Position numbers and translations under genes: made by a program
Part shown: one piece after another, positions 1 through 64,000 of the stretch
Layout of the letters: every line of letters starts with the position of its first letter
Position numbering within the stretch: position 1 is the stretch's first letter
DNA from: Bacteroidota bacterium
GTDB lineage: Bacteria; Bacteroidota; Bacteroidia; Bacteroidales; FEN-979
Reading direction: 5' to 3'
Length of the DNA stretch: 64,000 nt
Assembly (NCBI GenBank): GCA_026391735.1
Contig: JAPLDL010000016.1
Location: forward strand, 865-64,864
Notes under the pieces: generated by a model
What the model was told of the DNA's origin: nothing
The model's input: only the letters and a program-made list of their open reading frames with translations
Database searches by the model: none

Positions 1-239
1 AGAATTCCTTTGTAGGATAAAATAGCCTTAACTGTATCGGTAGGCTGGGCTCCTTTGTCAAGCCAGGTAATGGCTTTTTTGAAATCGATATCAATGTCGG
101 CTGGCCTTGTTAACGGGTTGTAGGTGCCAATTTTTTCGATAAACTTCCCATCCCGTGGTGCACGACCATCCGCAATGACAATGTGGTAGAAAGGCTGGCC
201 TCTCTTACCTCTTCTCTGTAACCTGATTTTGGTTGGCAT
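1..239 (-). CDS. rpsP: 30S ribosomal protein S16 (partial; C-terminus lies beyond window edge)
   Basis: Reverse translation from the ATG at 239-237 reads [42 protein letters not shown]..., the canonical S16 N-terminus. It is missing from the ORF track because it is truncated by the window edge. Confidence 0.85.
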
Positions 240-345
240 ACCTAATTGATTGATTTAATGAATAATATATCTTAACACTTCCTGTTCAATGAAACAGGGG
301 TGCAAAGGTCGTGAAATAAAATTAATTTGCCAAAGACTAAACCAA

Positions 346-963
346 CTATTTATCGAACTTGATAAATTTATCCCTGGATGTATAACAAAATGCGCATTTA
401 TCTTCAGGTTTTGCCTGGTCATAGGTGTTGCCGCATTTCGGGCAGACCCAGTATACTTTCGGCAGGGACTTGACATCGTTCCTGGTTAAGGCATTGAGAG
501 CATTGGTGTAAATCTGGAAATGTTTCTTTTCAGTCTCCATAGCCCAGCGGAATGATTTTACCGCATCATTTGCATTCTCATCTTTTGCAGTCTGAATAAA
601 CCCGGGATACATCGTGGTCATCTCATAATTTTCACCTTTAATGGCTTCTTCAAGATTCTCTTTAGTTGTTTTAACTATGAACTGGGGAGTAAACTGGTCT
701 ACCTTTCCTCCCAGTTTCTCAATCACGGCTTTGTGGTTCAGGGCATGAACGGCTTCGGCTTTGGATGTTGCCCCGAACATAACAGCTATCGGGATAAAAC
801 CTTCTTTCCTTGCCTGTTCGGCAAATGCAGCATATTTCGCCGAGGCAGTGGATTCTCCCTTAAAGGCCGATTTCAGGTTATCAATTGTTTTTTCGGTTCC
901 GGCGTAAGCCGTAATCCCTGTAAAAAAAATAAGGATAAATGAAATGATACATCTGGTTTTCAT
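346..963 (-). CDS. rubrerythrin-family protein with N-terminal signal peptide
   Basis: Two ExxH di-iron motifs (EAVH, EKKH) plus partner Glu residues, and a C-terminal rubredoxin-like CPKC...CAFC pair. The N-terminus MKTRCIISFILIFFTGITAYAG looks like a cleavable signal peptide. Confidence 0.85.
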   Translation of the reverse strand: MKTRCIISFILIFFTGITAYAGTEKTIDNLKSAFKGESTASAKYAAFAEQARKEGFIPIAVMFGATSKAEAVHALNHKAVIEKLGGKVDQFTPQFIVKTTKENLEEAIKGENYEMTTMYPGFIQTAKDENANDAVKSFRWAMETEKKHFQIYTNALNALTRNDVKSLPKVYWVCPKCGNTYDQAKPEDKCAFCYTSRDKFIKFDK

Positions 964-1010
964 AGAATATGGTTTTGATAATAGTGGTTCTCAAAAATGG
1001 AGTCTGATAC

Positions 1011-1445
1011 TTATAGTTGGATCATAAAATCGATGACAAGTTTTCCGCCAAGAAACCCTGTGACCGTGATAAAAATTACAGAAAGCAAGGATAAGCCGAA
1101 CGGTATGTATTTGTACAAAGTATTTTCGGTTTTCTGGTAAACAAGAATGATCCTGGCAACAGTTGCAACAATGACAGCAATGAGGGCAAAAGTCGCAAAC
1201 AGCTCATGTTGCTCCTTGATCTGCATGGCTTCGCCTTCCATCTGGGTCGTGCCGGCAATAAAATGACCTGTTCCCCAGGCTGCTATTGCTCCAAGCATGC
1301 CCAGGATCTGAAGATAATATGCCGCGGTGGACAAACAGGGTTCTTTTTTATACAACAATGCGACCAGGTCGAACAAAAAAGCGACGGTAATAAGTGCTAT
1401 CGGAAAATGAACCGACAAAGGATGAAAATGTGAAACAGGTATCAT
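1011..1445 (-). CDS. DUF2231-like integral membrane protein
   Basis: 144 aa with about four hydrophobic helices. The N-terminal HPLSVHFPIAL motif is typical of DUF2231 membrane proteins. It lies 47 bp upstream of the rubrerythrin gene on the same strand. Confidence 0.6.
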   Translation of the reverse strand: MIPVSHFHPLSVHFPIALITVAFLFDLVALLYKKEPCLSTAAYYLQILGMLGAIAAWGTGHFIAGTTQMEGEAMQIKEQHELFATFALIAVIVATVARIILVYQKTENTLYKYIPFGLSLLSVIFITVTGFLGGKLVIDFMIQL

Positions 1446-1557
1446 GGTGTTGAGTTTAAAGCAAAATTATGAAAAAAACGGAAATGATGCAAGTTCCGGC
1501 CTGTACAGGCAGTTATTTTAAGTTTTCAACAATCATTTAATGAACATAATTATCAGG

Positions 1558-1565
1558 TATTTTTG
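1558..1565 (+). promoter_or_regulatory. Bacteroidetes-type -7 promoter box (TATTTTTG) for dnaE
   Basis: Matches the TAnnTTTG consensus 36 nt upstream of the dnaE ATG. Confidence 0.5.
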
Positions 1566-1600
1566 ATTTCCGTTAATCCTCCCTTATCACTTTATTTAAG

Positions 1601-4600
1601 ATGCTGAATTTTACCCATTTACATGTTCATTCCCAATATTCCATACTGGATGGCGCCTGTGACCTGAAAGATCTGGTAGAGAAAGCATCTAAGCTTGGTA
1701 TGAAGGGAGTAGCCGTAACCGATCATGGAAACCTGTTTGGCGCAAAAGCATTTTTGGAAGCCGCCGGTGTCATTCCTGGTTTCAAACCTGTGATCGGTTG
1801 TGAAACTTATGTTTCAAAGAGGTCTCGTTTCGAGAAAGTTGATCCTTCCGACCGAAAGGGTGAGCATCTTATCCTTTTAGCAAAGAATCTGATCGGGTAT
1901 CAGAACCTGGTAAAGTTAATTTCTTCTGCATGGACCGAAGGATTTTATTATAAACCAAGAATCGACAAACAGATACTGAAGGATCACCATGAAGGGATCA
2001 TTGCCAGCTCGGCTTGCCTTGCCGGGGAGATCCCGAGGGCTATTCAGGCTGGTAATATAGCCAGGGCCGAAGCCGCGATCGCCGAATACAAGGAGCTTTT
2101 CGGCGACGATTTTTATTTGGAGCTGATGAGGCATAAAGCTACCGATCCCACCCGCGATGCAAGTGTTTATGACAGGCAGGCCGAAGTGTGCAAAGTTTTG
2201 ATTGATCTTTCCAGAAAATTCAAAGTCAAGCTGATAGCCAGCAATGATGTGCATTTTTTGAATGAGGAGGATGCAGAAATGCATGACCGTCTGCTCTGTG
2301 TTAATACCGGGAAATTCATGGATGATCCTGACCGTTTACGATACACCGGTCAGGAATGGTTGAAAAGCCAGGAAGAAATGTACACTCTTTTCCAGGATAT
2401 TCCCGAAGCCCTGGAAAATACCATGGAGATTCTGGATAAAGTTGAAGTTTATGACCTGAACAGGGACCCCATCATGCCCGACTTCCCTATTCCTGATAAT
2501 TTTACCGATGCAGATGAATATCTCAGACATCTTACGTACAATGGGGCTGAACGAAGGTACCCGGAAATTACATCCGAAATAAGGGAAAGAATTGATTTTG
2601 AGCTGGCTGTTATAAAGAAAATGGGTTATCCCGGATATTTTCTCATTGTCCAGGATTTTCTGAATGCGGCCAGGGAAATGGGTGTTGCGGTAGGACCGGG
2701 CCGAGGATCTGCAGCAGGTTCGGTTGTTGCCTTTGCAACACGTATAACCGACGTTGACCCATTGAAATACAACCTCCTGTTCGAACGGTTCCTGAATCCC
2801 GACCGTGTGTCTTTACCTGATATTGACATAGATTTTGACGAGGACGGTCGTGACAGGGTTCTCAAATGGGTTGTAAATAAATACGGGCGCGATAAAGTTG
2901 CACAGGTCATCACCTTCGGCAAAATGGCTGCCAAGGGTGCTTTAAGGGATGTCGGACGTGTTCATCGAATGCCAATCGATCAGGTCAATGCCCTCACCAA
3001 ACTGATCCCCACAAGGCAGGGAATCACCCTTAAAGCAGCCATCGAAGAAGTACCGGAACTCAAGGCTGCCAAGCTGTCCTCCAATCCACTTATTTCAGAA
3101 ACACTGAAATATGCTGTAAAGCTTGAAGGATCGATCCGTCAAACCGGACTTCATGCCTGCGGTATCATAATCGGTCGGGATGACCTTACCCAGCATATCC
3201 CGGTTGCTACCAGTAAAGAATCGGAATTACTTGTAACCCAGTTCGATGGCGATTATATTGAGAAGGTGGGAATGCTTAAAATGGATTTCCTCGGTCTGAA
3301 AACTCTCGCCATCATAAAAGATGCTATCAGCAATATAAAACTGTCGAAAGGGATTGAAGTGGATATTGAAACCATTCCGTTTGACGATCCTTTTACATAT
3401 GAATTATTCAGCCTGGGTAAAACAACCGGAATATTCCAGTTTGAATCGGACGGTATGAAGAAATATCTGAGAGAGCTTAAACCCAACCAGATAGAGGATC
3501 TTATCGCCATGAATGCCCTCTACCGTCCAGGCCCGATGGAATATATTCCAAGGTTTATTAACCGTAAGCATGGCAGGGAAAAGATCGAATACGATATCCC
3601 TGCCATGGAAAAATATCTTAAGGATACATACGGCATTACCGTTTACCAGGAGCAAGTTATGCTGTTATCCCAGGAACTCGCAGGTTTTACCAAGGGTCAG
3701 GCCGATTCGTTGCGAAAAGCCATGGGAAAGAAGGTTGAGAAGATAATGAATGAGCTCAAACCCAAGTTTTTCGAAGGCTGTAAGAAAAACGGGATCCATG
3801 AAGAGACAGTTAACAAGATATGGAAAGACTGGGAAGCCTTTGCAAATTATGCCTTTAACAAATCCCATTCCACCTGTTATGCATATGTAGCATACCGCCA
3901 GGGTTATCTCAAAGCGCATTATCCTGCCGAATTCATGGCCGCCATACTTAGCAGGAACCTCACTGACCTGAAAGAGATCACCCTGTTCCTTGATGAATGC
4001 AAGAGAATGGGGATAGCTGTTCTTGGTCCTGATGTGAATGAGAGCGAGAACAAGTTCACAGTGAACCGAAAGGGAGAGATCCGGTTCGGTATGGCTGGTA
4101 TTAAAAATGTTGGTGAAGCCGCGGTCATGGCCATTACCGGCGAAAGAAAGAAAAATGGCCCTTTTACCAGTATTTTTGATTTTACACGGCGGATATCATC
4201 CCACCATATTAACAAACGTTGTATGGAAGCACTGGCAAAAGCGGGTGCATTTGATTGCTTTGAAGGGATGCACCGTGCACAGCTTTTTCATAAGGAAAAC
4301 GGGGATGAATCAACCTTTCTTGAAAGCGTGATCAGGCATGCAACAGATTATCATTCAAGAAAATCCAGCTCTCAGCAATCGCTTTTCGGGGAAGCAGAAG
4401 AAGTTGAAATGGTTGACCTTAAGTTGCCCGATTGCCCTCCTTGGTCCAGGCTTGAACAGTTGAGATATGAAAAGGAGATTACAGGTTTTTATATGAGCGG
4501 ACATCCTCTTGACGACTACAAACTTGAGATCGAGCACTTCTGCAACGTCACAACCGAGCAGCTTAAAGCCGACATGAGGCCGTTTAAAGGAAAGGAAGTC

Positions 4601-5095
4601 AGCTTTGCCGGGACAGTAATCAACGCGACTCATAAGACAGGGAAAAACGGCAAGCTATTCGGCTCCTTTGTCATTGAAGATTATCTGGATTTTATCTCTG
4701 TTTCCCTGTTTTCTGAAGATTACCTTCGGCTTAAACATTTCATGGAAGAAGGCCAGCATGTTTTTATCAAGGTAAGGATTGAACCCCGATTTGATAATCC
4801 TGACCAACTCACCCTGAAGGTGGTCCATGTATCACTTTTGGCCGAAGTACTCGAAAAAAATGCCAGAATACTCACCCTCACATTCCCTGTATCTCAACTG
4901 AATGAAAATACAGTTGAAGAGATCCAGACGCTTGTAAAAAAACAGAAAGGCAAGTGTCATCTGAAAATAAGGATCTTTGATCCGGAAGAATCCTTCAATA
5001 TTGAACTTCCGTCAAAAAAATTCAGGGTCAATGCCAAGGAAATGATCCAGGCTGTCATGGATTTTCCAGGGATAAGCTTTCATCTTTCAGAATAA
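1601..5095 (+). CDS. dnaE: DNA polymerase III alpha subunit
   Basis: 1164 aa. N-terminal PHP domain (FTHLHVHSQYSILDGA), polymerase core (GYPGYFLIVQDF, LPDIDIDF) and a C-terminal OB-fold region. Confidence 0.97.
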   Translation: MLNFTHLHVHSQYSILDGACDLKDLVEKASKLGMKGVAVTDHGNLFGAKAFLEAAGVIPGFKPVIGCETYVSKRSRFEKVDPSDRKGEHLILLAKNLIGYQNLVKLISSAWTEGFYYKPRIDKQILKDHHEGIIASSACLAGEIPRAIQAGNIARAEAAIAEYKELFGDDFYLELMRHKATDPTRDASVYDRQAEVCKVLIDLSRKFKVKLIASNDVHFLNEEDAEMHDRLLCVNTGKFMDDPDRLRYTGQEWLKSQEEMYTLFQDIPEALENTMEILDKVEVYDLNRDPIMPDFPIPDNFTDADEYLRHLTYNGAERRYPEITSEIRERIDFELAVIKKMGYPGYFLIVQDFLNAAREMGVAVGPGRGSAAGSVVAFATRITDVDPLKYNLLFERFLNPDRVSLPDIDIDFDEDGRDRVLKWVVNKYGRDKVAQVITFGKMAAKGALRDVGRVHRMPIDQVNALTKLIPTRQGITLKAAIEEVPELKAAKLSSNPLISETLKYAVKLEGSIRQTGLHACGIIIGRDDLTQHIPVATSKESELLVTQFDGDYIEKVGMLKMDFLGLKTLAIIKDAISNIKLSKGIEVDIETIPFDDPFTYELFSLGKTTGIFQFESDGMKKYLRELKPNQIEDLIAMNALYRPGPMEYIPRFINRKHGREKIEYDIPAMEKYLKDTYGITVYQEQVMLLSQELAGFTKGQADSLRKAMGKKVEKIMNELKPKFFEGCKKNGIHEETVNKIWKDWEAFANYAFNKSHSTCYAYVAYRQGYLKAHYPAEFMAAILSRNLTDLKEITLFLDECKRMGIAVLGPDVNESENKFTVNRKGEIRFGMAGIKNVGEAAVMAITGERKKNGPFTSIFDFTRRISSHHINKRCMEALAKAGAFDCFEGMHRAQLFHKENGDESTFLESVIRHATDYHSRKSSSQQSLFGEAEEVEMVDLKLPDCPPWSRLEQLRYEKEITGFYMSGHPLDDYKLEIEHFCNVTTEQLKADMRPFKGKEVSFAGTVINATHKTGKNGKLFGSFVIEDYLDFISVSLFSEDYLRLKHFMEEGQHVFIKVRIEPRFDNPDQLTLKVVHVSLLAEVLEKNARILTLTFPVSQLNENTVEEIQTLVKKQKGKCHLKIRIFDPEESFNIELPSKKFRVNAKEMIQAVMDFPGISFHLSE

Positions 5096-5111
5096 AATGA
5101 AAATGATTTAT

Positions 5112-5119
5112 TAATTTTG
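5112..5119 (+). promoter_or_regulatory. -7 promoter box (TAATTTTG) for trxA
   Basis: TAnnTTTG match 16 nt upstream of the ATG at 5135. It overlaps the TTG start used by the ORF track, which argues for the ATG start. Confidence 0.5.
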
Positions 5120-5134
5120 CTTAAAATTTATACT

Positions 5135-5452
5135 ATGTTTGAAACATTCACTGATGCCAATTTCGCTGAAAAAGTTGAAAAATCTGATAAATTAGCTGTT
5201 GTTGATCTCTCCGCTGAATGGTGTGGCCCTTGCCGCATGGTAAGTCCTATTATTCATGAACTTGCAACCGAATATGAAGGCAGGATAGTGGCCGGAGAAC
5301 TCAATGTGGATGAAAATCCTACCACTACTGCAAAATTCAGAATCCGTAATATTCCTACAGTTCTGTTCATTAAAAACGGAGAAGTTGTCGATAAGCAGGT
5401 TGGAGCTGTTCCCAAAGCTAATTATAAGAACCTGATAGAAAAATATATTTAA
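5135..5452 (+). CDS. trxA: thioredoxin
   Basis: WCGPC active site and typical ~105-aa thioredoxin length. ATG at 5135 is preferred over the upstream TTG at 5117. Confidence 0.93.
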   Translation: MFETFTDANFAEKVEKSDKLAVVDLSAEWCGPCRMVSPIIHELATEYEGRIVAGELNVDENPTTTAKFRIRNIPTVLFIKNGEVVDKQVGAVPKANYKNLIEKYI

Positions 5453-6385
5453 TTGCCTGTCCTCGACCAAAGTCAATTCGAACAATATTCCTCCCTTGAG
5501 TTCCTGGCCAGGCAGGTCGTTGAAGGGTTTATCACAGGGCTTCACAAAAGCCCTTTTCACGGTTTTTCCGTTGAGTTTGCAGAACATCGGCTATATAATA
5601 CCGGAGAGTCTATCAGGAATATTGACTGGAAGCTATTCGGCCGCAGCGATCGTTTATACGTTAAACGGTATGAAGAAGAGACCAACCTGAGATGCCAGGT
5701 CTTCATCGATACTTCTTCCTCGATGTATTACCCGGTTATTAAAAATCCTGATATCCGGACCCCTAATAAGATCACTTTTGCAATTCACCTCACAGCAGCT
5801 CTGCTCTTTCTTTTAAAGAAACAGCGTGATGCCTCAGGTTTAAGTTTTTTTTCCGATGCTATCGAACTTCATACCCAATGTAAGTCAAGTTCGGTCCATT
5901 ATAAATATCTGTATCAGGAATTGGAAAACTTATTGCATCCCATTTCTCCTGAAACTCGAAAGAAAACTGGATTGGCCAGGGTGATCCATGAGCTGGCTGA
6001 AAGGATCCACCGGCGGTCTCTAGTGCTGATTTTCAGTGATATGTTTGAAAATTCATCCGAGACTGAGGAACTGTTTTCGGCACTTCAGCACCTGAGGCAT
6101 AACAAGCATGAGGTAGTTCTTTTTCATGTCGTCGACAAAAGGAAGGAGATGGCTTTTGATTTTGAAAACCGGCCGTATAAGTTCGTCGATATAGAATCGG
6201 GGCAGGAAATAAAGCTGTTTCCTGAAGAAGTAAGGCAGAAATATCTTTCTAGTATTGAAACATTCAAAAAGGACCTGATCCTTCGCTGCGGACAATATAA
6301 CATAGACCTCGTTGAGGCCGATATTAATGCTTCATTCCACCAGGTGCTTTTACCATACCTGGTGAAAAGAAGCAGGATGTATTAA
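5453..6385 (+). CDS. DUF58 domain-containing protein (vWA-like, MoxR/Bat-associated family)
   Basis: LEFLARQVVEGFITGLHKSPFHGFSVEFAEHRLYNTGESIRNIDWKLFGRSDRLYVKRYEEET is the characteristic DUF58 N-terminal block. The start codon is a non-ATG (TTG). Confidence 0.8.
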   Translation: MPVLDQSQFEQYSSLEFLARQVVEGFITGLHKSPFHGFSVEFAEHRLYNTGESIRNIDWKLFGRSDRLYVKRYEEETNLRCQVFIDTSSSMYYPVIKNPDIRTPNKITFAIHLTAALLFLLKKQRDASGLSFFSDAIELHTQCKSSSVHYKYLYQELENLLHPISPETRKKTGLARVIHELAERIHRRSLVLIFSDMFENSSETEELFSALQHLRHNKHEVVLFHVVDKRKEMAFDFENRPYKFVDIESGQEIKLFPEEVRQKYLSSIETFKKDLILRCGQYNIDLVEADINASFHQVLLPYLVKRSRMY

Positions 6386-6407
6386 TTCTCTGTTGCTTGA
6401 TTTTTCC

Positions 6408-6415
6408 TACCTTTG
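6408..6415 (+). promoter_or_regulatory. -7 promoter box (TACCTTTG) for valS
   Basis: TAnnTTTG match 25 nt upstream of the ATG at 6440. Confidence 0.5.
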
Positions 6416-6439
6416 CGCCCTGTTTTCAAAAAGCGTCTC

Positions 6440-9079
6440 ATGGAAATTGCTACAAAATACGATCCGTCGAGTGTTGAAGATAAATGGTATCGCTTCTGGA
6501 TGGAAAATGGGTTTTTCAGGTCTGTCCCTGATGAGAGGGAGCCGTATTGCATTGTGATCCCCCCTCCGAATGTGACCGGTGTTCTTCATATGGGGCATAT
6601 GCTTAATAATACCATTCAGGATATACTGGTCCGCCGTGCCCGTATGCTTGGCAAGAATGCGTGCTGGGTACCCGGAACCGACCATGCTTCAATTGCCACC
6701 GAAGCAAAGGTTGTCGCAAAACTCCGGGAACAGGGGATAGACAAATCAAGCCTGAGCAGGGAGGAATTCCTCGCCCATGCATGGGAATGGAAGGAAAAAC
6801 ACGGAGGTATAATCCTTGAACAACTGAAGAAACTTGGTGCATCCTGTGATTGGGACCGCACCTGTTTTACAATGGATGAGGCTCGCTTTGAAACGGTCAT
6901 TGATGTCTTCATCGACCTGTATAATAAAGGTCTGATTTATCGCGGAGCCCGCATGATAAACTGGGATCCCAAAGCCCTTACTGCAGTTTCGGATGAGGAA
7001 GTGATCTATAAAGAAGTCAAGTCAAAGCTGTACTATGTAAGATACAGAATTGAAGGAAGCAGTGATGAATGGATCACTATTGCGACAACAAGGCCTGAGA
7101 CCATACTTGGCGACACAGCCATTTGCGTTCACCCTGACGATGAAAGGTACGCGAATCTTAAAGGCCGGAAGATCCATGTTCCCCTGATCAACCGTGCGGT
7201 ACCTGTGATCTTTGATGAGTATGTAGACAAGGAATTCGGAACCGGAGCATTAAAAGTAACTCCTGCACACGATATAAACGACTATAACCTTGGCCTGAAA
7301 TATAATCTTGAAGTAGTCGATACCTTTAATCCCGATGGTACCTTAAGCGAAGCAGCCCAATTATATATTGGTGAAAACAGGTTCAAAGTACGCACGAAGA
7401 TCGTCAGGGACCTTGATACCGCCGGGCATATTGTAAAAATTGAGGACTATACCAATAAAGTAGGATATTCAGAAAGAACCGATGAGATCATTGAACCCAG
7501 GATCTCCGTCCAATGGTTCATGAAGATGAAGGAACTGGCAAAACCTGCGCTTGAAGTGGTTGAAAACGAAACCGTTCGTTTCCATCCGGCCAAATATAAG
7601 AATATGTACCGGCATTGGATGGGAAACGTTAACGACTGGTGCATATCAAGGCAGCTTCTCTGGGGGCACAGGATACCTGCATGGCACCTCCCCGACGGCA
7701 GTTTTGTGGTAGCTAAGACCCGCCACGAAGCATTCGAGCTGGCCAAATCCCGGATCCCGGATCCCGGATCCCGAATCACGATTGATGACCTTAAGCAGGA
7801 TGAAGATGTATTGGACACCTGGTTCTCCTCCTGGCTATGGCCCATATCGGTATTCGACGGGATAAGGCATCCCGACAATGCAGATATAAATTATTATTAC
7901 CCTACAGTTGACCTGGTGACAGCTCCTGAGATAATCTTCTTTTGGGTTGCCAGGATGATCATGGCAGGACTTTTATTCAGGAATGAGGTCCCTTTCAGAA
8001 ATGTCTATTTTACGGGTATTGTTCGTGACAAGCAGGGAAGAAAGATGTCAAAATCACTGGGAAATTCGCCAGAGCCGATTGAGCTGATAGGCAAATACGG
8101 AGCCGATGCCGTGCGTATGGGTATGTTGCTGTGTTCCCCGGCCGGCAATGATCTACTGTATGACGACAGCCTCGTTGAGCAGGGTAGAAATTTCTGTAAC
8201 AAAGTATGGAATGCCATGCGCCTGGTAAAAGGGTGGGAGACAGATCCCGGCCTTGAACAGCCCAAGTCAAACCAGGTTTCGGTTGAATGGTTCGATTCGG
8301 TATTGAATACAGCCCTTATTGATATCAATGAGCAGTTTACAAGATACAGGCTTTCAGAGGCGCTAAAGGATGTTTACAAACTAGTATGGGATGATTTCTG
8401 CTCCTGGTACCTTGAAATGATCAAGCCGGCTTTTCAAATGCCGGTCGACAGTAAAACTTACGATGCAACCCTGGTTTTTTTTGAGAAACTTATTCGGTTG
8501 ATGCATCCTTTTATGCCTTTCCTCACAGAAGAGATATTTCATGTGCTGCATAATTCTGGAGAGGCATCTATCATGCAGACAAGACTTCCCCTGTCAGGGG
8601 TAATCGATAACGGCCTGATAAGTGAGTTCGACTTCATCAGGCAGCTTGTAATGTCGGTGAGGGCGGTAAGGTCTGAGAAAAACATCCCCCAGAAGGAACA
8701 GATCCCGGTTTTCATCCGCAGTGAAAACAACAAAGGAAAAACCGGGCATTTTCATGACGTTGTAATCAAGTTGTGCAATTTATCGGAACTTCAGTATTCG
8801 CCTGATCAACCTGAAAGTTCGGTTTCATTCATTGTAGGGACCACCGAATGTTTTATCCCACTGCTTCAGAACATAAACCCTGAAGAAGAGATTAAAAAGC
8901 TTGAGGAGGAGATACAATACCAGCAAGGTTTTCTAAACACCGTCATGAAAAAGCTTGACAATGAGAGTTTTGTGAATAATGCTCCAGCCAGGGTGGTGGA
9001 TGCCGAGAAAAAGAAAAAGGCTGATGCGGAGTCCAGAATAGCGGTACTAAAGGATCAGGTTAACACGCTCAGGAATTAA
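6440..9079 (+). CDS. valS: valine--tRNA ligase
   Basis: Class I HIGH ([12 protein letters not shown]) and KMSKS motifs, an editing domain and a C-terminal coiled coil. ATG at 6440 ([17 protein letters not shown]) is preferred over the track start. Confidence 0.97.
7747..7774 (+). repeat. heptamer tandem repeat (ATCCCGG x3 + ATCCCGA) inside valS
   Basis: Direct reading gives atcccgg atcccgg atcccgg atcccga, encoding [11 protein letters not shown] in a surface-insertion region of ValRS. Confidence 0.9.
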
Positions 9080-10872
9080 GGGATTGCATCATAGACCATC
9101 TCGGCTATATCCTTTACTTCGGTACCAGAATGTTTGGCGAAGGTCTTCTTGCAAAGAGGGCAGGCCGTTACCAGGAAATCCGGCTCATGTTCAAGAAGGG
9201 AATGCAGGGCATTACGGGTCACTTCATCTTTACTTTGAACAGAAGTATTCATAAGCCCCAGGCTTCCTCCGCAACAAAGCGCATTGGCACACTCTTTTTC
9301 TGACGGAAGAAGATCTGATATCTTTCCTAAAAGCTCCCTTGGGGCTGAATATATATTACCTCCTCTTCCAAGGTCACAGGGATCATGGTAAACTACTTTG
9401 CGGTGCTGGCTTTGAAGGGGTATCTTCCCGTTCCTGACCAGGTCAAGAAGGTATTGGGAATGATGCTGGATCCTTATCGGCAGGTTATATTCTTCCCTGA
9501 AAATTTTGTAACAGATAGGGCAGGATGTCACCAGGAGCCTGGCCCGTGTCTGGCGGATAAGGGTTTTATTGAACTCCATCAGTTCGTTGGCCTGTTTATC
9601 TTTACCGGCGAGCATTAAAGGCCTGCCGCAGCAGATACTTCCGTCCCGGTCCAGAAAAAGGTAATTGACACCGGCTGCCGTGAATAACCCTTCCATAGCA
9701 ATAGTAATTGAAGGTGTGAGGTGCGACATGCAACCGGCAAAATAGACGACATCAGCAAAGCCCGGATGAGAGCTGGCAATATAGGAAAAGTCTGATACCT
9801 GTCCTGACCCGATCTCTCTTCGTTTAATAAGTCTTAAGGAATCCACTTTTATGCCGACAGGGCAGACTTCCTGGCAGCGGCCGCAAAGCATGCAGGTCAG
9901 AGCAATATTTTCAGGTATATACTGATCTCTTTGTCCCCTGATTAGGTAAACGGCTTGAATATTGTTGATCCCGGCGGCGAAGTTTAGCTGGCAGGCATCG
10001 ATACATACTCCGCAGCGGGAGCAGGAGTAAACTTCAAGGTCGGAGAAAGCCGAACCCCATTTTTTGGGCTGGATACCACAATGCCTGAAAACTATGAGCA
10101 GCAGTTCCGACGGGATATGCATATACCTCGAATAGGGCATCATGATGAAGAACAGACCCAGTACAAGGGAGTATGACCACCAGAAGAAATAAGCGATGAG
10201 TTCGGCAGGGCCCGGTGTAACTGCTATCAGAAGGTTCCCCAGATTTTGTGTAAGAAATCCTCCGCCTCCATGGAAATATCCGGCTGTATAACTTTCGGCA
10301 AGGAGCCGCATTGGAAAGATCAGCCACAGGCAGGTCAGTATGACCCGGTCGAAAAGGCTGTGCCGGGTCGTTTGTTTCATCCCGAACCAATTGGACTGTT
10401 TTCGCTTTACCAGGGCAAGAACAAGTCCGCTCAGGACAAAAAGAAGAAGGAAGTCCATCATAAAGCGGAAGAAAGCCGGGACTGTGAAAATTTCAAAAAA
10501 CAAAACGAGACGGTCGTGAATGAAAAATTTCAGGAAAATGGGATAGTAGGGGGCGTTGAAATGAGCGCCGTGATATACCCTCGATTCGAGGTTCCCCATG
10601 ACAATCAGAAGGAACCAGCCCAGAGCAAAACTCATATGCATGTATCCCAGGAGAGGATTACGTTTCCATAGCTTCCTGTGGATCAGCCCTTCAAGAAAAA
10701 TTTCTTTCAGGGAGGCAAAAACTTTTGAAGGTGTTCTGATACCCGTTGAAAGTTTGACTTTATCTAAAGCAGGTAAAGCTTTGATCCAACGGTAATAATG
10801 CATAATAATGCTATAGACTATATAAATTAGTCCCAGGCTGAAAGGCAGAACAAAGAGGTTAAATTTTATCAT
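9076..10872 (-). CDS. membrane-bound Hdr-like (Fe-S) oxidoreductase: NarI/DsrM/HdrE-like TM domain fused to an HdrD/DsrK-like module
   Basis: N-terminal ~270 aa are multi-TM with conserved His residues ([20 protein letters not shown]). These are followed by two 4Fe-4S motifs ([23 protein letters not shown]) and two CCG domains (CCGRP...CPIC; CCGGS...CPLC). Confidence 0.75.
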
Positions 10873-11201
10873 CCCAGTTGCTCAATAGCACGGTTCATAG
10901 CCAGGATCAGATTCCTCAGGTTAACTCCTCTCGGGCAGACCAGCTGGCATTTACCGCAGAACATGCATTTCTTTAATTCAGCTTTTATAGTTTCATTGTC
11001 TCCCCTTTGAATGAGCGTATGCAGTTTCCTGATATTAAATCCGGTAAAATGACCTGCAGAGCAGGTTGCGGTGCAGCTTCCGCAACCGATGCATACATCC
11101 AGGGAAGGTTCCATGGCCCTGACTATCCTGAGGAAGCGGAAGTCCCCCCGGTCATAGTCAAGCTGCCTGTCCCTGGTGAGGGTATATCCGAAGTCAATCA
11201 T
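10869..11201 (-). CDS. 4Fe-4S dicluster protein (HdrC-like small ferredoxin)
   Basis: 110 aa with CIGCGSCTATC and CMFCGKCQLVCP cluster motifs. It overlaps both neighbouring genes, suggesting translational coupling. Confidence 0.7.
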   Translation of the reverse strand: MIDFGYTLTRDRQLDYDRGDFRFLRIVRAMEPSLDVCIGCGSCTATCSAGHFTGFNIRKLHTLIQRGDNETIKAELKKCMFCGKCQLVCPRGVNLRNLILAMNRAIEQLG

Positions 11202-12288
11202 TTACCAAGGTTGATTTAATATAACCGGCAAGCAAAGCAGCTGCAGCGCGGGCGTCGGCAATGGCTTCCTGGATAGATACCGGGCCTTTGACTGCGCCGG
11301 CCAGGAATACTCCGTTTATCCCGCTCAGGTTGTTTTTGGTATGGCTGTCGGCGGGATTTACAAACCCGTCTGACCCGGTCTTGAGGTCAAGCATGCTGCA
11401 GATGGTCTTGGCGCTTTGGGCGGGGACAAAACCTGTGAGGAGAACAAGCAGGTCAACAGTCATTTTTAGCGGAGAGCCGGTAAGAGTATCTTCTGTTTTA
11501 AGGATTATGGAACCATCAGGATTTTCTGAGCATTCCGATAGCCGGCCCCGGATAAAACTGACTCCCCATTTCTGTTGGGCCTCATAATAAAGTTCTTCAA
11601 AGTGCCGGTCGAACATCCTAAGGTCCATATAAAAATTAAAAACCTCAGATGCAGGGTAGAGCTCTTTTAGTTCGATGGCTTGTTTTACGCCTGTGACACA
11701 ACAAACTTTGGAACAATAGAGGTTGCCGACTTTTTCATCCCTGGAACCTACGCAGTGAACAATGCCGATGCGGCCAGGGACTTTACCTTCATGTGTGAGG
11801 ATAGCTTTGCCGGATTTAAAATTTTTTTCAAGGTCGGCGGATGTTATTACGTTGTTATATATGCCGTAACCATATTCCTCTTTCTTTCGGGCTTCGAACA
11901 GGTCAAATCCCGTGGCCAGCAGGATTGCGCTGGCCGTGAACAGGGAATCGTGATCCGCGGCTGGCGGCAGCTGAGTGGTGTTTGCATCCTGCATCCCGCA
12001 TCCCGCATCCTGTAAACTGGTGCTCACTGTGAACCCGTCGTCGTGCTTGCTTATGCCGCTAATTGTCACCCCGGTCACAAGTTTAACCTTTTTCAATCCC
12101 TCCATAGCAAAGTCCAGAACCTCTGATGCTTTTTTACGATCGGGGAACAACCGGTCCCAGTGTGCGACATGGCCTCCTATTGCTGTTTCTTTCTCGAGCA
12201 GTGTAACATCCAGGCCTTGCAGGGCAAGTATTCCCGCAGCAGTCATCCCTGAAATGCCGCCACCAATAACGATCACTGATTGTTTCAT
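11194..12288 (-). CDS. HdrA-like FAD-dependent oxidoreductase (short form)
   Basis: N-terminal VIVIGGGISGMTAA dinucleotide fold. CVGSRDEKVGNLYCSKVCC exactly fits the HdrA CxGxRDx6-8CSxxCC cluster motif. Confidence 0.75.
   Translation of the reverse strand: MKQSVIVIGGGISGMTAAGILALQGLDVTLLEKETAIGGHVAHWDRLFPDRKKASEVLDFAMEGLKKVKLVTGVTISGISKHDDGFTVSTSLQDAGCGMQDANTTQLPPAADHDSLFTASAILLATGFDLFEARKKEEYGYGIYNNVITSADLEKNFKSGKAILTHEGKVPGRIGIVHCVGSRDEKVGNLYCSKVCCVTGVKQAIELKELYPASEVFNFYMDLRMFDRHFEELYYEAQQKWGVSFIRGRLSECSENPDGSIILKTEDTLTGSPLKMTVDLLVLLTGFVPAQSAKTICSMLDLKTGSDGFVNPADSHTKNNLSGINGVFLAGAVKGPVSIQEAIADARAAAALLAGYIKSTLVND
11984..12011. repeat. heptamer tandem repeat (GCATCCY x4) inside the HdrA-like gene
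   Basis: gcatcct gcatccc gcatccc gcatcct on the + strand. It encodes a low-complexity DAGCGMQDA insertion in the minus-strand protein. Confidence 0.9.
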
Positions 12289-12289
12289 T

Positions 12290-13357
12290 TCAATAAAATT
12301 TCAGAAATGCAGGACTATTAGGTTTACCCATAAAATTGCCATCTTTATCGAGAAATTTCTTTTCCGGATCATAGGGTATCCCTATTTTATCCATCAGAGG
12401 TTCAACAGGCACCTGGTGAACCTGGAGCCCAAGGTCCCAAGGATCATACCCCAGGATAAGTCCGGCGAGCTCCTCATATGTCATCACGGGAATGCCCTGT
12501 GAATTTTCCCCGTAAGTTGTTCCTTCCATTTCGGAAATTGTATACTGCCAGCGATCAAGAAACATCGGGCAGCCCGGACAATTGGTTAGAATAAGTTCGG
12601 GTTTATAGGGTTTCATGGAATCAAATTTCTTTTTTGATGCTGAGATGGAATAACCCCGGTTTGCTTTTACCAGGTACTGTCTGAATCCAAACCCGCAGCA
12701 ATGCCTTCGCTCAGGATAATCTATCACTTCACCGCCCCATTCTTCGATCATTCCCACCAGTACATAAGGATATTCAGCACCTCCCACACCCTTACTTGGA
12801 AACATCCTTGAATAATGGCATCCGATATGTTCAACAACCCTGATAGGGTTCCCTGTGATCTGGTTGACCAGGCGATATTTACCCGCTTTTGCTATTTCCT
12901 TCCTTAACCTGAAAGTAACATCGCTTGCATGGGCAAGGTTCTTTGGTTTGTTAAATTCCCTGCCGGTTGCATTTTTAAGATGGACCCTGGTTTTTTCTTC
13001 AATTTCAGGAAAATGATGCCATGTCTCAAGGACTTCGCTGTATAGTCCGAAACTTGTAATGCATGAAGTGACGAAGTTTTCATAACCGGCTTCCGACATT
13101 AGAGCAAACTGCCGGGCAACCATGGTCATGGCTGTTTCAAAAGGGACAATATCAGAGTGGTAGCCTATGCCTGAACAGGTGGTATGGGATGGATTTTCAA
13201 AAACATTCCTTCCCAGTTCCTTCATATACCTCAGAAACGTTTTTTCGGCCCCGGGAAAAAAATTCTGTCTTACGCAACTCCTTACATAAAAATAGTTGTC
13301 GTCGGCTATTTCTTTCTGGTACTCATCCCAGATCAGCTTCTTTCCTTCACGCTTCAT
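12290..13357 (-). CDS. HdrB-like protein (CCG-domain heterodisulfide reductase subunit B family)
   Basis: 355 aa with a CCG-domain signature (RRHCCGFGF ... NCPGCPMF). Tightly packed in an operon between the HdrC-like and HdrA-like genes. Confidence 0.75.
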   Translation of the reverse strand: MKREGKKLIWDEYQKEIADDNYFYVRSCVRQNFFPGAEKTFLRYMKELGRNVFENPSHTTCSGIGYHSDIVPFETAMTMVARQFALMSEAGYENFVTSCITSFGLYSEVLETWHHFPEIEEKTRVHLKNATGREFNKPKNLAHASDVTFRLRKEIAKAGKYRLVNQITGNPIRVVEHIGCHYSRMFPSKGVGGAEYPYVLVGMIEEWGGEVIDYPERRHCCGFGFRQYLVKANRGYSISASKKKFDSMKPYKPELILTNCPGCPMFLDRWQYTISEMEGTTYGENSQGIPVMTYEELAGLILGYDPWDLGLQVHQVPVEPLMDKIGIPYDPEKKFLDKDGNFMGKPNSPAFLKFY

Positions 13358-14067
13358 GAGCCTGATGTATGATCCTTGTTAACTGCAGTATAAATATGTT
13401 TGATGTAGTCGTTCTGGAGGCTGTCGTCCAGCTGCATTCCAATTTGTTCAGCTTTTTTCCTGGAAAAATCCTCGATTTTTTCGAACCTGGCCGTTCCACC
13501 GGTTTCATCAAAAATCTTTTTTATCTCATCCAGGTCTTCTTGCGGAATGGCCCTGAGGACTCCGGGGCCAGCCTTCTTGTAGTTAGCTCCCAGCCTCTCC
13601 ATGACCTTGTCAAGGTTCTCAAATTCCCATTCCCATACAGGACCTTGTTCGGGATGGTTTTCGGGGGTGATCTGTGAAGGATACAGGCAATACCCGTATT
13701 CAAGGATCCAATGTCCTACGGTCCTTTTAATAGCAAGCTGCTGGCGGCCTTTTTCAGATTCCACAAAATATCCCATTTCCTGGGACAGGGAACGCAAAGC
13801 AGTTATCAGCAGTCCGGGTGCATTATTCCTGGGACACCTGGTCACACATGACATGCATTCCCCGCAATACCATATCGTATCGCCTTTCAGCAGTTCTTCA
13901 ATCTTTTCTTCATCCCTGGTTTGAAGAATGTCGACAAGTTTTCTTGGCTGGTAATTGTAAAATTCTGCAGCCGGACAAATTGCCGTACAGGTTCCGCAGT
14001 TCAGGCAGGCTTTCAGGCCCTCCACGAAACGAACATCCTGTCGGAGTTTTTCATATAACACACCCAT
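13354..14067 (-). CDS. HdrC-like 4Fe-4S dicluster protein
   Basis: CLNCGTCTAICP and CGECMSCVTRCP motifs in a 237-aa protein. It is the first gene of the operon and overlaps the next gene by 4 nt. Confidence 0.75.
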   Translation of the reverse strand: MGVLYEKLRQDVRFVEGLKACLNCGTCTAICPAAEFYNYQPRKLVDILQTRDEEKIEELLKGDTIWYCGECMSCVTRCPRNNAPGLLITALRSLSQEMGYFVESEKGRQQLAIKRTVGHWILEYGYCLYPSQITPENHPEQGPVWEWEFENLDKVMERLGANYKKAGPGVLRAIPQEDLDEIKKIFDETGGTARFEKIEDFSRKKAEQIGMQLDDSLQNDYIKHIYTAVNKDHTSGS

Positions 14068-14092
14068 ACAGGAGCAAAGGTAATAAAAAGGA

Positions 14093-14764
14093 TCATTTCA
14101 GAGTGAAGGCATAATTCAAGAGGTTGCTTCCCATCTGAAGAGCTTTAAGCCTGGTCGCTTCGCTGTCATGGTGCACGTCGGGATCTTCCCACCCATCGCC
14201 GAGGTCGCATTCATAGGAGTAAAAAACAACAAGCCTGCCTTCCCAAATAAGCCCGAATCCCTGGGGCGGTTTTCCGTCATGCTCATGAATTTTTGGCAAC
14301 CCGTTAGGGAAATCGTATTTCTGATGGTAAACAGGATGGGAAAAAGGTAACTCCACCAATTCAAGTTCCGGGAAGATTCTCTTTAACTGGGGGCGGATGA
14401 ATTTGTCAAGCCCGTAATTGTCGTCGATATGCAGAAATCCTCCGGCCATAAGATATTTCCTCAGGTTCCTCGCTTCCTGCTCTGAAAATACGACATTGCC
14501 ATGACCTGTCATATGTATGAACGGATAATTCATGATTTCGGGATTTCCCACTTCCACAGTTACAACTTCCTCGCTGATGGAAGTTCCCAGGTTTTTGTTT
14601 GCAAATTTTACCAGATTGGGCAGGGAGGTTGGGTTGGCATACCAGTCGCCGCCCCCGTTGTATTTTAAAAGACCTATCTGGTATGAGGCCGGGGAAAGTG
14701 AGGTACAGGGCAAAGCCAGGATACCCAGAAAGAAAAGTTTTATCAAGTTTTTATACATCATCAC
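14093..14764 (-). CDS. DUF4159 domain-containing protein
   Basis: Signal peptide followed by IGLLKYNGGGDWYANPTSLPNL, the block I associate with Bacteroidetes DUF4159 proteins. Confidence 0.7.
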   Translation of the reverse strand: MMMYKNLIKLFFLGILALPCTSLSPASYQIGLLKYNGGGDWYANPTSLPNLVKFANKNLGTSISEEVVTVEVGNPEIMNYPFIHMTGHGNVVFSEQEARNLRKYLMAGGFLHIDDNYGLDKFIRPQLKRIFPELELVELPFSHPVYHQKYDFPNGLPKIHEHDGKPPQGFGLIWEGRLVVFYSYECDLGDGWEDPDVHHDSEATRLKALQMGSNLLNYAFTLK

Positions 14765-14766
14765 GC

Positions 14767-15486
14767 TCAGGATTTTATTTCCCTGATCCTGTTTATAAGA
14801 TTAACCGCTGCTGTCACATAAACTCCTGCTGTTTCTGTCCTGAGCCTGCTTTCACCAAGGCTTACCTGCACAAACCCGGCCTTAATGGCGGTTTGAATCT
14901 CAGAATCGGTGAAGTCGCCTTCAGGACCTATCAGAACGACTACTTCATCCCCTTTGGCACAGGCGTACTGTATTTGCTGTTCACTGCCGCTTATGCAGCT
15001 GGCAATCAGTTTTCGGCCAGGGTGAGGTTTAACAATGAAATCCTTATAGGAAATCCCTTCATTGAGCCTGGGCAGCCGGGTTTTAAGCGACTGTTTAACC
15101 GCTGAGATGAGAATTTTTCGAGCCCTTTCAATGTTTATGCGGTTACGCTCAGAATGAGTGCAGAAAACTGGGGTTATTTCATCAATTCCTATTTCGGTCG
15201 CTTTCTCGAGAAACCATTCAAGACGGTCTGAGTTCTTCGTGGGAGCGATTGCAATATGGAGCCTGAAGCCCCTTAGTTCGGGGCTTTCTGAGGTCTTCAG
15301 TATCTTCGCCAGAACCCTCCCCGAATCAATATCAGATATGCAGGCTTCAAATAAATGCCCCTCCCCGTCGGTAATATAAATTGTGTCGTTCTTTCCAAGC
15401 CTCAAAACCTTAATGCAATGTCTGGATTCATCCTCATCAAGCCTGATCAGATCATCTTCAATAGTATTGCTGAAAAATAAAATCAT
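14767..15486 (-). CDS. rsmE: 16S rRNA (uracil1498-N3)-methyltransferase
   Basis: 239 aa with an N-terminal PUA-like region (DEDESRHCIKVLRL) and a C-terminal SPOUT block (VLIGPEGDFTDSEI). Confidence 0.85.
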   Translation of the reverse strand: MILFFSNTIEDDLIRLDEDESRHCIKVLRLGKNDTIYITDGEGHLFEACISDIDSGRVLAKILKTSESPELRGFRLHIAIAPTKNSDRLEWFLEKATEIGIDEITPVFCTHSERNRINIERARKILISAVKQSLKTRLPRLNEGISYKDFIVKPHPGRKLIASCISGSEQQIQYACAKGDEVVVLIGPEGDFTDSEIQTAIKAGFVQVSLGESRLRTETAGVYVTAAVNLINRIREIKS

Positions 15487-15640
15487 GGTCAGGCTTGCAG
15501 CTGATTGTGATCCCGATGAATTAAAACCGGGTTTTCAAAGATTTAAGTTTTGTACCTGGCAAATTTACTAAAATACCTTACAATGACTATTTTTGCTGAT
15601 GATAATGGAAGAAGCAGTTACACAAGCAAAAATCTTGATT

Positions 15641-16117
15641 ATGAAACGATTTGCAGTTTTATTTACATCTTTTTATTCTATTGCAATGATTCTGTCATCC
15701 TGCGGTGGCGGAAATCAGCCTGCTGGAGGTGGACAGACTGTCACCAGTAATATTCCTGCCGACATACAGACTTTGATGTCCAAAGGCGAACAGATATACA
15801 AAACAAAATGTATTGTATGTCATCAGAATAGCGGTTTGGGGGTTGAAAGCGTTTTTCCTCCGCTGGCGAATTCAGACTATTTATTGGCGGATAAGTCAAG
15901 AGCTGTTGCACAGACCCTGAATGGTTCCAAGATGGAGATGACTGTCAATGGAAAAAAGTTCACACAGGAGATGACTCCTCAGGTTGATACTAAGGAAGAT
16001 GCGGTTGCAGTGATCAATTACGTATTGAATAACTTTGGAAATAAAGGCGGATATGTGACCCTTGATGATGTCAAAAGCGTCGAGATCAAGCCCCGTACTG
16101 CGGCTCCTGCCAGGTAA
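15641..16117 (+). CDS. class I c-type cytochrome lipoprotein
   Basis: Lipobox (ILSSC) and a single CIVCHQ heme-binding motif with a downstream Met ligand region. ATG at 15641 is preferred over the track start. Confidence 0.8.
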   Translation: MKRFAVLFTSFYSIAMILSSCGGGNQPAGGGQTVTSNIPADIQTLMSKGEQIYKTKCIVCHQNSGLGVESVFPPLANSDYLLADKSRAVAQTLNGSKMEMTVNGKKFTQEMTPQVDTKEDAVAVINYVLNNFGNKGGYVTLDDVKSVEIKPRTAAPAR

Positions 16118-16133
16118 AGAGGATTAATCTATT

Positions 16134-16167
16134 AAAAAAGCCCCGGAATTCAATGCAGGGCTTTTTT
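16134..16167. terminator. bidirectional rho-independent terminator between convergent genes
   Basis: aaaaaagccc ... gggctttttt inverted repeat with a 14-nt loop and A/T runs on both sides. It lies between the cytochrome c stop (16117) and the TPM gene stop (16177). Confidence 0.6.
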
Positions 16168-16176
16168 AATGGTCTT

Positions 16177-16983
16177 TTACCAGCTGCCGCCGGCGCCGCC
16201 TCCGCCAAAGCTTCCTCCTCCGAAGCCTCCGAAACCACCACCTCCGCCACCTCCTCCTCCAAAGAATCCGGAACCTGAAGAAAAGTCGTTCCAGCTGCCG
16301 CTATTACCACGTCCCATGGAGCCAAGCATAAATAATGCCATCCACCAGGGAAGGTTTTTCCCGACAGAATGGCTGCTGTTACGACTTGCACGGATTGCAA
16401 AGAGAACCACGGCAAGAATGATAATGGGGATAATAATACCGATAGGGCTGGCTTCATGTTTTTTCTGATACTGAACAGCAGTGTACTTTCCTTTAGCAAG
16501 GTCCATGATCACGGATGTTGCGGCATCAATTCCTCCATAATAATTTCCATCGCGGAACAGGGGGATCATTTCATTTTCAACTATTCTTTTGCAGACAGCA
16601 TCCGGGATCACATCTTCCAGCCCGTATCCTGAGGCAATATATGCCTCTCCCTTCTCAGATGCAGTCTTGGGTTTGACCAGGATCAAGGTACCGTTATTTT
16701 TGCCTTTTTGTCCAACACCCCACTTCTGGCCTAAGCGGTATGTGAAATCAGCTATATCGTAGCCGTTCAGGGATTTTACAATAGCTACGGAAATCTGCGT
16801 GGATGTCGAATCATTGAACGCAACCAGCTTATGCTCCAAAGCGGCTAGCTGATCAGGTGCAAGTGTGCCTGTATAATCATTGACCAGCCTGGGAGGCGAT
16901 GGCCTGTCGGGAATCTCCTGGGCGATCGCCGGCAAGGTAATAACCATCATCAGGAATAAGGAAATCAGTTTGAGAGTTTTCAT
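16177..16983 (-). CDS. TPM domain-containing protein (YgcG-like) with TM helix and Gly-rich tail
   Basis: Signal peptide, TPM/phosphatase-like domain (LVNDYTGTL...), a TM segment and a C-terminal GGGGGGGGFGGFGGGSFGGGGAGGSW tail. ATG at 16983 is preferred. Confidence 0.75.
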   Translation of the reverse strand: MKTLKLISLFLMMVITLPAIAQEIPDRPSPPRLVNDYTGTLAPDQLAALEHKLVAFNDSTSTQISVAIVKSLNGYDIADFTYRLGQKWGVGQKGKNNGTLILVKPKTASEKGEAYIASGYGLEDVIPDAVCKRIVENEMIPLFRDGNYYGGIDAATSVIMDLAKGKYTAVQYQKKHEASPIGIIIPIIILAVVLFAIRASRNSSHSVGKNLPWWMALFMLGSMGRGNSGSWNDFSSGSGFFGGGGGGGGGFGGFGGGSFGGGGAGGSW

Positions 16984-16993
16984 GGTTGCGGGC

Positions 16994-17440
16994 TTAGTTT
17001 TTTCCGAACGATATCTCGTCGGAAAGTTCATTCTTGTCATTTTCAAGATGGGGAAAATGCTTTTTCAGCTGCTCCCCGGCAGCCGAGATGGCATAAACCA
17101 GCCCTTCTGTGAATTTTTCTTCCTTAAAATATGCCAGCATCTTATGCTTGATCTCATCCCAGAAATTTTCAGGCACTGCCTTATGTATCCCCTTGTCGCC
17201 AAGAATAGCAAACTTCCTGCTTTTCACAGCCAGGTAGATCAGCACACCGTTCCGCTGTTCGGTCTTGCTCATGCCAAGCTTCCTGAATAGCAAGGCCGCA
17301 CGGTCAAGCACATCCTCCTTAAGATTATTCTCAATGTGAATACGGATCTCACCCGATGTTTTATGTTCGGCTTCAGCAATGGCACTGGTTATTGCCTTTT
17401 GCTGTTCCTGACTGAAGAAATCCCTGGCTGTTGTGCCCAT
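16994..17440 (-). CDS. TPM domain-containing protein
   Basis: 148 aa with FFSQEQQKAITSAIAEAEHKTSGEIRIHI, typical of TPM family proteins downstream of LemA. Confidence 0.75.
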   Translation of the reverse strand: MGTTARDFFSQEQQKAITSAIAEAEHKTSGEIRIHIENNLKEDVLDRAALLFRKLGMSKTEQRNGVLIYLAVKSRKFAILGDKGIHKAVPENFWDEIKHKMLAYFKEEKFTEGLVYAISAAGEQLKKHFPHLENDKNELSDEISFGKN

Positions 17441-17509
17441 GACTTTTGTGTTTTTGACACTGTAAAACAGTCAGGCCCCACAAGGGCCCACCCTGGTTTT
17501 TTTACTTTA

Positions 17510-18106
17510 TCAGAATTTTACTTCCGGAGCTTTTTCGGCACCCTGGACGGCTTTGAAAAAGGCCTTTTCCTTAAACCCGAACATTCCCGCAAAAATATTC
17601 GAGGGGAAGCGTTTAACCTGGATATTGTAGTCCTGTACCACTTCGTTGAACTTCATACGCTCAACCGTGATGCGATTTTCGGTGCCTTCAAGCTGGGCCT
17701 GGAGTTCGCTGAAATTCTGCGTAGCCTTTAATTGGGGGTAATTCTCGGTAACCATCATGAGTCTAGACAAAGTCGAACTGAGATTGTCCTGGGCAGCCTG
17801 AAACCTTTGAAGGGAGGCTTCATCCAGATTTTTAGGGCTGATCGTAACCTTGGTGGCACTTGCTCTGGCCTCTATCACATCGGTAAGTGTTTTCTGCTCA
17901 AAATTTGCAACCCCTTTTACGGTATTAACAAGATTCGGTATAAGGTCCGAACGCCTCTGGTATACATTTTCAACCTGTGCCCATTGCTGCTGTACTACCT
18001 GGTCCTTGGTTACCAGATTGTTATAAGAGCCCTGTCCCCAAGAGAAAAGGAGAATTACTGCAAGGGCAACTACGATCAGGATGATCCAACCTTTACTGAG
18101 TTTCAT
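17510..18106 (-). CDS. lemA: LemA family protein
   Basis: N-terminal TM helix followed by YNNLV...QWAQVENVYQRRSDLIPNLV, the conserved LemA block. Confidence 0.9.
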   Translation of the reverse strand: MKLSKGWIILIVVALAVILLFSWGQGSYNNLVTKDQVVQQQWAQVENVYQRRSDLIPNLVNTVKGVANFEQKTLTDVIEARASATKVTISPKNLDEASLQRFQAAQDNLSSTLSRLMMVTENYPQLKATQNFSELQAQLEGTENRITVERMKFNEVVQDYNIQVKRFPSNIFAGMFGFKEKAFFKAVQGAEKAPEVKF

Positions 18107-18209
18107 ACTTTTTGTTTTTTGTTTTTATTGGTTTGGCGGTGCGTTTCTTATGCATCGCCCTGATTTAATATTGCTTTATTTGACGTAAATATACTGTAAA
18201 GTTACAGTT

Positions 18210-20111
18210 TTAGATATTCTCAATATTTCGCTTGATGAACTCAGCGAGGTCTTTCCCTTTCAGAAGGTTCTGGGCAAGCATTGCAAGGTCAAAGAGCTGC
18301 TTCACAGTTTCTGCCTGTTTCCCTCCGTCGGGTTCAATGAGCATCCTGCCAATCTTCGGGTGGTTGGAATTCACTACAAGATTATACTTCTCAGGCATAG
18401 TCCCCATGAAACTGTAACCTCCACCCAATGCGCTCATATCTTTCATCCTCCTCATAAACTCATCCTGGGTGATCAGCAGTGGAGCTTCCTTTTCACTAAG
18501 GCTTTCAAACAAAATTGTGAATTTTTCCTTGTCGATTTGCTTTTCCATCAATTCCTTCAGCGATTTCTGCTGGTCTTCGGTGAGCTTGGAAGGCAGAACG
18601 TCTTCCTTCTCTATGAGTTTATCAACTGTATTTGAGTCGATACGAGTAAAGCGGGATTTCTCGAATTTCTGTTCCAGCGTGTTCACGAAATGGGTATCGA
18701 TAATGCCATCCAGAAGCAAAACATCATACCCTCTGTCCTTGACCGCATCGATGAAACTAAACTGTTCTTCAGTATTGCTTGTGTAAAGATAGATGAGGTT
18801 GCCATTTTTATCTTTCTGTATGTCTTTTATTTTATTTTCGTATTCCTCAAAAGTAAAGTACTTTCCTTCAGTATTTTTGAACAGGCAGAACTTCTTACTG
18901 CGATCATAAAAATCGGGTTCCGAAATGATGCCATATTCAATAAAAACCTTGATGTCGTCCCATTTGGCTTCAAAATCGGCCCTGTTTTCCTTGAACAGGG
19001 ATTCCAGTTTGTCGCCAACCTTTTTGGTAATATGATTGCTGATCTTCTTAACGTTGGGATCAGACTGAAGGTAGGAGCGGGAGACATTGAGGGGAATATC
19101 GGGTGAGTCAAGCACGCCATGGAGCAAAGTAAGAAACTCCGGGACAATGCCTTCCACCGAATCGGTAACGAAAACCTGGTTGGAGTATAGCTGGATCTTA
19201 TTCTTCTGTACTTCCATGGTCTTTTTAACCTTGGGAAAATACAATATCCCGGTGAGGTTGAACGGGTAGTCAACATTTAAATGGATCTGGAATAAAGGTT
19301 CTTCGAATGTATAAGGATACAGTTCCCTGTAAAAGCTTTTATAGTCCTCGTCCTTAAGATCAACAGGTTTCTTTTTCCACAAGGGATCTGTATTGTTAAT
19401 GATCCTTGGCTTTTCAACCTCAATTTCCTTATCATTTCCCTTTTCATCTTTCTCACCAGGAACTTTCTCCCAGGTTTTTTCGCTTCCGAAACGTATGGGC
19501 ACTGGCAGGAATTTACAGTATTTTTTAAGGATTTCCAATATCTTGTATTCTTCAAGGTAGTCCTTGGAATCATCAGCTATATGCAAAATAATCTCGGTAC
19601 CGCGGTCCTTTTTCTTGCTCTCATCCATTGTATAATCGGGGCTGCCGTCACATTCCCAGAGAACAGGCTTGGTATCGCCTTCGGTCTTGTATGTTTTAGT
19701 ATGTATCTCTACCTTGTCTGAAACCATGAAGCTTGAATAGAATCCCAGCCCGAAATGCCCGATGATGGCATTCATTTCAGCTTCCGACTTTGTTTTAAAC
19801 TGTGATATGAACTCTTCGGCGCTGGAAAAAGCAATCTGGTTGATATATTTTTCAATCTCTTCGGCATTCATGCCTATTCCTTTGTCTTTTACCGAAATCG
19901 TTTTTCTCTTCGGATTGACTTTTACCTCGATAGTAAGGTCGCCCAGTTCACCCGTAAACTTCCCGATGGAAGCCAGGGTTTTCAGTTTTTGAGTTGCATC
20001 AACAGCATTCGAAATAAGTTCACGCAGGAAAATTTCATGTTCCGAATAAAGGAATTTCTTGATGATAGGGAAAATGTTCTCAGTTTGAACGTTGATCTTA
20101 CCTTTTTGCAT
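18210..20111 (-). CDS. htpG: molecular chaperone HtpG (Hsp90)
   Basis: MQKGKINVQTENIFPIIKKFLYSEHEIFLRELISNAVDA is the canonical Bacteroidetes HtpG N-terminus (GHKL ATPase). The ORF-track extension to 20450 only translates an octamer repeat. Confidence 0.95.
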   Translation of the reverse strand: MQKGKINVQTENIFPIIKKFLYSEHEIFLRELISNAVDATQKLKTLASIGKFTGELGDLTIEVKVNPKRKTISVKDKGIGMNAEEIEKYINQIAFSSAEEFISQFKTKSEAEMNAIIGHFGLGFYSSFMVSDKVEIHTKTYKTEGDTKPVLWECDGSPDYTMDESKKKDRGTEIILHIADDSKDYLEEYKILEILKKYCKFLPVPIRFGSEKTWEKVPGEKDEKGNDKEIEVEKPRIINNTDPLWKKKPVDLKDEDYKSFYRELYPYTFEEPLFQIHLNVDYPFNLTGILYFPKVKKTMEVQKNKIQLYSNQVFVTDSVEGIVPEFLTLLHGVLDSPDIPLNVSRSYLQSDPNVKKISNHITKKVGDKLESLFKENRADFEAKWDDIKVFIEYGIISEPDFYDRSKKFCLFKNTEGKYFTFEEYENKIKDIQKDKNGNLIYLYTSNTEEQFSFIDAVKDRGYDVLLLDGIIDTHFVNTLEQKFEKSRFTRIDSNTVDKLIEKEDVLPSKLTEDQQKSLKELMEKQIDKEKFTILFESLSEKEAPLLITQDEFMRRMKDMSALGGGYSFMGTMPEKYNLVVNSNHPKIGRMLIEPDGGKQAETVKQLFDLAMLAQNLLKGKDLAEFIKRNIENI

Positions 20112-20256
20112 AGAATTCAATATTTTATTGTTATTTACTTCGGCTACGCCGGATGACATCTTCCTGGTTTGAACCAGTTTCCGGCAGATGCCTCGATATA
20201 CACAAAGTAAGTGCCATTGTTTACTTCCTGACAAAATGACAATTATAGGTGGGTGG

Positions 20257-20368
20257 CTGGATGACTGGATAACTGGATGACTGGATGACTGGATAGCTGG
20301 ATGACTGGATGACTGGATAACTGGATAACTGGATAGCTGGATGACTGGATGACTGGATAGCTGGATGG
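20257..20368. repeat. 14 tandem copies of an 8-nt unit CTGGATRR
   Basis: Direct reading gives ctggatga ctggataa ctggatga ctggatga ctggatag ... ctggatgg, in the htpG/ilvE divergent intergenic region. Confidence 0.95.
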
Positions 20369-20464
20369 AAGGGAAAATTTTTGCACATCCCCGGTGGCGG
20401 TGAAAATAATTTTTTAAATTTACAAGGTCTTTGATGCTGAAAACTAACACCTAAAACTACTTAT

Positions 20465-21487
20465 ATGACTGCTATAGATTGGAAAAACCTGCCTTTCGGT
20501 TATTTTAAAACCGATTTCAATGTTCGTGCTTACTGGAAAGACGGCAAATGGAGTGAACTGGAAGTCACCGATTCTGAATACATTAACATGCATATGGCTG
20601 CAACATGCCTTCATTACGGGCAGGAAGCATTTGAAGGACTCAAAGCCTTCACCGGCGTTGATGGCAAAATAAGGATTTTCAGGCTTGAGGAAAACTGCAA
20701 GCGTATAAATAATTCAGCCGTCGGCCTTATTATGCCTGAGATCCCGCTTGAGATGTTCAGGGAGGCTGTTTTAAAAGTGGTGCAATTGAATAAAAAGTAT
20801 ATCCCCCCTTATGGTGAAGGCGCATCGCTCTATATCCGTCCCATCCTGATAGGAACAGGCCCCGAGGTGGGAGTAAAACCTTCAAGGGAATATACTTTCC
20901 TGATTTTCGTCGGCCCTGTCGGCCCCTATTTCAAGGAAGGTTTTAACCCTGTCAAGATGCAGATCGTAAGGGATTTTGACCGTGCTGCTCCTCTTGGTAC
21001 CGGGCATATTAAAGTAGGCGGAAATTATGCAGCCAGTCTCCGTGCAGGTGTTCGCGCCCATGCTGAAGGCTTTTCTTCGTGTATTTTTCTTGATGCAAAG
21101 GAAAAGAAGTTTATCGATGAAGCCGGGCCCGCAAACTTTTTCGGGATCAAAGGCGATACGTATATCACTCCAAATTCACATTCAATCCTGCCTTCAATCA
21201 CAAACATGTCGCTGCGCACCATTGCACATGATATCGGGATGAAAGTTGAACTAAGGCCTGTACCTGTTGAGGAACTTGCCGAATTTGATGAAGTTGGCGC
21301 CTGTGGCACGGCTGCAGTGATCTCTCCGATCTGTTCAATCCATGACAGGGATTCCGACAAGGTGTACCAGTTTTGCAAGGACGGCAAGGCAGGCGAGGTA
21401 TCGCTAAGACTTTATACAATACTCAGGGATATCCAAGACGGCAAGATCCCCGATAAGTTTCAATGGATCACTTTTGTGGGGGATTAA
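20465..21487 (+). CDS. ilvE: branched-chain amino acid aminotransferase
   Basis: 340 aa, fold-type IV PLP enzyme with LHYGQEAFEGLKAF and GNYAASL blocks. Confidence 0.92.
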   Translation: MTAIDWKNLPFGYFKTDFNVRAYWKDGKWSELEVTDSEYINMHMAATCLHYGQEAFEGLKAFTGVDGKIRIFRLEENCKRINNSAVGLIMPEIPLEMFREAVLKVVQLNKKYIPPYGEGASLYIRPILIGTGPEVGVKPSREYTFLIFVGPVGPYFKEGFNPVKMQIVRDFDRAAPLGTGHIKVGGNYAASLRAGVRAHAEGFSSCIFLDAKEKKFIDEAGPANFFGIKGDTYITPNSHSILPSITNMSLRTIAHDIGMKVELRPVPVEELAEFDEVGACGTAAVISPICSIHDRDSDKVYQFCKDGKAGEVSLRLYTILRDIQDGKIPDKFQWITFVGD

Positions 21488-21492
21488 GGAAT

Positions 21493-21540
21493 CTTATCAG
21501 ACATCTGATATCAGATATCAGATGTCTGATGTCTGATAAG
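21493..21540. terminator. palindromic heptamer-repeat hairpin (bidirectional terminator candidate)
   Basis: cttatcagacatctgatatc / gatatcagatgtctgat..gtctgataag is a near-perfect palindrome between convergent ilvE and pyrF. Its right half encodes the last residues of pyrF (HQTSDI). Confidence 0.6.
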
Positions 21541-22359
21541 AAGTTCACTCATTTCTTTTTGCATCTTTCCTGCTTCTTCCCTTGCTTTTTCTGCAAAATC
21601 GGCGCCGTTTGAGGCATAGATTATATTCCGGCTCGAATTCACAAGCAGTCCGCAGTCCTTCGTAAGGCCATGTTTTGCGACTTCCTGAAGACTTCCGCCC
21701 TGGGCTCCCACCCCTGGTACCAGCAGAAAATGATCAGGAACTATTTCCCTGATATCGGCCAGCATCTCTGCTTTGGTAGCACCAACAACATACATCATAT
21801 TCTCGCTGCTGCCCCATTTTTGGGAACGGATGAGGACCTGTTCAAACAGCCTGGTATCCTGGCTTGTTAAGAACTGGAAATCTTCCGCACCTTTATTCGA
21901 TGTGAGGGCAAGCACAATGATCCATTTTTCCGGATAGGAAAGAAAGGGTTTTACTGAATCTTCTCCCATATAAGGAGCCACTGTAACGGCATCGAATTCA
22001 AGGCCTGAAGAAGCTTTGTCGAACATTGCCCTGGCATATTGCTGGGATGTGTTCCCGATGTCACCCCTTTTGGCATCGGCAATGGTAAAGACTTGTGCAG
22101 GGTAAGTATTATTAATATAGGTAATGGTTTTAGTCAGGCTTTGCCAGCCTTTTATTCCATAACATTCATAAAATGCAAAGTTCGGTTTATATGCTGCAGC
22201 AAGGTCAATCGTGGCATCAATGATGGCTTTATTGAATTCAAAGATGGGATCTTCAAGATCTTTCAGATGGACCGGGATTTTGCTGATATCGGTATCCAGC
22301 CCGATGCACAGAAAGGATTTTTTACGGCGGATAAGGCTGATGAGGTCTTGTCGGTTCAT
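21511..22359 (-). CDS. pyrF: orotidine-5'-phosphate decarboxylase (type 2)
   Basis: 282 aa with [24 protein letters not shown] and [11 protein letters not shown] motifs. Confidence 0.9.
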
Positions 22360-22365
22360 GTCAAT

Positions 22366-22433
22366 TTATGAATTATGAATTACAAATTACAAATGCTGAC
22401 CTATTTGGACATTGTACATTGTACATTGTACAT
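22366..22433. repeat. two heptamer tandem arrays (TTATGAA x2, TTACAAA x2; ACATTGT x3)
   Basis: Direct reading of the pyrF-prfA intergenic spacer. Confidence 0.85.
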
Positions 22434-22437
22434 CTTT

Positions 22438-23508
22438 TCAGCTTACCGCTTCCTTCAGCCTCTCGGCATTCTCGGCCAGCTGCAGCGCATCTATCAGGGG
22501 CTGAACGGCCCCGTCGAGAACCACGGGAAGGTTGTAAATGGTCATATTGATGCGGTGGTCTGTAACACGGCTCTGGGCATAATTATAGGTACGGATCTTC
22601 GCAGAGCGGTCTCCGGTTGAAACCATGGTCTTGCGCTTCTTGGAGATCTCATCCAGATACTTCTGGTGTTCCATCTCGTAAAGCCTTGTCCTGAGCACCT
22701 TCATGGCCTTTTCAAAATTCTTCATCTGGGATTTTTCATCCTGGCAGATTACAACGATGCCCGAAGGAACGTGAGTAAGGCGGATAGCCGAATACGTTGT
22801 ATTAACGCTCTGTCCTCCCGGACCGGATGCACAATAGGTGTCCTTTCGAACATCGCTTGGTTTGACCTCTACGTCAAACTCATCAGCTTCAGGCAATACA
22901 GCAACAGTTGCAGCAGATGTATGTACACGGCCCTGGGTTTCGGTCTGGGGAACACGCTGAACCCGGTGAACCCCCGATTCGTATTTCATCTGGCCGTAGG
23001 CTCCGTCGCCAACAACGTTGAAAATAATTTCCTTGAACCCACCCATGGTGCCTTCCGAGAAATCTATCAGGTCAATCTTCCAGCGCTTAGTTTCGCAATA
23101 TTTTGTGTACATACGGTAAAGGTCGCCGGCAAAAATACTGGCTTCGTCACCGCCTGTGCCGGCCCTGATCTCTACAACTGCATTCTTCCCGTCCTCAGGA
23201 TCGGCTGGTATAAGCATCATTCTAACATCCTCTTCCAGCTTCTCTTTTTCGTTGTTCAGGGATTCCATTTCTTCCTTGGCCATCGCACGGAATTCCTCAT
23301 CCTTTTCATTGTAAAGGATCTCTTTTGCATTGTCAAAGTTCGCAAGAATATTTTTATACCGTTCATAGGCTTCCATGATCGGTGTAAGTTCCTTAAAATC
23401 CTTATTCAGCTTGATGAAGCGTTTCATGTCGTTGATCACAGCAGGATCACTCATTTCCTTTTGAATGTCATCGAACTTCAGTTTTATCGCTTCAAGTTTA
23501 TCGAGCAT
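22438..23508 (-). CDS. prfA: peptide chain release factor 1
   Basis: 356 aa with the PQTETQGR (PxT-type) stop-codon recognition motif and the [14 protein letters not shown] motif. Confidence 0.96.
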
Positions 23509-23532
23509 ATTCTACACTCCTCGTTGGGGCTG

Positions 23533-23540
23533 CAAAGGTA
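23533..23540 (-). promoter_or_regulatory. -7 promoter box (TACCTTTG on minus strand) for prfA
   Basis: The reverse complement of caaaggta matches TAnnTTTG 25 nt upstream of the prfA start. Confidence 0.5.
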
Positions 23541-23643
23541 CGAAAAAATCTTAATTGTCGGCCGGAAAAGCTTAGCTACCTGGTGTTCAATTCGACAGAA
23601 ATTTAATTGAAAATTATTTTAACTTTATCCCAATTGAAGTTGT

Positions 23644-25800
23644 ATGCATAAATGGATATTTCTCCTGGCAGTGATCTTTGCCGGAGCATTGGTAAGTCTG
23701 AATGGTCAGAACAATAGTAACTTCGTGAATGTCTTCATTGGGACCGATGGCACGGGGCACACATTTCCCGGTCCCTCCATGCCCTTCGGGATGGTGCAAC
23801 CGGGACCGGATAACCAGGCCGAAGACTGGAACCACACCTGTGGTTACCAATACCGCGACACTTTGCTTGCCGGATTCTCACAGACCAGGCTAAGCGGGAC
23901 AGGCATAAGTGAACTTGGCGATATTCTATTGCTGCCTTACGTTCAAACACAACCTGAAAACCTGAGATTCCAGTATTTTAAAGATTCCGAGAAAGCCAAC
24001 CCGGGTTATTATACCTTAACAAAGAAAGACCGTGTAAAAGTCGAGCTGACCTGCACTGAGCGTGTTGCTTTTCACAGGTATACCTACCCGCTGGAAGATG
24101 TCTTATTATTGGTAGATCTGCAGCACGGCCTCAGGTTCCTTACCGACAGCCTCGTGCTCGACAGCGATGTAAAGATTGAAGACAGTCAAACGATTTCGGG
24201 TTACTGTCATAATAAAAACTGGGTGGAACGCAGATATTTCTTTGTCCTTAAAACCAGCAAACCATTTACGAAACCAGAACTGCTACCCAGGGCCGGAAAG
24301 GAGAATGCCCCGAAGTATATCCTCACTTTTAAACTGGATAAAACAAAGGTTCTCCTGGTCAAAGTCTCTTTATCTACTGTGGATGTGGGAGGTGCAAAGC
24401 TCAACCTTCAGACCGAAATGCCCGGCTGGGATTTCGACTTGGCGCATGAAAATGCGGCTAAAGCCTGGAACAGATACCTGGGCAGGATTGACATTGAAGC
24501 TGACAACCATACCAAAGAAATATTCTATACCTCCCTTTATCACTTTTTATTGCAGCCTTCAAACATTGCAGATTTAGACGGAAGGTACAGGGGGGCGGAT
24601 GATAAAATTGAAGTTGCACCAAACAAAGAATATTATTCCACCCTTTCGATTTGGGATATATACAGGGGTGCTTTTCCTTTGCTTGGGATCATTGTACCTG
24701 AAAAGATCAATGGGATCGTAAATTCATTGCTGCTTCACCATAAAGCGGCAGGATTTCTCCCGATATGGGCTGCATGGGGTAAGGATAATTACTGCATGAT
24801 AGGCAACCATGCCATACCCATGATCCTTTTTGCATACAATAACGGTTTCAGGGGATTTGACCCTGCCGAGGCACTCACTGCCATGGAGGAAACCTCAACC
24901 AAAAACCATATCAACTCAGACTGGGAACTTTATAATAAATATGGGTACTACCCATTTGATAAACTAAGCAACGAATCGGTTTCAAGAACCCTCGAGAGCG
25001 GTTATGATGACTGGTGTGTGGCAAGTATGGCGAAAGAACTGGGAGATAAAGTTATGACCGACAAGTTTTTCAGGAGAGCTTCTTATTACAAAAATCTTTA
25101 TGATCCTGCCAGCAGGCTATTCCGGGGCAGGGATACCCAGGGAAACTTCAGATCCCCTTTTGATCCACTGGCCGCGACTTCTCCCATGAACAATCCCGGG
25201 GACTATACTGAAGCCAATGCATGGCAGTACTTCTGGACCCCAGCCCAGTATGATGTTGAGGGCATCATTTCTCTACTTGGTGGTAAGGAAGCCTTTACAA
25301 AGCAACTTGATGACTTTTTTACCATCGAAGCAAAGAATCCTGATAAATTCCTGGGGCAGGAAGCCATGATCGGGCAGTATGCACATGGAAATGAGCCAGA
25401 TCATCATGTTATTTATCTATATGCTTATTCAACCAGGCCTGAAACAGGTCAAAAATACATTCATCGCATCATTACCCAATTTCATAAAAACACACCCGAC
25501 GGAATGATTGGCAATGATGATTGCGGACAGATGTCGGCCTGGTACATCCTGTCATCCCTTGGATTCTTCCCGGTTAATCCGGCAAGTAGCGAGTTTGTCC
25601 TTGGTGCTCCACAGATCAGAAAATCAACAATTCACCTTGCCAATGGAAGGAATTTTATTGTTGAAGCCAAAGCTCTTTCGACTCAAAACATATTCGTTGA
25701 AAAGACTATGCTCAATGGTAAGACACTTCAGGCTGCCTTTATTAAATACGAACAGATAATTAAGGGTGGAAATCTTATTTTTGAAATGACGGATAAATGA
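23644..25800 (+). CDS. GH92 family glycoside hydrolase (alpha-mannosidase-like)
   Basis: Signal peptide, then VNVFIGTDGTGHTFPGPSMPFGMVQPGPD and later GNEPDHH and DDCGQMSAWY blocks typical of GH92. Confidence 0.9.
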   Translation: MHKWIFLLAVIFAGALVSLNGQNNSNFVNVFIGTDGTGHTFPGPSMPFGMVQPGPDNQAEDWNHTCGYQYRDTLLAGFSQTRLSGTGISELGDILLLPYVQTQPENLRFQYFKDSEKANPGYYTLTKKDRVKVELTCTERVAFHRYTYPLEDVLLLVDLQHGLRFLTDSLVLDSDVKIEDSQTISGYCHNKNWVERRYFFVLKTSKPFTKPELLPRAGKENAPKYILTFKLDKTKVLLVKVSLSTVDVGGAKLNLQTEMPGWDFDLAHENAAKAWNRYLGRIDIEADNHTKEIFYTSLYHFLLQPSNIADLDGRYRGADDKIEVAPNKEYYSTLSIWDIYRGAFPLLGIIVPEKINGIVNSLLLHHKAAGFLPIWAAWGKDNYCMIGNHAIPMILFAYNNGFRGFDPAEALTAMEETSTKNHINSDWELYNKYGYYPFDKLSNESVSRTLESGYDDWCVASMAKELGDKVMTDKFFRRASYYKNLYDPASRLFRGRDTQGNFRSPFDPLAATSPMNNPGDYTEANAWQYFWTPAQYDVEGIISLLGGKEAFTKQLDDFFTIEAKNPDKFLGQEAMIGQYAHGNEPDHHVIYLYAYSTRPETGQKYIHRIITQFHKNTPDGMIGNDDCGQMSAWYILSSLGFFPVNPASSEFVLGAPQIRKSTIHLANGRNFIVEAKALSTQNIFVEKTMLNGKTLQAAFIKYEQIIKGGNLIFEMTDK

Positions 25801-25816
25801 CAGGGGCTTAAGTTTT

Positions 25817-26986
25817 TTAGTACACGAACGTTCCCTGGTCCGACACAATGGTGAGTTTCTCTTTTCCCGGGGCTTCCACACGCCCGATCACCTTTGCCTC
25901 AAGGTTAAAGAATCCGGCGATTTCGATCAGCTTTGGAGCGATATTTCCCGGTACATAAAGTTCCATCCTGTGCCCCATATTGAATACCCGGTACATTTCT
26001 TTCCAGTCAGTTCCAGACTGCTTCTGTATCAGCCTGAACAAAGGCGGGACAGGGAAAAGATTATCCTTAACCACATGAAGTTTATCAATAAAATGCAAGA
26101 CCTTGGTTTGCCCGCCTCCGCTGCAATGGACCATGCCGTGAACGTCGCTCCTGAAATTCTCCAGTATTTTTTTTACCACCGGAGCATAGGTGCGGGTAGG
26201 GGAGAGTATCAGTTTGCCTGTATTTACTCCCTCTATTTCAGAAGGTTCTAGAAGACTTTTATTGCCTGAATATACAAGATCTTCCGGGATAGAAGGGTCG
26301 AAACTCTCAGGAAAAGCGCCTGCGTATTTTTTTGAGAACACATCATGCCTGGCGGATGTGAGTCCGTTGCTGCCCATCCCACCGTTATATTCTCTTTCAT
26401 AGGTTGTTTGTCCGGCGGATGCAAGCCCCACGATCAGGTCACCGGCTTGTATGCGGGAATTGTCAATGACTTCGCTGCGCCTCATCCGGCAGCAAACAGT
26501 AGAATCAACAATAATTGTACGTACGAGATCACCCACATCGGCTGTTTCGCCTCCGGTAGACCATATTCCGATGCCATGTGAGCGCATGGATTCAAGGAAT
26601 TCCTCGGTACCGTTGATGATCTCAGCGATCACTTCGCCGGTGATAAGGTTTTTGTTCCTTCCTATGGTCGAAGAAAGCAGGATGTTGTCTGTAGCCCCAA
26701 CGCAAAGCAGGTCGTCGAGGTTCATGACCACGGCATCCTGTGCTATGCCTCTCCATACCGAGAAGTCTCCGGTTTCTTTCCAGTAGAGATAGGCGAGTGA
26801 GGATTTGGTGCCGGCCCCGTCGGCATGCATGATGTTGCACCATTCGTCCTGCCCGCCGAGGATATCAGGGATTATCTTGCAAAAAGCTTTGGGGAACAGA
26901 CCTTTATCAAGATCTTTAATAGCTGAGTGTACATCTTCCTTCTGCGAAGAAACACCTCTCTGATCATATCTTGACTGATCGTTCAT
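25817..26986 (-). CDS. purM: phosphoribosylformylglycinamidine cyclo-ligase (AIR synthase)
   Basis: 389 aa with YDQRGVSSQKEDVH, the ADGAGTKS PurM N-domain block and the C-terminal HCSGGGQTK block typical of the long Bacteroidetes PurM. Confidence 0.9.
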   Translation of the reverse strand: MNDQSRYDQRGVSSQKEDVHSAIKDLDKGLFPKAFCKIIPDILGGQDEWCNIMHADGAGTKSSLAYLYWKETGDFSVWRGIAQDAVVMNLDDLLCVGATDNILLSSTIGRNKNLITGEVIAEIINGTEEFLESMRSHGIGIWSTGGETADVGDLVRTIIVDSTVCCRMRRSEVIDNSRIQAGDLIVGLASAGQTTYEREYNGGMGSNGLTSARHDVFSKKYAGAFPESFDPSIPEDLVYSGNKSLLEPSEIEGVNTGKLILSPTRTYAPVVKKILENFRSDVHGMVHCSGGGQTKVLHFIDKLHVVKDNLFPVPPLFRLIQKQSGTDWKEMYRVFNMGHRMELYVPGNIAPKLIEIAGFFNLEAKVIGRVEAPGKEKLTIVSDQGTFVY

Positions 26987-26989
26987 AAG

Positions 26990-29440
26990 TTAATCAAAGA
27001 TCAGCTGTCCTTTGGCATCGTCAATTTTGAAAACTCCGAATTTCTTCAGGGTGTTTTCACCGAAAACAAAGGTTCCGTGGGCCTTGCTGTTCACGATTAC
27101 TTTAAGGTCTTTTACGGTATTCCTGGCAATGCGGACTTCTTTCAGAGTTATGACGGCTTTCTCGCTGATGGTTTTCTCCTGGATCAGCTTGGCCGGATCT
27201 CCTTCGAAATCGTTCTTGTCGATCACTCCTTCTTTCAGGAACTGGAAAGCCTGGGCAGCTGTGATGAATAAATCCTTTTCGGAAGGGTCATAAGTAAATG
27301 CTGTGCTGATGCCGTTGATGAAACAGAAACCCGAGTAGGAGCCTTCTTTCAGTTTGGTCATTGGTATTCCATTGACTTCAGGCGCAACCACAACTTCTAC
27401 CTTCGGAGCGACAGGTGCGCCAGAAACCTTGGTTTTGGGAATATAATCATTGCGCAATATAGTGAACTCGGTGCGGCGGTTAAGCTGATGAGCGGCTTCC
27501 TTGACAGCATTGCTGGGAAGAAGGTTGATAATCGAATCGGTCAGCACAGTCCCTGCAGGAAAAGTATAGCCTTCCTTTGTTACTTCTTTGGCCAGAGTCC
27601 TGGGCACTCTTTCACCGTACCCTTTTGCCACCAGGCGGTCAGGATCAATACCCCTGGATATCAGGTAATCAACAACACTCTGGGCGCGTTTCTGTGAAAG
27701 TATATCATTGCGTTCTTCGCTGTCCCTGGAGTCGGTATAAGCGGCAAGTTCGATCACGATAGTTTCATTCGCATCCAGGGTTTCGATCAACCCCTGGAGA
27801 GAATCCTGGTACTGGGGTTTGAGATCCCATTTGGCCAGGTCGTAAAGTATATCGGGAAGCACTACAGGCTTTTTAGGGATGGGTCTCAGTACGAAATTAC
27901 GGGTAAGATCTTTGCCCTTCTCAAGGCCAACCGTTGTTTCCCGGCCTTTTTCGTTGAAATAATCCTTCTTTGTAACCAGAATGTCATAAGTCGTATTGGC
28001 TGTGATCTGCATTTTATTGAAACTGTAATGCCCTTTCTCGTCGGTATTGTATTTAAATATCCGGCCATTGGTCCCGGTCGCCCTTACTTCGGCGCCCTGG
28101 ACAGGAAGAAGCGAACGATCGTCGGTTACAGTCCCTTCCAGGGTATAATAAATAGGAGGGATAACAAAGGAATATATGTCGTCACGGCCTTTTCCTCCCG
28201 GCCTGTTTGATGTAAACAAACCTTCTTCTGACTCTTCGGCATTGAAGACAATAGCCAGGTCATCGGCCGGAGAGTTGATAGGAGACTTCATGTTTTCAGG
28301 TATGCTCCATTTCCCTTTGCTGTATACTGAAACGAAAATATCCATTCCCCCCATTCCGGGCAGACCATCGGAAGCAAAATACAAGACACTGTCATTTCTT
28401 ATAAAGGGGAACAATTCGTTGCCGGGAGTATTTATCACCGGACCAAGGTTTTCCTTAATCCACTTTCCGCCTTTTTTGCTTGCTCTCCAAATATCTTTTC
28501 CTCCCACACCTCCCGGAAGCTCGGCTGAGAAATAAATCACGTCGGAGCTGGAGACCGAAGGATGCCCGTAAACGCTGGTACTGTCACCCCCAAGTTCTAC
28601 TTTTTCGGGATCACTCCAATTGCTTGTCCCTGTGCGGCTTGCAACAAATATCTGGCAGCCGTTCTTTTTTTTGGAATCATTATAGCAACGGGTAAAATAG
28701 AAATGTGAGAATTTAGGATCAAACTGTCCTACCCCGTCATTGGTTTTAGTGTTGATCATACCGGCCTGATCGGCAAGTATAGGCTTGCTCCATTCCTGTT
28801 TACGATCTTTCCTGGCAAAATAAAAATCCGAAAATTTCAGGCCGGTCCAGTTATCAATGTCTTTGCCATTTGAAGCATCACGGTCGGAAGTGAAAATAAT
28901 AGAACCGAACTTCCTGTCGGCATAAGCCGGCGCAAAATCATCTTCCTTAGAGTTTAGAGCCTTTTCCCATTTGACCGTGTATTTAGTGGGATTTGCAATC
29001 CATTCCTTTGCAAGCTTGCAGGTTTGAATACCCTGTTCCCCCCTGGGATCCTTTGGTGCCAATTCCCTGTATGCCTGGTATTGTTTGACAGCTTCATCGT
29101 AGTTGCCGTTAGCTTTCAGAGCATTGGCATAATAAAGAAGAACCCGGGGTTCATCTTTAACGAATTTCACATTATTCAGAAGTCGTTTATAGGCAGTTTC
29201 AGCTTTCTTTGTATTGTTCATCATCCTGTAACATTCGGCAATACGGAAAGTGATCCGGTCACGTTCTGCTTTATTATTTTTGACCTTGGAAGAGGCTTTC
29301 TGGTATTTCTGAAGGGCAGTGAAGTACAACTGTTCGGAAAACGCATCATCGGCAGCTCTTGTAGCTTTCGTCTGAGCCAGTGATGGGATGGTTAAACAGA
29401 ATAAAGCAATCAGGCAGAGAAAATGGTTTTTCAGGTACAT
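26990..29440 (-). CDS. OmpA-family outer-membrane/peptidoglycan-associated protein with TPR, TolB-like propeller and a C-terminal extra domain
   Basis: Signal peptide, TPR-like N-terminus, WD40-like TolB repeats (FAPAYADRKFGSIIFTSDR...) and an OmpA_C block (LAAYTDSRDS...QKRAQSVVDYL...NRRTEFTIL). A further ~150-aa C-terminal domain follows. Confidence 0.85.
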   Translation of the reverse strand: MYLKNHFLCLIALFCLTIPSLAQTKATRAADDAFSEQLYFTALQKYQKASSKVKNNKAERDRITFRIAECYRMMNNTKKAETAYKRLLNNVKFVKDEPRVLLYYANALKANGNYDEAVKQYQAYRELAPKDPRGEQGIQTCKLAKEWIANPTKYTVKWEKALNSKEDDFAPAYADRKFGSIIFTSDRDASNGKDIDNWTGLKFSDFYFARKDRKQEWSKPILADQAGMINTKTNDGVGQFDPKFSHFYFTRCYNDSKKKNGCQIFVASRTGTSNWSDPEKVELGGDSTSVYGHPSVSSSDVIYFSAELPGGVGGKDIWRASKKGGKWIKENLGPVINTPGNELFPFIRNDSVLYFASDGLPGMGGMDIFVSVYSKGKWSIPENMKSPINSPADDLAIVFNAEESEEGLFTSNRPGGKGRDDIYSFVIPPIYYTLEGTVTDDRSLLPVQGAEVRATGTNGRIFKYNTDEKGHYSFNKMQITANTTYDILVTKKDYFNEKGRETTVGLEKGKDLTRNFVLRPIPKKPVVLPDILYDLAKWDLKPQYQDSLQGLIETLDANETIVIELAAYTDSRDSEERNDILSQKRAQSVVDYLISRGIDPDRLVAKGYGERVPRTLAKEVTKEGYTFPAGTVLTDSIINLLPSNAVKEAAHQLNRRTEFTILRNDYIPKTKVSGAPVAPKVEVVVAPEVNGIPMTKLKEGSYSGFCFINGISTAFTYDPSEKDLFITAAQAFQFLKEGVIDKNDFEGDPAKLIQEKTISEKAVITLKEVRIARNTVKDLKVIVNSKAHGTFVFGENTLKKFGVFKIDDAKGQLIFD

Positions 29441-29508
29441 TACAGGATATTATTAGTAGCTGGAATAACGTACAAATATACAGAAAAGTGTGATTCAGCG
29501 CCTTCCGA

Positions 29509-29543
29509 AATAAAAAAGGCTGCCTTGAAAAAAGGCAGCCTTT
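29509..29543 (-). terminator. rho-independent terminator downstream of secDF
   Basis: The minus strand reads aaaggctgcc-tttttt-caa-ggcagcctttt followed by a T-run, 33 nt after the secDF stop. Confidence 0.7.
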
Positions 29544-29575
29544 GAGACTATATCTGATTATTAATAATTCTGAGA

Positions 29576-32500
29576 TTATTTGGATTTCCCTTTTGCAGCA
29601 AGCTCTTTCTTTTCCTTACGGCGTTTCTGGTACATCAGGATATCATAGGCCACCGGAGTTGCATTGAACACCGATGAATAGGTCCCTGAAATAACCCCGA
29701 TAAGAAGTGCAAATGTAAAGCCGCGGAGAACCTCGCCACCGAAGATAAAGATCACGATCAATACGACCAACGTAACACCCGAAGTATTGATAGTACGTCC
29801 GAGGGTTGAATTGATAGCTGCATTGATGTTGTCGGCGAGATCGCGTTTAGGATATAATGCCCTGTATTCACGGATCCTGTCGAAGATGATAACCGTATCC
29901 ATGATGGAATACCCGATGATGGTAAGAAGGGCAGCAATAAATGACTGGTCAACTTCCATGCTGAATGGAAGGATTCCATGGAACAGAGTGAACATCGTGA
30001 TGATGATCAATGTATCATGGAAAAGTGAAACCACACCTCCTATACCAAACTGCCAGTTCTTGAACCTGATGGCTATGTAGATAAAGATGATGAGCAGCGA
30101 GCATAAAACGGCACCTACGGCCTGCCAGATCAGTGCATAACTTATCGTGGGGTCAACACGCTGAGAACTCATCTCCCCGATAGCTTTCTTAGGATCGGAT
30201 GCCTTGAATTCCTTGTTAGTGATCGGGGTTTTATAAAATCCCTTAACACCTTCGAAAAGTCTCAGATTAACCAATGAGTCGGCCTGCTGTGTGCGGTCAT
30301 TGATCAGGTATTTAGTCGTGATCTTGACCTGGGTGGAAGGTCCGAAGGTTTTCACTTCAGGATACTCCTTGAAGGTTTTGCCAAGGGATTCGCGCAGATT
30401 AGAAGTATTTACAGGTTCATCAAAGCGAACAACATAGCTTCTTCCTCCGGTAAAATCAAGGCCGGGATCAAGTCCGCGGACAAATATCGAAATGATACCA
30501 GGGATAATGATGGCTATTGAAAGGATATACATCTTATACCTTAGTCCTATAAAATTTATCTTGATATTCTGGAAAGCATTCTGGCTCCATTTGTAACCTG
30601 TTGTGATGGTCATGTTCCTGTCAAGCATCCATTCGAAGAGGAGTCTTGCCAGAAAGATTGAAGAGAACAGGGAGAGGAGCAGACCGATGACCAGGGTCGT
30701 TGCAAAACCCTGGATTGGGCCGGAACCGAAGATGTATAGTACAATACCGGTTAATATCGTTGTTACGTGACCGTCGATGATAGCCGAAAGAGCATGATGG
30801 AAACCGTCTTTCACAACCAGCCTCATGCCTTTTCCAGCACGCATTTCTTCTCGCATACGTTCATAAATGATCACGTTTGAGTCGACCGCCATAGCAAGTG
30901 TCAGAACAATACCGGCGATACCCGGGAGGGTTAGAACTGCGCCGATAGAAGCAAGAACACCGAACAGGAAGAACACGTTTGCAAACAGGGCAACGTCGGC
31001 TACGTGACCTGCACCCCTGTAATAAAGTGACATATAGAGCAGAACCCCGATAAATGCAATGATGAAGGAGATCAGACCTGCATTGATGGATTCTTTACCC
31101 AGTGAAGGGCCTACCACTTCTTCCTGAACAATACGGGCCGGGGCCGGGAGTTTACCGGCTTTAAGGATGTTTGCAAGGTCCTGTGCTTCTTCAACCGTCA
31201 TACTGCCTCCCGTGATGGAAGACATTCCGTTGGGGATCTCTCCATTCACATTCGGATAGCTGTAAATATAACCATCGAGTACAATGGCGATCTGTTTGCC
31301 GATATTATCACCGGTGAGGCGTTTCCAGATACGTGCACCTTCCCCGTTCATGGACATTGAAACTTCAACACGCCCATTCTGGTCATAATCCTGCCTGGCG
31401 CCAACTATTACGTCTCCACCCAGGGCGGGAGATCCGTCACGGGATGTAACCTTAAGAGCAACCAGTTCAAGGATGTCCTTTGCTTCGTCCCTCGGCTTAA
31501 CAGTCCAGGCAAGTTTAAGATCCCTTGGGAAAAGATGTTTTACCAGTCGGAGCATGTAATTTACCTTGGCTGTATCTTTGATCATGGCCCTGCCAACCAT
31601 AGCCGTCTGACCTGCCTGGTATTGCCCGTCTTTTGTCTGATAGATCGCCATGGCAAGAACTGCAAACAAAGGATTGTTCTTCATCCATTGTTCACTCTCG
31701 GCTTTCTTGTTCATGGCAGAGGCTTTGGTAGTATCCTTGCCCAGCTGCTTCAGCAGGGCATTTCCGCCTGTTGTGTCTTTTTTTGCGCTGTCTTTTTTAA
31801 CAACGGCATTTTTGGCAGGAGTCTTTTCTGTAGTTTTCTTTGCTGCCAGCGTCAGCTTGTTGTTGATAGCTTTTGCCGTACCTGCAGAATCGATTTTTGT
31901 TGAATCCGTTTTCAGGGTATCACTGCCGGTTTGCATGATGGCCGAAAGCTTTTTATTTGCTTCCGTAAAAAACGGGTGAAGTTGTGTAAACTGGTAGGTT
32001 TCCCAGAATTCAAGCTGGGCTGTCCCCTGCAAAAGTTTACGCACACGTTCAGGATCCTTGATACCCGGTAATTCGATAAGGATGCGGCCTGCCGTCTGGA
32101 GTTTCTGAATGTTCGGCTGAACAACCCCAAAACGGTCGATTCGGGTTGTGAGAATATGATAAGTCCTGTCAATGGCGGCATTCGTCTCATCCCGAATGAC
32201 TTTGATTACCTCAGCGTTGGTTGTATTGAAATTAACCCTGTCTTTCAGCTCAACAGTATTGAAAATGGCTGCAAGCTTTGCATTGGCGTCGGTCTGCTTG
32301 AACGATTCGGCAAAGAGGTCCACAAAATCAGCTGTACTGTTCTTTTCTTTCTGGATAGCGAGCTGGAGAGCCTTGTTGAAGGTCGGATCCTGGCTGTAAC
32401 CCGAAAGGGCGCGGATCACCTCAGGTACCGAAACGGCCATGGTAACATTCATACCGCCTTTGAGGTCAAGACCAAGGTTGATTTCACGTTCCCTGACATC

Positions 32501-32782
32501 CTTGAGTGTGTATTTCTTGAGGAGGATATTATATACATCCATACCTGCCATCGAATCGTTGAAATATTCATTCCTGGACCGGATCACCGAATCGGTGATA
32601 TATTCCAAACGGGCCTGATCGCCCTTGGCAAGTTTTACTGCCAGTTCTTTCCCGGCCGGGGCGTTGGCGTAATCTTCAGCTTTGACCGAGTAACGGTAGC
32701 TGATAAAAGTAAACGACAACTGGAACAAACAAACTAAACCGAAAATGATCGCAAAAAGCTTGATAGCGCCTTTATTCTGCAT
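29576..32782 (-). CDS. secDF: protein translocase subunit SecDF (fusion)
   Basis: 1068 aa. SecD periplasmic domain with two 6-TM SecD/SecF blocks (GPSLG...; LDFTGG...) and a low-complexity K/T/A-rich insertion. Confidence 0.95.
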   Translation of the reverse strand: MQNKGAIKLFAIIFGLVCLFQLSFTFISYRYSVKAEDYANAPAGKELAVKLAKGDQARLEYITDSVIRSRNEYFNDSMAGMDVYNILLKKYTLKDVREREINLGLDLKGGMNVTMAVSVPEVIRALSGYSQDPTFNKALQLAIQKEKNSTADFVDLFAESFKQTDANAKLAAIFNTVELKDRVNFNTTNAEVIKVIRDETNAAIDRTYHILTTRIDRFGVVQPNIQKLQTAGRILIELPGIKDPERVRKLLQGTAQLEFWETYQFTQLHPFFTEANKKLSAIMQTGSDTLKTDSTKIDSAGTAKAINNKLTLAAKKTTEKTPAKNAVVKKDSAKKDTTGGNALLKQLGKDTTKASAMNKKAESEQWMKNNPLFAVLAMAIYQTKDGQYQAGQTAMVGRAMIKDTAKVNYMLRLVKHLFPRDLKLAWTVKPRDEAKDILELVALKVTSRDGSPALGGDVIVGARQDYDQNGRVEVSMSMNGEGARIWKRLTGDNIGKQIAIVLDGYIYSYPNVNGEIPNGMSSITGGSMTVEEAQDLANILKAGKLPAPARIVQEEVVGPSLGKESINAGLISFIIAFIGVLLYMSLYYRGAGHVADVALFANVFFLFGVLASIGAVLTLPGIAGIVLTLAMAVDSNVIIYERMREEMRAGKGMRLVVKDGFHHALSAIIDGHVTTILTGIVLYIFGSGPIQGFATTLVIGLLLSLFSSIFLARLLFEWMLDRNMTITTGYKWSQNAFQNIKINFIGLRYKMYILSIAIIIPGIISIFVRGLDPGLDFTGGRSYVVRFDEPVNTSNLRESLGKTFKEYPEVKTFGPSTQVKITTKYLINDRTQQADSLVNLRLFEGVKGFYKTPITNKEFKASDPKKAIGEMSSQRVDPTISYALIWQAVGAVLCSLLIIFIYIAIRFKNWQFGIGGVVSLFHDTLIIITMFTLFHGILPFSMEVDQSFIAALLTIIGYSIMDTVIIFDRIREYRALYPKRDLADNINAAINSTLGRTINTSGVTLVVLIVIFIFGGEVLRGFTFALLIGVISGTYSSVFNATPVAYDILMYQKRRKEKKELAAKGKSK

Positions 32783-32881
32783 AAGGGTTAAATTTAATTG
32801 AGATAATTAGTATCTAATTTTTTGAGGGTGCAAAATTAGAAATTTTCCCGGAAATATAAAAGAGGTAGGGTGAATTATATT

Positions 32882-33304
32882 TTACTTGAAACTGATCGTC
32901 CCTTTTGTCGCACCCGGAGGAAGCTTTAACAGGATGAATTTCTGCCAATGGTTATAACTGTTTTTATCTGCTGTCTCCTGCTTGTCTGCCCACTTTATAG
33001 TAAACTTTGTATCGTCGTTTACGACCAGGTTCTTTGTCCCTTCAAATTTCTCTTCCGTAATGGTCGTCATGGCCCAGTACCCGATTGTGTCCCGGGAGGA
33101 GATCTTATCAAAGACCAGGCGCTCCCCGCCCTGGCCTATGGTAAACCAGCCTGTTGTCATCCAGTATCCCCCATCAGAAACATAACGGCACATGGCAACA
33201 TAGATCTGGGCATTATGGTTGTTTTTAAAAGTGATCTGCGGATGTCCCTCTGCCAGGATGAACAGGAAGGAACACAGGATAAGCATTCTGAACATTGGCT
33301 TCAT
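32882..33304 (-). CDS. hypothetical secreted protein (possibly DUF1036-like)
   Basis: 140 aa with a signal peptide. The weak YVAMCRY...GGYWMTTGWFTIGQG pattern is reminiscent of DUF1036. Its start overlaps the upstream gene by 4 nt. Confidence 0.5.
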   Translation of the reverse strand: MKPMFRMLILCSFLFILAEGHPQITFKNNHNAQIYVAMCRYVSDGGYWMTTGWFTIGQGGERLVFDKISSRDTIGYWAMTTITEEKFEGTKNLVVNDDTKFTIKWADKQETADKNSYNHWQKFILLKLPPGATKGTISFK

Positions 33305-33873
33305 GAATTTTTGCCTAAAGGTATTGAAAGTTTCTTCAGGATCTTAAGCCCTCTGTTTTTAAAACCCGGAGTTTCCTCATTAAGCCTGTATTCTATGCAA
33401 TCGGCAAGTTCTTTTCTGAGTTCCGGCTCATCCAGTGATATAGTGTAAAGGATTTCCATGCAATAAACTTTAACTGCAGGAGGCTGAACCGGAGACAATA
33501 ACCACTCAAAACAAAGGCCAAGAAGGCTCCCCAAACACAGAGCAGGAACAGGGAACCTTGATAAGATATGCAGGGAGTGTCTTCTTAAAGCATCATGATT
33601 GAACAAGGGCAACAAATCAACGATCCTTTCAAGATGTGTTTCTATTATGCCAGGGTTTTCTATTGAATATAGGTCAATTGCCCAGACTATTCTGCGGCTG
33701 CAAGGTTCTTCATTGGCTAAGTAAATGTCAATAAGCTCATTATGCCATTCAGGATGGGTTCTTATGATGTCAAGCAGGCGATCGGTATGATTTCTGCCCC
33801 GGGAGGAGTTGATTATCTTTATCAGCTCTTTCCTGAGGGGACAATCCAGTTTATGATCTGGTCTATAGTTCAT
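33301..33873 (-). CDS. hypothetical protein (helical-repeat-like)
   Basis: The ORF is open. ATG at 33873 (MNYRPDHKLD...) is preferred because the upstream extension is low-complexity and hydrophobic. No family recognised. Confidence 0.45.
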   Translation of the reverse strand: MNYRPDHKLDCPLRKELIKIINSSRGRNHTDRLLDIIRTHPEWHNELIDIYLANEEPCSRRIVWAIDLYSIENPGIIETHLERIVDLLPLFNHDALRRHSLHILSRFPVPALCLGSLLGLCFEWLLSPVQPPAVKVYCMEILYTISLDEPELRKELADCIEYRLNEETPGFKNRGLKILKKLSIPLGKNS

Positions 33874-34033
33874 TGCGATGAAATTGAATCTGTAACACGA
33901 CCCGACACCAAATTTACAAACAAAATATAAAATCAGTGAAAGTTGTTTTACTTTTGCAATAAAATTGAAACTTAAGTGATTTACATTGAGTAAAAGAAGC
34001 TGAAGTAACTGACTTACAATAAAACTTTGAATC

Positions 34034-35425
34034 ATGAAAATAAAGTATAGTGATCTCATTGAACAGACATTCGAGTTCCCGCAACCGGAGTTTCAAGTCA
34101 TTGATAATGAATTATATTTTCATAAAGTTCCCCTGATGGATATCATTAAGCAATATGGTACGCCGGTAAAGATCACTTATCTTCCAAAAATCAGTCAGCA
34201 GATCCAGAAAGCAAAACGACTGTTTAATGTTGCGATGGCAAAAGTTGATTACCAGGGTGACTACCACTATTGCTATTGCACAAAAAGCAGTCATTTCAGC
34301 TTTGTCCTTGAAGAAGTCCTCAAGAACGATGTCCACATTGAAACCTCATCCGCCTTCGATATGCCTATTGTTGAAGACTTATTCAGAAGGGGTTTGATTA
34401 AAAAGGAAAATTATATCATCTGCAACGGGTTCAAACGTCCGCAATACATAGAGCATATTTTAAGCCTCGTAGAAAACGGCTTTACCAATACTATTCCGGT
34501 ATTGGACAGCCTGCTTGAGATTGATAAGTTCGAGTCGCTGCTTAAAACCAAAATGAAAGTAGGAATCAGGATCGCCTCGGAAGAAGAACCCAAGTTTGAT
34601 TTTTATACTTCAAGGTTAGGCATCAGATATAACGATATTATCCCGTTTTACATGGACCGGCTCAGGAACAACGCAAAGTTTGAACTTAAAATGCTTCATT
34701 TTTTTATTAATACCGGGATAAAAGACACCGCTTACTACTGGAATGAATTGAATAAATCGGTCACTGTTTACTGTGAACTGAAGAAAGTGTGCCCCGAGCT
34801 CACAGGCCTGAATATAGGAGGAGGTTTCCCGATCAAGAATTCCCTGGAATTTAATTATGATTATGAATACATGGCCGAGGAGATCACAGCCCAGATAAAG
34901 AACATCTGCGAGAAAAACGAAGTTCCGGAACCGGATATTTTCACTGAATTCGGATCATTTACTGTTGGTGAGTCAGGAGCTATCATTTTCAGCGTGGTGG
35001 ACCAGAAGAAGCAAAACGACCGTGAGGCATGGGATATGATTGACAGCTCCTTCATTACAACACTTCCCGATACCTGGGCTATCAACCAGAAATTCATCCT
35101 GCTGGCCATAAACAACTGGGACTTGGAATATGAAAGGGTTTTTCTTGGAGGACTGACCTGCGATAGCGAGGATTATTACAATGCAGAAGGTCATACCAAT
35201 GCTGTATTCCTTCCGAAATTTTCGCCTGATCCGCCACTGTATATAGGAATGTTTCATACCGGAGCCTACCAGGAATCTCTCGGAGGTTACGGAGGGATCC
35301 AGCATTGTCTTATCCCTGCCCCTAAACATGTGCTGATTGACCTCGACGAAAATGATGAAACCTATACCAAGCTCTTCTCCAAAGAGCAGAGTTATAAATC
35401 AATGCTTAAAGTTCTGGGGTATTGA
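34034..35425 (+). CDS. speA: PLP-dependent arginine decarboxylase-like enzyme (short SpeA type)
   Basis: 463 aa, alanine-racemase-fold decarboxylase pattern (YCTKSSHF..., NIGGGFP, GGLTCDS, FHTGAYQESLGG). It resembles the short Bacteroidetes arginine decarboxylases. Confidence 0.8.
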   Translation: MKIKYSDLIEQTFEFPQPEFQVIDNELYFHKVPLMDIIKQYGTPVKITYLPKISQQIQKAKRLFNVAMAKVDYQGDYHYCYCTKSSHFSFVLEEVLKNDVHIETSSAFDMPIVEDLFRRGLIKKENYIICNGFKRPQYIEHILSLVENGFTNTIPVLDSLLEIDKFESLLKTKMKVGIRIASEEEPKFDFYTSRLGIRYNDIIPFYMDRLRNNAKFELKMLHFFINTGIKDTAYYWNELNKSVTVYCELKKVCPELTGLNIGGGFPIKNSLEFNYDYEYMAEEITAQIKNICEKNEVPEPDIFTEFGSFTVGESGAIIFSVVDQKKQNDREAWDMIDSSFITTLPDTWAINQKFILLAINNWDLEYERVFLGGLTCDSEDYYNAEGHTNAVFLPKFSPDPPLYIGMFHTGAYQESLGGYGGIQHCLIPAPKHVLIDLDENDETYTKLFSKEQSYKSMLKVLGY

Positions 35426-35470
35426 TTAACTTTGCAGCAGGAAATAAGAATTCATTAAAATCAGCATATT

Positions 35471-36505
35471 ATGCCAGTAAAATCGAAACAAAAGAAAGAA
35501 TACCTCAGGGATGTGATCAGGCATGTTGATATCAAATCGTTTGATTCAACCCCGATCATTGATTCTATGAGGGATATGTCGTTTACTTCCAGGGACACTG
35601 CTTCGGCAGCCGATATCCTGAACAGGATGATAAAAGACAAGGGGTGCGTTATTTTTCTTACAATTGCAGGAAGCACAAGCTCAGGCGGGTGTATGCAGGT
35701 ATATGTTGATATGGTCAGGAATAAAATGGTTGATGCGATAGTTGCTACGGGGGCCAGTATCGTGGATATGGATTTCTTCGAGGCCCTTGGTTATAAACAT
35801 TACAAAGGGATCCCAACAGCCGACGACAAAGATCTCAGGAAGCATTACATCGACAGGATCTATGATACTTATATCGATGAAGAGGAGCTTCAGCATTGCG
35901 ATATGACGATCAAGAAAATCGCTGACACGCTGGAGAAGAGACCTTACTCTTCCAGGGAATTCATTCGTGAAATGGGAAAATGGCTGGTAAAGCATTCAAA
36001 AAAGAAAGACAGCCTGGTGCAGGTAGCCTATGAACATAATGTTCCCATTTTCTGTCCCGCTTTCAGCGATTCAAGTGCAGGATTTGGCCTGGTTTCACAC
36101 CAGTGGGAGAATCCGAAATCACATGTCTCCATTGATTCTGTGAAAGATTTCCTTGAACTTACAAAAATAAAGATGGCTTCAAAATCCTCGGGACTTTTTA
36201 TGATCGGCGGAGGTGTACCTAAAAATTTTGTTCAGGATACCGTTATCTGCGCCGAGGTGCTTGGTAAAGAAGTCGGAATGCATAAGTATGCCGTCCAAAT
36301 AACCGTTGCTGATCCACGCGATGGGGCATGTTCAAGTTCAACACTTAAGGAAGCTTCTTCCTGGGGCAAGGTCGATACAGTCTATGAACAGATGGTTTAT
36401 GCAGAGGCCACAAGTGTGCTCCCGCTGATCATCAGCTATGTTTACCACAAAAAAGACTGGAAAAAACGTACCAGGTACGAATGGACGAAAATGCTGGACC
36501 GCTAA
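35471..36505 (+). CDS. deoxyhypusine synthase family protein (homospermidine-synthase-like)
   Basis: 344 aa with TIAGSTSSGG, ATGASIVDMDFFEALG and GGGVPKNF blocks of the DHS fold, directly downstream of the arginine decarboxylase-like gene. Confidence 0.85.
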   Translation: MPVKSKQKKEYLRDVIRHVDIKSFDSTPIIDSMRDMSFTSRDTASAADILNRMIKDKGCVIFLTIAGSTSSGGCMQVYVDMVRNKMVDAIVATGASIVDMDFFEALGYKHYKGIPTADDKDLRKHYIDRIYDTYIDEEELQHCDMTIKKIADTLEKRPYSSREFIREMGKWLVKHSKKKDSLVQVAYEHNVPIFCPAFSDSSAGFGLVSHQWENPKSHVSIDSVKDFLELTKIKMASKSSGLFMIGGGVPKNFVQDTVICAEVLGKEVGMHKYAVQITVADPRDGACSSSTLKEASSWGKVDTVYEQMVYAEATSVLPLIISYVYHKKDWKKRTRYEWTKMLDR

Positions 36506-36523
36506 TCGTGACTCGAGAGCCGG

Positions 36524-36544
36524 CTCACGGTTCACGGTTTACGA
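36524..36544. repeat. short heptamer array (CTCACGG TTCACGG TTTACGA) between convergent genes
   Basis: Direct reading. It is preceded by a small hairpin cgtga...tcacg. Confidence 0.7.
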
Positions 36545-37921
36545 TTAGTACCGCAGCCACTTCCAAAGCTCTTTATAGGAAACTTTCTTCCCGTACATAA
36601 GAATTCCGGTGCGGTAGATCTTTGCAGCCATCCAGGTCGTGCCAAGGAAAGTGAGGACAAGCATTCCCATTGAAAGGGCAACCTCCCAATAGGGGACCCC
36701 GAAAGGTATCCTGATCATCATGGCAACAGGAGATGTGAGTGGAAATACAGAGAACCAGAATGCGATGTGGCCCGAAGGATCCTGTATAAAAAATTGCGCC
36801 ATTACCATAGAAAGGATCAGAGGTACTGTAATGGGAAGCATGAATTGCTGGGTATCGGCTTCGCTGTCCACAGCCCCTCCGATGGCAGCAAACAATGAAC
36901 CGTACATGAGATAGCCAAACAGGAAGAAAAAGATGAAAGCGCCTATCATGACCGGAAAATTCACCGAGCTGAGGGCTTCAAGTACCTCGTTAACGCCTTC
37001 ATTCTGGCCTTTTTTCATCGTTGTTGAGTCAGGAACAGTCAAGTTGTCGGGATTGTATTTGGCCGCATTCTGCATTATATTCTGCGTTGCTGTATGATGT
37101 TTTATCCCTGCCCCTGTAAAGGTTGAAGTGGCAACAGTCACTATACCAAAGGTGAGGATAACCCAGAGAAGAAATTGTGTAAGGCCTACCATTCCAACAC
37201 CTACGATCTTCCCCATCATCAGTTCAAATGGTTTTACCGATGATATGATCACCTCGATAATACGGTTTGTCTTCTCTTCGATCACCCCCCGCATCACCTG
37301 TGATCCGAACATGAAAATGAAAAAGTATATCAGGATGCCGGCAAACATTCCCAGTACCATACTGATCTCAGTATAACTTTTTTCTTCTTTCCCTTCATCG
37401 GTGATCTTGATGGTATTGACATCAATCACCGTTTTAACCGATCTCAGGATATCTTCCACGTTAAGAGGATTCTTCTTATCGGTTTGCAGGTCCTTAAGCT
37501 TGGCTTCCAGCTTCATGTCCTCGACCTGTTTGGTCATAACATTCCTGATATAGCTGATAATATTTATCGATACATTGCTTTCCCCATACAAAATAGCATT
37601 GGTTGGTATGCTTACCTCGGTTTTGGGTATGAACAGCAAAGCATAGTCCCCGCTTTTCCTGAAATTGGTTTTTGCCGATCCGATATCGCTGAGCAGATAA
37701 TGAAATTTTATGTTGTCGGTATCTTTGAACTTTTCGTAGAATAAGCCTGTCTGGTCGATTACAGCCACAGTCTTCATCTCATTTCCCCTGGTTGCCATGT
37801 AAACAGGCACAATTACGATAGCCGCCATCAGCAATGGCCCCAGGATAGTCATAACGAGGAAGGACTTTTTTCTGACCCTGGTCAGGTATTCGCGTTTGAT
37901 GATCAGAATAATTTTATGCAT
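36545..37921 (-). CDS. ABC-2 type transporter permease (NatB-like)
   Basis: 458 aa with an N-terminal TM helix, a large extracytoplasmic loop and five C-terminal TM helices. It is coupled to the upstream ATPase with a 1-nt gap. Confidence 0.8.
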   Translation of the reverse strand: MHKIILIIKREYLTRVRKKSFLVMTILGPLLMAAIVIVPVYMATRGNEMKTVAVIDQTGLFYEKFKDTDNIKFHYLLSDIGSAKTNFRKSGDYALLFIPKTEVSIPTNAILYGESNVSINIISYIRNVMTKQVEDMKLEAKLKDLQTDKKNPLNVEDILRSVKTVIDVNTIKITDEGKEEKSYTEISMVLGMFAGILIYFFIFMFGSQVMRGVIEEKTNRIIEVIISSVKPFELMMGKIVGVGMVGLTQFLLWVILTFGIVTVATSTFTGAGIKHHTATQNIMQNAAKYNPDNLTVPDSTTMKKGQNEGVNEVLEALSSVNFPVMIGAFIFFFLFGYLMYGSLFAAIGGAVDSEADTQQFMLPITVPLILSMVMAQFFIQDPSGHIAFWFSVFPLTSPVAMMIRIPFGVPYWEVALSMGMLVLTFLGTTWMAAKIYRTGILMYGKKVSYKELWKWLRY

Positions 37922-37922
37922 A

Positions 37923-38861
37923 TCACGTTTGCAGAATTGGTTCGGAATTCTTTTCAGTCACAACCCGTATAAATATATCGTTCATGCTGGGAATCAGTTC
38001 GATAAAGGAATGCAGCACAACCGAGGGCAATAAAGCTGAGATAAGCTTATTGGGTGTGTCATCAGCCGGGATCCTCACATTGGCCATCCTTAGCTCATGG
38101 TCATTCCATTCTTTAATAATGATGAAGCCGGATGGCAGGATGGTTTCAAGACTTCCATGATAGTTATTGTATGCGATCTCAAATGTATTTGTCTTATATG
38201 CCTTTTTAATATCCCTGACCGGTCCGTCGAGAACAACCCTGGCATTATTGATGAGGGCAATATGATCGCAAAGCTCTTCCACCGAAGCCATATTATGAGT
38301 CGAGAAAATCACGGTGGCACCTTTATCTTTTTGGGCAATGATCTCATCTTTAAGCATGCTGGCATTGATAGGATCAAACCCGCTGAAAGGTTCATCGAAG
38401 ATCAGCAGTTTGGGCTCATGTATGATCGTGATCAGGAACTGGACCTTCTGCTGCATCCCCTTTGACAGTTCTTCAACCTTTTTATTCCACCAGGAACGCA
38501 TCTCAAATTTTTCAAACCAATAAACCAGTCTTTTATGTGCCTCCTGCTTGCTGAGCCCTTTCAATTGGGCCAGGTACATGGCCTGTTCGCCGACTGTCAT
38601 TTTCTTGTACAGTCCCCGTTCCTCAGGCAGATAGCCGATAGTATAAATATCATTTGGCTGAAGCTTCCTGCCATTAAAAAACAACTGGCCTTCATCGGGA
38701 GCAATGATCTGGTTAATGATCCGGATCATCGTCGTCTTACCGGCTCCATTGGGACCAAGCAATCCGAAGATGCTCCCTTCAGGAATAGCAATATTGACCC
38801 TGTCGAGGGCCAGATGGCCGGAAAACTGTTTAGAGATGTTTAGGGCAGAAAATATATCCAT
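37923..38861 (-). CDS. ABC transporter ATP-binding protein (NatA-like)
   Basis: Walker A GPNGAGKTT, signature LSKGMQQK and Walker B LLIFDEP. Confidence 0.9.
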   Translation of the reverse strand: MDIFSALNISKQFSGHLALDRVNIAIPEGSIFGLLGPNGAGKTTMIRIINQIIAPDEGQLFFNGRKLQPNDIYTIGYLPEERGLYKKMTVGEQAMYLAQLKGLSKQEAHKRLVYWFEKFEMRSWWNKKVEELSKGMQQKVQFLITIIHEPKLLIFDEPFSGFDPINASMLKDEIIAQKDKGATVIFSTHNMASVEELCDHIALINNARVVLDGPVRDIKKAYKTNTFEIAYNNYHGSLETILPSGFIIIKEWNDHELRMANVRIPADDTPNKLISALLPSVVLHSFIELIPSMNDIFIRVVTEKNSEPILQT

Positions 38862-38882
38862 TGGGCGTATGAGGTTGTTTGT

Positions 38883-38924
38883 GGGATGTGGGATGTCAGA
38901 TGTGAGATGTCGGATGTGAGATGA
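38883..38924. repeat. heptamer tandem array NNGATGT x6
   Basis: gggatgt gggatgt cagatgt gagatgt cggatgt gagatga. It forms the left arm of an inverted pair with 39043-39070. Confidence 0.9.
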
Positions 38925-39042
38925 TCGGATTTAAAGGTGAAACATATATTTCGCGTCATTAGACGAGGCTTGTTTTGGTAAGTTACATCAATTTTAATCC
39001 TGCATCCTGCATCATTTACAGGCGTGCAATATATCTTCCAGT

Positions 39043-39070
39043 ATCTGACATCTGACATCCGAGATCCGAC
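39043..39070. repeat. heptamer tandem array ATCYGAS x4 (inverted relative to 38883-38924)
   Basis: atctgac atctgac atccgag atccgac. Its reverse complement gtcggat ctcggat gtcagat gtcagat matches the left array. Confidence 0.9.
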
Positions 39071-39080
39071 ATCTTCAAAC

Positions 39081-40247
39081 TCATTCAAAAATATCTTTCA
39101 TTTTTGAGAAAAAGCCTTTTTCTTTTTCTGTTGGGCTGGGATGGAAGTTGGATGATTTAGCCAGTTTTTCGAGTATGGACTTTTCTTCTTTGGAAAGGTT
39201 TTTTGGGGTCCACACATGAATAGTGACCAAAAGGTCGCCCCTGCCTTCATATGAGTTAACGCTGGGTATTCCCTTCCCTTTCAGGCGTATGACCCTTCCT
39301 CCCTGGGTCCCCGGCTCGATCTTGATCCTGATCGGTCCGTCAACACCCGGGATTTCAGCTTGTGAACCAAGGGCAGCTTCAGGGAGGGAGATATACTGGT
39401 TATATAGCAGGTTATTCCCGTCCCTGATGAGATCGGGGCTTTTCACTTCTTCGATCTGGATCAACAGGTCGCCTGCAATACCTCCCCGGGCAGCAGCATT
39501 TCCTTTTCCGCTCATCGAAAGTTGCATACCTTCTCCGACGCCTGCAGGGATTTTAATTGTTATGACTTCTTCACCTTTGATGATCCCGTTTCCTGTGCAA
39601 TCAGGACATTTATCGGTAATCACTTTGCCTTCACCCCCGCAATGCGGACAGGTTGATGTGGACTGCATCTGGCCAATAAATGTTGATGTGACCCTTGTGA
39701 CATGTCCTGAGCCTTTGCAGGTTGAGCAGGTTTGGTATGCATTACCGCTTTTTGCCCCGCTGCCATGACAGGTTGAACAGGCAACATATTTGTTGACTTT
39801 TATTTTCTTTTCAACCCCATGGGCAATCTCTTCAATATTTAGTTTGACTCTGACTCTGAGGTTTGACCCCCGGTTTACAGTACGTCCGCCCCTTCGACCT
39901 CCTCCTCCGAAAAAAGCCGAAAAAGGGTCTTCGAACCCACCACCGAAAATATCACCAAAATGGCGGAAAATGTCTTCCATATTCATACTTCCGCTATAGC
40001 CTCCAAAGCCTCCTCCATTGCCCAGTCCGGCATGCCCGAACTGGTCATACTTCTGTCGTTTGTCGGTATCGCTGAGGACTTCATAAGCTTCAGCAGCTTC
40101 CTTGAACTTCTCCTCCGATTCCTTGTCACCGGGGTTTTTATCGGGGTGAAAGCGGATCGCCTGTTTGCGATAGGCCTTTTTTAGTTCTTCAGGAGTAGCT
40201 GTCTTGCTTACTTCAAGTATTTCGTAAAAATCTCGTTTTGTCGTCAT
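39081..40247 (-). CDS. dnaJ: molecular chaperone DnaJ
   Basis: J-domain with HPD, a G/F-rich linker and four CxxCxGxG zinc-finger repeats. Confidence 0.96.
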
Positions 40248-40819
40248 GCTCCTACCACCACCTTTGCATATCGTATCACTTTGCCGTTCAGCATGTATCC
40301 TTTTTCTACTTCATCCACTACCTTGTTTTTAAGTTCTTCGCTCGGTGCAGGTATGTTAGTGATTGCTTCATGGAAGTCGGTATCAAATTTCTCCCCAATG
40401 GTTTTCATCTGTTCCAGGCCTAAGCCGGTAAGGGTTGTTATAAATTTATTGAAAATCAGTATGATGCCTTCTTTCAACGCCTGGGCATTTTCAGTTGAAT
40501 CAAATGCTTTGATAGCACGTTCAAAATCATCCAGAACAGGAAGCAGTTTCACGACCACATCTTCTGAAGCGTGTTTGCGGATATCTCCGATCTCCTTGAG
40601 TGTGCGCCTACGGTAATTGTCAAAATCGGAGTAGAGCCTTAAATACTTGTCGTTGAGTTCATCCAGCTTTTCTGAAAGATCTCCGGGTTCTTCTGTTTTG
40701 GTTTTTTCCACCGGTACCGAAGTGTCGGTGGCAGTGGCCTTATTTCCAAGCATTTCAGCGTCTTTGCCTGCCGGGGAAGTTTCCTGGTTCTTTTCTTCTT
40801 TGTGTTCTTTTTTAGACAT
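40244..40819 (-). CDS. grpE: nucleotide exchange factor GrpE
   Basis: 191 aa with [14 protein letters not shown] and a C-terminal beta domain. It overlaps dnaJ by 4 nt. Confidence 0.92.
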
Positions 40820-40893
40820 AGCATTAATATAATGAATGGGGATTCCCGGAACTGTATCAAAAAATCTGCCAAAGGAATTTCTGCGCCAAAATG

Positions 40894-42201
40894 TCAGGAA
40901 TTGATACGTTTGATCCTGGCGCCGAGGTTCTGAAGCCTGACATCAATATTCTGGTACCCCCTGTCGATCTGTTCAATATTGTCAATAATGCTCTTCCCCT
41001 GGGCCGACAGAGCAGCGATGAGCAAAGCGACACCTGCACGGATATCGGGGGATGACATCCGGATACCTTTTAATGGATATTTGTGGTCAAGGCCGATAAC
41101 TGTTGCCCTATGCGGGTCGCAAAGGATTATTTTCGCACCCATATCGATAAGTTTATCGACAAAAAACAACCTGCTTTCAAACATTTTCTGATGAACGAGT
41201 ACGCTGCCCCTTGCCTGGGTTGCGACAACCAATACGATGCTGATCAGATCGGGGGTGAAACCGGGCCAGGGCGCATCGGCGATGGTCATTATTGATCCGT
41301 CCATGAAAGACTCAACCTCATAATATTCCTGCCCGGGAATGAATATATCATCTCCCCTGAATTCCATTTTGATCCCCAGGCGGCTGAATACATCAGGTAT
41401 TAAACCGAGATGCTGAAGTCCTGCGTTTTTTATAGTGATCTCTGATCCAGTCATGGCGGCCAATCCAATGAAGCTGCCCACTTCTATCATATCCGACAAC
41501 AAGGTATGTTCGCAGCCACCCAGGCTTTCCACGCCTTCGATGGTGAGAAGATTTGAACCTATCCCGGTGATCTTTGCACCCATCCTCACCAGCATCAGGC
41601 AAAGCTGGTATATATAGGGTTCGCAAGCGGCATTGAAAATGGTTGTTTTACCACGGGCGAGAACAGCTGCCATGACAATATTTGCAGTGCCTGTAACCGA
41701 GGCTTCATCCAGGAGCATATAGCTGCCTTTCAGGTCGGGCGCCTCAACACTGTATAATCCTTCATCGGGGTTATAAGAAAACTTTGCTCCTAATTTGCCC
41801 AAGCCTGAAAAATGGGTATCCAGGCGCCTTCGGCCTATTTTATCTCCCCCGGGAATGAATACAAATCCTTTCCCGAAACGGGCGAGCATAGGTCCAAGTA
41901 TCATAATTGAACCGCGAAGGCTTCCCACTTTCTCACGGAATTCTTTGGTTCTCAGAAACTCAAAATTAATATGCCCTGCCTCGAAAGTAACCGATGAGCC
42001 TGACCTTGAAATAGTAACTCCAAGTGAATCAAGAAGTTCAATAAGTTTATTCACGTCCCGGATATCCGGGATATTATGGATACATACTTTTTCACTGGTA
42101 AGAAGGCAGGCACAGATCACCTGAAGGGCTTCATTTTTCGCTCCCTGGGGAATGATATCCCCCTGAAGCCGCCTGCTTCCGGTTATCTCGAAAGAACTCA
42201 T
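40894..42201 (-). CDS. murA: UDP-N-acetylglucosamine 1-carboxyvinyltransferase
   Basis: 435 aa with FEITGSRRLQGDIIPQGAKNEAL and the typical EPSP-fold repeats. Confidence 0.95.
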   Translation of the reverse strand: MSSFEITGSRRLQGDIIPQGAKNEALQVICACLLTSEKVCIHNIPDIRDVNKLIELLDSLGVTISRSGSSVTFEAGHINFEFLRTKEFREKVGSLRGSIMILGPMLARFGKGFVFIPGGDKIGRRRLDTHFSGLGKLGAKFSYNPDEGLYSVEAPDLKGSYMLLDEASVTGTANIVMAAVLARGKTTIFNAACEPYIYQLCLMLVRMGAKITGIGSNLLTIEGVESLGGCEHTLLSDMIEVGSFIGLAAMTGSEITIKNAGLQHLGLIPDVFSRLGIKMEFRGDDIFIPGQEYYEVESFMDGSIMTIADAPWPGFTPDLISIVLVVATQARGSVLVHQKMFESRLFFVDKLIDMGAKIILCDPHRATVIGLDHKYPLKGIRMSSPDIRAGVALLIAALSAQGKSIIDNIEQIDRGYQNIDVRLQNLGARIKRINS

Positions 42202-42830
42202 TGCTGCGGCCGGTTCTTGCTCCTTGGATTAAATTTGCCGTTGGGACTCGGGCGGAATGGTTTTCTTTTTTTATTAAGGCCAAGGATATCATTGGTATGC
42301 TGGAATTTAAAATCCTGTTTCAATTTAGCCTTGCCTCTGGAAAGCTTATCAAGGTGCATCTCAATGAGGGTGTCGTCAACCGATTCCCTGTTCCAGTTGA
42401 GGTATGACTTTTTCATATGCTGTGCGATGGCATGTACCAGTGAATCCTTCTCCGGCCCATCTTCATAATCAACAGCCTTCTCAAGCATGAGAGCAATGTT
42501 TTTGCCGTAATGGCGGAATTCAATATTCTTGTCATGGTACTGTAGTCTTTCGGGCTTGAGGCTGGTTGAAAGGGGAGGAGGAGGAGGGTAGGGAGCATCC
42601 ACATCCAGTTTGAAATCAGAAATGATGTACATATGATCCCATAGCTTATGTTTGAAGTCGGAGGTCTCCTTTGCTGCCGGGTAAAGCTGACCCATAACGT
42701 TGATCACGAATTTTGCAGCTTTTGTCCTGCGTTCCCGGTCTTCCATAGTACAGAGATACTGTATCATCTTCTGTACATTTCTTCCATATTCGGGAATGAC
42801 CATCTGGTCACGGGCGGTATTATATTCCAT
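42198..42830 (-). CDS. DUF4290 domain-containing protein
   Basis: MEYNTARDQMVIPEYGRNVQKM is the usual DUF4290 N-terminus, and the family is conserved upstream of murA in Bacteroidetes. ATG at 42830 is preferred over the TTG at 42848, which falls inside the promoter box. Confidence 0.75.
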   Translation of the reverse strand: MEYNTARDQMVIPEYGRNVQKMIQYLCTMEDRERRTKAAKFVINVMGQLYPAAKETSDFKHKLWDHMYIISDFKLDVDAPYPPPPPLSTSLKPERLQYHDKNIEFRHYGKNIALMLEKAVDYEDGPEKDSLVHAIAQHMKKSYLNWNRESVDDTLIEMHLDKLSRGKAKLKQDFKFQHTNDILGLNKKRKPFRPSPNGKFNPRSKNRPQQ

Positions 42831-42845
42831 CTTGAAAAATTTATG

Positions 42846-42853
42846 CAAATATA
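42846..42853 (-). promoter_or_regulatory. -7 promoter box (TATATTTG on minus strand) for the DUF4290-murA unit
   Basis: The reverse complement of caaatata matches TAnnTTTG 16 nt upstream of the ATG at 42830. Confidence 0.45.
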
Positions 42854-42857
42854 CAAC

Positions 42858-45206
42858 TTATTCAGCTATTCTGAGCTTGGCGAATTTCAGAAGGAGCTGT
42901 TTCTGGCCTATACCGGGGAAAAGCACGGTAGCTTTCTTATTCGGGCCTATCCCTTCGAGATTAACTACTTTCCCTTTTCCGAAACGTTCATGTTCGACAT
43001 TCATCCCGGTCTTAATATCTTCGATCTCAGCCTGAGGAAGGGCTGATATTGCAGGATTAACGGGAGGGGCGACAGGCTTTTTGGGGACCGCTTTAGGGCC
43101 CTGTCCCGGTTCAGTTTGCAGAGGTTTCTGGCTGCCTGATTTCCTGGGAGGCAGGTTGAGTCCCTGGAGCATATTTGAAAAGTTATCCCCTGAATTAAAA
43201 CCTTCTTTTTTAGGCATTGATCTTTTTGGCAGATCGATCAGTTTTTCGGGGATCTCGCTGATAAACCTGCTGGGTTCGCACATGGTAAGGTTGCCCCAAC
43301 GGTAGCGGTTCTCAGCATAAGCCAGGGTGAGTTTAACCTCAGCCCTCGTTACCGCAACATAAAACAACCTCCGTTCCTCTTCAAGGTCGGTCCTGGAGTT
43401 CAGAGACTGAATGGATGGAAACAGGTTCTCTTCCAGTCCTGTAACAAACACATAAGGAAATTCAAGACCTTTGGCCTGGTGCACGGTCATCAGAACAACC
43501 CGGTCTTCATCGTCCTTGTTGCCAAGATCAGCATCGGTCAGCAGGGAGATATCCTGCATGAATTCATCGAGTGTGCGCACCACATTTTCTTCTATTTCAC
43601 CGGTTTCCATGTTGGTTCTGGGGGTTTCGGTGAATTCTTTGATGGCATTCAGGAGCTCTTCCATGTTCTCAAAACGGCTCACGCCTTCAGGGGTTTTATC
43701 TTCATGGAGTTCTTTGAGAAGACCTGAGGAAGCTGCAATATGTTTAGCCAGCTCGAAGGCGTTTTTTGTTTTCAGCAAGGCTCCGAAGCTTTTTATCATC
43801 GTGATAAACCCTGTGACTTTGGCCCAGGTATTATCGGGAAACTTCACCCCGGGAGATGGATCTTCTATAAGGTCGAACAAACTCTTTTTATGCTCATCAG
43901 CAAGAACGATCAACTTTTCAACCGTTGTTTTACCTATACCCCGGGCAGGAAAGTTGATGACGCGCAGCAATGCATCTTCGTCCCTTGGATTGATTGAGAG
44001 CCTGAAATAAGCCAGCATGTCCTTGATCTCTTTTCTCTGGTAGAAGGAAACTCCTCCGTATATCCGGCAGGGAATATTAAGCTTGCGTAGTGCTTCCTCC
44101 ATGACCCTCGACTGGGAATTTGTGCGGTACAGGATAGCAAATGATGCATTTGGCAACTGATGGTTCATCTTATTCTCGAAGATGGACTGGGCGACCAGGC
44201 TGCCTTCTTCATTATCGGTTGAGGCATGAAGCAGGGTGATCCTGGCCCCTTCGTCATTGTCGGTCCAGATCTCTTTGAATATCTGGTTTTTATTATTGGA
44301 GATGACCAGGTTGGCGGCTTCAACGATTGTCTTGGTGGAACGGTAATTCTGTTCAAGTTTAAAGACCTTATGGTCGGGATAGTCGCTCCTGAAGTTCAGG
44401 ATGTTTTGAATATTCGCTCCGCGGAAGGCGTAAATGCTTTGTGCATCATCGCCCACAACACAGAGGTTTTCATTGTTGGCGGCAAGTTTTTTAACAATGA
44501 GATATTGGGCATAGTTGGTATCCTGGTACTCATCTACAAGGATATACCTGAATTTTTGCTGGTATTTATACAATACGTCCGGAAAATCCCTTAAAAGGAC
44601 ATTCATGTTGAAGAGGAGGTCGTCGAAATCCATTGCAGATGAACGCATCAGGCGGTTCTGGTATTGCAGGTATATCCTACCGGTAAGAGGTTTTCCCGCT
44701 GCATTGTCATATTCCAGGATCTCCGGATTTGACTGGTATTCCTGTGAAGAAATCAGGCTGGTCTTGGCGGCGGATATCCTTTGCGTAATATAACCCGGCT
44801 GGTACGCTTTTTCGTCCAGGTTATTCTCCCTGATGAGGTTTCTTACAACCCTCTTCGAGTCATCCGAATCATAGATGGTATAGTTTGAAGGATACCCGAG
44901 ACGGTGACCTTCGATTCGGAGCACACGTGAGAACACAGAATGAAAGGTCCCCATCCATACGTTTTTTGCCTCGCTGCTGCCCACCAGGGTAAGGATTCGC
45001 TCGGTCATCTCACGGGCGGCCTTGTTGGTAAACGTAAGTGCCAGGATATGAAAAGGGTCAACGCCCAGCTCCAGAAGGTAGGCAACGCGAAAAGTCAGCA
45101 CCCTGGTCTTTCCCGATCCGGCGCCGGCAATGACCATGACCGGCCCTTCGGTTTCCACGACGGCCTTTCGTTGAGCTTCATTCAGTTTTTCAAGGATTTT
45201 CGACAT
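42858..45206 (-). CDS. ATP-dependent DNA helicase, UvrD/PcrA/Rep family
   Basis: 782 aa with helicase motifs I (AGAGSGKT), II (ILVDEYQDTN) and VI (VAVTRA), plus a C-terminal Tudor-like tail. Confidence 0.93.
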   Translation of the reverse strand: MSKILEKLNEAQRKAVVETEGPVMVIAGAGSGKTRVLTFRVAYLLELGVDPFHILALTFTNKAAREMTERILTLVGSSEAKNVWMGTFHSVFSRVLRIEGHRLGYPSNYTIYDSDDSKRVVRNLIRENNLDEKAYQPGYITQRISAAKTSLISSQEYQSNPEILEYDNAAGKPLTGRIYLQYQNRLMRSSAMDFDDLLFNMNVLLRDFPDVLYKYQQKFRYILVDEYQDTNYAQYLIVKKLAANNENLCVVGDDAQSIYAFRGANIQNILNFRSDYPDHKVFKLEQNYRSTKTIVEAANLVISNNKNQIFKEIWTDNDEGARITLLHASTDNEEGSLVAQSIFENKMNHQLPNASFAILYRTNSQSRVMEEALRKLNIPCRIYGGVSFYQRKEIKDMLAYFRLSINPRDEDALLRVINFPARGIGKTTVEKLIVLADEHKKSLFDLIEDPSPGVKFPDNTWAKVTGFITMIKSFGALLKTKNAFELAKHIAASSGLLKELHEDKTPEGVSRFENMEELLNAIKEFTETPRTNMETGEIEENVVRTLDEFMQDISLLTDADLGNKDDEDRVVLMTVHQAKGLEFPYVFVTGLEENLFPSIQSLNSRTDLEEERRLFYVAVTRAEVKLTLAYAENRYRWGNLTMCEPSRFISEIPEKLIDLPKRSMPKKEGFNSGDNFSNMLQGLNLPPRKSGSQKPLQTEPGQGPKAVPKKPVAPPVNPAISALPQAEIEDIKTGMNVEHERFGKGKVVNLEGIGPNKKATVLFPGIGQKQLLLKFAKLRIAE

Positions 45207-45221
45207 AATTTAAAATCCGGG

Positions 45222-45229
45222 CAAAGGTA
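45222..45229 (-). promoter_or_regulatory. -7 promoter box (TACCTTTG on minus strand) for the helicase gene
   Basis: The reverse complement of caaaggta lies 16 nt upstream of the start at 45206. Confidence 0.45.
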
Positions 45230-45278
45230 AAAGAATAGGACTTTGACCCGGGGTTTGTGAAAAACTATTTAATACAAT

Positions 45279-45398
45279 TCACTTACCAATTCCCTGTCGA
45301 CATTTACCCCTGTTTTATTCACACTTACCAATAGTAACCCTAACACAGTTACTTAGATACTGGTTACGCTTACCTGAATTTTGTTTACACTTACCAAT
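45279..45398 (+). promoter_or_regulatory. array of six ~21-bp-phased direct repeats (ACAYTTACC-type 9-mers): putative activator binding sites
   Basis: Copies start at 45279 TCACTTACC, 45300 ACATTTACC, 45321 ACACTTACC, 45345 ACAGTTACT, 45366 ACGCTTACC and 45387 ACACTTACC. Spacings are 21, 21, 24, 21 and 21 nt. Confidence 0.7.
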
Positions 45399-45427
45399 TC
45401 TTGCTTTACTTAAGGTTTTGACTGCCA

Positions 45428-45435
45428 TATTTTTG
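45428..45435 (+). promoter_or_regulatory. -7 promoter box (TATTTTTG) for the first island transcription unit
   Basis: TAnnTTTG match 36 nt upstream of the ATG at 45471 and exactly 40 nt downstream of the C of the proximal repeat (45388). Confidence 0.55.
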
Positions 45436-45470
45436 CAAACAGTGTAAAATGTTCTTAAACCATTTTTACT

Positions 45471-45851
45471 ATGAAATCAAACATATATAAGTTAGGGTGT
45501 ACATTATTAATAATATCATTTATAGTGTTCAGCTGCAGGAAAGATATCAATGAAGTTACTCCTGACCAGGGCTCCGGGAAAGTTAAATCGATGAGCGACA
45601 TAAAAGCTTCCTCCGACTTTAATTGGAAGACAACTCAGAATGTGGAACTGGAGCTCAGCGTACCTGCAAAATCTTCCCTGGTAATTAAATCTTCTTCCGG
45701 AGTGATTTTTCAAAAAGCATTACTTACACCCGGTGAATCTTATAAAACGGCAATTACAATCCCTAACTATATGCAGGATCTTACATTCGTTGTAAACGGT
45801 GTGTCAACAGTCCTGAAAATTGAGAATAACAGGGTTGTCTATTCTTTTTAA
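45471..45851 (+). CDS. small lipoprotein homologous to the N-terminal domain of the LruC-domain proteins
   Basis: Lipobox (IVFSC). The mature part aligns by eye with the N-terminal ~110 aa of the 51408 and 53799 products (C-x-KD, M.D...S.FNW..TQ.V.L, ending YSF/YTF/YVF). Confidence 0.65.
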   Translation: MKSNIYKLGCTLLIISFIVFSCRKDINEVTPDQGSGKVKSMSDIKASSDFNWKTTQNVELELSVPAKSSLVIKSSSGVIFQKALLTPGESYKTAITIPNYMQDLTFVVNGVSTVLKIENNRVVYSF

Positions 45852-45862
45852 ACAGCATAATA

Positions 45863-47899
45863 ATGAAAACAATAAATATTCCCCTGATAAACAAGTTTGC
45901 AGCTCTGCTTTTTGCGTCAATGTTGCTGCCGTTGTTAAGCATTGCAGATCAAAAATCAATCTGTGATATCTATAAAAGCAATGGAGGAGGATATTCCACC
46001 ACGATAACATCGGTTGTCTGCAATCAATCGGATCATTCCCATACCATTACCCTTCGTGTTGAGCATAATGGATGTGACGGGGCCAGTTGCCCTGCAATTA
46101 CCAGGTTTTGCGTTCAGGCTGCAGCCGGTACTTATTCGAATGTGGTCGTTAGTATACTGTATGGCGGAGTGACATTTACAGGGATTAACAATGGCCCGGT
46201 TTTGCCTGGCGACCCATGGAATGGATTCAGGATTGAAGGAATTACCGGCATTGGCAACGGTCATGCAGGAGTTTTTACAGTTTCCTACAAACTAACCGGC
46301 GCATTGCAGGACCAGCAGGTCTCGGCCAGGGCCGGAGCTCTTCTTCAGCTGGCATCATTTACAGCAGCTGATTTCCAGAGTGTCATGAACTGTTACAGCA
46401 CCGATTGCTCAGGTGGCGGACTAACTGGTCCTACAGCTAATAATGACAATGCGACCACCCCTCAGAACACCCCAATAACTTTAAATGTCCTGGCAAATGA
46501 TGTTGCAGGATCAGGCGCTCTCGTTCCCTCAACAGTTAGTTTTATCCCCGGAACAGCACCAAACCCGGGAACAGTTGGAACATTTACCGTAAATGGGGTA
46601 ACCGGAGCCGTTACATTTACCCCGGTAGCTGCTTATACAGGACTGGCTTCAATCCAGTATACAGTTTGCGATATGAACAGTTTATGCAGCACAGCAACTA
46701 TTACTATAAATATCACTGCTTCTCTTATTCCCCCGACAGCAATAAACGACAATGCAACAACAACCCTGAATACACCGGTAACCATTACTATTCTTACGAA
46801 TGATATTGCCGGTTCAGGAGCTTTAGTCCCTTCTTCAGTTACATTCGTCCCCGGCACTTCTCCACCGGTTTCCAAAGGAGTGTTTACCAAAAATAATCTT
46901 GGGATTGTAACCTTCACACCGGCAACCGGATACACAGGCCTTGCGACCATTCAATACACGGTGTGTGATGTAAACTCACTTTGCAGTTCTGCAACAATAA
47001 CAGTGACCATAAACGGTGGAGGAAATGACTCAGATGGCGACGGTTGTCCCGACGATGTGGACGATTATCCGAATGATCCTACCCGATGCTTTGATAACTA
47101 TTTCCCGGCTGCCGGTAATGGAACATTGGCTTATGAAGATCTCTGGCCTTCCAAGGGGGACTATGATTTCAATGATGTTATTCTTGATTACCGGTTTAAA
47201 ACCGTGACCAATTCTTCAAATAAAGTTGTTGAAATTTTTGCAACCTTTGTCCTGAAAGCCTCAGGCGCCGAGTTTCATAACGGCTTCGGGTTCCAGTTGC
47301 CAACCATTAACGTGGATCCCTCAACAATGACCGTGACAGGCTCTCATTTATCTCATTCTGTTGTCAATATTAACGCGAATGGCCTGGAAAGCGGACAAAC
47401 CAAACCAACCATTATTGTATTTGACGACTTTTTTGACCTGATGCCGAACCCTTCATGCGGCATTGGTGTGAATACATCCCCTGGATGTCCCTATGTGGCA
47501 CCGGTCACTATCTCGTTACATATTACTTTCAGCAGTCCGCTGTATCTGATGACTCAAACAAACGTTGAAAACTTCAACCCCTTCATCTTTGTCGGGCTTG
47601 ACAGGGGGCACGAGGTCCATTTGCCCGACTACCTTCCGACGAACCTTGCAAACCCTGCTTTTTTTGGCACTTATGATGACCAAACAAGCATTTCGGGAAA
47701 TAAATATTATAAAACCGTAAACAACCTTCCATGGGCTATTAACCTGATTGAAAGTTTTGCTTATCCGAAGGAAATGGTCGATATCATTAACTCGTATAAC
47801 CACTTCGTTGACTGGGTAACAAGCGGAGGCCTTTTATACCAGGACTGGTATATGGATAAACCAGGGTACCGCAATGCAACGAATATATATGTTCATTAG
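45863..47899 (+). CDS. LruC (DUF4842) domain-containing secreted protein with two cadherin/Ig-like ~100-aa repeats
   Basis: Type I signal peptide. Two repeats of NDNATT..NTP(I/V)T..(L/I)..ND(V/I)AGSGALVPS...FTP..GYTGLA(S/T)IQYTVCD.NSLCS.ATIT, then a Ca-binding-like DSDGDGCPDDVDDYPNDP motif. The LruC signature follows: LAYEDLWPSKGDYDFNDV ... FNPFIFV ... HEVHLPDY ... YYKTVNNLPWAINL. Confidence 0.85.
   Translation: MKTINIPLINKFAALLFASMLLPLLSIADQKSICDIYKSNGGGYSTTITSVVCNQSDHSHTITLRVEHNGCDGASCPAITRFCVQAAAGTYSNVVVSILYGGVTFTGINNGPVLPGDPWNGFRIEGITGIGNGHAGVFTVSYKLTGALQDQQVSARAGALLQLASFTAADFQSVMNCYSTDCSGGGLTGPTANNDNATTPQNTPITLNVLANDVAGSGALVPSTVSFIPGTAPNPGTVGTFTVNGVTGAVTFTPVAAYTGLASIQYTVCDMNSLCSTATITINITASLIPPTAINDNATTTLNTPVTITILTNDIAGSGALVPSSVTFVPGTSPPVSKGVFTKNNLGIVTFTPATGYTGLATIQYTVCDVNSLCSSATITVTINGGGNDSDGDGCPDDVDDYPNDPTRCFDNYFPAAGNGTLAYEDLWPSKGDYDFNDVILDYRFKTVTNSSNKVVEIFATFVLKASGAEFHNGFGFQLPTINVDPSTMTVTGSHLSHSVVNINANGLESGQTKPTIIVFDDFFDLMPNPSCGIGVNTSPGCPYVAPVTISLHITFSSPLYLMTQTNVENFNPFIFVGLDRGHEVHLPDYLPTNLANPAFFGTYDDQTSISGNKYYKTVNNLPWAINLIESFAYPKEMVDIINSYNHFVDWVTSGGLLYQDWYMDKPGYRNATNIYVH
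46430..47017 (+). repeat. two tandem ~100-aa Ig/cadherin-like coding repeats
   Basis: Repeat 1 starts at PTANNDNATT (46430) and repeat 2 at PPTAINDNATT (46730). The two are similar along their whole length. Confidence 0.8.
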
Positions 47900-47960
47900 A
47901 ATTTATCAGATATTTCATATACGATAAAAAATTAACAACCAATCAAAAACAACAGGCAAA

Positions 47961-49439
47961 ATGAAAAAAATCGCATTCATGTTAACAGGGCTTGGCTTAA
48001 TACTTGCATTTGCAGGTTGCAACAAGTTCAGAAATACCGAACCAGCCAGCCAGCAGTCAGCACAAGGCGTCAGCTTTGCTATTGCTCCAGGCCAGACCGG
48101 TGGGTTGAAATCAACGGCCAGCACCGATTGCTTCACTCAGACCGCCAATTACGCAAAAATCACCATTGACAGCAAACACTATATCAGGGCGATATTTTAC
48201 GTGGGTGGAATTCCGTACACAAACACTCTGCAACTGGGAACCGGCTTGCATACTCTGCAGGAATTTACCATATGGAGTGATAACCAGACCCCAAATGATT
48301 CTACCGATGATGCAATGCTTTCGGCAGTGCCTCACACAGGTTCGAATTATTCACCTTATGTTTCTTCGCCTCTGGATATTACATTTACAGTTGAAGCCTT
48401 TAAAAAGACCCAGCTTCCTGTAGAGGCAGTTTGTTATCAGCCAAGCAACTATAGCGATTTTGGTTTTACATTCTTCCAGATAGAACAGGTCACTGTTCGC
48501 GAACAACCGTTTTTCGGAGACCTCTGTATTAAAAGTATAGCTGATTATTCTATTACAGGTTCACCTTATCTTGCACAATCCAATGGTATACAGCTTGACC
48601 TTCCCGCAATCTTCAAAATTGAAGTATACAGGAACAATGTGTTGATGAATGTATTCAACAATGAAGCCTGGAACGGTGAAGGCCAGCCTCTGAAGGTTTT
48701 ATATGCCGACAGGCAGAATGTTACTGACAATTTCGAATTCAAACTCTATGTGAAAGTCAGGAAAGGTCCCGGTTTTGACTATGTTTATTTCAAGAGTTGG
48801 ACTTTTAGCGATGCTCAGGTGATCCCACAGAACAGCGACGGTGTTTGCGACTTTTCGATCGGATACTGCAACCCCAATGCCGACTATGTTCTTCCTCCAT
48901 GGATCAACCTGCCCAGTACAGCGACTTATACCATCACAGGCGGTTATGCTCCGGGTTCACAGGGAGGATATGTTGACGCAAACCTCACAAATGTTCTTTC
49001 GGGATATGAAATTGTAAACGGGACTTTTGCTTCCTGGTGCTGCGACCACCAGACCACAATTAATACGGGAACGGCTTATAATATGAACGTTTATTCCTCT
49101 CTTTATCCTGCTCTGCTTCCTGCTTTTGCGCAGACTATTCCCTGGGATAAGATCAACTGGCTGTTGAACCACCTTGACTGGTACCCCGGTTATCATTGGT
49201 ATGATCTGCAGGGGGCTATCTGGTTGTTTGACAATCCTGCATGGGATGGTACAGCACATAGCGGGGTACCCAATCTTACCACGGTTATGACCCAGATGCA
49301 TGCAGATGCCAATACTTACGGAGCTAATTTCAAGGTTCCGACCGGCGGATGGGCTTCGGTAGTCTTTATTCCCGTAGGAACACCACCCAATGCACCAACA
49401 CCTACCGTTCAGACCATGTTTATTAAACTTGATCCCTGA
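47961..49439 (+). CDS. lipoprotein of unrecognised family, paralog 1, with candidate thioester-domain-like C-terminal region
   Basis: Lipobox LAFAGC, 492 aa. About 85-90% identical by eye to the 49699 product. C-terminal third contains WCCDH (C360/C361) and DLQGAIW (Q417). No TAnnTTTG box upstream, so it is probably co-transcribed with 45863..47899. Confidence 0.85.
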   Translation: MKKIAFMLTGLGLILAFAGCNKFRNTEPASQQSAQGVSFAIAPGQTGGLKSTASTDCFTQTANYAKITIDSKHYIRAIFYVGGIPYTNTLQLGTGLHTLQEFTIWSDNQTPNDSTDDAMLSAVPHTGSNYSPYVSSPLDITFTVEAFKKTQLPVEAVCYQPSNYSDFGFTFFQIEQVTVREQPFFGDLCIKSIADYSITGSPYLAQSNGIQLDLPAIFKIEVYRNNVLMNVFNNEAWNGEGQPLKVLYADRQNVTDNFEFKLYVKVRKGPGFDYVYFKSWTFSDAQVIPQNSDGVCDFSIGYCNPNADYVLPPWINLPSTATYTITGGYAPGSQGGYVDANLTNVLSGYEIVNGTFASWCCDHQTTINTGTAYNMNVYSSLYPALLPAFAQTIPWDKINWLLNHLDWYPGYHWYDLQGAIWLFDNPAWDGTAHSGVPNLTTVMTQMHADANTYGANFKVPTGGWASVVFIPVGTPPNAPTPTVQTMFIKLDP

Positions 49440-49475
49440 AAAATTTTATCAGAATAACTTGATTTTCTGATTAAT

Positions 49476-49510
49476 AGAGGCTATTCCGAAAGGATGGCCT
49501 CTTTTTTGTT
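49476..49510 (+). terminator. rho-independent terminator after paralog 1
   Basis: agaggctattcc-gaaa-ggatggcctct imperfect hairpin followed by tttttgtttt. Confidence 0.6.
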
Positions 49511-49514
49511 TTCC

Positions 49515-49568
49515 ACATTTATGGATTATTTAGCCACACTTACCAAGAAACAATCATCACTTACTTGT
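49515..49568 (+). promoter_or_regulatory. three 21-bp-phased repeats of the island motif
   Basis: 49515 ACATTTATG, 49536 ACACTTACC and 49557 TCACTTACT, spaced 21 and 21 nt. Confidence 0.65.
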
Positions 49569-49597
49569 TATCGCTTTCCCCGGTTATCCAGTCGGCT

Positions 49598-49605
49598 TAT
49601 ATTTG
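49598..49605 (+). promoter_or_regulatory. -7 promoter box (TATATTTG) for paralog 2
   Basis: TAnnTTTG match, 40 nt downstream of the proximal repeat C (49558). Confidence 0.55.
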
Positions 49606-49698
49606 CCTGATTGATTATAAATTAGAAACAGAGGCACTGAAATATTTTGAAATATTAACCAAAAGGAAAATTATTAATTAATCAAAAAATCAAGTAAA

Positions 49699-51177
49699 AT
49701 GAAAAAGCTAACATTAATTTTTACAGTTCTTGGTTTAATACTTGCCATTGCAAGTTGTAACAAGATCAAGAATGATGCCCCCACGGCCCAGCAGGCTTCT
49801 CAGGGCGTGAGTTTCTCTATTGCTCCCGGACAAACCGGAGGGCTTAAATCTTCAGCCAGTACCGACTGTTTCCAAACAACGGCAAACTACGCAAAGATCA
49901 CTATTGACGGCAAACATTACGTAAGAGGTATTTTTTACGTTGATGGCAAACCGTATACGAATACCCTTCAGTTGGGGACAGGCGTCCACACATTGCAGGA
50001 ATTTGCCATTTGGAGCGATCACCAGACTCCCAATGATTCAACCGATGATTTAATGCTTTCGGCTGTACCTCATACCGGATCAAATTTTGCACCCTATGTT
50101 GCATCACCATTGGATATTACTTTCAACGTGGATGCCTTTAAAAAGACCCAGGTTCCGGTTGAAGCTGTTTGCTATCAGCCAAGCAATTATACCGATTTCG
50201 GTTTTACATTTTTCCAGATCGAAGAAGTGACACTCCGCGAGCAGCCTTTCTTCGGTGACCTTTGTATTAAAAGCATTGCCGATTATTCAATCCAGGGCTC
50301 GCCTTATCTTGCACAGTCCAACGGGATTCAGCTTGATCTTCCTGCAATCTTTAAGATTGAAGTATACAGGAACAATGTTCTTATGAATGTATTCAACAAT
50401 GAAGCATGGAACGGTGAAGGACAACCATTAAAAGTATTGTATGCCGACCGTAAGGGAATTACCGACAATTTCGAACTTAAACTCTATGTTAAAGTCAGGA
50501 AAGGCCCTGGATTTGATTATGTATACTTCAAGAGCTGGACTTTCAGCGACGCCCAGTTGATCCCTCAGAACGCCGATGGAGTTTGTGACTTCTCAATTGG
50601 ATATTGTAACCCCAATGCCGACTATGTTATGCCCCCGTGGATCAATTTACCTTCTACTTGCACATACACTATTACAGGTGGTTATGCCCCAGGTTCACAG
50701 GGTGGGTATGTGGATGCAAATCTCACCAGCGTATCAACCGGGTATGAAATTGCCAACGGGTTGTTTGCTTCATGGTGTTGTGACCATCAGACCACGATCA
50801 ATGTTGGCCAGCCATATAATATGAATGTATATTCATCCTTGTATCCCGACCAGCTTCCTGCATTTGCACAAACCAGGCCATGGGATAAGTACAACTGGCT
50901 TCTGAACCATCTTGACTGGTATCCCGGATATCATTGGTACGATCTCCAGGGAGCATTATGGCTGATGGAATCTCCTGCATGGAACGGTGTAAGTGAAGGG
51001 GGAGTTCCCAATGTTAATGCCATGATGACACAAATGAAAAATGATGCCATTGCATACGGCAGCGGGTATAAAGTTCCTACCGGCGGATGGGCAGCAGTTG
51101 TCTTCATTCCTGTTGGAACCCCAGGTAATGCAGCAAACCCGACCATCCAGACAATGTTCATTAAACTTGACCCTTGA
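49699..51177 (+). CDS. lipoprotein of unrecognised family, paralog 2, with candidate thioester-domain-like C-terminal region
   Basis: Lipobox LAIASC, 492 aa, colinear with paralog 1. WCCDH and DLQGALW are conserved at identical positions. Confidence 0.85.
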   Translation: MKKLTLIFTVLGLILAIASCNKIKNDAPTAQQASQGVSFSIAPGQTGGLKSSASTDCFQTTANYAKITIDGKHYVRGIFYVDGKPYTNTLQLGTGVHTLQEFAIWSDHQTPNDSTDDLMLSAVPHTGSNFAPYVASPLDITFNVDAFKKTQVPVEAVCYQPSNYTDFGFTFFQIEEVTLREQPFFGDLCIKSIADYSIQGSPYLAQSNGIQLDLPAIFKIEVYRNNVLMNVFNNEAWNGEGQPLKVLYADRKGITDNFELKLYVKVRKGPGFDYVYFKSWTFSDAQLIPQNADGVCDFSIGYCNPNADYVMPPWINLPSTCTYTITGGYAPGSQGGYVDANLTSVSTGYEIANGLFASWCCDHQTTINVGQPYNMNVYSSLYPDQLPAFAQTRPWDKYNWLLNHLDWYPGYHWYDLQGALWLMESPAWNGVSEGGVPNVNAMMTQMKNDAIAYGSGYKVPTGGWAAVVFIPVGTPGNAANPTIQTMFIKLDP

Positions 51178-51210
51178 TAACAATTTGAGTTCCGGATCAT
51201 TATAAATAGA

Positions 51211-51248
51211 AACAAGACACCGGTGTAAATGCCGGTGTCTTGTTTTAT
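51211..51248 (+). terminator. rho-independent terminator after paralog 2
   Basis: aacaagacaccgg-tgtaaatg-ccggtgtcttgtt perfect stem followed by a T-run. Confidence 0.8.
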
Positions 51249-51262
51249 CTTTACACCAGGGT

Positions 51263-51316
51263 ACATTTTATCCCCAAAAATGGACATTTACAAAATTAAC
51301 CAACACGCTTACTTAT
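51263..51316 (+). promoter_or_regulatory. three 21-bp-phased repeats of the island motif
   Basis: 51263 ACATTTTAT, 51284 ACATTTACA and 51305 ACGCTTACT, spaced 21 and 21 nt. Confidence 0.6.
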
Positions 51317-51345
51317 TATCAATTGACATGGCAGGTGCCTGTAAT

Positions 51346-51353
51346 TAATTTTG
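51346..51353 (+). promoter_or_regulatory. -7 promoter box (TAATTTTG) for the second LruC-domain gene
   Basis: TAnnTTTG match, 40 nt downstream of the proximal repeat (51306). Confidence 0.55.
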
Positions 51354-51407
51354 TGAAGTTAAACTGAAATTTAAGATTAAACTGCGAATACAAAAAAACC
51401 AAAAGCC

Positions 51408-53552
51408 ATGAAAACAAAAGTTTTATTATTATTTGTTTTGGCATCGTCCGTAATATTTATATCAGGATGTCATAAGGACTATTCGACTACGCCGAAAGCC
51501 AAAACAATGGATGATCTCCAGATCTCCCAATCCTTTAACTGGGAAATGACCCAGGAAGTCACATTGAATATCGGGATGGACATTCCCGCTGTGACATTCC
51601 AGTATAATAAAGTAAATGTATACCTAGCTGATCCGACAAAAGGCGGGGAACTGGTTTACCAGGGATGGACAGGAAATTCCAATCCGATGCTTGCGAAGGT
51701 CAGGATCCCGACAGGTGTTTCACAACTTTGGCTTCAGTTGATTCCATACAGCGGTGTTGGTCAGATTGCCAGCGTTCCTGTGAATGCCTCAATTTCTTAT
51801 ACGTTTGCAGGTGCAACCAAAATGAAAAGTGCTAATGTGCTCGGACCAGATTGTTCTGCAGCCACTGCACCCTACACTCTCATCGGAAGCGCAAATTTTA
51901 CAATTGATGATGGCCATACTTATTATATCATTGCCTCATATACCGGAGACATCACAGTTAAAGACGGCACCTTGCAAATCTGCGGAACTTATACAACCGG
52001 GACTATCGATCTTAAACCAAACAATGGAAAGACTTCCACACTTAAGGTAAGTTCCACAGGTACCATTGGAACAGTTTCTGCACCTGTTACGATTAAGGAA
52101 AGCAAAGACGGGTTGTTCCAGAATTGGGGTTCCTGCCATATTGCCGGTGTTTTTACACCCAATGACGAGGTGGAGAATTACAACCTCATGACTGTTTATG
52201 GCCAGATGAATATGAATGGAAGCTCAGGCAACTTCATCAATGGTGGCGGAGCCTATATGCATATCGAAGATAAATGGAACGTGATCAACCAGGCAACAAA
52301 CCTGGGTACTATTGAAGTTGAAGGAGACATGGAATGCAACCATTCGATTTTCCTGAACAGCTGTGCACTGATAGTTCATGGGAATTTCCATCTCAATAAC
52401 TGTGAATTTACAAACCAGACCGGTTACCTGAAATGTTTTGAAGAAGCTTATATGCAGGGCGGAACCGGATTTATGAAATTATACAACGGTTCAATGATCT
52501 CCACGAAGGATCTCAGGGTCAATGCTGATGTGACAGGTTATGGAACCCGTAATGAAATAAAGGTGACCGATATGTTGCGTTTCGATGGACCCAAAGTTAT
52601 CACAGGCCCTATTGAAACAGCTCAGACCAATGGAGTAATGACTTCAGGCGACATGACAAACTTTACAGGTGGTGCAACCTTTGTAAGTTTTGCCAACATA
52701 CTCAATACCATTCCCACGAGCGAATGTAATCCCGAGGGTGTGAATCCTCCGCCGGCCCCTGTCGGAAACGTATTCACAGGTACTGCTGTATATGAAGATC
52801 TCTGGCCTGAGAAAGGTGACTATGATCTGAACGACCTCGTGATGTATTATAAGTTCACATTAACCACAAATGTCCAGAATAAAGTAACGGACATTCAGAT
52901 AAAGCTTTATGTAAAAGCTGCAGGCGCTTCATTCCAGAACGGATTTGGAATCCAGTTTGATAACCTGGTTCCGGGCGATATCGCCTCGGTTACAGGCTAT
53001 AATCTGAAGTACAATTACATCACTCTTAGCGCAAACGGAACGGAATCGGGCCAGGCTAAAGCCGTTATCATTCCTTTCGACAATACCGATAACGTGATCC
53101 ACAGAGTAACCCCTGTCTTCTTCAATACCGTGATGGGAGCTCCTGTTGGAACAGCCGATACCGTTACCTTAAGTATCCATCTTACAACTCCTATGCTGAC
53201 AACGGCTCTTGGTACACCACCTTACAACCCATTCCTTATCAGAAATATGGAAAGGGTTGCTGAGATCCACCTCCCGAATTACGTGCCTACAACACTGGCA
53301 CAAAACTGTCCTTATTTTGGCACTGGTGATGATAATACTCAACCCGGAATCGGAAGATATTATAAAACAACCAACAATCTGCCCTGGGCACTGAATATCC
53401 CGGTCAATTTTGATTACCCCTGGGAAAAGGTAAGTGTTCTTAGCGCATACAATTATTTTGCAACCTGGGCAGAATCGGGCGGTACGCTTTACACCGACTG
53501 GTATAAAAATCTGGCAGGTTACAGGAATTCGGCCAATATCTGGCATCCGTAA
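51408..53552 (+). CDS. LruC (DUF4842) domain-containing lipoprotein with beta-helix-like middle region
   Basis: Lipobox FISGC and an N-terminal domain shared with 45471 and 53799. The middle ~300 aa are repetitive and G/N/T-rich (beta-helix-like). C-terminal LruC signature: AVYEDLWPEKGDYDLNDLV ... YNPFLI ... AEIHLPNY ... YYKTTNNLPWALNIP. Confidence 0.85.
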   Translation: MKTKVLLLFVLASSVIFISGCHKDYSTTPKAKTMDDLQISQSFNWEMTQEVTLNIGMDIPAVTFQYNKVNVYLADPTKGGELVYQGWTGNSNPMLAKVRIPTGVSQLWLQLIPYSGVGQIASVPVNASISYTFAGATKMKSANVLGPDCSAATAPYTLIGSANFTIDDGHTYYIIASYTGDITVKDGTLQICGTYTTGTIDLKPNNGKTSTLKVSSTGTIGTVSAPVTIKESKDGLFQNWGSCHIAGVFTPNDEVENYNLMTVYGQMNMNGSSGNFINGGGAYMHIEDKWNVINQATNLGTIEVEGDMECNHSIFLNSCALIVHGNFHLNNCEFTNQTGYLKCFEEAYMQGGTGFMKLYNGSMISTKDLRVNADVTGYGTRNEIKVTDMLRFDGPKVITGPIETAQTNGVMTSGDMTNFTGGATFVSFANILNTIPTSECNPEGVNPPPAPVGNVFTGTAVYEDLWPEKGDYDLNDLVMYYKFTLTTNVQNKVTDIQIKLYVKAAGASFQNGFGIQFDNLVPGDIASVTGYNLKYNYITLSANGTESGQAKAVIIPFDNTDNVIHRVTPVFFNTVMGAPVGTADTVTLSIHLTTPMLTTALGTPPYNPFLIRNMERVAEIHLPNYVPTTLAQNCPYFGTGDDNTQPGIGRYYKTTNNLPWALNIPVNFDYPWEKVSVLSAYNYFATWAESGGTLYTDWYKNLAGYRNSANIWHP

Positions 53553-53585
53553 TCCTAAACAATCTTAATTTCAGCTTTTGGTTAA

Positions 53586-53617
53586 GACGGCTCTCTTCGG
53601 AGGGCCGTCTTTTTTTT
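53586..53617 (+). terminator. rho-independent terminator
   Basis: gacggctctc-ttcg-gagggccgtc followed by T8. Confidence 0.85.
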
Positions 53618-53639
53618 ATAGCTAATTTCCTGTGTTTAG

Positions 53640-53693
53640 ACACATACTAAATAATACGTGACAGATACATGGGTAAGTAGTACACATACGTAA
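53640..53693 (+). promoter_or_regulatory. three 21-bp-phased repeats (ACASATAC variant of the island motif)
   Basis: 53640 ACACATACT, 53661 ACAGATACA and 53682 ACACATACG, spaced 21 and 21 nt. Confidence 0.6.
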
Positions 53694-53722
53694 AGTAGCT
53701 TTTTGTTTGGTAATACAGGCCC

Positions 53723-53730
53723 TAATTTTG
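53723..53730 (+). promoter_or_regulatory. -7 promoter box (TAATTTTG) for the third LruC-domain gene
   Basis: TAnnTTTG match, 40 nt downstream of the proximal repeat (53683). TTTG elements lie at 53702-53709. Confidence 0.55.
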
Positions 53731-53798
53731 CAATTAATTATTATTCAGTAGATAATTATAAGCTAATTAGTCAAAATAACAAAATTAAAATACCATAC

Positions 53799-56783
53799 AT
53801 GAAACGTATTCCAGTTATCTTCATAGTCATTCTGAGTCTTTTTTTCTCACTCAGCAGCTGTAAAAAAGATCTTACTTCCAGGGACACTTCATCATCCAAT
53901 CCGACGAAGTTTACTGATCTTAAAACCGATCCGTCATTCACTTTTGAGAACTTCACAACAATAAACGCAAATATCAGTGTGAATACCTCTCAGGGCACAA
54001 CCATGAACATTATCCAGGTATACCAGGATGATCCCGGTTATGGCAAGCTCATTGCAACAGGCGTTTCTTACGGAAGTCAGCCATATAGTAATACTCTCCG
54101 CATTCCAAAGGCAGTTAAAACCCTTTACATCGCCTATGCCTCTTCTGACGGCAAACACGAGTCGGCTACTATAAGTATTAACGGGACTGACGTCGTTTAT
54201 GTGTTCGGAAAGACCAAATCAGGAGAGAATGCAGAAAACAGCTGCGGAACCGGAACTGCGATCACAACAAACCAGAGCAGCGTAACGGTGGGCTCAGGTC
54301 AAACTTATTATGTACCTTTCGGTTCAACCGTTACTATTTCTAATTTAACTGTCAGTACCGGAGGAACATTCAATAATTGCGGTACTGTAACAGTGAATGG
54401 ATTAAATGTAAGCTCTTCCAACGGAACAATCAATAATAACGGGACATTCACAATTACAGAGGATGTTGATTTTAAAGGCATATTAGTCAATAATGCCACT
54501 CTTAATGTCACCGGGAATCATGAATATAAAACTAATTCGGGTGGAAGTGTGATCAACAATTGCACCATGTATGTTACCGGGGATGTGTTTACCACTGGCA
54601 GCGGTAGTTTTACTAATAACGGATATCTTAAAATTACAGGAAACGAAGGAAGTATTAAAACAACAGGTGGTGGGATTCTTACTTTAGGCCCCCAAAGTTT
54701 GCTTGATACTCCGTATTTTGACCTTGAAGGTTCATGCAACGGGCCAGGGACCGCTTCTTATGCAGGCATCAAGACCCATGACGGAAAAACCACAGGGGGC
54801 GCAGGCATCTCAGGTTATGTGGACTTCTGTGCAAGCGGAACGATCCACCCTGATGGGGCAACTTATGGCCCACATGTGACATTCTGCACTCATTCAGTAA
54901 GCATTCCCAGTTGCTCAAACCCAATTGCCCCTGTTATTACCAGTGCACTTACCGCCGCTGGAACCGCAGGCCAGGCAATCACACCTTACGTGATTACAGC
55001 CACTGGAACCGAGCCCATTACATACACTGCAACAAATTTGCCTTCGGGTTTGACATACAATAGCAGTACTCATACTATCTCGGGAACACCGGCTGCTGCA
55101 GGTTCATTTAATATTACTCTGAAGGCGGATAACGCTGTAGGTACTGATACGAAGACCCTTGTGTTAACAGTTGGCGCTCCCGGCAATCCTCCTGCTATAA
55201 CCAGTCCAATGACTGCAGCAGGAACAGCCGCTCAGCCTTTCAGCTATACGATTACTGCTACGGGAACCAATACCCAGGCTTGTCCGCTGACTTTCAGTGC
55301 AAACAACCTGCCAGCAGGACTTACTTTGCAGGGTGGAAACATCATTGGAGGATCCCCTTCAGCCGCAGGAACATATGATATCACTATGACTGCGACCAAC
55401 TGTAACGGTACTGACACCAAACACCTGATCCTGACTGTCGGAGCTGCAGGAGTTGCCCCTGTCATTACGAGCCCGTTAACCGCCAGTGGCACTGCAGGAC
55501 AGGTATTTACACCTTATACGATGACATCAACAGGTACTACCCCTGTGACCTTAAATGCCACTAATTTGCCTGCCGGACTTTCATATGATAATTCAACTCA
55601 CCAGATAACCGGGAATCCAACAACACCTGGGACTACCAGTGTTATATTAACTGCATCGAATTTTTACGGAACTGATGTAAAAACACTTGTTATCACTATT
55701 GCCCAGGGAGCAGGAACACCTCCTGCCATCCAGCCCCCGCTCACTGCCACAGGTACAGTGGGATCCCCGTTCACACCGTATTTAGTGTCAGCCACCGGAA
55801 CATCTCCGATAACATTTTCTGCAACACAGCTACCCGATGGATTGTCATTTGATCCTATCTCGCACACAATAACAGGCACACCTACCTCTGCCGGTACATT
55901 TAATGTCCCTCTTACTGCGACGAACAATGTCGGAGTCGATAATAAAACCCTTGTGATAACAATAACCCAGGGCGGAGGTGGTTCGTTTTACTCGTACTAT
56001 CCGAACTCAGTGGATTACGGCACCTTCGTATTTGAAGACCTCTGGCCCTATTACGGAGATTATGACTGTAACGACCTTGTTGTGAACTTCCAATATAAAA
56101 TAACTTCCAATGAACAGAACCAGATCACTGATATCCAGGCAACCTTTATCTTTAAAGCTGCAGGAGCTACATTCAATAACGGTTTCGGGATTGTTTTAAA
56201 TACAAATCCGTCAAACATAGCTAGTGTTACCGGTTGTACTCAATATGGAAGCGCGGTCAGTTATGATCCAAAAGGATTTGAAGCTGGTCATTCCAATATG
56301 ACGGTTATTGTCCCGGTTGATGCCGTTAACACCATGTTTGGCAGGGGATTGGTCAATACAATAATTGGAAATGGATATATTCAGCCAGTCACAAAGGTTA
56401 TTAATATACATTTTGCAACTCCTCAGGCTAGTGTGGGCTCACTGCCATGGAATCCATTTATTTTCCAGGACCAGGTTCGCAGCCATGAGATCCACATGAA
56501 GAATAAAGCCAATACCGACTTTGCTGATATGAGTTTATTCAATACAGGCAATGATGGTTCCAATTCCGGACAGGGTGTTTATTATGCCTCACCAACCGGA
56601 CTGCCCTGGGCATTTGAGATCCCTGTTAATTTTGATTATCCGGTTGAAAAAACAGATATTCTCAACTGCTATAATCATTTTGCCGAATGGGCTACATCAC
56701 CGCAGGGACCTTCTAACCCTTATAATGACTGGTATATGGACAGCCCGGGATACAGGAATACAGCAAATCTCTGGCATCCGTAA
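53799..56783 (+). CDS. LruC (DUF4842) domain-containing lipoprotein with beta-helix-like region and four He_PIG-type Ig repeats
   Basis: ATG at 53799 gives MKRIPVIFIVILSLFFSLSSC (lipobox). The N-terminal domain and beta-helix-like region resemble 51408. Four ~88-aa repeats follow (P(A/P)(V/A)ITS.LTA.GTAGQ.F.PY...ATG..P(I/V)T..A.NLP.GL....T..I.G.P...G......L.A.N..G.D.K.L.(L/I)T(V/I)). C-terminal LruC signature: FVFEDLWPYYGDYDCNDLV ... WNPFIF ... HEIHMKN ... LPWAFEIP. Confidence 0.85.
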   Translation: MKRIPVIFIVILSLFFSLSSCKKDLTSRDTSSSNPTKFTDLKTDPSFTFENFTTINANISVNTSQGTTMNIIQVYQDDPGYGKLIATGVSYGSQPYSNTLRIPKAVKTLYIAYASSDGKHESATISINGTDVVYVFGKTKSGENAENSCGTGTAITTNQSSVTVGSGQTYYVPFGSTVTISNLTVSTGGTFNNCGTVTVNGLNVSSSNGTINNNGTFTITEDVDFKGILVNNATLNVTGNHEYKTNSGGSVINNCTMYVTGDVFTTGSGSFTNNGYLKITGNEGSIKTTGGGILTLGPQSLLDTPYFDLEGSCNGPGTASYAGIKTHDGKTTGGAGISGYVDFCASGTIHPDGATYGPHVTFCTHSVSIPSCSNPIAPVITSALTAAGTAGQAITPYVITATGTEPITYTATNLPSGLTYNSSTHTISGTPAAAGSFNITLKADNAVGTDTKTLVLTVGAPGNPPAITSPMTAAGTAAQPFSYTITATGTNTQACPLTFSANNLPAGLTLQGGNIIGGSPSAAGTYDITMTATNCNGTDTKHLILTVGAAGVAPVITSPLTASGTAGQVFTPYTMTSTGTTPVTLNATNLPAGLSYDNSTHQITGNPTTPGTTSVILTASNFYGTDVKTLVITIAQGAGTPPAIQPPLTATGTVGSPFTPYLVSATGTSPITFSATQLPDGLSFDPISHTITGTPTSAGTFNVPLTATNNVGVDNKTLVITITQGGGGSFYSYYPNSVDYGTFVFEDLWPYYGDYDCNDLVVNFQYKITSNEQNQITDIQATFIFKAAGATFNNGFGIVLNTNPSNIASVTGCTQYGSAVSYDPKGFEAGHSNMTVIVPVDAVNTMFGRGLVNTIIGNGYIQPVTKVINIHFATPQASVGSLPWNPFIFQDQVRSHEIHMKNKANTDFADMSLFNTGNDGSNSGQGVYYASPTGLPWAFEIPVNFDYPVEKTDILNCYNHFAEWATSPQGPSNPYNDWYMDSPGYRNTANLWHP
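54927..55970 (+). repeat. four tandem ~88-aa putative-Ig (He_PIG/dystroglycan-type) coding repeats
   Basis: Repeat starts read at 54927 (APVITS), 55188 (PPAITS), 55455 (APVITS) and 55719 (PPAIQP). Confidence 0.8.
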
Positions 56784-56817
56784 TCCTAAACAATTTTAAT
56801 TTCAGCTTTTGGTTAAA

Positions 56818-56847
56818 ACGGCTCTCCTCGGAGGGCCGTCTTTTTTT
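56818..56847 (+). terminator. rho-independent terminator (near-identical copy of 53586-53617)
   Basis: acggctctc-ctcg-gagggccgt followed by T7. Confidence 0.85.
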
Positions 56848-56904
56848 GCAGGATGGCAGTTTATCCGTAATTTTACATTGGTTTTAATTTCTTATCGGCA
56901 TTAC

Positions 56905-57645
56905 ATGAAAATCACATTTTTCCAGGTCCTTAATTATTCGCTGATCTTTTTTGCCATGATCCTTTTTATAAGGTATTTATGGGATATAATCTTTAACCCA
57001 GATTACGAGCCTGCAGCCTGGAAAGAAGCTAAGAAGGAAGGTAGGCTGACGGGTCTGCGGAAGGTTGAAAAACAATACAAGGATAAAGTCAGGTTTTTCA
57101 ATTTCTGGTTCCAGGTCGAACGGCTTAGAAAGGAACAGGTCGCCGGAGCTATGGCCGAACTGGGAGTATACCAGGGTGAAAGTGCCAGGATTTTACACTA
57201 TCTTGACCCTGCACGGAAGCTCTATCTTTTTGATACCTTCGAAGGGTTTAAAAACCAGGATCTTGCGATAGAAAAAGGAGTAGCGGCAACATACACCAGC
57301 AACAATTTTGCCGACACCAGTATTAATAAGGTACTCAGATTTATCGGCGGAAACGGGAACATATCGGTGCAACAAGGGTATTTTCCGGCCTCTGCCTTAA
57401 AACTGGTTCATGAGAAGTTTGCCCTGGTTAATATAGATGTTGACTTATACAACCCAACCAAAGCCGGTCTTGAATTTTTCTACCCGCGCCTTTGTCCGGG
57501 AGGAATCATCCTGGTACATGACTATAATTTTAAATGGGAGGGGGTGATCAGGGCTGTTGATGAGTTTTGCAAAACCATACCCGAATCCATGGTTATTATC
57601 CCTGACAGAGAAACTACCGTGATGATCATCCGCAGAAAATTCTGA
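56905..57645 (+). CDS. TylF/MycF-like class I SAM-dependent methyltransferase with N-terminal TM helix
   Basis: ATG at 56905; the track start at 56809 would read through the upstream terminator. Hydrophobic N-terminus (NYSLIFFAMILFIRYLW), then ELGVYQGESA, LFDTFEGF and VDVDLYNPTKAGLEFFYPRLCPGGIILVHDY, typical of the macrocin-O-methyltransferase family. Confidence 0.8.
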   Translation: MKITFFQVLNYSLIFFAMILFIRYLWDIIFNPDYEPAAWKEAKKEGRLTGLRKVEKQYKDKVRFFNFWFQVERLRKEQVAGAMAELGVYQGESARILHYLDPARKLYLFDTFEGFKNQDLAIEKGVAATYTSNNFADTSINKVLRFIGGNGNISVQQGYFPASALKLVHEKFALVNIDVDLYNPTKAGLEFFYPRLCPGGIILVHDYNFKWEGVIRAVDEFCKTIPESMVIIPDRETTVMIIRRKF

Positions 57646-57809
57646 TAGCTGGATAGCTGGATAGCTTGAAAGTTGGATAGCTTGATAACTGGATAGCTGG
57701 ATAACTGGATAGCTGGATAGCTTGATAACTGGATAGCTGGATAGCTTGATAACTGGATAGCTGGATAACTTGATATCTGATTATCCAGTTATCCCGCTAT
57801 CCAGTTATC
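57646..57809. repeat. ~16 tandem 8-nt units (CTGGATAG / CTGGATAA / CTTGATAA) followed by an inverted partial copy
   Basis: Direct reading from tagctggatagctggatag... to ...ctggataacttgatatctga, then ttatccagttatcccgctatccagttatc (57781-57809), which can pair with the preceding units. Confidence 0.95.
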
Positions 57810-57932
57810 TTCGTGAAGCGAAATCCGCAATCAATCATCATTGATTATCAGGATAAAGAGGGACTTTCTGATTTTTTTTCATCCGGTTTGTAAAAAAAAC
57901 ATTAAATCTCTTGTTTGAAAGAAAATAAATTG

Positions 57933-57940
57933 TAATTTTG
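57933..57940 (+). promoter_or_regulatory. -7 promoter box (TAATTTTG) for the str operon, implying a ~220-nt leader
   Basis: TAnnTTTG match with TTTG at 57914-57917. rpsL starts at 58169. Confidence 0.45.
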
Positions 57941-58168
57941 CACCCTCGAAAATCAGATTTGGTTTTTGAGGGGATACTAAGCCGAAATTAGTAAGGAAAC
58001 CTGACAAAGCGAGACATCTATAGGTTTCAAAAGCAGCCGGAACGTCGGTTGCAGTGAAAAAGTCTCTCTGAACAACAGCTCTCCTTTTATATTTCAAAGC
58101 CAATATCCTTCTTTACACAGCGCAGGTTTTAGCGCTAAAACGTTTGAAAAGAATTTAAACATTTCAAT

Positions 58169-58552
58169 ATGCCTACAATTTCGCAATTGGTTCGTAAAGG
58201 AAGACACAAACTGACAGATAAGAGCAAAGCTCCTGCCCTTGATGGATGTCCCCAGCGCCGCGGTGTTTGCGTGAGGGTTTATACGACCACTCCCAAAAAG
58301 CCCAATTCAGCAATGCGTAAAGTTGCACGTGTTCGTCTGACCAACGGGAAGGAAGTGAATGCTTACATCCCGGGTGAAGGCCATAATCTCCAGGAACACT
58401 CGATCGTGATGATCCGCGGAGGCCGTGTCAAGGATCTTCCCGGCGTTCGTTACCATATTATCCGTGGTGCCCTCGATACATCAGGTGTTGAAGGTCGCAA
58501 GCAGCGCCGTTCCAAATATGGCGCCAAGAAGCCTAAAGAAAAGAAAGCATAA
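58169..58552 (+). CDS. rpsL: 30S ribosomal protein S12
   Basis: [12 protein letters not shown]...[10 protein letters not shown], the canonical S12 sequence. Confidence 0.98.
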
Positions 58553-58575
58553 TCACAGCTGTTAGTTAAGCGCAT

Positions 58576-59043
58576 ATGAGAAAATCAAGACCAAAGAAAA
58601 GGATCATCATTCCCGACCCAAGGTTCAGCGATACGCTGGTGACCAAGTTCGTGAATAATATGATGTTCAGCGGCAAAAAGAACCAGTCGTACGACATCTT
58701 TTACGAAGCCATTGACATTGTAAGCGAGAAGACCAAGGAAGACGGCCTGGAAGTTTTTAAGAAAGCCCTTGCCAATGTCACTCCTTCTGTTGAGGTACGC
58801 AGCCGCCGTATAGGTGGTGCTACTTTCCAGATCCCTTCTGAGATAAGGCCTGCACGCAAAAGTTCAATCGGGATGAAATCACTGGTTGGCTATGCAAGGA
58901 AACGCCACGAAAAAAGCATGGCCCAGAAACTGGCCGCTGAGATCCTGGCTGCTTACAAGGAAGAAGGTGCCGCTTTCAAGCGCAAAGAAGACACCCACAG
59001 GATGGCAGAAGCCAATAAAGCATTTTCACATTTCAGATTTTAA
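58576..59043 (+). CDS. rpsG: 30S ribosomal protein S7
   Basis: 155 aa with [17 protein letters not shown] ... the canonical S7 sequence. Confidence 0.98.
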
Positions 59044-59076
59044 TATTAACCGTAACCTTATACAATATATTATATA

Positions 59077-61179
59077 ATGCCCGGCCTCGAACATACCCGC
59101 AACATTGGCATTATGGCTCATATCGACGCCGGTAAGACGACGACGACCGAGCGTATATTGTATTATACCGGTATTAACTATAAAATGGGCGAGGTACACG
59201 ACGGCACTGCCACTATGGACTGGATGGTTCAGGAGCAGGAACGTGGTATTACCATTACCTCAGCCGCAACCACTGTTTACTGGGATTTTAAAAGCGAACA
59301 ATACCGAATCAACATCATCGACACTCCTGGCCACGTAGATTTTACAGTGGAAGTGGAAAGATCGCTGAGGGTTCTTGACGGGGCCGTTGCTTTATTCTGC
59401 GCAGTTGGGGGAGTAGAGCCCCAGAGTGAGACAGTTTGGAAACAGGCCGACAAGTACCTTGTTCCCCGCCTTAGCTACGTAAATAAAATGGACCGCACAG
59501 GAGCCGATTTTTTCAAAGTGATCGAACAGATCAAAGAAAAACTTGGCGCTAAACCGATCCCCGTTCAGCTGCCTATTGGTGCTGAAGAGGATTTCAGGGG
59601 AGTTGTGGACCTGATCTCGGGTAAGGCATATTCATGGGACGACGCTTCATTAGGAAAGGAATATTTTGAGATCCCGGTTCCTGAAGATATGAAAGATCTG
59701 GTTCGCGAATACCGCTCAAAACTTATTGAAGGAGCTGCTGAGGAAAGCGAAGAGTTGCTTCACAAATTCCTGCAAAATCCAGATTCGATTACTGAAGAAG
59801 ATGTTATTTTACAGATCCGCAAAGCCACGATCCAGAACAGGATCACCCCGGTCATCTGCGGAGCATCATTTAAAAATAAGGGAGTACAGACCCTGATTGA
59901 CAGTATTATCAGGTTCTTACCTTCACCATACGATATGCCCGCTATCAAGGGCATTAATCCCTTCACTGAAAAAGAAGAAGAGCGACATCCCGATCCTGAA
60001 GAACCGTTTTCGGCCCTGGCATTTAAAATTGCAGCCGATCCTTTTGTTGGGCGGATTGCTTTTTTCCGTGTTTATTCTGGAGCACTCGATGCCGGCGAAG
60101 TTGTGCTGAATGCCAATACCGATAAAAAGGAAAGATTGCTGCGTATCATGCAGATGCATGCCAACAAGCAGATTCCTCTCAAACGCATTGAAGCTGGTGA
60201 GATAGGTGTTGCAGTAGGTTTCAAAGAAATCCGTACAGGTGATACCCTTTGTGATATCAAGCATCCTATCATGCTGGAAACTATGAGTTTCCCAGAGCCT
60301 GTCATCAATATGGCTATTGAGCCTAAGACCCAGGACGATGTTGAGAAACTGGCTAACTGCCTGAAAAAGATGGCAGAAGAAGATCCTACTTTCAAAGTTA
60401 AAATTGATGAAGAGACCGGCCAGACCGTTATCAGCGGAATGGGAGAACTTCACCTTGATATTATTGCCGACCGGATGAGGCGCGAGTTCAATATCGACGT
60501 GAATCGTGGAAATCCCCAGGTAGCCTATAAAGAAGCTATTGTAAATTCGGTGATGCACCATGAGGTGTATAAAAAACAGTCGGGGGGCAAAGGACGTTTC
60601 GCAGATCTTTCAATTGAGATTTCTCCAGCCGACAAGGGAGTTAAAGGCCTGCAGTTCATCAATGATGTGAAAGGCGGCAATATTCCTAAGGAGTTTATGC
60701 CGGCTATAGAAAAAGGAATTAAATCGGGAATGTCGAACGGCCCGATCGTTGGCTTCCCGATGGAAAGCATTAAAGTACGTTTGATCGACGGGGCATTCCA
60801 CAGTGTGGATTCGGATGCATTATCATTCCAGATCGCTGCAGGGATCGCCTTCAGAGAAGCCACTAAAAAAGCTAAAGCTGTCATGATGGAGCCCATCATG
60901 CGGTTTGAGATCATCACCCCGAATGAAAGTATGGGTGAAGTAACCAGCGACCTTCATAAACGTCGCGGGCATGTTGAAAATGTTGAATCCAGAATTGGTA
61001 ATGCAGTTATTCATGGAAAAGTACCTCTTGCAGAAATGTTCGGGTATGTGACCACACTCAGGAGCATTACCAGCGGAAGGGCGACCTGCATGCTTGAATT
61101 TTCAAAGTACGCCCCGACTCCTCAGGAGGTTATGGATGAAGTGTTATTTAAAATCAGAGGCTACGTGCCTGTATATTAA
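59077..61179 (+). CDS. fusA: elongation factor G
   Basis: 700 aa with G1 [17 protein letters not shown] and NKMD motifs. Confidence 0.98.
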
Positions 61180-61187
61180 TCATTTAT

Positions 61188-61441
61188 ATGAGCCAGAGAA
61201 TTAGAATAAAACTGAAGTCTTACGATTACAACCTTGTTGATAAGTCAGCAGACCTTTGCCCACTGACAAGAAGATCTTCACTGTTTTACGCTCGACTTTT
61301 GTGAACAAGAAATCCAGGGAACAGTTCCAGCTCTGCACTTATAAACGCATGCTGGATATCTACAGCACGACATCGAAAACAATCGATGCACTGATGAAAC
61401 TGGAACTTCCTTCAGGAGTGGAAGTTGAGATCAAGGTTTGA
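61188..61441 (+). pseudogene. rpsJ: 30S ribosomal protein S10 gene interrupted by an internal ~52-nt deletion and frameshift
   Basis: The ATG at 61188 gives [21 protein letters not shown] (the S10 N-terminus), then runs out of frame to a TGA at 61302-61304. The S10 C-terminal two thirds ([25 protein letters not shown]...[11 protein letters not shown]) is read in a different frame from 61253 to 61441. About 18 codons normally found between KSA and PLPT are absent. Confidence 0.75.
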
Positions 61442-61482
61442 TCGAGGTGTAATTGTAATTGAAAAACGAAAAATCGTAAGAA

Positions 61483-62112
61483 ATGTCTGGATTAATTGGA
61501 AAAAAAGTCGGGATGACCAGCATCTATGATGCCAACGGGAAGAATATTCCCTGTACCGTCATTGAAGCAGGTCCCTGTGTTGTTACGCAGATCCGATCCA
61601 AGGAAAAAGAAGGTTATGATGCCATCCAGCTTGCTTTTGAGGACAAGAAAGAGAAGCATACCACAAAAGCTGTGTTGGGCCATTTTAAGAAAGCAGGGAT
61701 CACCCCAAAGAAAGTTATTGCTGAATTTACCCGTTTCGAGGCTGACCATCAGAAACAATTCGGGGATATTGTCAAGGTAGATATCTTCCAGGAAGGCGAA
61801 TACATCGACGTGGTTGGTGTCTCCAAAGGCAAGGGTTTCCAGGGAGTTGTGAAAAGGCATCATTTCCATGGTGTCGGAGAAGCTACTCACGGGCAGCATG
61901 ACCGACTCCGAGCTCCTGGTTCGGTTGGTGCATCATCCTGGCCTTCAAGAGTATGGCCCGGGTTAAGAATGGCTGGCCGTATGGGTGGAAAGCGCGTTAA
62001 AGTGATCAACCTGCAGATTTTAAAGATAATCCTGGAAAAGAACCTCGTTCTTGTAAAAGGTGCGATTCCGGGACCTACTGGTGCATATGTAATTATTGAG
62101 AGATGGAAATAA
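61483..62112 (+). CDS. rplC: 50S ribosomal protein L3
   Basis: [32 protein letters not shown]..., the canonical L3 sequence. Confidence 0.97.
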
Positions 62113-62732
62113 AAGTATTTAACATTAAAGGAACAGAAACCGGCCGCAAAGTCAAGCTTGACGATGAGGTTTTCGGGATTGAGCCCAATGATCATGCCAT
62201 TTACCTGGATGTTAAGCAGCATATGGCAAATGCACGTCAGGGGACTCATGCTACCCTTGAAAAGTCAATGATCTCCGGTAGCACGAAGAAACTGCACAAG
62301 CAGAAAGGAACAGGCGGTTCCCGTAAGGGCAGCATTAAGAGTCCCTTATTCCGTGGAGGAGCCCGTGTTTTCGGCCCCCAGCCAAGGGATTATAACTTCA
62401 AACTGAACAAGAAGCTGAAGAAGCTTGCACGTATATCCGCCCTCAGCTATAAAGTGAAAGAAAGCAACCTTACAGTACTTGAGGATTTTACTTTCGATTC
62501 CCCGAAGACAAAGAATTTCACTGAGCTTCTGAAAAGTTTTCAGCTCACTGGGAAAAAGATTCTGGTCGTGGTGAATTCACCGGATGAAAATCTTTTGCTT
62601 GCTGCCAGAAACCTGAAACGACTGAAAATCGTCCGCACGGCCGACCTGAACACTTATGAGATCCTTGATGCAAAGCAGGTGTTGATGACCGAGAGTTCAA
62701 TTCCTGAAATTGTAAAGATTCATCAGAATTAA
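62103..62732 (+). CDS. rplD: 50S ribosomal protein L4
   Basis: 209 aa with the [27 protein letters not shown] block. Confidence 0.97.
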
Positions 62733-62752
62733 ACAATTTATTCTATAATCCG

Positions 62753-63043
62753 ATGAGAATTATTATAAAGCCTATCATTACAGAGAAGATGACCGCCCAG
62801 GGTGAATCCCTGAACAGGTATGGGTTCTTTGTAGACCGCAAGGCAAACAAACTTCAGATCAAGCAGGCTATCAAAGACCTGTATGGTGTCGAAGTTGAAG
62901 CGATCAGCACGATGATCGTTTTTGGAAAGAAAAAAAGCCGTTACACCAAAGGCGGTGTGATCTCCGGAAGGGCAACTTCCAGGAAAAAGGCCGTAGTAAC
63001 ATTGGCAAAAGGCGAAACTATTGACTTTTACAGCAATATTTAA
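62753..63043 (+). CDS. rplW: 50S ribosomal protein L23
   Basis: 96 aa starting IIKPIITEKMT..., the canonical L23 sequence. Confidence 0.96.
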   Translation: MRIIIKPIITEKMTAQGESLNRYGFFVDRKANKLQIKQAIKDLYGVEVEAISTMIVFGKKKSRYTKGGVISGRATSRKKAVVTLAKGETIDFYSNI

Positions 63044-63046
63044 ACA

Positions 63047-63871
63047 ATGGCGCTTAAGAAATACAAACCAACAACACCCGGTCAGAGGTTCAAAGTTATC
63101 AGTTCCTATGATGACATTACCACGATGACCCCTGAGAAGAGCCTGCTGGCACCTACCAGGAAGACGGGAGGAAGAAACAACCAGGGAAAAATGACCATGC
63201 GTTATATGGGCGGCGGTCATAAACAGGTTTACCGTATTATTGACTTCAAGAGGGATAAGGACGACATTCCCGGTCTGGTAAAGAGCATCGAGTATGATCC
63301 CAACCGGACTGCCAGGATTGCCCTGATCAACTACAAAGACGGAGAGAAACGGTATATCGTTGCACCTCATGGTTTAAAGGTCGGCCAAACGATCCTTTCA
63401 GGTAAAGGGGCTGCTCCTGAAATAGGGAACACCTTATTTCTGAGTGAAATACCTTTTGGTACCGTGATTCACAACGTGGAATTACGTCCTGGTCAGGGTG
63501 CCAAGATGGTCCGTTCGGCCGGGGCTTACGCCCAGCTGATGTCGCGTGACGGTAAATTTGCCATCATTAAGATGCCTTCGGGTGAAACCCGAATGATTTT
63601 ACAGACCTGCAAAGCTACTATCGGAGCGGTTTCTAATACAGACCATCAGCTTGAGAAGCATGGCAAAGCCGGCCGTAAACGCTGGCTGGGCCGCAGGCCG
63701 AGGAACCGTGGTGTTTCCATGAACCCGGTTGACCATCCAATGGGTGGAGGTGAAGGTCGCGCTTCCGGCGGGCACCCCCGTTCACGTAACGGTATGCCGG
63801 CAAAGGGCTATAAGACCCGTTCGAAGAAAAAGCAATCGAACCAGTATATCATTGAAAAACGGAAAAAGTAA
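63047..63871 (+). CDS. rplB: 50S ribosomal protein L2
   Basis: 274 aa with the [15 protein letters not shown] start and GGGEGR motif. Confidence 0.98.
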
Positions 63872-63889
63872 CAGCTAATCTTTAAGAAT

Positions 63890-64000
63890 ATGAGCAGATC
63901 GCTTAAAAAAGGACCTTTTATCCACTACAAGCTCGAAAAGAAAGTTCAGGATGCTGTGGAATCCAAGAAAAAGACAGTCATAAAGACCTGGTCGAGGGGT
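63890..64000 (+). CDS. rpsS: 30S ribosomal protein S19 (partial; runs off window)
   Basis: The ATG at 63890 gives [19 protein letters not shown]..., the canonical S19 N-terminus. Confidence 0.9.

What the first reader, a model, noticed from the sequence alone, without database searches (positions are those of the whole stretch)
45207..57645. A ~12-kb island of surface lipoproteins (3 LruC-domain proteins, 2 thioester-like paralogs, a small lipoprotein, a TM-anchored methyltransferase) wedged between conserved housekeeping blocks
The segment between the uvrD-like helicase and the str ribosomal operon encodes only exported proteins plus one methyltransferase. The exported proteins carry five lipoboxes and one type I signal peptide.

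Each transcription unit has its own promoter module and a strong terminator.

The LruC/DUF4842 domain has no established biochemical function. Here three copies are combined with different stalk modules and are co-regulated with the candidate thioester proteins. This suggests a multi-component adhesion or covalent-capture system.

No integrase, transposase, tRNA or direct-repeat boundary is visible, so it is not obviously mobile. Its right edge coincides with the octamer repeat array at 57646-57809.
Basis: partly seen in the sequence, partly recalled or inferred. Interest (0 to 1): 0.7.

Follow-up and report, generated by a model that had tools for sequence, protein, structure and literature searches.

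The report
Thioester-type adhesin lipoproteins beside LruC genes
A conserved, co-regulated cluster of surface-protein genes in an uncultured Bacteroidales bacterium carries two lipoproteins whose tip domain looks like the covalent "thioester" adhesion domain so far described only in Gram-positive bacteria.

Summary
Window 45471-57645 (+) encodes a small lipoprotein, three LruC/DUF4842 proteins, two 492-aa paralogous lipoproteins (83% identical) and a membrane-anchored TylF-like methyltransferase.

The guess that the paralogs are "thioester-like" is well supported. Their C-terminal 190 residues model confidently (pLDDT 91). The model's only credible PDB neighbours are Gram-positive thioester domains (TEDs). 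All three TED motifs are present, in the right order and secondary-structure context, and are kept in about 98% of 180 family members. The predicted bond is Cys360-Gln484. Neither Pfam nor NCBIfam detects the domain.

A profile of the domain finds 1,610 clusters, some in archaea. Five of 65 distant relatives give weak Pfam TED hits.

The region is not an inserted island. The helicase / methyltransferase / rpsL backbone is conserved and the space between helicase and methyltransferase is a variable slot. The methyltransferase belongs to the backbone.

An LruC gene lies immediately upstream of the first 492-family (stalk/TED) gene in 27 of 51 assessable loci. A conserved repeat with 21-bp spacing precedes three of the transcription units.

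Thioester chemistry, surface exposure and the target were not tested.

The parts
45280..45435 (+). Promoter region of the A-B-C unit. It holds four copies of the direct repeat CRCTTACY (45280, 45322, 45367, 45388; 21/42-bp spacing) and a Bacteroidota -7 box, TATTTTTG, at 45428.
   Evidence: repeat family D7. The same repeats lie upstream of the orthologous gene in L001-L003, L008 and L011.
45471..45851 (+). A: 126-aa lipoprotein. It is homologous to the N-terminal module of lipoprotein-type LruC proteins, that is, a split-off anchor module preceding B.
   Evidence: Lipobox VFSC. blastp E 6e-11 to the N-terminus of the L019 LruC protein and 2e-6 to E. It always precedes B-type LruC genes in related loci. 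No Pfam hit.
45863..47899 (+). B: 678-aa secreted LruC protein. It has a type I signal peptide, a Cys-rich N-domain (CDxYKxNGGGYSTT), two Big_9/cadherin-like domains, an Asp-rich calcium-type linker, and LruC/DUF4842 at residues 420-664.
47961..49439 (+). C: 492-aa lipoprotein. It consists of a lipobox, two beta-sandwich stalk domains (about 34-158 and 177-300) and a C-terminal thioester-like domain (residues 305-492 = 48873-49436). Key residues are Cys360 (49038-49040), Gln417/Trp421 (49209-49223) and Gln484 (49410-49412).
   Evidence: AF2 models; Foldseek; conservation; coordinates.
49476..49502 (+). Intrinsic terminator ending the A-B-C unit.
   Evidence: 11-bp stem followed by a T run.
49537..49605 (+). 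Promoter region of D. It holds two CRCTTACY repeats (49537, 49558; 21-bp spacing) and a -7 box, TATATTTG, at 49598.
   Evidence: The arrangement is conserved upstream of the second TED gene in L001-L003 and L006.
49699..51177 (+). D: 492-aa paralog of C (83% identical) with the same architecture. Key residues are Cys360 (50776-50778), Gln417 (50947-50949), Trp421 (50959-50961) and Gln484 (51148-51150).
51210..51245 (.). Palindromic terminator after D.
   Evidence: 14-bp stem.
51306..51353 (+). Promoter region of E. It holds one CRCTTACY copy at 51306, 40 nt upstream of the -7 box TAATTTTG at 51346.
51408..53552 (+). E: 714-aa lipoprotein. It has an A-like N-module, an unassigned middle region, and LruC/DUF4842 at residues 458-700.
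53584..53611 (+). Terminator after E. It lies within a 100-nt stretch that is 92% identical to the 3' end and terminator of F.
   Evidence: repeat family D4.
53799..56783 (+). F: 994-aa lipoprotein (true ATG start at 53799). It has an A-like N-module, four He_PIG/PKD Ig-like repeats, and a C-terminal LruC/DUF4842 domain.
56818..56839 (+). Terminator after F.
56905..57645 (+). G: 246-aa TylF-like SAM-dependent methyltransferase with an N-terminal transmembrane helix. It is a conserved backbone gene beside rpsL and is not part of the adhesin module.

Best explanation
The slot between the PcrA/UvrD helicase gene and the methyltransferase-rpsL backbone is a lineage-conserved but fast-changing locus for cell-surface adhesins.

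Its recurrent core is an LruC-domain protein followed within a few tens of bases by one or two TED lipoproteins. Each TED lipoprotein is built as:
- an N-terminal lipid anchor;
- two Ig-like stalk domains;
- a distal class-I-type thioester domain.

This is the mirror image of Gram-positive TIE adhesins, which carry the thioester domain at the N-terminus and an LPXTG anchor at the C-terminus.

The proposed mechanism is as follows. Cys360 (strand C) and Gln484 (last strand) form an internal thioester. A nucleophilic amine on a target attacks it, leaving the lipoprotein, and so the cell, covalently attached.

The LruC proteins carry interchangeable binding modules (cadherin-like, He_PIG Ig repeats, an unassigned region) on a constant C-terminal LruC domain. 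They probably provide non-covalent recognition. The units A-B-C, D and E are switched on together through a shared upstream repeat.

Shown here: gene content, homology, predicted fold, motif conservation, synteny, gene adjacency and the shared cis-element.

Inferred: that the thioester forms, that the proteins face outward, what the target is, and that LruC and TED proteins cooperate.
For: TED assignment, structure:
- The domain-only AF2 model has pLDDT 91.3 and pTM 0.86.
- Its top five Foldseek PDB hits are all thioester domains: 5a0d and 5a0n, probability 0.92-0.99, E 2e-3 to 7e-3, TM 0.39-0.51. The B. anthracis TIE protein also appears. Every non-TED hit has probability of 0.08 or less; the only others above that are the weak B. 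anthracis TIE rows (0.13, 0.07).
- The element order is A, B, C (Cys), D, helices, helix with QxxPhiW, helix, P, Q (Gln). This matches the published six-strand barrel plus three-helix bundle.

TED assignment, motifs:
- The published motifs are [YFL]C-Phi-zeta in a strand, TQxxPhiW in the central helix, and Phi-Q-zeta-Phi-Phi in the last strand.
- Here they are [WFYN]-C360-[AC]-D at a strand end, Q417-G-A-I-W421 in helix 413-421, and V-Q484-T-M-F in the last strand.
- Conservation across the family is Cys 178/181, Q417 179/180, W421 180/180 and Q484 178/180.

TED assignment, sequence bridge:
- The C-terminal profile finds 1,610 representative proteins.
- Of 65 distant ones, 5 hit Pfam TED PF08341 (best E 4.5e-5), and the set carries DUF11, DUF7507, SdrD_B and SpaA stalk domains.

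Modularity: the same stalk carries other heads (Fib_succ_major / IG_AIR9) in paralogs.

Locus:
- Synteny holds in L001-L011, L016, L046 and L055.
- An LruC gene lies directly upstream in 27/51 loci, with gaps of 7-221 nt in 26 of them (one apparent overlap from an over-extended ORF start).
- Backbone variants are L066 and L068.

Co-regulation: 7 of 12 CRCTTACY sites in the 64-kb window lie in three promoter regions with 21-bp spacing. The arrangement is conserved in related loci.

Anchoring: the lipobox Cys is present in all 200 family members aligned at that position (7 of 207 truncated there). Lys at +2 is present in 186/200, resembling the Bacteroidota lipoprotein export signal K-(D/E)2.
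Against: - No sequence method links the window proteins directly to TEDs. Pfam gives no TED hit even at E<=10 in 43 members. NCBIfam gives nothing. PDB profile searches are negative. hhalign against the pLS20 class II TED is negative.
- Three paralogs lack the Cys yet keep the rest of the domain.
- The strict export signal is present in only 31/200 members and is weak in C and D themselves.
- 24/51 loci lack an adjacent LruC gene, and L068 has LruC genes without TED genes. The partnership is therefore facultative.
Confidence: 0.58

Rival explanations
1. The genes are independent surface lipoproteins that merely accumulate in a permissive slot. The C-terminal head of the 492-aa proteins has a TED-like fold but binds its ligand non-covalently. 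On this view the conserved Cys, Gln and Trp serve folding or ligand contact rather than a thioester.
For: - Coupling with LruC is facultative: 24/51 loci have no adjacent LruC gene, and L068 has LruC genes only.
- The same stalk carries lectin-like heads in paralogs.
- Three paralogs lack the Cys.
- Sequence-level detection of TED fails for the window proteins.
Against: - About 98% of members conserve exactly the two bond-forming residues, in the two strands where TEDs have them, along with the helix motif that contacts the bond.
- Gaps of 7-66 nt between LruC and TED genes recur across divergent lineages.
- The units share a cis-element.
Confidence: 0.22
2. The thioester domain targets the co-encoded LruC protein rather than an external ligand. 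The lipid-anchored TED protein would covalently capture a lysine of the LruC domain or its passenger. This would tether proteins such as B, which lacks a lipid anchor, to the cell surface, and the two would form one composite adhesin.
For: - B has a type I signal peptide and no lipobox, and is followed 61 nt later by C in the same unit.
- LruC to TED gene order recurs in 27 loci.
- DUF4842 is always C-terminal, with variable passengers, in many phyla. This is what one would expect of an anchoring or docking domain.
Against: - In the more distant loci the LruC protein upstream of the TED genes is itself a lipoprotein.
- B-type proteins are always preceded by the small lipoprotein A, which is an alternative anchor.
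- TED genes occur alone in many genomes.
- There is no interaction evidence of any kind.
Confidence: 0.12
3. The C-terminal domain is an enzyme that uses the conserved Cys as a nucleophile, for example a peptidase, amidase or transglutaminase-like activity, rather than a self-crosslinked adhesion domain.
For: An invariant Cys, plus a conserved Asn-His pair in the first helix (N403/H404, invariant in the C-terminal alignment), could in principle form a catalytic set.
Against: - No papain-like, transglutaminase-like or other hydrolase fold appears among the Foldseek hits. Every non-TED hit has probability 0.08 or less.
- His363, next to the Cys motif, is not conserved.
- Both glutamines and the Trp typical of TEDs are conserved instead.
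- The domain sits at the tip of Ig-like stalks alongside known adhesin stalk domains.
Confidence: 0.05
4. The 12-kb segment is a horizontally acquired genomic island.
For: - Gene content between helicase and methyltransferase differs among relatives.
- A repeat array lies at the right edge.
Against: - The gene order is syntenic in at least 12 MAGs spanning 53-91% protein identity.
- There is no integrase, tRNA or boundary direct repeat.
- GC content is 0.39-0.49, against about 0.43-0.48 in the flanks.
- Variation is explained by local duplication and recombination. C and D are 83% identical, and the 3' ends of E and F are 92% identical.
Confidence: 0.03

Closest known systems
Class I thioester domains (TEDs) of Gram-positive TIE adhesins (SfbI, CpTIE 5A0D/5A0G, PnTIE 5A0N; Pfam PF08341)
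   Same: - The predicted fold is a six-strand barrel plus a three-helix bundle.
- Cys lies in strand C within an aromatic-C-Phi-D motif.
- A QxxPhiW motif lies on the central helix.
[quoted passage not shown]
- Cys-Gln spacing is 124 residues.
- The domain sits at the distal tip of Ig-like stalk domains on a cell-anchored protein.
   Different: - The window proteins show no detectable sequence match to PF08341 or to any solved TED.
- The host is a diderm Bacteroidales bacterium.
- The anchor is an N-terminal lipid, not a C-terminal LPXTG, so the domain is C-terminal rather than N-terminal.
- The stalk domains resemble those of Bacteroides surface lipoproteins (4ecn, 5cag), not CnaB isopeptide domains.
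- The Thr of TQxxPhiW is not conserved.
- The thioester itself is unverified.
LruC / DUF4842 proteins (Leptospira LruC, LIC13086; Bacteroides ovatus lipoprotein PDB 3OQQ)
   Same: - B, E and F match PF16130 and TIGR04456 far above the thresholds.
- The domain is C-terminal.
- The proteins are lipoproteins or secreted.
- 3OQQ shares the layout of N-module plus LruC domain.
   Different: - The three copies here carry different passenger modules.
- One copy (B) is split from its lipoprotein N-module (A).
- They are operonically linked to TED lipoproteins. No such link is mentioned in the papers I read.
- The biochemical role of the domain is still unknown.
Bacterial alpha-2-macroglobulin-type thioester lipoproteins (CxEQ motif)
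   Same: These are lipoproteins of diderm bacteria with an internal Cys-Gln thioester that reacts with amines.
   Different: - The fold is entirely different (large MG-domain proteins of about 1,500-1,900 aa).
- There, Cys and Gln are three residues apart in a CxEQ motif. Here they are 124 residues apart in a small barrel/helix domain.
- Foldseek returned no macroglobulin hits.
Variable surface-lipoprotein and adhesin loci of Bacteroidota
   Same: - Clustered lipoprotein genes with Ig-like stalks.
- Local duplication and module swapping.
- Bacteroidota-type -7 promoter boxes.
   Different: - There are no SusC/D-like transporters and no fimbrial usher or Mfa/Fim assembly genes.
- No invertible promoter was detected.
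- The content is LruC plus TED proteins.

Membership tests
Thioester domain (TED, PF08341; class I) | Fold: six-stranded beta-barrel plus three-helix bundle | tested here: met
   The AF2 domain model (pLDDT 91.3) has six strands and three main helices in the canonical order. The top five Foldseek PDB hits are all TEDs with probability 0.92-0.99.
Thioester domain (TED, PF08341; class I) | [quoted passage not shown] | tested here: met
   [WFYN]-C360-[AC]-D lies at the end of strand 354-360. Cys is present in 178/181 members. The first position is more often W or N than in the published motif.
Thioester domain (TED, PF08341; class I) | [quoted passage not shown] | tested here: met
   V/I-Q484-T-M-F lies in the last strand, 484-489. 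Gln is present in 178/180 members.
Thioester domain (TED, PF08341; class I) | TQxxPhiW motif on the central helix (common but not essential) | tested here: met
   Q417-G-A-I-W421 lies in helix 413-421. Q is present in 179/180 and W in 180/180. The preceding Thr is not conserved.
Thioester domain (TED, PF08341; class I) | Significant sequence match to the family model | tested here: not met
   There is no PF08341 hit in any of 43 family members at E<=10, no NCBIfam hit, and no PDB sequence hit. The only link is indirect: 5 of 65 distant relatives found by the domain profile hit PF08341. The two located hits score 20.1 and 20.5 bits, below the 22-bit cut-off; the best of the five has E 4.5e-5 but its score and identity were not retrieved.
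Thioester domain (TED, PF08341; class I) | Physical Cys-Gln thioester (-17 Da; reacts with methylamine) | not testable with these tools
   This needs mass spectrometry of the recombinant domain.
TIE proteins (Gram-positive thioester / isopeptide / ester-domain adhesins) | N-terminal TED, isopeptide or ester stalk domains, and a C-terminal LPXTG sortase anchor | tested here: not met
   The architecture here is a lipobox at the N-terminus, two non-CnaB beta-sandwiches and a C-terminal TED, with no LPXTG. It works like a TIE protein but is not a member of that class.
LruC / DUF4842 | Match to PF16130 and TIGR04456 above the curated cut-offs | tested here: met
   B, E and F score 162-209 bits against a cut-off of 22, and 215-265 bits against a cut-off of 36. 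A profile of the domain hits PDB 3OQQ at E 6e-19.
TylF/MycF-type O-methyltransferase | Match to PF05711 above the cut-off | tested here: met
   G scores 66.6 bits against a cut-off of 23. There are 3,326 homologs. In L066 and L068 the gene lies near rpsL regardless of what the slot contains.
Mobile genomic island | Integrase or transposase, tRNA or direct-repeat borders, deviant composition, patchy presence among close relatives | tested here: not met
   None of these features is present. The locus is syntenic in at least 12 MAGs.
Surface-exposed Bacteroidota lipoprotein | Lipobox plus export signal K-(D/E)2 or Q-A-(D/E)2 after the Cys | tested here: inconclusive
   The lipobox Cys is invariant. 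Lys at +2 is present in 186/200 members, but the strict signal is present in only 31/200. A, E and F have C-x-K-D, while C and D have C-N-K-F/I.
Alpha-2-macroglobulin-type thioester protein | CxEQ motif within a large MG-domain protein | tested here: not met
   There is no CxEQ motif, the proteins are only 492 aa, and there are no macroglobulin fold hits.

The most novel reading that the evidence does not exclude
The 492-aa lipoproteins would be functional members of a large, unannotated branch of the thioester-domain superfamily. That branch extends covalent, thioester-based adhesion beyond Gram-positive bacteria. It would include diderm bacteria, with lipoprotein, PEP-CTERM, T9SS and pilin-like anchors, and archaea such as Methanohalophilus and Altiarchaeales. 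In Bacteroidales these proteins would work as a co-regulated pair with LruC/DUF4842 proteins, giving the first functional handle on that domain of unknown function.
Probability: 0.45. Interest if true: 0.8.

Novelty: new variant of a known kind. Interest (0 to 1): 0.64.

Why it matters
The papers I could search describe thioester domains as found exclusively in Gram-positive bacteria.

If the Bacteroidales lipoproteins form the bond, covalent adhesion chemistry is much more widespread than described. The domain profile finds 1,610 clusters at 50% identity, and spot checks of the best hits turned up archaeal proteins and proteins with diderm-type sorting signals. Current annotation pipelines miss this chemistry entirely.

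It would also give a concrete, testable context for DUF4842/LruC, a domain present in Leptospira virulence-associated proteins, Vibrio, Bacteroides and marine ice-binding proteins, whose function is unknown.

The domain is small and self-contained, so it could also be useful as a protein-ligation tool.

Tried and rejected
- Sequence and profile searches of the 492 family against PDB chains gave nothing useful. The broader-family profile gave only weak hits to HCMV UL130 (E about 0.006), which I treat as chance.
- I fetched a genuine class II TED, pLS20 TIE, at L072:6477-7400. hhalign of it against the family profiles was negative. The homolog search meant to build a TED profile returned one protein. 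This was a dead end and does not count as evidence against the assignment.
- The NCBIfam scan of distant relatives gave no TQXA-domain hit.
- I looked for a LytTR-type two-component system in the window that could bind the 21-bp-spaced repeats. None is present.
- The sigma-70-type promoter scan was uninformative, with 30 sites found against 31 expected. Bacteroidota -7 boxes were searched for instead.
- I considered and rejected a mobile island, an alpha-2-macroglobulin-type thioester, and a role for the methyltransferase in the system.

Full report
**1. What is in the sequence**

The region holds seven + strand ORFs between a PcrA/UvrD-type helicase (42858-45206, -) and rpsL (58169).

| Gene | Coordinates | Product |
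|---|---|---|
| A | 45471-45851 | 126-aa lipoprotein |
| B | 45863-47899 | 678 aa; type I signal peptide, Cys-rich N-domain, two Big_9/cadherin-like domains, LruC/DUF4842 |
| C | 47961-49439 | 492-aa lipoprotein |
| D | 49699-51177 | 492-aa lipoprotein, 83% identical to C |
| E | 51408-53552 | 714-aa lipoprotein ending in LruC |
| F | true start 53799, to 56783 | 994-aa lipoprotein with four He_PIG repeats and LruC |
| G | true start 56905, to 57645 | 246-aa TylF-like methyltransferase with an N-terminal transmembrane helix |

- C and D have no Pfam, NCBIfam or PDB sequence hit.
- The starts of F and G were corrected using independent gene calls and a 100% identical database protein.
- Strong terminators follow C, D, E and F. 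None separates A, B and C.
- There is no tRNA, integrase, boundary repeat or compositional anomaly.
- The octamer array at the right edge is real.

**2. The 492-aa proteins**

Homologs.
- The word-indexed search returned 125 homologs.
- All named ones are "hypothetical protein" from Bacteroidota or Bacteroidales MAGs, and none has a Pfam domain over the shared region.

Full-length model. The AF2 model (pLDDT 83) has three domains:
- two beta-sandwiches, at about 34-158 and 177-300;
- an alpha/beta domain at 305-492.

In the full-length Foldseek search the best hits were Bacteroides surface proteins (4ecn, E 2e-7; 5cag). I take these to reflect the two beta-sandwich domains, because they disappear when the C-terminal domain is searched alone. 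Two thioester domains already appeared in that search with probability 0.82-0.94.

Domain-only model. I remodelled the C-terminal domain on its own, giving pLDDT 91.3 and pTM 0.86.
- Its five best PDB matches are all thioester domains: C. perfringens 5a0d chains and S. pneumoniae 5a0n, with probability 0.92-0.99, E 2e-3 to 7e-3 and TM 0.39-0.51.
- The B. anthracis TIE protein also appears.
- Every non-TED hit has probability of 0.08 or less.

Motifs. Two papers define TEDs as a six-strand barrel plus three-helix bundle with three motifs:
- [YFL]C-Phi-zeta on strand C, carrying the bond-forming Cys;
- TQxxPhiW on the central helix;
- Phi-Q-zeta-Phi-Phi on the last strand, carrying the bond-forming Gln.

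The model has exactly this order of elements, and the family has all three motifs in the right places:
- [WFYN]-C360-[AC]-D at the end of the third strand;
- Q417-G-A-I-W421 in the central helix;
- V-Q484-T-M-F in the last strand.

Conservation. Among 207 non-redundant family sequences, 181 carry the domain. Of those aligned at each position, Cys360 is present in 178/181, Gln417 in 179/180, Trp421 in 180/180 and Gln484 in 178/180.
- The predicted bond is Cys360-Gln484.
- I had first paired the Cys with Gln417. The literature shows that residue belongs to the non-essential helix motif.

Limits of the assignment.
- Direct sequence methods do not see the relationship.
- There is an indirect bridge. 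A profile of the C-terminal domain alone, searched against 1.84 billion representative proteins, finds 1,610 proteins at E<=1e-3 and 604 at E<=1e-10.
- Of 65 distant relatives that are not of the 492 type, five hit Pfam TED (best E 4.5e-5). The two located hits are just under the gathering score, and the hit checked against the profile match (P0348) overlaps it. The set also carries DUF11, DUF7507, SdrD_B and SpaA stalk domains.
- Chance would give about 1e-5 TED hits in such a scan.
- These relatives carry PEP-CTERM, T9SS and pilin-like sorting signals. They include archaeal proteins, Methanohalophilus mahii WP_013036530.1 and an Altiarchaeales MAG protein.

Paralogs that keep the stalk (residues 1 to about 312) but replace the head with Fib_succ_major/IG_AIR9 modules show the protein is a modular "stalk plus binding head" design.

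**3. The locus**

Loci encoding family members were fetched from 65 genome contigs and screened with the window's proteins.

The full arrangement recurs in L001-L003, L005-L007, L010, L011, L016, L046 and L055, and in part in L008 and L009. TED-protein identity in these loci is 53-91%. The arrangement is:
- murA, DUF4290 gene and helicase on the - strand;
- then the small lipoprotein, a B-type LruC gene, one or two TED genes and zero or one extra LruC gene;
- then the methyltransferase, followed by rpsL, rpsG and fusA.

The window has the richest version, with three LruC genes. The segment is therefore inherited, not inserted.

The methyltransferase.
- Its family has 3,326 homologs.
- In L068 it sits between two LruC genes and rpsL, with no TED gene.
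- In L066 the slot between helicase and methyltransferase holds CvfB, LiaF, a histidine kinase and a LytTR regulator instead.
- The methyltransferase is therefore backbone, and the helicase-methyltransferase interval is a variable slot.

Evidence of local recombination:
- C and D are 83% identical.
- The last 100 nt of E and F, including their terminators, are 92% identical.

**4. The link between LruC and TED genes**

- In more distant Bacteroidales and Lentimicrobiaceae contigs, a triad of an LruC gene (about 600 aa) followed by two TED genes recurs in unrelated neighbourhoods without the methyltransferase.
- Overall, an LruC gene ends immediately upstream of the first stalk/TED-family gene, on the same strand, in 27 of 51 assessable loci (gaps of 7-221 nt in 26 of them). 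The other 24 have no LruC gene nearby.
- That rate of adjacency is far more than chance would give for a rare family, but the link is facultative.
- The LruC proteins in the distant loci are themselves lipoproteins. Their N-terminal module is homologous to protein A.
- In the window's lineage this module is split off as A, ahead of the non-lipidated B.
- The LruC domain has one solved relative, PDB 3OQQ from Bacteroides ovatus, and no established function.

**5. Regulation**

- Bacteroidota -7 boxes (TAnnTTTG) precede A, D, E and F.
- The motif CRCTTACY occurs 12 times in the 64-kb window. Seven of these lie, all on the + strand, in the roughly 750 nt upstream of A (four copies), D (two) and E (one).
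- The copies are 21 or 42 bp apart, and the proximal copy lies about 40 nt upstream of the -7 box.
- The same arrangement lies upstream of the corresponding genes in L001-L003, L005-L008, L010 and L011.
- This supports co-regulation by one unidentified DNA-binding protein. No candidate regulator is encoded in the window.

**6. Mechanism and confidence**

I consider the most likely reading to be a co-regulated adhesin locus with two kinds of component.
- The lipid-anchored C and D proteins present a class-I-like thioester domain at the end of a two-domain stalk. They bind a target covalently through Gln484 after nucleophilic attack on the Cys360-Gln484 thioester.
- The LruC proteins contribute variable, non-covalent binding modules.

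Homology, predicted fold, motif conservation, synteny, adjacency and the shared cis-element are shown. The bond itself, surface exposure, the target and cooperation with LruC are inferred. Evidence for surface exposure is weak: Lys at +2 in 186/200 members, but the strict export signal in only 31/200.

Rivals are a non-covalent TED-like head in unrelated neighbouring genes, covalent tethering of the LruC partner, a Cys-dependent enzyme, and a mobile island. They are set out separately with their tests.

**7. Novelty**

- Every paper I could search describes TEDs only in Gram-positive bacteria; one states "exclusively". This is a statement about the searchable library, not proof that nobody has reported otherwise.
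- The domain is a known kind in a new host, with a new anchoring topology, a new sequence branch and a new gene partnership.
- I therefore rate it as a new variant of a known kind.

Noticed in passing
window 57644-57809: An octamer array, (GATAGCTG)x17, starts within the last bases of the methyltransferase gene, just before its stop codon. It is followed by 3.6 inverted copies (TTATCCAG), so the end of the array can form a long hairpin. An independent assembly contig (L069) ends 58 nt after the methyltransferase stop, suggesting the array breaks assemblies.
   Followed up: partly
window 45280-45395, 49537-49565, 51306-51313; also L001-L003, L005-L008, L010, L011: The direct repeat CRCTTACY, with 21/42-bp spacing, sits about 40 nt upstream of Bacteroidota -7 boxes of the A-B-C, D and E units. 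It accounts for 7 of the 12 sites in the whole window and is conserved in related loci. It is a probable operator for an unidentified regulator. The 21-bp spacing is reminiscent of LytTR-type sites (from memory, untested).
   Followed up: partly
window 53517-53616 and 56748-56847: The last codons of E and F, with their downstream terminators, are 92% identical over 100 nt, although the genes are otherwise only about 44% identical in the LruC domain. This looks like a recombination or cassette-exchange junction.
   Followed up: no
P0320, P0348, P0355, P0251, P0305 (hits): The TED-like domain occurs in archaeal proteins (Methanohalophilus mahii WP_013036530.1; an Altiarchaeales MAG). It also occurs in bacterial proteins with PEP-CTERM, T9SS C-terminal and type IV pilin-like signals, often with DUF11, DUF7507 or SdrD_B stalks. 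Giant proteins of more than 3,000 aa carry up to five copies.
   Followed up: partly
L037, L038, L041, L042 (about 10001-13600); L066 6081-7913: Stand-alone TED-lipoprotein genes in these genomes are followed by a membrane protein of about 405 aa and a response-regulator-like protein of about 204 aa. In L066 the helicase-methyltransferase slot holds a histidine kinase and a LytTR regulator. These are possible regulators of the family. None is encoded in the window.
   Followed up: partly
L010 7884-9797, L046, L055, L007 7892-9793, L022/L023/L027; L043 7689-9827: Paralogs keep the lipoprotein stalk (residues 1 to about 312) but carry IG_AIR9 plus Fib_succ_major-like heads instead of the thioester-like domain. 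In L043, L045 and L049, a 712-aa Fib_succ_major lipoprotein replaces LruC upstream of the TED genes.
   Followed up: partly
window 45471-45851 and 45863-47899: The small lipoprotein A is a detached copy of the N-terminal module that is fused to LruC proteins elsewhere. It always precedes the non-lipidated B-type LruC gene. This suggests a split protein whose two halves may reassociate.
   Followed up: partly
window 53703-53798 and 56809-56904: The longest ORFs of F (TTG at 53703) and G (TTG at 56809) overrun the true starts. The extension of G even covers the terminator of F (56818-56839). The real starts are ATG 53799 and ATG 56905.
   Followed up: yes
P0032, P0034, L028 8325-9893: Three family members, at least two of them one copy of a tandem or same-contig pair, have lost the conserved Cys (replaced by Gly, Ser or Asn) while keeping both glutamines and the Trp. 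They may be non-reactive decoy or structural variants.
   Followed up: no
alignment A5 against PDB: The broad-family profile gives weak hits (E about 0.006) to human cytomegalovirus UL130 over about 60 residues spanning the helix motif to the last strand. I treated these as chance.
   Followed up: no

Follow-up and report, generated by a model that had tools for sequence, protein, structure and literature searches.

In the window, that is, the whole stretch of 64,000 nucleotides of Bacteroidota DNA analysed here, a run of short direct repeats precedes a cluster of lipoprotein genes, and the locus raises the questions of whether these repeats are a regulatory element, which kind of protein would read them, and whether the genes behind them form an island, as the original prediction called it. 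The repeats are nearly certain to be a real and conserved cis-regulatory element; they are probably operators for an activator of the LytTR (AlgR/AgrA/LytR) family, as judged from sequence; and the locus is better described as a conserved but variable chromosomal site.

Phased boxes at four promoters of a lipoprotein cluster

The six 9-mers and the spacings originally described were all recovered: at the first promoter of the cluster (P1) they start, all on the forward strand, at positions 45279, 45300, 45321, 45345, 45366 and 45387, with spacings of 21, 21, 24, 21 and 21 nt. They fall into two triplets offset by 66 nt, a distal one (45279–45329) composed of TCACTTACC (45279), ACATTTACC (45300) and ACACTTACC (45321) at 21-nt spacing, and a proximal one (45345–45395) composed of ACAGTTACT (45345), ACGCTTACC (45366) and ACACTTACC (45387), whose first box begins 24 nt after the last distal box. 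The 264 nt that contain all of them are intergenic and separate a uvrD-type helicase gene (42858–45206, reverse strand) from the open reading frame of a 126-aa lipoprotein (45471–45851, forward strand). A -7 box for the uvrD gene is present on the reverse strand at 45224–45231, so that the distal triplet lies between divergent promoters. The exact string ACAYTTACC occurs eight times in the window, against 0.88 occurrences expected, and none of 100 shuffled sequences reached eight.

The proximal triplet is followed by a Bacteroidota-type -7 box, TATTTTTG (45428–45435, forward strand), which fits TAnnTTTG, is found where it had been placed, and starts 41 nt after the start of the last 9-mer. The accompanying claim that P1 has no good -33 element holds only in part: the element is weak, but a TTTA does exist (45405–45408, forward strand) between the proximal 9-mer, from which 9 nt separate it, and the -7 box, 19 nt further on, and, given that the -33-like elements of P1 and of the second promoter (P2) lack the G, "weak -33" is the better wording.

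The same arrangement recurs inside the cluster. With a weight matrix trained on the six P1 sites only, 21-nt-phased triples were scored on both strands of the whole window, and the best ones outside the training region were located at 49515 (29.7), 51263 (21.0) and 53640 (18.7), compared with maxima in 100 shuffled windows that averaged 8.8 (sd 3.2) and did not exceed 18.4. Each of the three is intergenic, belongs to the same forward-strand cluster and lies just past a strong intrinsic terminator, and TAnnTTTG boxes follow at 49598, 51346 and 53723, respectively, in every case at exactly 41 nt from the start of the last 9-mer. The position of triplets and -7 boxes past terminators points to four transcription units in the cluster, all of them with one promoter design. 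The first unit (45471–49439, forward strand) encodes the 126-aa lipoprotein, a 678-aa LruC/DUF4842 protein with Big_9/cadherin domains and a 492-aa lipoprotein to which no Pfam family could be assigned, and ends at a terminator at 49476–49502. P2 (49515–49605, forward strand) carries ACATTTATG (49515), ACACTTACC (49536) and TCACTTACT (49557), TTTC at 49575 and the -7 box TATATTTG at 49598, and precedes the second unit (49699–51177, forward strand; terminator at 51210–51245), which encodes a second 492-aa paralogue. P3 (51263–51353, forward strand) carries ACATTTTAT (51263, weak), ACATTTACA (51284) and ACGCTTACT (51305), TTG at 51323 and the -7 box TAATTTTG at 51346, and is followed by the third unit (51408–53552, forward strand; terminator at 53584–53611) for a 714-aa LruC/DUF4842 lipoprotein. 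P4 (53640–53730, forward strand) has boxes of the ACACATAC variant, ACACATACT (53640), ACAGATACA (53661) and ACACATACG (53682), with TTTTTG at 53700 and the -7 box TAATTTTG at 53723. The fourth unit (53703–56783, forward strand; terminator at 56818–56839) encodes a 1026-aa protein with LruC/DUF4842, He_PIG and PKD domains and is listed from a TTG codon; this codon is upstream of the P4 -7 box (53723–53730), which implies that the true start is downstream of the promoter. A TylF-like methyltransferase gene is situated past the terminator of this unit.

The promoter consensus of Bacteroidota, reportedly due to Bayley 2000 and Chen 2007, is TAnnTTTG some 19 nt downstream of a TTTG or TTG element at -33. 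All four predicted promoters of the window carry TAnnTTTG and follow this primary-sigma pattern, with TTTA, TTTC, TTG and TTTTTG at the -33 position, 17–20 nt before the -7 box. A generic sigma-70 promoter scan of the window returned 30 promoters against 29.3 expected and is uninformative for Bacteroidota.

Design and conservation of the three-box unit

The layout of the boxes was assessed on nine promoters outside the training set, anchored on their -7 boxes: P2–P4 of the window, two from the related contig L012 and four from L013. Averaged by offset from the -7 box, the matrix scores are highest at -62 (6.7 bits), -41 (6.6) and -83 (3.0), no other offset exceeds -3.0 and the background is -11.6 (sd 3.5), and these three peaks indicate that the basic unit is a triplet. 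In ten aligned promoters, read by eye, 9 nt separate the end of the proximal box from a TT(G/T) and 32 nt separate it from the -7 box; one of them, at 9942 of L013, shows a shift of 1 nt, its boxes being more distant from the -7 box. Across 39 sites the box consists of one contiguous core at positions 1–8, ACAcTTAC, of about 10 bits, in which C2 and T6 are invariant, while the remainder of the 21-nt unit is essentially unconserved and holds no second conserved block. Such a single core fits the 9-bp box of LytTR proteins and not a bipartite site for two helix-turn-helix motifs. Variants of the box include ACACTTAC, ACACATAC, ACGTTTAC and ACACTTAT.

Comparison with related genomes bears on both the function of the boxes and the nature of the locus. 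Relatives of the 492-aa protein were found in uncultured Bacteroidota only, and seven contigs that encode them are syntenic with the window, with identities of the 492-aa protein of 89%, 80%, 76%, 59% and 56%. The common neighbourhood is grpE/dnaJ, an EPSP-synthase-like gene, DUF4290 and uvrD on one side of the cluster, and the methyltransferase gene and rpsL-rpsG-fusA on the other, and the number of LruC and 492-aa cassettes between them differs among relatives. Phased boxes were found in all the syntenic relatives, in each case 41 (±1) nt from a -7 box. The motif is missing at L014 and L015, which encode two more remote homologues of the 492-aa protein outside the syntenic context. The L015 homologue has a PF06580 kinase gene beside it, whose partner is a GerE-type and not a LytTR regulator, so that this locus is uninformative. 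A search of assemblies with the 126-aa protein gave matches on contigs of 1–2.3 kb, in which the intergenic region is 100% identical.

At P1 itself, the proximal triplet is kept in all four aligned relatives. The contigs L008 and L009 have all six copies with the identical 21/21/24/21/21 spacing, and L007 and L010/L011 have the proximal triplet only, a gap of about 63 alignment columns taking the place of the distal one, which marks the distal triplet as an optional extra module. Pairwise identity in this alignment is 86% in the 8-nt cores, 51% in the spacers and 94% in the -7 box.

These values also weigh against the idea that the boxes are a non-functional by-product, the remains of a decaying 21-bp minisatellite or scars of duplication. 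This would account for the array of 21-nt period that Tandem Repeats Finder calls at 45364–45409, for the gain or loss of the distal triplet as a block of about 63 nt, and for the occurrence of other simple tandem arrays in intergenic regions of this genome. Nevertheless, cores better conserved than spacers are the opposite of what a decaying tandem duplication leaves, and four non-homologous promoters of the window, as well as distant relatives, carry the boxes at a constant 41 nt from a -7 box. The fixed position and the pattern of conservation contradict a minisatellite origin, which is very improbable.

The synteny likewise decides on the nature of the locus. Multiple direct repeats at the edge of an apparent island might be the end of a mobile element, with arm sites for a transposase or integrase, or the iterons of a replication origin. 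However, the order uvrD, cluster, methyltransferase and rpsL is shared by the seven related contigs, the GC content of the cluster equals that of its flanks, no gene for a transposase, integrase or replication initiator was detected among the scanned open reading frames of the cluster and its flanks, and the boxes, all on the forward strand, recur inside the cluster before each transcription unit, with no inverted set closing it. Synteny, internal recurrence and the absence of an inverted end array contradict the mobile-element or iteron reading, which is hardly credible. The term "island" has therefore to be given up: the neighbourhood shared with relatives identifies a conserved chromosomal site of variable content and not an insertion.

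Candidate regulators beside matching sites

The boxes have several features of LytTR operators: a contiguous core of about 9 bp, an unconserved spacer of 11–13 bp and a position just upstream of the equivalent of the -35 element. The box spacing is 21 nt at P1–P4 and in the relatives, and 20–21 nt in the metagenomic cases and in the L245 locus described below. The LytTR consensus of Nikolskaya and Galperin is said to be [TA][AC][CA]GTTN[AG][TG], a loose pattern that the box fits at 6–7 of nine positions. The departures, at positions 4 and 8, count against the assignment, as does the number of boxes, which is three or six here and two in canonical LytTR operators. Published LytTR operators are composed of 9-bp repeats with a 12-bp spacer (PMC2766830) and lie 4–11 bp, typically 10, upstream of the -35 element (PMC6193735).

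No regulator gene accompanies the boxes in the window, in agreement with the original prediction: Pfam scans of 30 open reading frames gave no transcription regulator, and a LytTR profile run over all open reading frames gave no LytTR gene. Metagenomes were scanned with the pattern ACRNTTAC-N13-WCRNTTAC-N33-TANNTTTG, for which the complete list comprises 108 stretches in 73 sequence clusters. About 29 of these clusters are inside long open reading frames and were taken as chance matches; about 45 are intergenic. Six independent intergenic clusters directly adjoin genes for proteins with Response_reg and LytTR domains, and about eleven further clusters adjoin genes of the LruC-cluster type. In L200/L144/L163 and in L213/L229 the boxes are upstream of operons for a liaF-like protein, a PF06580 kinase and a LytTR regulator, which, read from the predicted sites, is the classic layout of autoregulation; in L145, L153, L242 and L172 they are just downstream of a kinase–LytTR gene pair, before the neighbouring gene. 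A Pfam census of 179 open reading frames within 3.5 kb of 46 representative matches gave LytTR six times, the PF06580 kinase five times, DUF4842 five times and HSP90 four times, and no other recurrent DNA-binding family among the 25 most frequent families per batch, a census that a lone AraC-type neighbour could escape. As a control, 250 kb of Bacteroidota sequence that had not been selected by motif contained no LytTR gene. The association with LytTR genes is drawn from other organisms.

Another scan, of a genome collection, for three ACRNNTAC boxes 21 nt apart, gave at least 120 matches, almost all of them chance matches or perfect 21-nt tandem repeats. Among the matches listed, none had a -7 box at +41 and the only genuine-looking one was L120. 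The match in L115 was rejected as an artefact of signal-peptide coding sequence.

The regulators encoded beside the metagenomic sites differ in the kind of operator that accompanies them. Those of L145, L242 and L172 are 41–63% identical to one another and their adjacent predicted operators are triplets, as in the window, whereas the operons of the liaF type have pairs; the likeness of the three regulators suggests that triplets are a trait of one LytTR subfamily. In L145 and L242 the regulator is encoded beside a kinase with Reg_prop/Y_Y_Y sensor parts. A length of about 1000 aa was found for the kinase of L145 and for the full-length kinases encoded with homologues of the L242 regulator; the kinase gene of L242 is cut at the contig end, and the L172 fragment ends short of the gene for the kinase partner.

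A search for homologues of the L242 regulator returned more than 7000 matches at E<1e-20, none of them assignable to the lineage of the window. Three homologues (L244, L245 and L246) were chosen for their long contigs and not for the motif, and all three have the kinase–regulator arrangement. In L245, ACACTTATT-20-ACACTTATC-21-ACACTTATT stands between the regulator gene and the VIT/VWA gene that follows it, with TATATTTA at a distance of exactly 41 nt from the start of the last box, and these boxes are the top-scoring phased pairs of the 16.7-kb locus; L244 and L246 have nothing comparable. The prediction that such boxes lie beside unselected LytTR homologues was thus clearly successful in one of three loci.

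The LytTR assignment has to be weighed against an activator from a different family whose sites are likewise direct repeats in 21-bp phase, for instance an AraC/XylS-type regulator or a hybrid two-component system. Both kinds of protein are very abundant in Bacteroidota. The 16 motifs predicted for hybrid two-component systems (HTCS) of Bacteroides thetaiotaomicron are direct repeats with an average distance of 21 bp (PMC3878776), and direct repeats at that distance are what the P1 boxes are, so that phasing alone is not diagnostic of LytTR proteins. The half-sites of the HTCS motifs, however, span 12–16 bp (PMC3878776), as opposed to the one block of 8–9 nt with an unconserved spacer found here; no AraC-type family is among the listed neighbours of the 46 matches, in which LytTR appears six times; no AraC-type gene is present in the cluster or in the loci of its relatives; and the cluster is not a polysaccharide-utilisation locus. 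An activator of this kind is therefore unlikely, and the claim of LytTR-family sites finds support at the level of the class, from the geometry of the operator and from the LytTR neighbours in metagenomes.

The direction of control can be read in a similar way. A repressor or a nucleoid-type protein might polymerise on the boxes and silence the surface-protein genes until it is removed, a role for which arrays of three to six phased sites would be suited by cooperative polymerisation, which would be in line with the frequent silencing of variable surface-protein loci, and in which the location of the distal P1 triplet between divergent promoters would also find a place. Nevertheless, every box ends upstream of the -33 element, at a distance fixed to the precision of a helical turn, and leaves the core promoter and the start site free. 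P1 and P2 have the weak -33 elements that dependence on an activator would predict, and boxes of the same geometry are found before LytTR operons, whose documented habit is to activate their own expression (PMC6193735). This makes a negative or architectural role quite improbable, and we infer that a LytTR protein binds the boxes and activates transcription. The activator is most likely a two-component response regulator whose gene lies in another part of the genome.

Proposed mechanism and comparison with known systems

In the proposed mechanism, the phosphorylated regulator would occupy the three phased boxes, 21 nt apart on one face of the helix, which, if the -7 box starts near -12, would place them at roughly -91, -70 and -49, and the bound protein would attract RNA polymerase, or change its placement, at a promoter that has a weak -33 element and little strength by itself. 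The four promoters, insulated by terminators, would put four units for LruC/DUF4842 surface lipoproteins under one signal, and the second, optional triplet at P1 may raise occupancy or widen the range of the response. A broader possibility, which we regard as doubtful but worth stating, is that the regulators belong to a large uncharacterised LytTR subfamily of Bacteroidota in which the three-box operator is the standard unit, with kinases of about 1000 aa whose Reg_prop/Y_Y_Y parts resemble the glycan sensors of hybrid two-component systems and with a stoichiometry or cooperativity unlike that of a dimer on two repeats; the whole hypervariable LruC locus of this freshwater lineage, with one promoter per gene cassette, might then answer to one external signal, its strength being tuned by the gain or loss of a 63-nt triplet.

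The analysis provides a testable model of the operator, defined by the box ACAcTTAC, 21-nt phasing, the triplet unit and the fixed 41 nt to the -7 box. This model transfers across genomes, in that it finds the regulators' own operons as well as targets in metagenomes, it is usable to predict LytTR regulons in uncultured Bacteroidota, and it ties the expression of a variable cluster of LruC-domain surface lipoproteins to signal transduction. Few response regulators of Bacteroidota are as numerous as those of the LytTR type, and the literature searched contains no defined LytTR operator or regulon from this phylum except the predicted "LRS-like" case of B. thetaiotaomicron, with its 11+11 arrangement. 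These LRS-like operators of Bacteroides are made of 11-bp repeats with 11-bp spacers (PMC6193735), unlike the boxes described here.

Among the closest parallels are the operators of peptide quorum-sensing regulators in Firmicutes. The sites of AgrA (P2/P3), ComE, PlnC/PlnD and SilA are likewise imperfect direct repeats of 9–10 bp with spacers of 11–13 bp and a period of about 21, and they are likewise situated just upstream of a sub-optimal promoter, where transcription depends on the activator (PMC2766830, PMC4227749). In the metagenomic locus L145, moreover, a gene for a peptide with a leader resembling the double-glycine type follows the same operator. The locus of the window differs from those of Firmicutes in having three (or twice three) boxes instead of two, a Bacteroidota promoter with -33 and -7 elements, LruC lipoproteins as targets and a regulator that is not adjacent. 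Boxes of the AgrA type have G at position 4, where C is found here.

With the operators of the HdrRM and BrsRM systems of Streptococcus mutans, ACCACTTAT-12-ACCGCTTAT and ACATCTTAT-12-ACCTCTTAT, the boxes have the core AC..CTTA in common (PMC6193735). The S. mutans operators, through which these systems activate their own expression, are 4–11 bp (typically 10) before the -35 element (PMC6193735); here 9 nt separate the boxes from the -33 element, and two of the metagenomic operons have the same autoregulatory layout. HdrRM and BrsRM combine a LytTR protein with a membrane inhibitor instead of a histidine kinase, and the operons found here combine a liaF-like protein, a PF06580 kinase and a receiver–LytTR protein. 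In enterobacteria, BtsSR and YpdAB pair a kinase of the PF06580 type with a LytTR regulator that recognises a conserved motif in the target promoter (PMC5552118), and the kinases encoded next to the motif in Bacteroidota are also of the PF06580 type, although the enterobacterial systems have other box sequences, two repeats, transporters as targets and pyruvate as the signal, and the Bacteroidota kinases, unlike theirs, have LiaF as a partner or carry TPR or Reg_prop/Y_Y_Y sensor parts. The operators predicted for the AraC-type HTCS of Bacteroides are similar in that direct repeats of about 21 bp, on one face of the helix, precede clusters of surface or outer-membrane genes (PMC3878776), and differ in the size of the half-site, 12–16 bp in those predictions (PMC3878776) and 8–9 nt in the core found here. 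In summary, the principle of the LytTR direct-repeat operator is already known, and the triplet unit, the fixed relation to the -33 and -7 elements and the LruC targets are variations on it.

Surroundings of the first cluster promoter

Upstream of P1, the first promoter of the LruC/DUF4842 surface-lipoprotein cluster, the motif CAAAGGTA on the plus strand (45224–45231), which reads TACCTTTG on the minus strand, is invariant in the four-sequence alignment; TACCTTTG likely serves uvrD, the divergent gene, as its -7 box. This assignment would place the P1 distal triplet of phased ACAYTTAC-type boxes (45279–45329) between two divergent promoters. An extra distal triplet is carried by two contigs of more distant relatives with the syntenic uvrD-cluster-rpsL locus, 387 nt upstream of the promoter-proximal triplet in L012 (6930–7021) and 122 nt upstream of it in L013 (1777–1827). 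The L012 copy is followed 41 nt on by TACTTTTA, with no obvious ORF behind, and the two together could represent a second or decayed promoter. Two exact copies of ACATTTACC also occur inside the 678-aa LruC gene (46580–46621), 33 nt apart, a spacing unlike that of the operator.

Gene starts and 8-nt tandem arrays

Two of the gene starts listed in the window call for correction. The TylF-like methyltransferase is 278 aa long as listed, versus 246–247 aa in relatives, and a strong terminator-like hairpin (56818–56839, within the interval 56809–56839) lies inside its listed TTG-start ORF. The true start must be downstream of the hairpin, and the gene forms a transcription unit of its own, with no phased boxes. 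The listed htpG is a 746-aa ORF on the minus strand with a GTG start far upstream, but the conserved N-terminus, MQKGKINVQTENIFPIIKKF, starts at the ATG at 20111–20109 (minus strand), so that approximately 340 nt listed as htpG coding sequence (20109–20450) are intergenic. An 8-nt tandem repeat of the GATAGCTG / TTATCCAG type forms two intergenic arrays in the window, one between the methyltransferase gene and rpsL (57644–57810, with about 17 copies at 57644–57779) and the other between htpG and a divergent 340-aa gene (20265–20390). In the related metagenome loci scanned, the htpG-adjoining counterparts of this 340-aa gene carry PCRF/RF-1 domains.

Phased boxes ahead of small ORFs and other genes

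Three metagenome loci, L154, L165 and L197, have the LemA/TPM/htpG/OMP-decarboxylase gene set in common with the window, and in all of them the region upstream of htpG contains, in this order, a ACACTTACT-type box pair, a -7 box at 41 nt, an ORF of about 40 codons encoding a small hydrophobic peptide, and a terminator (L154, 518–900; L165, 8385–8760; L197, oriented 4741–5100, minus strand). This element is absent upstream of htpG in the window, where the 8-nt array at 20265–20390 takes its place. A perfect triplet, ACACTTACT/ACATTTACC/ACACTTACT, is found upstream of a beta-helix surface-protein ORF in L120 (SACF01000101.1, 478–640), a contig from the genome-collection scan; its label is that of an Alphaproteobacteria MAG, an ORF upstream has a type-IX-secretion-like C-terminal tail, and the contig is probably a mis-binned piece of a Bacteroidota genome. 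In L145, a Bacteroidota-like metagenome contig (oriented 6319–6720), a Reg_prop/Y_Y_Y kinase gene is followed by a LytTR regulator gene, a triplet operator and a 70-aa ORF, whose N-terminus, MKLESLKSSKFKVLKNESLAKITGG..., resembles a double-glycine leader, a layout reminiscent of peptide quorum-sensing or bacteriocin loci in Firmicutes.

Follow-up and report, generated by a model that had tools for sequence, protein, structure and literature searches.

Phased direct repeats at four Bacteroidales lipoprotein-gene promoters as predicted binding sites for a LytTR-family activator

Characterised LytTR promoters mostly contain two binding sites rather than three to six. At algD of Pseudomonas aeruginosa, the LytTR regulator AlgR acts through three sites. 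Sites of the HdrR/BrsR type have the arrangement ACCACTTAC-12 bp-ACCACTTAC and show a strong bias to a position 10 bp upstream of the -35 element (PMC6193735). In sites of the AgrA type, imperfect 9-bp direct repeats stand 12–13 bp apart just 5' of the -35 element; the dimers that bind the AgrA, ComE, BlpR and PlnC/D boxes are of the Response_reg+LytTR kind and activate several promoters per regulon (PMC5600425). For the Bacteroidota systems that combine a Reg_prop/Y_Y_Y/His_kinase protein with a LytTR regulator, no description of the operators was found in the searchable literature.

Four promoters of a gene island in the window, namely the whole 64-kb stretch of DNA that was analysed, carry repeats of a similar kind (Table 1). 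The island belongs to an uncultured freshwater Bacteroidales bacterium and consists of surface-lipoprotein genes. The promoters were predicted from the -7/-33 consensus of Bacteroidetes sigma-ABfr (PMC7366714). The TylF methyltransferase gene past the island probably lies outside unit 4 because a terminator precedes it.

Table 1. Gene units, terminators, repeat arrays and predicted promoter cores of the island
Feature	Coordinates	Strand	Description
Promoter 1 operator (predicted)	45279..45395	+	six 9-bp direct repeats; starts 45279, 45300, 45321, 45345, 45366, 45387
Promoter 1 core (predicted)	45405..45435	+	-33-like TTTA 45405-45408; -7 box TATTTTTG 45428-45435
Unit 1 operon	45471..49439	+	3 genes
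Unit 1 gene 1	45471-45851	+	126-aa lipoprotein
Unit 1 gene 2	45863-47899	+	LruC-domain protein, 678 aa
Unit 1 gene 3	47961-49439	+	492-aa lipoprotein, without Pfam family
Terminator closing unit 1	49476..49502	+	intrinsic
Promoter 2 operator (predicted)	49515..49565	+	49515 ACATTTATG (weak), 49536 ACACTTACC, 49557 TCACTTACT
Promoter 2 core (predicted)	49575..49605	+	-33-like TTTC 49575; -7 box TATATTTG 49598-49605
Unit 2	49699..51177	+	492-aa lipoprotein
Terminator closing unit 2	51210..51245	.	hairpin
Promoter 3 operator (predicted)	51263..51313	+	51263 ACATTTTAT (weak), 51284 ACATTTACA, 51305 ACGCTTACT
Promoter 3 core (predicted)	51323..51353	+	-33-like TTGACA 51323; -7 box TAATTTTG 51346-51353
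Unit 3	51408..53552	+	LruC-domain lipoprotein, 714 aa
Terminator closing unit 3	53584..53611	+	intrinsic
Promoter 4 operator (predicted)	53640..53690	+	53640 ACACATACT, 53661 ACAGATACA, 53682 ACACATACG
Promoter 4 core (predicted)	53700..53730	+	-33-like TTTTTG 53700-53705; -7 box TAATTTTG 53723-53730
Unit 4	53799..56783	+	LruC-domain lipoprotein, 994 aa, with He_PIG and PKD repeats
Terminator 3' of unit 4	56818-56839		

The earlier note had claimed that a 9-bp repeat recurs in phase at these promoters, with the C of its proximal copy always 40 nt from the T of a TAnnTTTG box. All positions of the 9-mers and of the boxes (45428, 49598, 51346 and 53723) are correct, the 21-nt spacing holds for every copy at promoters 2 to 4, and the 40-nt distance is exact at all four promoters. 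At promoter 1, the spacing is 21 nt except for a 24-nt step between copies 3 and 4, and the TTTA element starts 10 nt past the repeat core. The repeats of promoter 4 have a variant core, with A instead of T at position 5. The description of the module as a set of three copies stands only for the two strong proximal copies, whereas the distal copy is weak at promoters 2 and 3 (per-site empirical P values of 0.005 and 0.013, respectively); the conserved unit of the module is the two proximal copies.

When a PWM trained on the six promoter 1 copies only was used to score triplets at 21+21 nt on both strands of the window, the top three non-training matches were the three claimed sites (29.6, 21.0 and 18.7), and the next-best real match scored 8.7. 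The maximum score in 200 Markov shuffles averaged 8.6, with a 95th percentile of 14.4 and a highest value of 19.6. No other phased pair was found anywhere in the window, in agreement with the claim that its housekeeping promoters lack the repeats. Because TAnnTTTG occurs at only 4.7e-4 per position, four boxes at exactly +40 are not due to chance. Alignment of the four promoters gave a pairwise identity of 0.70 for the repeats and 0.85 for the box versus 0.25 for the spacers (random expectation, 0.253). These results confirm that the phased-repeat observation is real and far beyond chance.

Phylogenetic footprinting, which had been proposed as a check, has shown that the repeat cores are kept and the spacers drift in related MAGs: the orthologous promoters of four such MAGs have 81% invariant columns in the repeat core and 29–33% in the spacers. 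The offset to the box is fixed at 40 nt within the island but is 40 or 41 nt in the relatives. The 3+3 layout of promoter 1, including its 24-nt step, is kept in L001 and L003, whereas L002 has the proximal three copies only. The proximal two copies of promoter 2 are kept in L001–L003, and the distal copy in L001 and L003 is CCGGATACC, a variant of the promoter 4 type. In L004, the orthologue of promoter 3 reads TCATTTAAT / TCATATACT / ACACTTACC, and its box is again at +40. In the relatives L005–L007, the module is located at an unlinked locus, 5' of a paralogue of the 492-aa protein, and one promoter there contains both core variants, ACATTTACT and ACAGATACG, which argues that the same factor reads both. 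The footprint and the module at this unlinked paralogous gene support the proposal that a single factor controls the whole island as a regulon. Occurrence of the motif at LruC genes of other genomes, a search for which had also been proposed, extends to these MAGs and to some other lineages, in which a DNA-only scan identified operons of g126-like and LruC genes under the module (L031/L102, L120/L127 and L086/L129). At the second LruC gene in L129, the sequence is CGTTTAC-N14-CAATTAC-N33-TACCTTTG, outside the reach of the search pattern. However, no clear module was seen at the more distant LruC loci L008, L009, L132 and L133, indicating that the link between LruC and the module is lineage-limited.

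The module is also associated with LytTR genes. In a reverse test, metagenome contigs were scanned for the exact pattern CRYTTAC-N14-CRYTTAC-N33-TANNTTTG, yielding 112 distinct matches (74 intergenic ones and 38 coding or tandem-repeat controls). A LytTR response-regulator gene was present in the fetched stretch for 16 of the 74 intergenic matches but for none of the 38 controls, and all 23 LytTR ORFs lay on the motif strand. The 3' end of the regulator gene was 9–250 nt 5' of the motif at 11 of the 37 loci with a same-strand upstream neighbour; the motif headed a LiaF-like/His_kinase/LytTR operon at five loci and a LytTR-only gene at one. The domains in these regulator loci were confirmed by Pfam. 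LytTR was the only recurrent regulator type among the upstream neighbours, as judged by eye from the neighbour list, the Pfam scan having covered LytTR neighbours only. At positions unconstrained by the search, the intergenic matches favoured A at position +9 (0.80), T at position +11 (0.73) and TT(G) across +17 to +19 (0.69, 0.62 and 0.38), and this preference was absent from the control matches. A third copy was found at exactly -21 in 13 of 73 matches, versus 0–3 at neighbouring offsets. In a forward test, five loci were chosen solely for a protein homologous to one such regulator, and CACTTAC-N14-CACTTAC pairs with up to 2 mismatches were searched for on both strands over about 10.7 kb. 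The sole pair was located directly 3' of the regulator gene in three of the five loci, each time with a -7-like box at 39–40 nt, against a chance expectation of about 0.07 pairs per locus.

The repeats are quite likely to be binding sites for one LytTR-family DNA-binding protein that activates the island promoters. The sequences directly show the repeats, how they are arranged and conserved, and that the module lies near LytTR genes in other Bacteroidota; LytTR binding, a positive rather than a negative effect on transcription, the start sites and any signal for the island are inferred. Only the family of the factor can be named because no regulator gene lies within the window: these 64 kb, and the sequence up to 10 kb from the island in the related MAGs, contain neither a LytTR gene nor any other recognisable transcription factor, and the LruC loci examined elsewhere have no linked LytTR gene. 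Most likely, the factor is a phosphorylated Response_reg+LytTR response regulator that would be encoded elsewhere in the genome and have a PF06580-type (LytS-like) histidine kinase as its partner. It would recognise a 9-bp site with the core C-R-N-W-T-A-C, typically CACTTAC, and the 21-bp period, equal to two helical turns, would align the bound proteins along the same side of the helix. About 10 bp separate the end of the proximal site from a weak -33-like element (TTn), itself about 19 nt 5' of the -7 box (TAnnTTTG) for the primary sigma factor of Bacteroidetes, and this layout accounts for the invariant 40 nt. A dimer on the two proximal sites may recruit or stabilise RNA polymerase at a -33 element presumably too weak alone. 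The extra in-phase copies (a third at promoters 2 to 4, six in all at promoter 1) may provide cooperative occupancy and promoter-specific thresholds, and the output would be co-induction of four terminator-separated units encoding LruC-domain (DUF4842) lipoproteins and partner lipoproteins.

It is unlikely that the shared factor belongs to another family, be it an AraC/XylS-type activator, an OmpR/PhoB-type winged-helix regulator or an undescribed DNA-binding protein. AraC-family sites, too, typically have a 21-bp direct-repeat period beside the -35 region, and AraC/XylS half-sites recur at that same interval; three- to six-copy arrays are unusual at LytTR promoters, and no linked LytTR gene was seen at any LruC locus examined. 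However, the conserved block is only 9–11 bp long and the 12-bp spacers are at random identity (0.25) and drift between orthologues, fitting neither the 17–18-bp half-sites of AraC nor the 10–11-bp period of OmpR/PhoB. Furthermore, the CACTTAC core, the 12-bp spacer and the 10-bp promoter gap all fit published LytTR sites, the module adjoins LytTR genes in the reverse and forward tests, and by inspection of the neighbour list LytTR is the only kind of regulator seen repeatedly upstream.

Repression or a role in DNA architecture by a LytTR-type or other factor, for example as a roadblock against upstream read-through, seems very improbable. The arrays of promoters 2, 3 and 4 do begin 10–30 nt past the terminators at 49476-49502, 51210-51245 and 53584-53611, respectively, but promoter 1 has no preceding terminator on its own (+) strand because its upstream neighbour, a helicase gene, is divergently oriented. 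Moreover, the sites lie wholly 5' of the -33 element at a fixed helical phase, without overlap with the predicted -33/-7 elements or start site, and the -33 elements are weak (TTn, not TTTG), as activator-dependent promoters would have. The same layout heads autoregulated LiaF-like/kinase/LytTR operons, whose published LytTR analogues are positive-feedback activators (PMC6193735). That the shared geometry is a functionless relic of promoter duplication with paralogous genes, or a chance resemblance, is scarcely credible: the island genes are paralogous (the 492-aa pair shares 83% identity, and three of the products are LruC proteins) and a 100-nt duplication flanks the promoter 4 cassette on both sides, but with random identity outside the repeats and box, only the sites could still reflect a common origin, these positions are kept in four related MAGs with changed spacers, the shuffle statistics exclude chance, and the geometry is found again in unrelated lineages.

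LytTR-dependent activation of the island would make its LruC lipoprotein cassettes a new regulon of the LytTR type, under an already known kind of control, and the module may provide a usable promoter grammar for Bacteroidota. The HdrR/BrsR sites of Streptococcus mutans and homologues are similar in having two 9-bp direct repeats in the same orientation with a 12-bp separation, a CACTTAC core (ACCACTTAC there and (N)ACACTTAC in the island) and a repeat end about 10 bp 5' of the -35 element, equivalent to the TT(G/T) element of the island, at promoters that are activator-dependent, as those of the island may also be. However, HdrR and BrsR are LytTR-only regulators held by a membrane inhibitor and autoregulate their own operon, whereas the island has no linked regulator gene, has three to six phased copies instead of two, uses promoters of the Bacteroidetes -33/-7 type and targets LruC lipoprotein genes. 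The AgrA P2/P3, ComE, BlpR and PlnC/D boxes of Firmicutes quorum sensing share 9-bp direct repeats with 12–13-bp spacers just 5' of the -35 element, but the island repeats agree only in part with the AgrA-type consensus [TA][AC][CA]GTTN[AG][TG] (ACACTTACC fits at about 6 of 9 positions; the closest island copy is ACAGTTACT at 45345), and those loci serve peptide quorum sensing and have the genes for kinase and regulator linked. AlgR at algD likewise has more than two 9-bp LytTR sites per promoter, but these are scattered over hundreds of bp in mixed orientation, in contrast to the strict 21-bp phased array beside the island promoters. In the Bacteroidota Reg_prop/Y_Y_Y/His_kinase (PF06580) kinase and LytTR regulator systems of the metagenome loci L022, L110, L130 and L136–L140, CACTTAC-N14-CACTTAC lies directly 3' of the regulator gene and 39–40 nt from a TAnnTTTG-like box. 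Their targets are adjacent, for example small ORFs with TonB-dependent-receptor-like proteins or, at L022, a double-glycine-leader peptide, but their core and geometry are equal to those of the island promoters, and a member of this subfamily is a candidate for the island regulator.

The phased-repeat module that the earlier note had described is present at all four promoters of the LruC lipoprotein gene island (P1–P4). When the four regions were read and the positions extracted, the 9-mers, their 21-nt spacings and the TAnnTTTG boxes were all as claimed, and the C of the proximal copy lies 40 nt from the T of the box at four of four promoters. The three copies assigned to each of P2–P4 all exist at their positions, but two of the distal ones are weak, with an empirical P per site of 0.005 for the copy at 49515 and of 0.013 for that at 51263. 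In total, 15 repeat copies are found over the four promoters, and their information sits in 8–9 positions, A-C-R-N-W-T-A-C-(Y). The copies are 21 nt apart throughout P2–P4, and in P1 as well except for one 24-nt step. A position weight matrix was built from the six P1 copies alone, avoiding circularity, and triplets at 21 + 21 nt were scored at all positions on both strands. The P2–P4 sites are the top three non-training matches in the window, with scores of 29.6, 21.0 and 18.7, and the next best match scores 8.7. Over 200 Markov shuffles, the window-wide maximum was 8.6 on average, had its 95th percentile at 14.4 and never exceeded 19.6. TAnnTTTG by itself occurs 60 times over the two strands of the window (4.7e-4 per position). 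Consistent with the claim that the housekeeping promoters lack the module, a pair scan of the window gives no further phased copies.

Units of the LruC lipoprotein gene island and their control elements (window coordinates; operators on the plus strand)
Promoter	Operator	Proximal C	T of TAnnTTTG box	Unit	Products	Terminator hairpin after unit
P1	45279–45395	45388	45428	45471–49439	126-aa lipoprotein (g126); LruC/DUF4842 protein of 678 aa (LruC678); 492-aa lipoprotein	49476–49502
P2	49515–49565	49558	49598	49699–51177	492-aa paralogue, 83% identical to the 492-aa protein of the P1 unit	51210–51245
P3	51263–51313	51306	51346	51408–53552	LruC protein of 714 aa (LruC714)	53584–53611
P4	53640–53690	53683	53723	53799–56783	LruC protein of 994 aa (LruC994)	56818–56839

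The window is Bacteroidota-like. The island is flanked on one side by a minus-strand gene for a UvrD-type helicase and on the other by rpsL-rpsG-fusA. A signal peptide ending in a lipobox-like Cys is found in five of the six island products, and none is obvious at the N-terminus of LruC678. No solved structure was found for the 492-aa protein, and for the LruC domain only one described as a 'putative lipoprotein' (3oqq). The repeat arrays start 10–30 nt past the preceding terminator. With a terminator, an operator array and a promoter of its own, each cassette could be gained or lost while staying in the regulon. A 100-nt direct repeat (53517–53616 and 56748–56847, 92% identical) brackets P4 and the LruC994 gene; its sequence is the 3'-terminal part of the LruC714 gene plus terminator, which recurs where LruC994 ends. 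Because of this bracketing duplication and because the P4 cassette is absent from all relatives examined, the analysis suggests that the cassette was gained by recombination at a conserved gene end and terminator. Downstream, the ORF of a TylF-like methyltransferase (TTG start at 56809) overlaps the strong P4-unit terminator at 56818–56839. The true TylF start is probably near 56902, because the homologues in three relatives (L002, L003, L065) align only from residue 32, and the TylF gene is probably not co-transcribed with the fourth unit. Directly 3' of the TylF gene, ~360 nt 5' of rpsL, an 8-nt tandem repeat (57644–57809) consists of 17 copies of GATAGCTG/GATAACTG at 57644–57779 followed by ~3.6 inverted copies; L001–L003 and L065 lack it at their TylF site. 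A second array at 20257–20367, 5' of htpG, holds ~14 copies of the complementary unit. An Rfam scan of 44500–58500 found no known RNA above threshold, and its weak miRNA-like matches correspond to the hairpin within the octamer array.

Related MAGs were collected by a protein-guided scan, with one genome per species. The same locus is found in four freshwater Bacteroidales/Bacteroidota MAGs, with protein identities of 83–91% and the same genes on either side. Across ~200 kb of the relatives' loci, with both strands read, phased pairs are confined to positions 5' of island genes, every pair being followed by TAnnTTTG at +40 or, in four cases, +41. Phylogenetic footprinting, which the earlier note had proposed, bears out the module: in box-anchored ungapped alignments, invariant columns make up 81% of the repeat core versus 29–33% of the spacers. 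The 3 + 3 arrangement of P1 is kept in L001 and L003 together with its 24-nt step, and the distal three copies are lost in L002. At P2, the proximal two copies are conserved, and the distal copy is CCGGATACC in two MAGs, one mismatch from the P4-type core. Only the P1 and P2 units are present in L002, L003 and L065; P3 is degenerate in L001 and has an orthologue in L004. The module also heads an unlinked monocistronic gene of the relatives (L005–L007), whose product has its N-terminal 312 residues in common with the 492-aa proteins and carries a Fib_succ_major domain at its C-terminal end. In the promoter of this gene a T-type core, ACATTTACT, stands beside an A-type core, ACAGATACG, and this side-by-side placement argues that one factor would read both types of core.

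The island arrays are imperfect direct repeats of ~9 bp, as in LytTR promoters, and their spacing corresponds to the LytTR spacer of 12–13 bp (period 21–22 bp). Direct repeats are also read by other families. Operators of the AraC/XylS type have half-sites of ~17–18 bp, in which two major grooves are contacted, within a 21-bp repeat, and those of the OmpR/PhoB type are direct repeats with a period of 10–11 bp. Both types are disfavoured at the island. Against the former, only 9–11 bp per 21-bp unit are constrained, the other 12 bp being random (identity of 0.25) and variable between orthologues; against the latter, no element recurs at the half period and the spacer columns are unconserved. 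Among the metagenome matches listed, additional copies stand at −21 and not at other offsets.

The primary sigma factor of Bacteroidetes, sigma-ABfr, reads TAnnTTTG at −7 and TTTG near −33 (PMC7366714). By this consensus, the four island boxes are −7 elements, and they lie 35–93 nt 5' of the start codons. The −33 TTTG is only partly matched, by TTTA, TTTC, TTGA and TTTT(TG). These partial matches fit activator-dependent promoters without proving the element, and a reading of the repeats as sites of repression or roadblock is unlikely. That the module is purely a relic of promoter duplication is likewise unlikely: pairwise identity among the four promoters is 0.70 in the repeats, 0.85 in the box and 0.25 in the spacers (random, 0.253), as anticipated by the claim that the module recurs in otherwise dissimilar intergenic sequence. 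Of the 14 promoters in the window and its relatives, 13 have a TT(G/T/C) element with its first base at +17 relative to the proximal C, which places it 10 nt past the repeat core and ~19 nt before the −7 box at +40. With the promoter elements assigned from the consensus, the proximal repeat thus lies ~10 bp 5' of the −35 equivalent in the same orientation, and the 40 nt can be read as 7 + 10 + 4 + 19, the LytTR-to-promoter distance transposed onto a −33/−7 promoter. A sigma-70 scan returned 30 sites against 29.3 expected and is uninformative, as expected in Bacteroidetes.

Association of the module with LytTR genes is seen in a reverse and a forward test and not locally. No transcription factor was found in the window when practically every long ORF was compared with Pfam, and no LytTR gene was found in the window by a six-frame LytTR-profile search or in L001–L010. 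A 252-aa ORF (33301–34059, minus strand) adjoining a DUF1036-like ORF has no Pfam/NCBIfam match and no LytTR signal. In the reverse test, public metagenome contigs were scanned for the bare pattern CRYTTAC-N14-CRYTTAC-N33-TANNTTTG, which yielded at least 120 stretches and at least 112 distinct matches; the matches listed comprise 74 in intergenic DNA, 24 within long ORFs and 14 that are minisatellites of 21-nt units. Minisatellite loci (L075, L096, L103, L117, L122 and L128, for example CGCTTACATTTGCTTCGCTTA) fit the pattern by periodicity alone, and some sit in ORFs for repetitive peptides. A LytTR profile was built from the matches and checked against Pfam (PF04397 with PF00072). Among the matches listed, LytTR ORFs occur in 16 of 74 intergenic loci versus none of 38 control loci, and all 23 of these ORFs are on the motif strand. 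At positions left free by the search, the 74 intergenic matches listed favour A (+9), T (+11) and TT(G) (+17 to +19), and the controls do not; a third copy stands at exactly −21 in 13 of 73 matches listed versus 0–3 at neighbouring offsets.

Two layouts recur among the matches listed. In the first, a kinase–regulator pair is followed by the motif, 9–250 nt past the end of the regulator gene and facing the target gene (11 loci, of 37 with a same-strand upstream neighbour). In the second, found in five loci, the motif heads an operon for a LiaF-like protein, a His_kinase (PF06580) and a LytTR regulator. The motif also heads a 122-aa LytTR-only gene in L130 and faces a double-glycine-leader peptide in L022. 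The operon of LiaF-like membrane protein, PF06580 histidine kinase and LytTR regulator recurs in Bacteroidota (L024, L079, L089, L100, L112; truncated in L027, L058, L060, L063, L080, L094 and L099) and is headed by C(A/G)TTTACCG-N12-C(A/G)TTTACCG, 40 nt from the −7 box. It looks like an autoregulated system of envelope-stress type with a repeat subtype of its own.

In the forward test, loci were picked by protein alone among 7134 homologues (E <= 1e-20) of one CACTTACT-subtype regulator, and all encode a Reg_prop/Y_Y_Y/His_kinase sensor kinase followed by a LytTR regulator. In three of the five loci with DNA, the sole CACTTAC-N14-CACTTAC pair (up to two mismatches, both strands) lies directly 3' of the regulator stop, with a −7-like box 39–40 nt further on; by chance, ~0.07 such pairs are expected per locus. 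One array, in L136, reads CGGATAC-CACTTAC-CACTTAC, and its CGGATAC core is that of the distal P2 copy in L001 and L003.

Outside the lineage, the link between LruC genes and the module is real but not universal. LruC loci sampled by protein (39–68% identity) have at most a variant module and no linked LytTR gene. For four LruC homologues (loci L131–L135), no LytTR gene lies within 10 kb; no clear module is seen in L132 or L133, and a variant pair is all that L134 has. The distant homologue loci L008 and L009 show no convincing module. The DNA-only scan also recovered operons for g126-like and LruC proteins in other organisms (L031/L102, L120/L127 and L086/L129), whose LruC domains share ~50% identity with the window's own. 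A second LruC gene in L129 is preceded by CGTTTAC-N14-CAATTAC-N33-TACCTTTG, which the search pattern could not match. It is one of only two extra matches when 143 spacing combinations were tried over the fetched loci, at 14/33, and this outcome gives the 40-nt preference supportive but thin backing. In L052, a 647-aa lipoprotein gene (9636–11580) lies 3' of a CACTTAC/CATTTAC module, and its product, with a DUF4114-like end by eye (...GGDKDFNDIVV...), may be a further output protein of the same kind; DUF4114 is weakly detected in LruC678 too. A module of the CACTTACTT type stands ~280 nt 5' of htpG in two metagenome loci, L040 and L116, and the htpG region of the window has a single CACTTAC copy only (20213, minus strand). 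In the window, htpG is listed as an ORF of 746 aa with a GTG start (18210–20450, minus strand), which is too long at its 5' end: the conserved N-terminus, MQKGKINVQTE, begins at the ATG at 20110.

We consider it probable that a single LytTR-family activator controls the island, probably a response regulator encoded elsewhere and phosphorylated by a kinase of the PF06580 type. It would bind in-phase sites on one face of the DNA and recruit polymerase where the promoter's −33 element is weak, and extra repeat copies would tune occupancy. A bolder proposal, which we hold only tentatively, is a phylum-wide grammar of LytTR promoters in Bacteroidota (repeat, 12 bp, repeat, 10 bp, TT(G), ~19 bp, TAnnTTTG), with LruC cassettes as a recurrent output and with higher-order assemblies. 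If so, the regulons of PF06580/LytTR two-component systems, which are very numerous and have hardly been studied, would be readable straight from sequence, and LruC lipoprotein cassettes, each with its own operator array, would be gained or lost as a unit. Three to six in-phase copies would then nucleate regulator assemblies on one DNA face, and induction thresholds set per cassette would make a tunable surface-coat programme.

Lipoproteins with the LruC domain (DUF4842) are widespread and have been noted chiefly as a Leptospira antigen, and we know of no function assigned to them. A signal-controlled regulon with a defined operator would offer a route to the inducing condition and the regulator, and thereby to function. 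LytS-like/LytTR two-component systems are many in Bacteroidota genomes, and their targets are, to our knowledge, largely not known. A search of raw metagenome DNA by the fixed geometry picked out LytTR-linked promoters against little noise, so the geometry could serve for regulon prediction on a large scale. LytTR operators are well known. What appears to be new is the target class of LruC-domain lipoprotein cassettes, the multi-copy phased arrays, and the LytTR layout at a fixed register on Bacteroidota −33/−7 promoters. In the searchable literature, outside which most subscription journals lie, no description was found of Bacteroidetes LytTR operators or of these three features. In the literature, the sites of LytTR-domain regulators are characteristically direct repeats of nine bp with spacers of 12 bp, directly 5' of the −35 region. 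The AgrA consensus is [TA][AC][CA]GTTN[AG][TG], with sites 12–13 bp apart (PMC5600425), and the island repeats match it only partly, at ~6–8 of nine positions. The island repeats do resemble a known LytTR consensus, that of operators of the HdrR/BrsR type, ACCACTTAC-12 bp-ACCACTTAC, which are strongly biased to 10 bp 5' of the −35 (PMC6193735): the 7-nt core CACTTAC of the island is identical to the ACCACTTAC core, in the same orientation.

Follow-up and report, generated by a model that had tools for sequence, protein, structure and literature searches.

Ribosomal protein S10 (uS10/NusE) is single-copy and essential in bacteria. In the stretch of Bacteroidales DNA analysed here (64 kb; hereafter the window), its gene rpsJ was marked in an initial annotation as broken by an internal deletion of about 52 nt. 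This raises the question whether the organism has really lost an intact rpsJ at this position, or whether the lesion arose during assembly of its genome.

rpsJ as deposited

In the window, rpsJ lies where its orthologues do, between fusA and rplC, and the gene order rpsL-rpsG-fusA-rpsJ-rplC-rplD-rplW-rplB is that of all relatives. The features of the str/S10 operon are:

58169-58552: rpsL, ribosomal protein S12 (MCX6281611)
58576-59043: rpsG, ribosomal protein S7 (MCX6281612)
59077-61179, + strand: fusA, EF-G, intact and directly upstream of rpsJ (MCX6281613.1)
61188-61252, + strand: 5' part of rpsJ, codons 1-21 followed by GA, positions 1 and 2 of codon 22
61188-61304, + strand: frameshifted ORF of 38 aa caused by the gap, of which only the first 21 residues are S10
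61252-61253: gap junction GCAGA/CCTTTG, at which 52 nt are absent in alignments with relatives
61253-61441, + strand: 3' part of rpsJ, codons 40-101 (PLPTDKK...GVEVEIKV) and the TGA stop, in a frame displaced by 2 nt from that of the 5' part
61483-62112, + strand: rplC, ribosomal protein L3, intact and directly downstream of rpsJ (MCX6281614.1)
62103-62732: rplD, ribosomal protein L4 (MCX6281615)
62753-63043: rplW, ribosomal protein L23 (MCX6281616)
63047-63871: rplB, ribosomal protein L2 (MCX6281617)

The operon around rpsJ had been described as intact, and this was confirmed: fusA upstream and rplC downstream are whole, and the neighbouring genes are undamaged. The accessions MCX6281611 to MCX6281617 run along a single NCBI MAG contig of 96,018 bp in the same order as the genes. 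The accessions of EF-G and L3 are consecutive, with the S10 protein absent between them, and the rpsJ lesion is therefore present in the deposited record.

Translation from the ATG at 61188 yields 21 S10 residues, followed by 17 unrelated residues up to the TGA at 61302-61304, and the frame 61253-61441 ends with GVEVEIKV and a stop and represents the remainder of S10. Using the S10 of an intact relative as query, tblastn matched residues 1-22 to 61188-61253 and residues 40-101 to 61253-61438, in different frames. The initial annotation had placed the S10 N-terminus at ATG 61188 in a frame closing at TGA 61302, and the remaining S10 in another frame from about 61253; translation agrees with the former, translation and tblastn with the latter. 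The intact relative's S10 covers the whole Pfam Ribosomal_S10 profile (PF00338; positions 1-98 of 98) with 123.5 bits. The 5' piece of the window gene covers profile positions 1-17 with 12.2 bits, which is under the cutoff, and the 3' piece positions 35-98 with 76.4 bits (E = 2.3e-21). As written, rpsJ is not one continuous ORF of ~100 aa that matches the whole profile, and, because it lacks residues 22-39 and is frameshifted, it should be unable to encode a functional S10. The locus resembles uS10/NusE genes (PF00338) of the Bacteroidota str-S10 operon in position, in flanking genes and in the orthology of both pieces to the 101-aa S10, with 100% identity of the 83 surviving residues to the S10 of the related locus L001; it differs from them in not being one ORF.

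Some further observations concern the DNA upstream of the operon. Between 57646 and 58147, 502 nt without a long ORF precede rpsL and form the largest non-coding gap of the window besides the broken rpsJ; no tRNA and no Rfam family was found in them, and they presumably hold the operon promoter or leader. A gene for a TylF-like methyltransferase (56809-57645, + strand; Pfam matches on orthologues) lies before this gap. Its longest ORF starts with TTG and encodes 278 aa, compared to 193-247 aa for the orthologues, and its product is absent from the protein collection in which those of the neighbours are present; the deposited annotation probably uses a start further downstream. It follows a gene (53703-56783, + strand) for a 1026-aa protein with about five tandem repeats of ~90 aa (pattern …ITSPLTA.GT.G..F.PY...ATGT.P.T..A..LP.GLS.D..TH.I.G.P...G…), whose orthologue in the related locus L086 has DUF4114 and DUF4842 near the C-terminal end. 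This repeat protein is probably secreted or located at the cell surface.

Comparison with related loci

A search with the adjacent L3 protein yielded 80 related genome loci. S10 was unbroken and in one frame in every related locus with an S10 match (~70 loci), and 101 aa was the length of every S10 ORF read out from a relative; among the matches listed, two loci of a congener (with 20 further similar places) carried a called 101-aa S10. A naturally short, in-frame S10, which the initial annotation had named as a possible refutation of a broken gene, finds no counterpart here: the relatives are all full-length and single-frame, and the version in the window is out of frame.

DNA alignment with L001, L081, L082 and L087 revealed a single clean gap between 61252 and 61253. 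Its size, proposed as about 52 nt, is exactly 52 nt (alignments with L081, L082 and L087 included), and what is lost is the third position of codon 22 together with all of codons 23 to 39. The corresponding sequence of relatives is G AAG ATC GTA AAA ACA GTT AAG GCT ACC GG. GC. GT. GT. AGC GG. CCG ATT. The initial annotation had described about 18 codons as replaced by the five bases gacct. The 52-nt loss and the shift of frame are borne out by the alignments; the replacement is not, as the 'ga' before the junction belongs to the native Glu22 codon, of which it forms positions 1 and 2, and the 'cct' after it is the native codon for Pro40. Microhomology at the junction, read from the alignments, was 0 nt on either side. 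In the 64-kb window, tblastn detected no second S10 match, and the missing 52 nt were not found elsewhere in it, with only chance matches of 9-13 nt.

The surviving parts of the gene are strongly conserved. The DNA of the 5' part (61188-61252) is 100% identical to L081, L082, L083 and L087, and the 3' part (61253-61441) is without amino-acid changes relative to the four nearest relatives. Over all 83 surviving codons, 0 amino-acid changes and 4-11 synonymous differences were counted against these four, and 1-2 amino-acid changes and 40-53 synonymous differences against more distant relatives. SNPs of this species include A at 61288 and C at 61360, besides G at 61111 in fusA. The absence of amino-acid changes next to 4-11 synonymous differences indicates that purifying selection on rpsJ remained in full force while the lineage diverged. 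Signs of relaxed selection, i.e. non-synonymous changes or further lesions in the remnant, were looked for and not found in comparison with the four nearest relatives.

The 52-nt gap is also the sole disruptive indel across the 6-kb str/S10 operon. When the operon is aligned with L081 and L001, its other gaps either fall between genes or compensate each other, and the whole window is densely coding and contains 0 N; an error-prone assembly overall was ruled out on these grounds. A junction formed as a chimera of two lineages was ruled out likewise, since the left and right flanks gave the same ranking of nearest relatives (L081/L082 > L001 > all others).

Two known kinds of rpsJ or gene damage may be compared. 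With the frameshift-deletion pseudogenes of decaying genomes, the window rpsJ shares an out-of-frame internal deletion and a premature stop. Unlike these pseudogenes, it shows no build-up of non-synonymous changes, the gene is essential, the breakpoint lies at an assembler boundary (see below), and no other gene of the operon, and no obvious one in the window, is broken. Tigecycline resistance is associated with rpsJ mutations and small in-frame deletions near the tip of the S10 loop (~residues 53-60). Those lesions also lie in rpsJ, and they are real and viable; however, they are in frame, comprise 1-4 codons and affect the extended loop, whereas the gap in the window comprises 52 nt (17 1/3 codons), is out of frame and affects the alpha1/beta2 core.

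The nearest relatives are different species, with 93% identity in EF-G and 95% in L4 by protein search, and all have an intact rpsJ. Two metagenome contigs that share the rpsJ 5' end belong to another species (87% overall identity), and both are intact. No independent assembly of the window species was found in the collections searched. Consistent with this, the exact EF-G, L3, L4, S7, L23 and L2 proteins were each present on one contig only, and the species was apparently assembled once among ~15 billion catalogued proteins. Its nearest relatives, other species of the same genus-level group, come from boreal and other lake metagenomes.

The breakpoint and contig ends in related assemblies

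JAPLDO, an assembly with an adjacent WGS prefix, is named LacPavin_0920_WC90_MAG_43_10, and its sample belongs to PRJNA852163. Judging by neighbouring accession numbers, we infer that the MAG of the window comes from the same project and pipeline. The sister MAG GCA_026391775.1 appears to be part of the same submission (Lac Pavin). According to the paper on PRJNA852163, 150-bp paired reads were assembled with MEGAHIT 1.2.9 at default settings and scaffolded with IDBA-UD, and its authors noted ribosomal proteins that were fragmented through assembly errors.

In the sister MAG, contig JAPLDK010000064.1 (L083) stops 65 nt into rpsJ, precisely at the counterpart of 61252. A second contig of this MAG, JAPLDK010000072.1 (L087), has its start 141 nt before that point and runs through an intact rpsJ of 101 aa. 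Exactly 141 nt are shared between the end of L083 and the start of L087, and the two contigs could be joined. This 141-mer is identical to 61112-61252 of the window, with the first mismatch at 61111. Two features are defined by this comparison:

61111, + strand: species-discriminating base located exactly 141 nt ahead of the breakpoint; G (EF-G Ala codon GCC) in the window versus T (TCC) in the sister MAG
61112-61252: 141-nt block comprising the 3' end of fusA, the 8-nt spacer and the first 65 nt of rpsJ, equal to the overlap of L083 and L087

The largest k used by MEGAHIT by default is 141, a value often cited in the literature together with this assembler. The left contig would then have the block 61112-61252 as its last k-mer node (k = 141), and the left breakpoint of the gap, 61252, coincides with a contig end and k-mer node boundary. 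No unitig boundary is predicted at the right breakpoint, 61253. A unitig starting there was considered and rejected: it needs a differing base at 61394, yet this position opens a conserved Met codon.

In a third MAG (GCA_026391755.1), contig JAPLDN010000355.1 (L086) stops 20 nt into rpsJ. Because L083 and L087 overlap by 141 nt and L086 ends within rpsJ, the fusA/rpsJ boundary appears to be a recurrent point of fragmentation in these assemblies.

The region is one that the co-assembled genomes have in common. DNA identity to congeners is 97-100% for rpsJ versus 83-93% for the neighbouring genes, and no other DNA of the operon is as conserved among congeners as the fusA 3' end with rpsJ. For this reason the stretch acts as an inter-genome repeat for the assembler. 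The 97-100% identity extends over the fusA 3' end, the 8-nt spacer and rpsJ (61112-61441) in comparisons with L081, L082, L083, L087 and L001, and exact runs of 141, 109 and 107 nt are shared with congeners at the fusA 3' end and rpsJ. The neighbours are less conserved among congeners (83-84% for fusA, 85% for rplD, 88% for rplB). This conservation at the DNA level could be due to strong codon bias, to recent recombination or to a conserved translation-initiation or regulatory RNA element.

Origin of the gap

We consider the 52-nt gap to be, with high probability, a local assembly error at the join of two short-read metagenome contigs and not a feature of the genome. The initial annotation had held an assembly or sequencing error, or a second intact copy elsewhere, to be likeliest, and a genuine split S10 to be remarkable. 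An assembly error is supported by the position of 61252 at both the contig end of the sister MAG and the end of the 141-nt block; none of the observations calls for a second copy.

The error may have arisen as follows. Several closely related Bacteroidales species would occur in one lake with near-identical DNA at the fusA 3' end and in rpsJ. In a de Bruijn graph with k = 141, the paths of the window species and the sister species would converge after their last difference at 61111; the first 141-mer without a differing base would be 61112-61252, and each left-hand contig would stop at 61252. The next contig would start with the same 141-mer, as is the case between L083 and L087. If the scaffolder's paired-end distance then overstated the overlap with the right-hand contig, 52 nt too many would be trimmed. 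The IDBA-UD scaffolder would trim a negative gap, i.e. a contig overlap, when contigs are joined, and over-trimming at the join is presumably the responsible software step. We favour excess trimming of an overlap over simple abutment of two contig ends because 61253 is no predicted unitig start, with 61394 lying in a conserved Met codon. The error would fall at rpsJ because this stretch is the most conserved operon DNA among the co-occurring congeners, and the outcome would be a clean junction free of homology, a frameshifted rpsJ and an S10 protein missing from the annotation. If the gap is an artefact, reads clipped at the junction would spell GA(A/G)AA(A/G)ATCGTAAAAACAGT... and ...GGNCCGATT; one MEGAHIT contig at k = 141 would end at ...GTCAGCAGA, and another would begin inside 61112-61252.

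Errors of this kind have been described. Chen et al. 2020 (PMC7111523) reported that local assembly errors are especially prominent in IDBA-UD assemblies and that they spread incorrect protein-coding genes to public databases. The rpsJ case resembles their errors in that a consensus stretch breaks a conserved gene where relatives share sequence and contigs end, in the IDBA-UD scaffolding pipeline, and in the breakpoint at a contig end or k-mer boundary. In contrast to their cases, which are defined by a junction without perfect read support, the rpsJ case is known from assembled sequence. Among the error types listed by Chen et al. (unsupported consensus, Ns inserted despite overlap, wrong repeat counts), the second is akin to the present one, in which bases disappear where overlapping contigs are joined.

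Bases may also have been lost at another step, either through an N gap that was removed or wrongly closed at curation or submission, or through a sequencing or consensus error unrelated to a join. The window is without any N, the junction is clean and without homology, and several kinds of scaffold-gap error are described by Chen et al. (PMC7111523), all of which would suit such an artefact. However, the contig-end signature is common to this reading and to a faulty join, so that the two differ only in the tool that lost the bases. A random consensus error, moreover, is opposed by the 141-nt boundary, which indicates a contig end instead, and Illumina read errors do not give 52-nt deletions. 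Loss at another step is very unlikely. Counting every assembly or processing artefact together, the scaffold join included, we regard it as close to certain that the gap is of this general kind.

Conversely, a genuine deletion of any sort is very unlikely. The most plausible form would be a very recent 52-nt deletion that inactivated rpsJ in a cell living on another, intact rpsJ at a different place in the genome. The deposited consensus does carry the deletion, and only 64 kb of the genome are visible, which leaves room for such a copy. On the other hand, the breakpoint would have to fall by chance 141 nt after the last mismatch to the sister species and at the contig end of the sister MAG (roughly 1 in 100-300). 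Zero microhomology is unusual for slippage deletions, and the 0 non-synonymous changes over 83 codons also speak against this scenario. No second rpsJ was present in any relative within the fetched loci, and S10 is single-copy and essential in bacteria. We therefore see only a very slender chance for this scenario, and a comparably slender one for the broader case of a dead rpsJ at the canonical position with a relocated or second S10 or other compensation, in which the k = 141 match would be coincidental.

A deletion in defective or dying cells, or in free or relic DNA that dominates the reads at the locus, is more improbable still. It would require the same coincidence with the k = 141 boundary, and a lethal allele cannot be the majority where abundance yields a 96-kb contig.

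The weakest reading, programmed recoding by ribosomal frameshift or bypass that would produce a functional shortened S10 from both frames, has a next to negligible chance: the frames overlap at 61253-61301 and a -1/+2 shift is geometrically possible, but any shift would still leave out residues 22-39 (Pfam positions 18-34), which are conserved in all relatives. Because no X_XXY_YYZ heptamer occurs in the zero frame of 61188-61304, no Rfam match or tRNA that could explain recoding was found, and no solved full-length S10 structure lacks residues 22-39, recoding is predicted to be unable to rescue rpsJ.

With an assembly error at a contig join as the preferred explanation, the locus is almost certainly an ordinary uS10 gene in its ordinary place, and the gap no real feature. 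It illustrates how broken essential genes enter public MAGs when scaffolds are joined within conserved ribosomal genes. Possible consequences are lower completeness scores where single-copy markers are counted, the loss of taxa from ribosomal-protein phylogenies and false 'pseudogene' calls. The signature of such errors, a breakpoint exactly k nt past the last SNP to a co-assembled relative together with a junction free of homology, could serve for automatic flagging. For the organism, the gap is almost certainly without biological consequence, its S10 being normal; in the living cell, an S10 of the usual 101 aa is to be expected.
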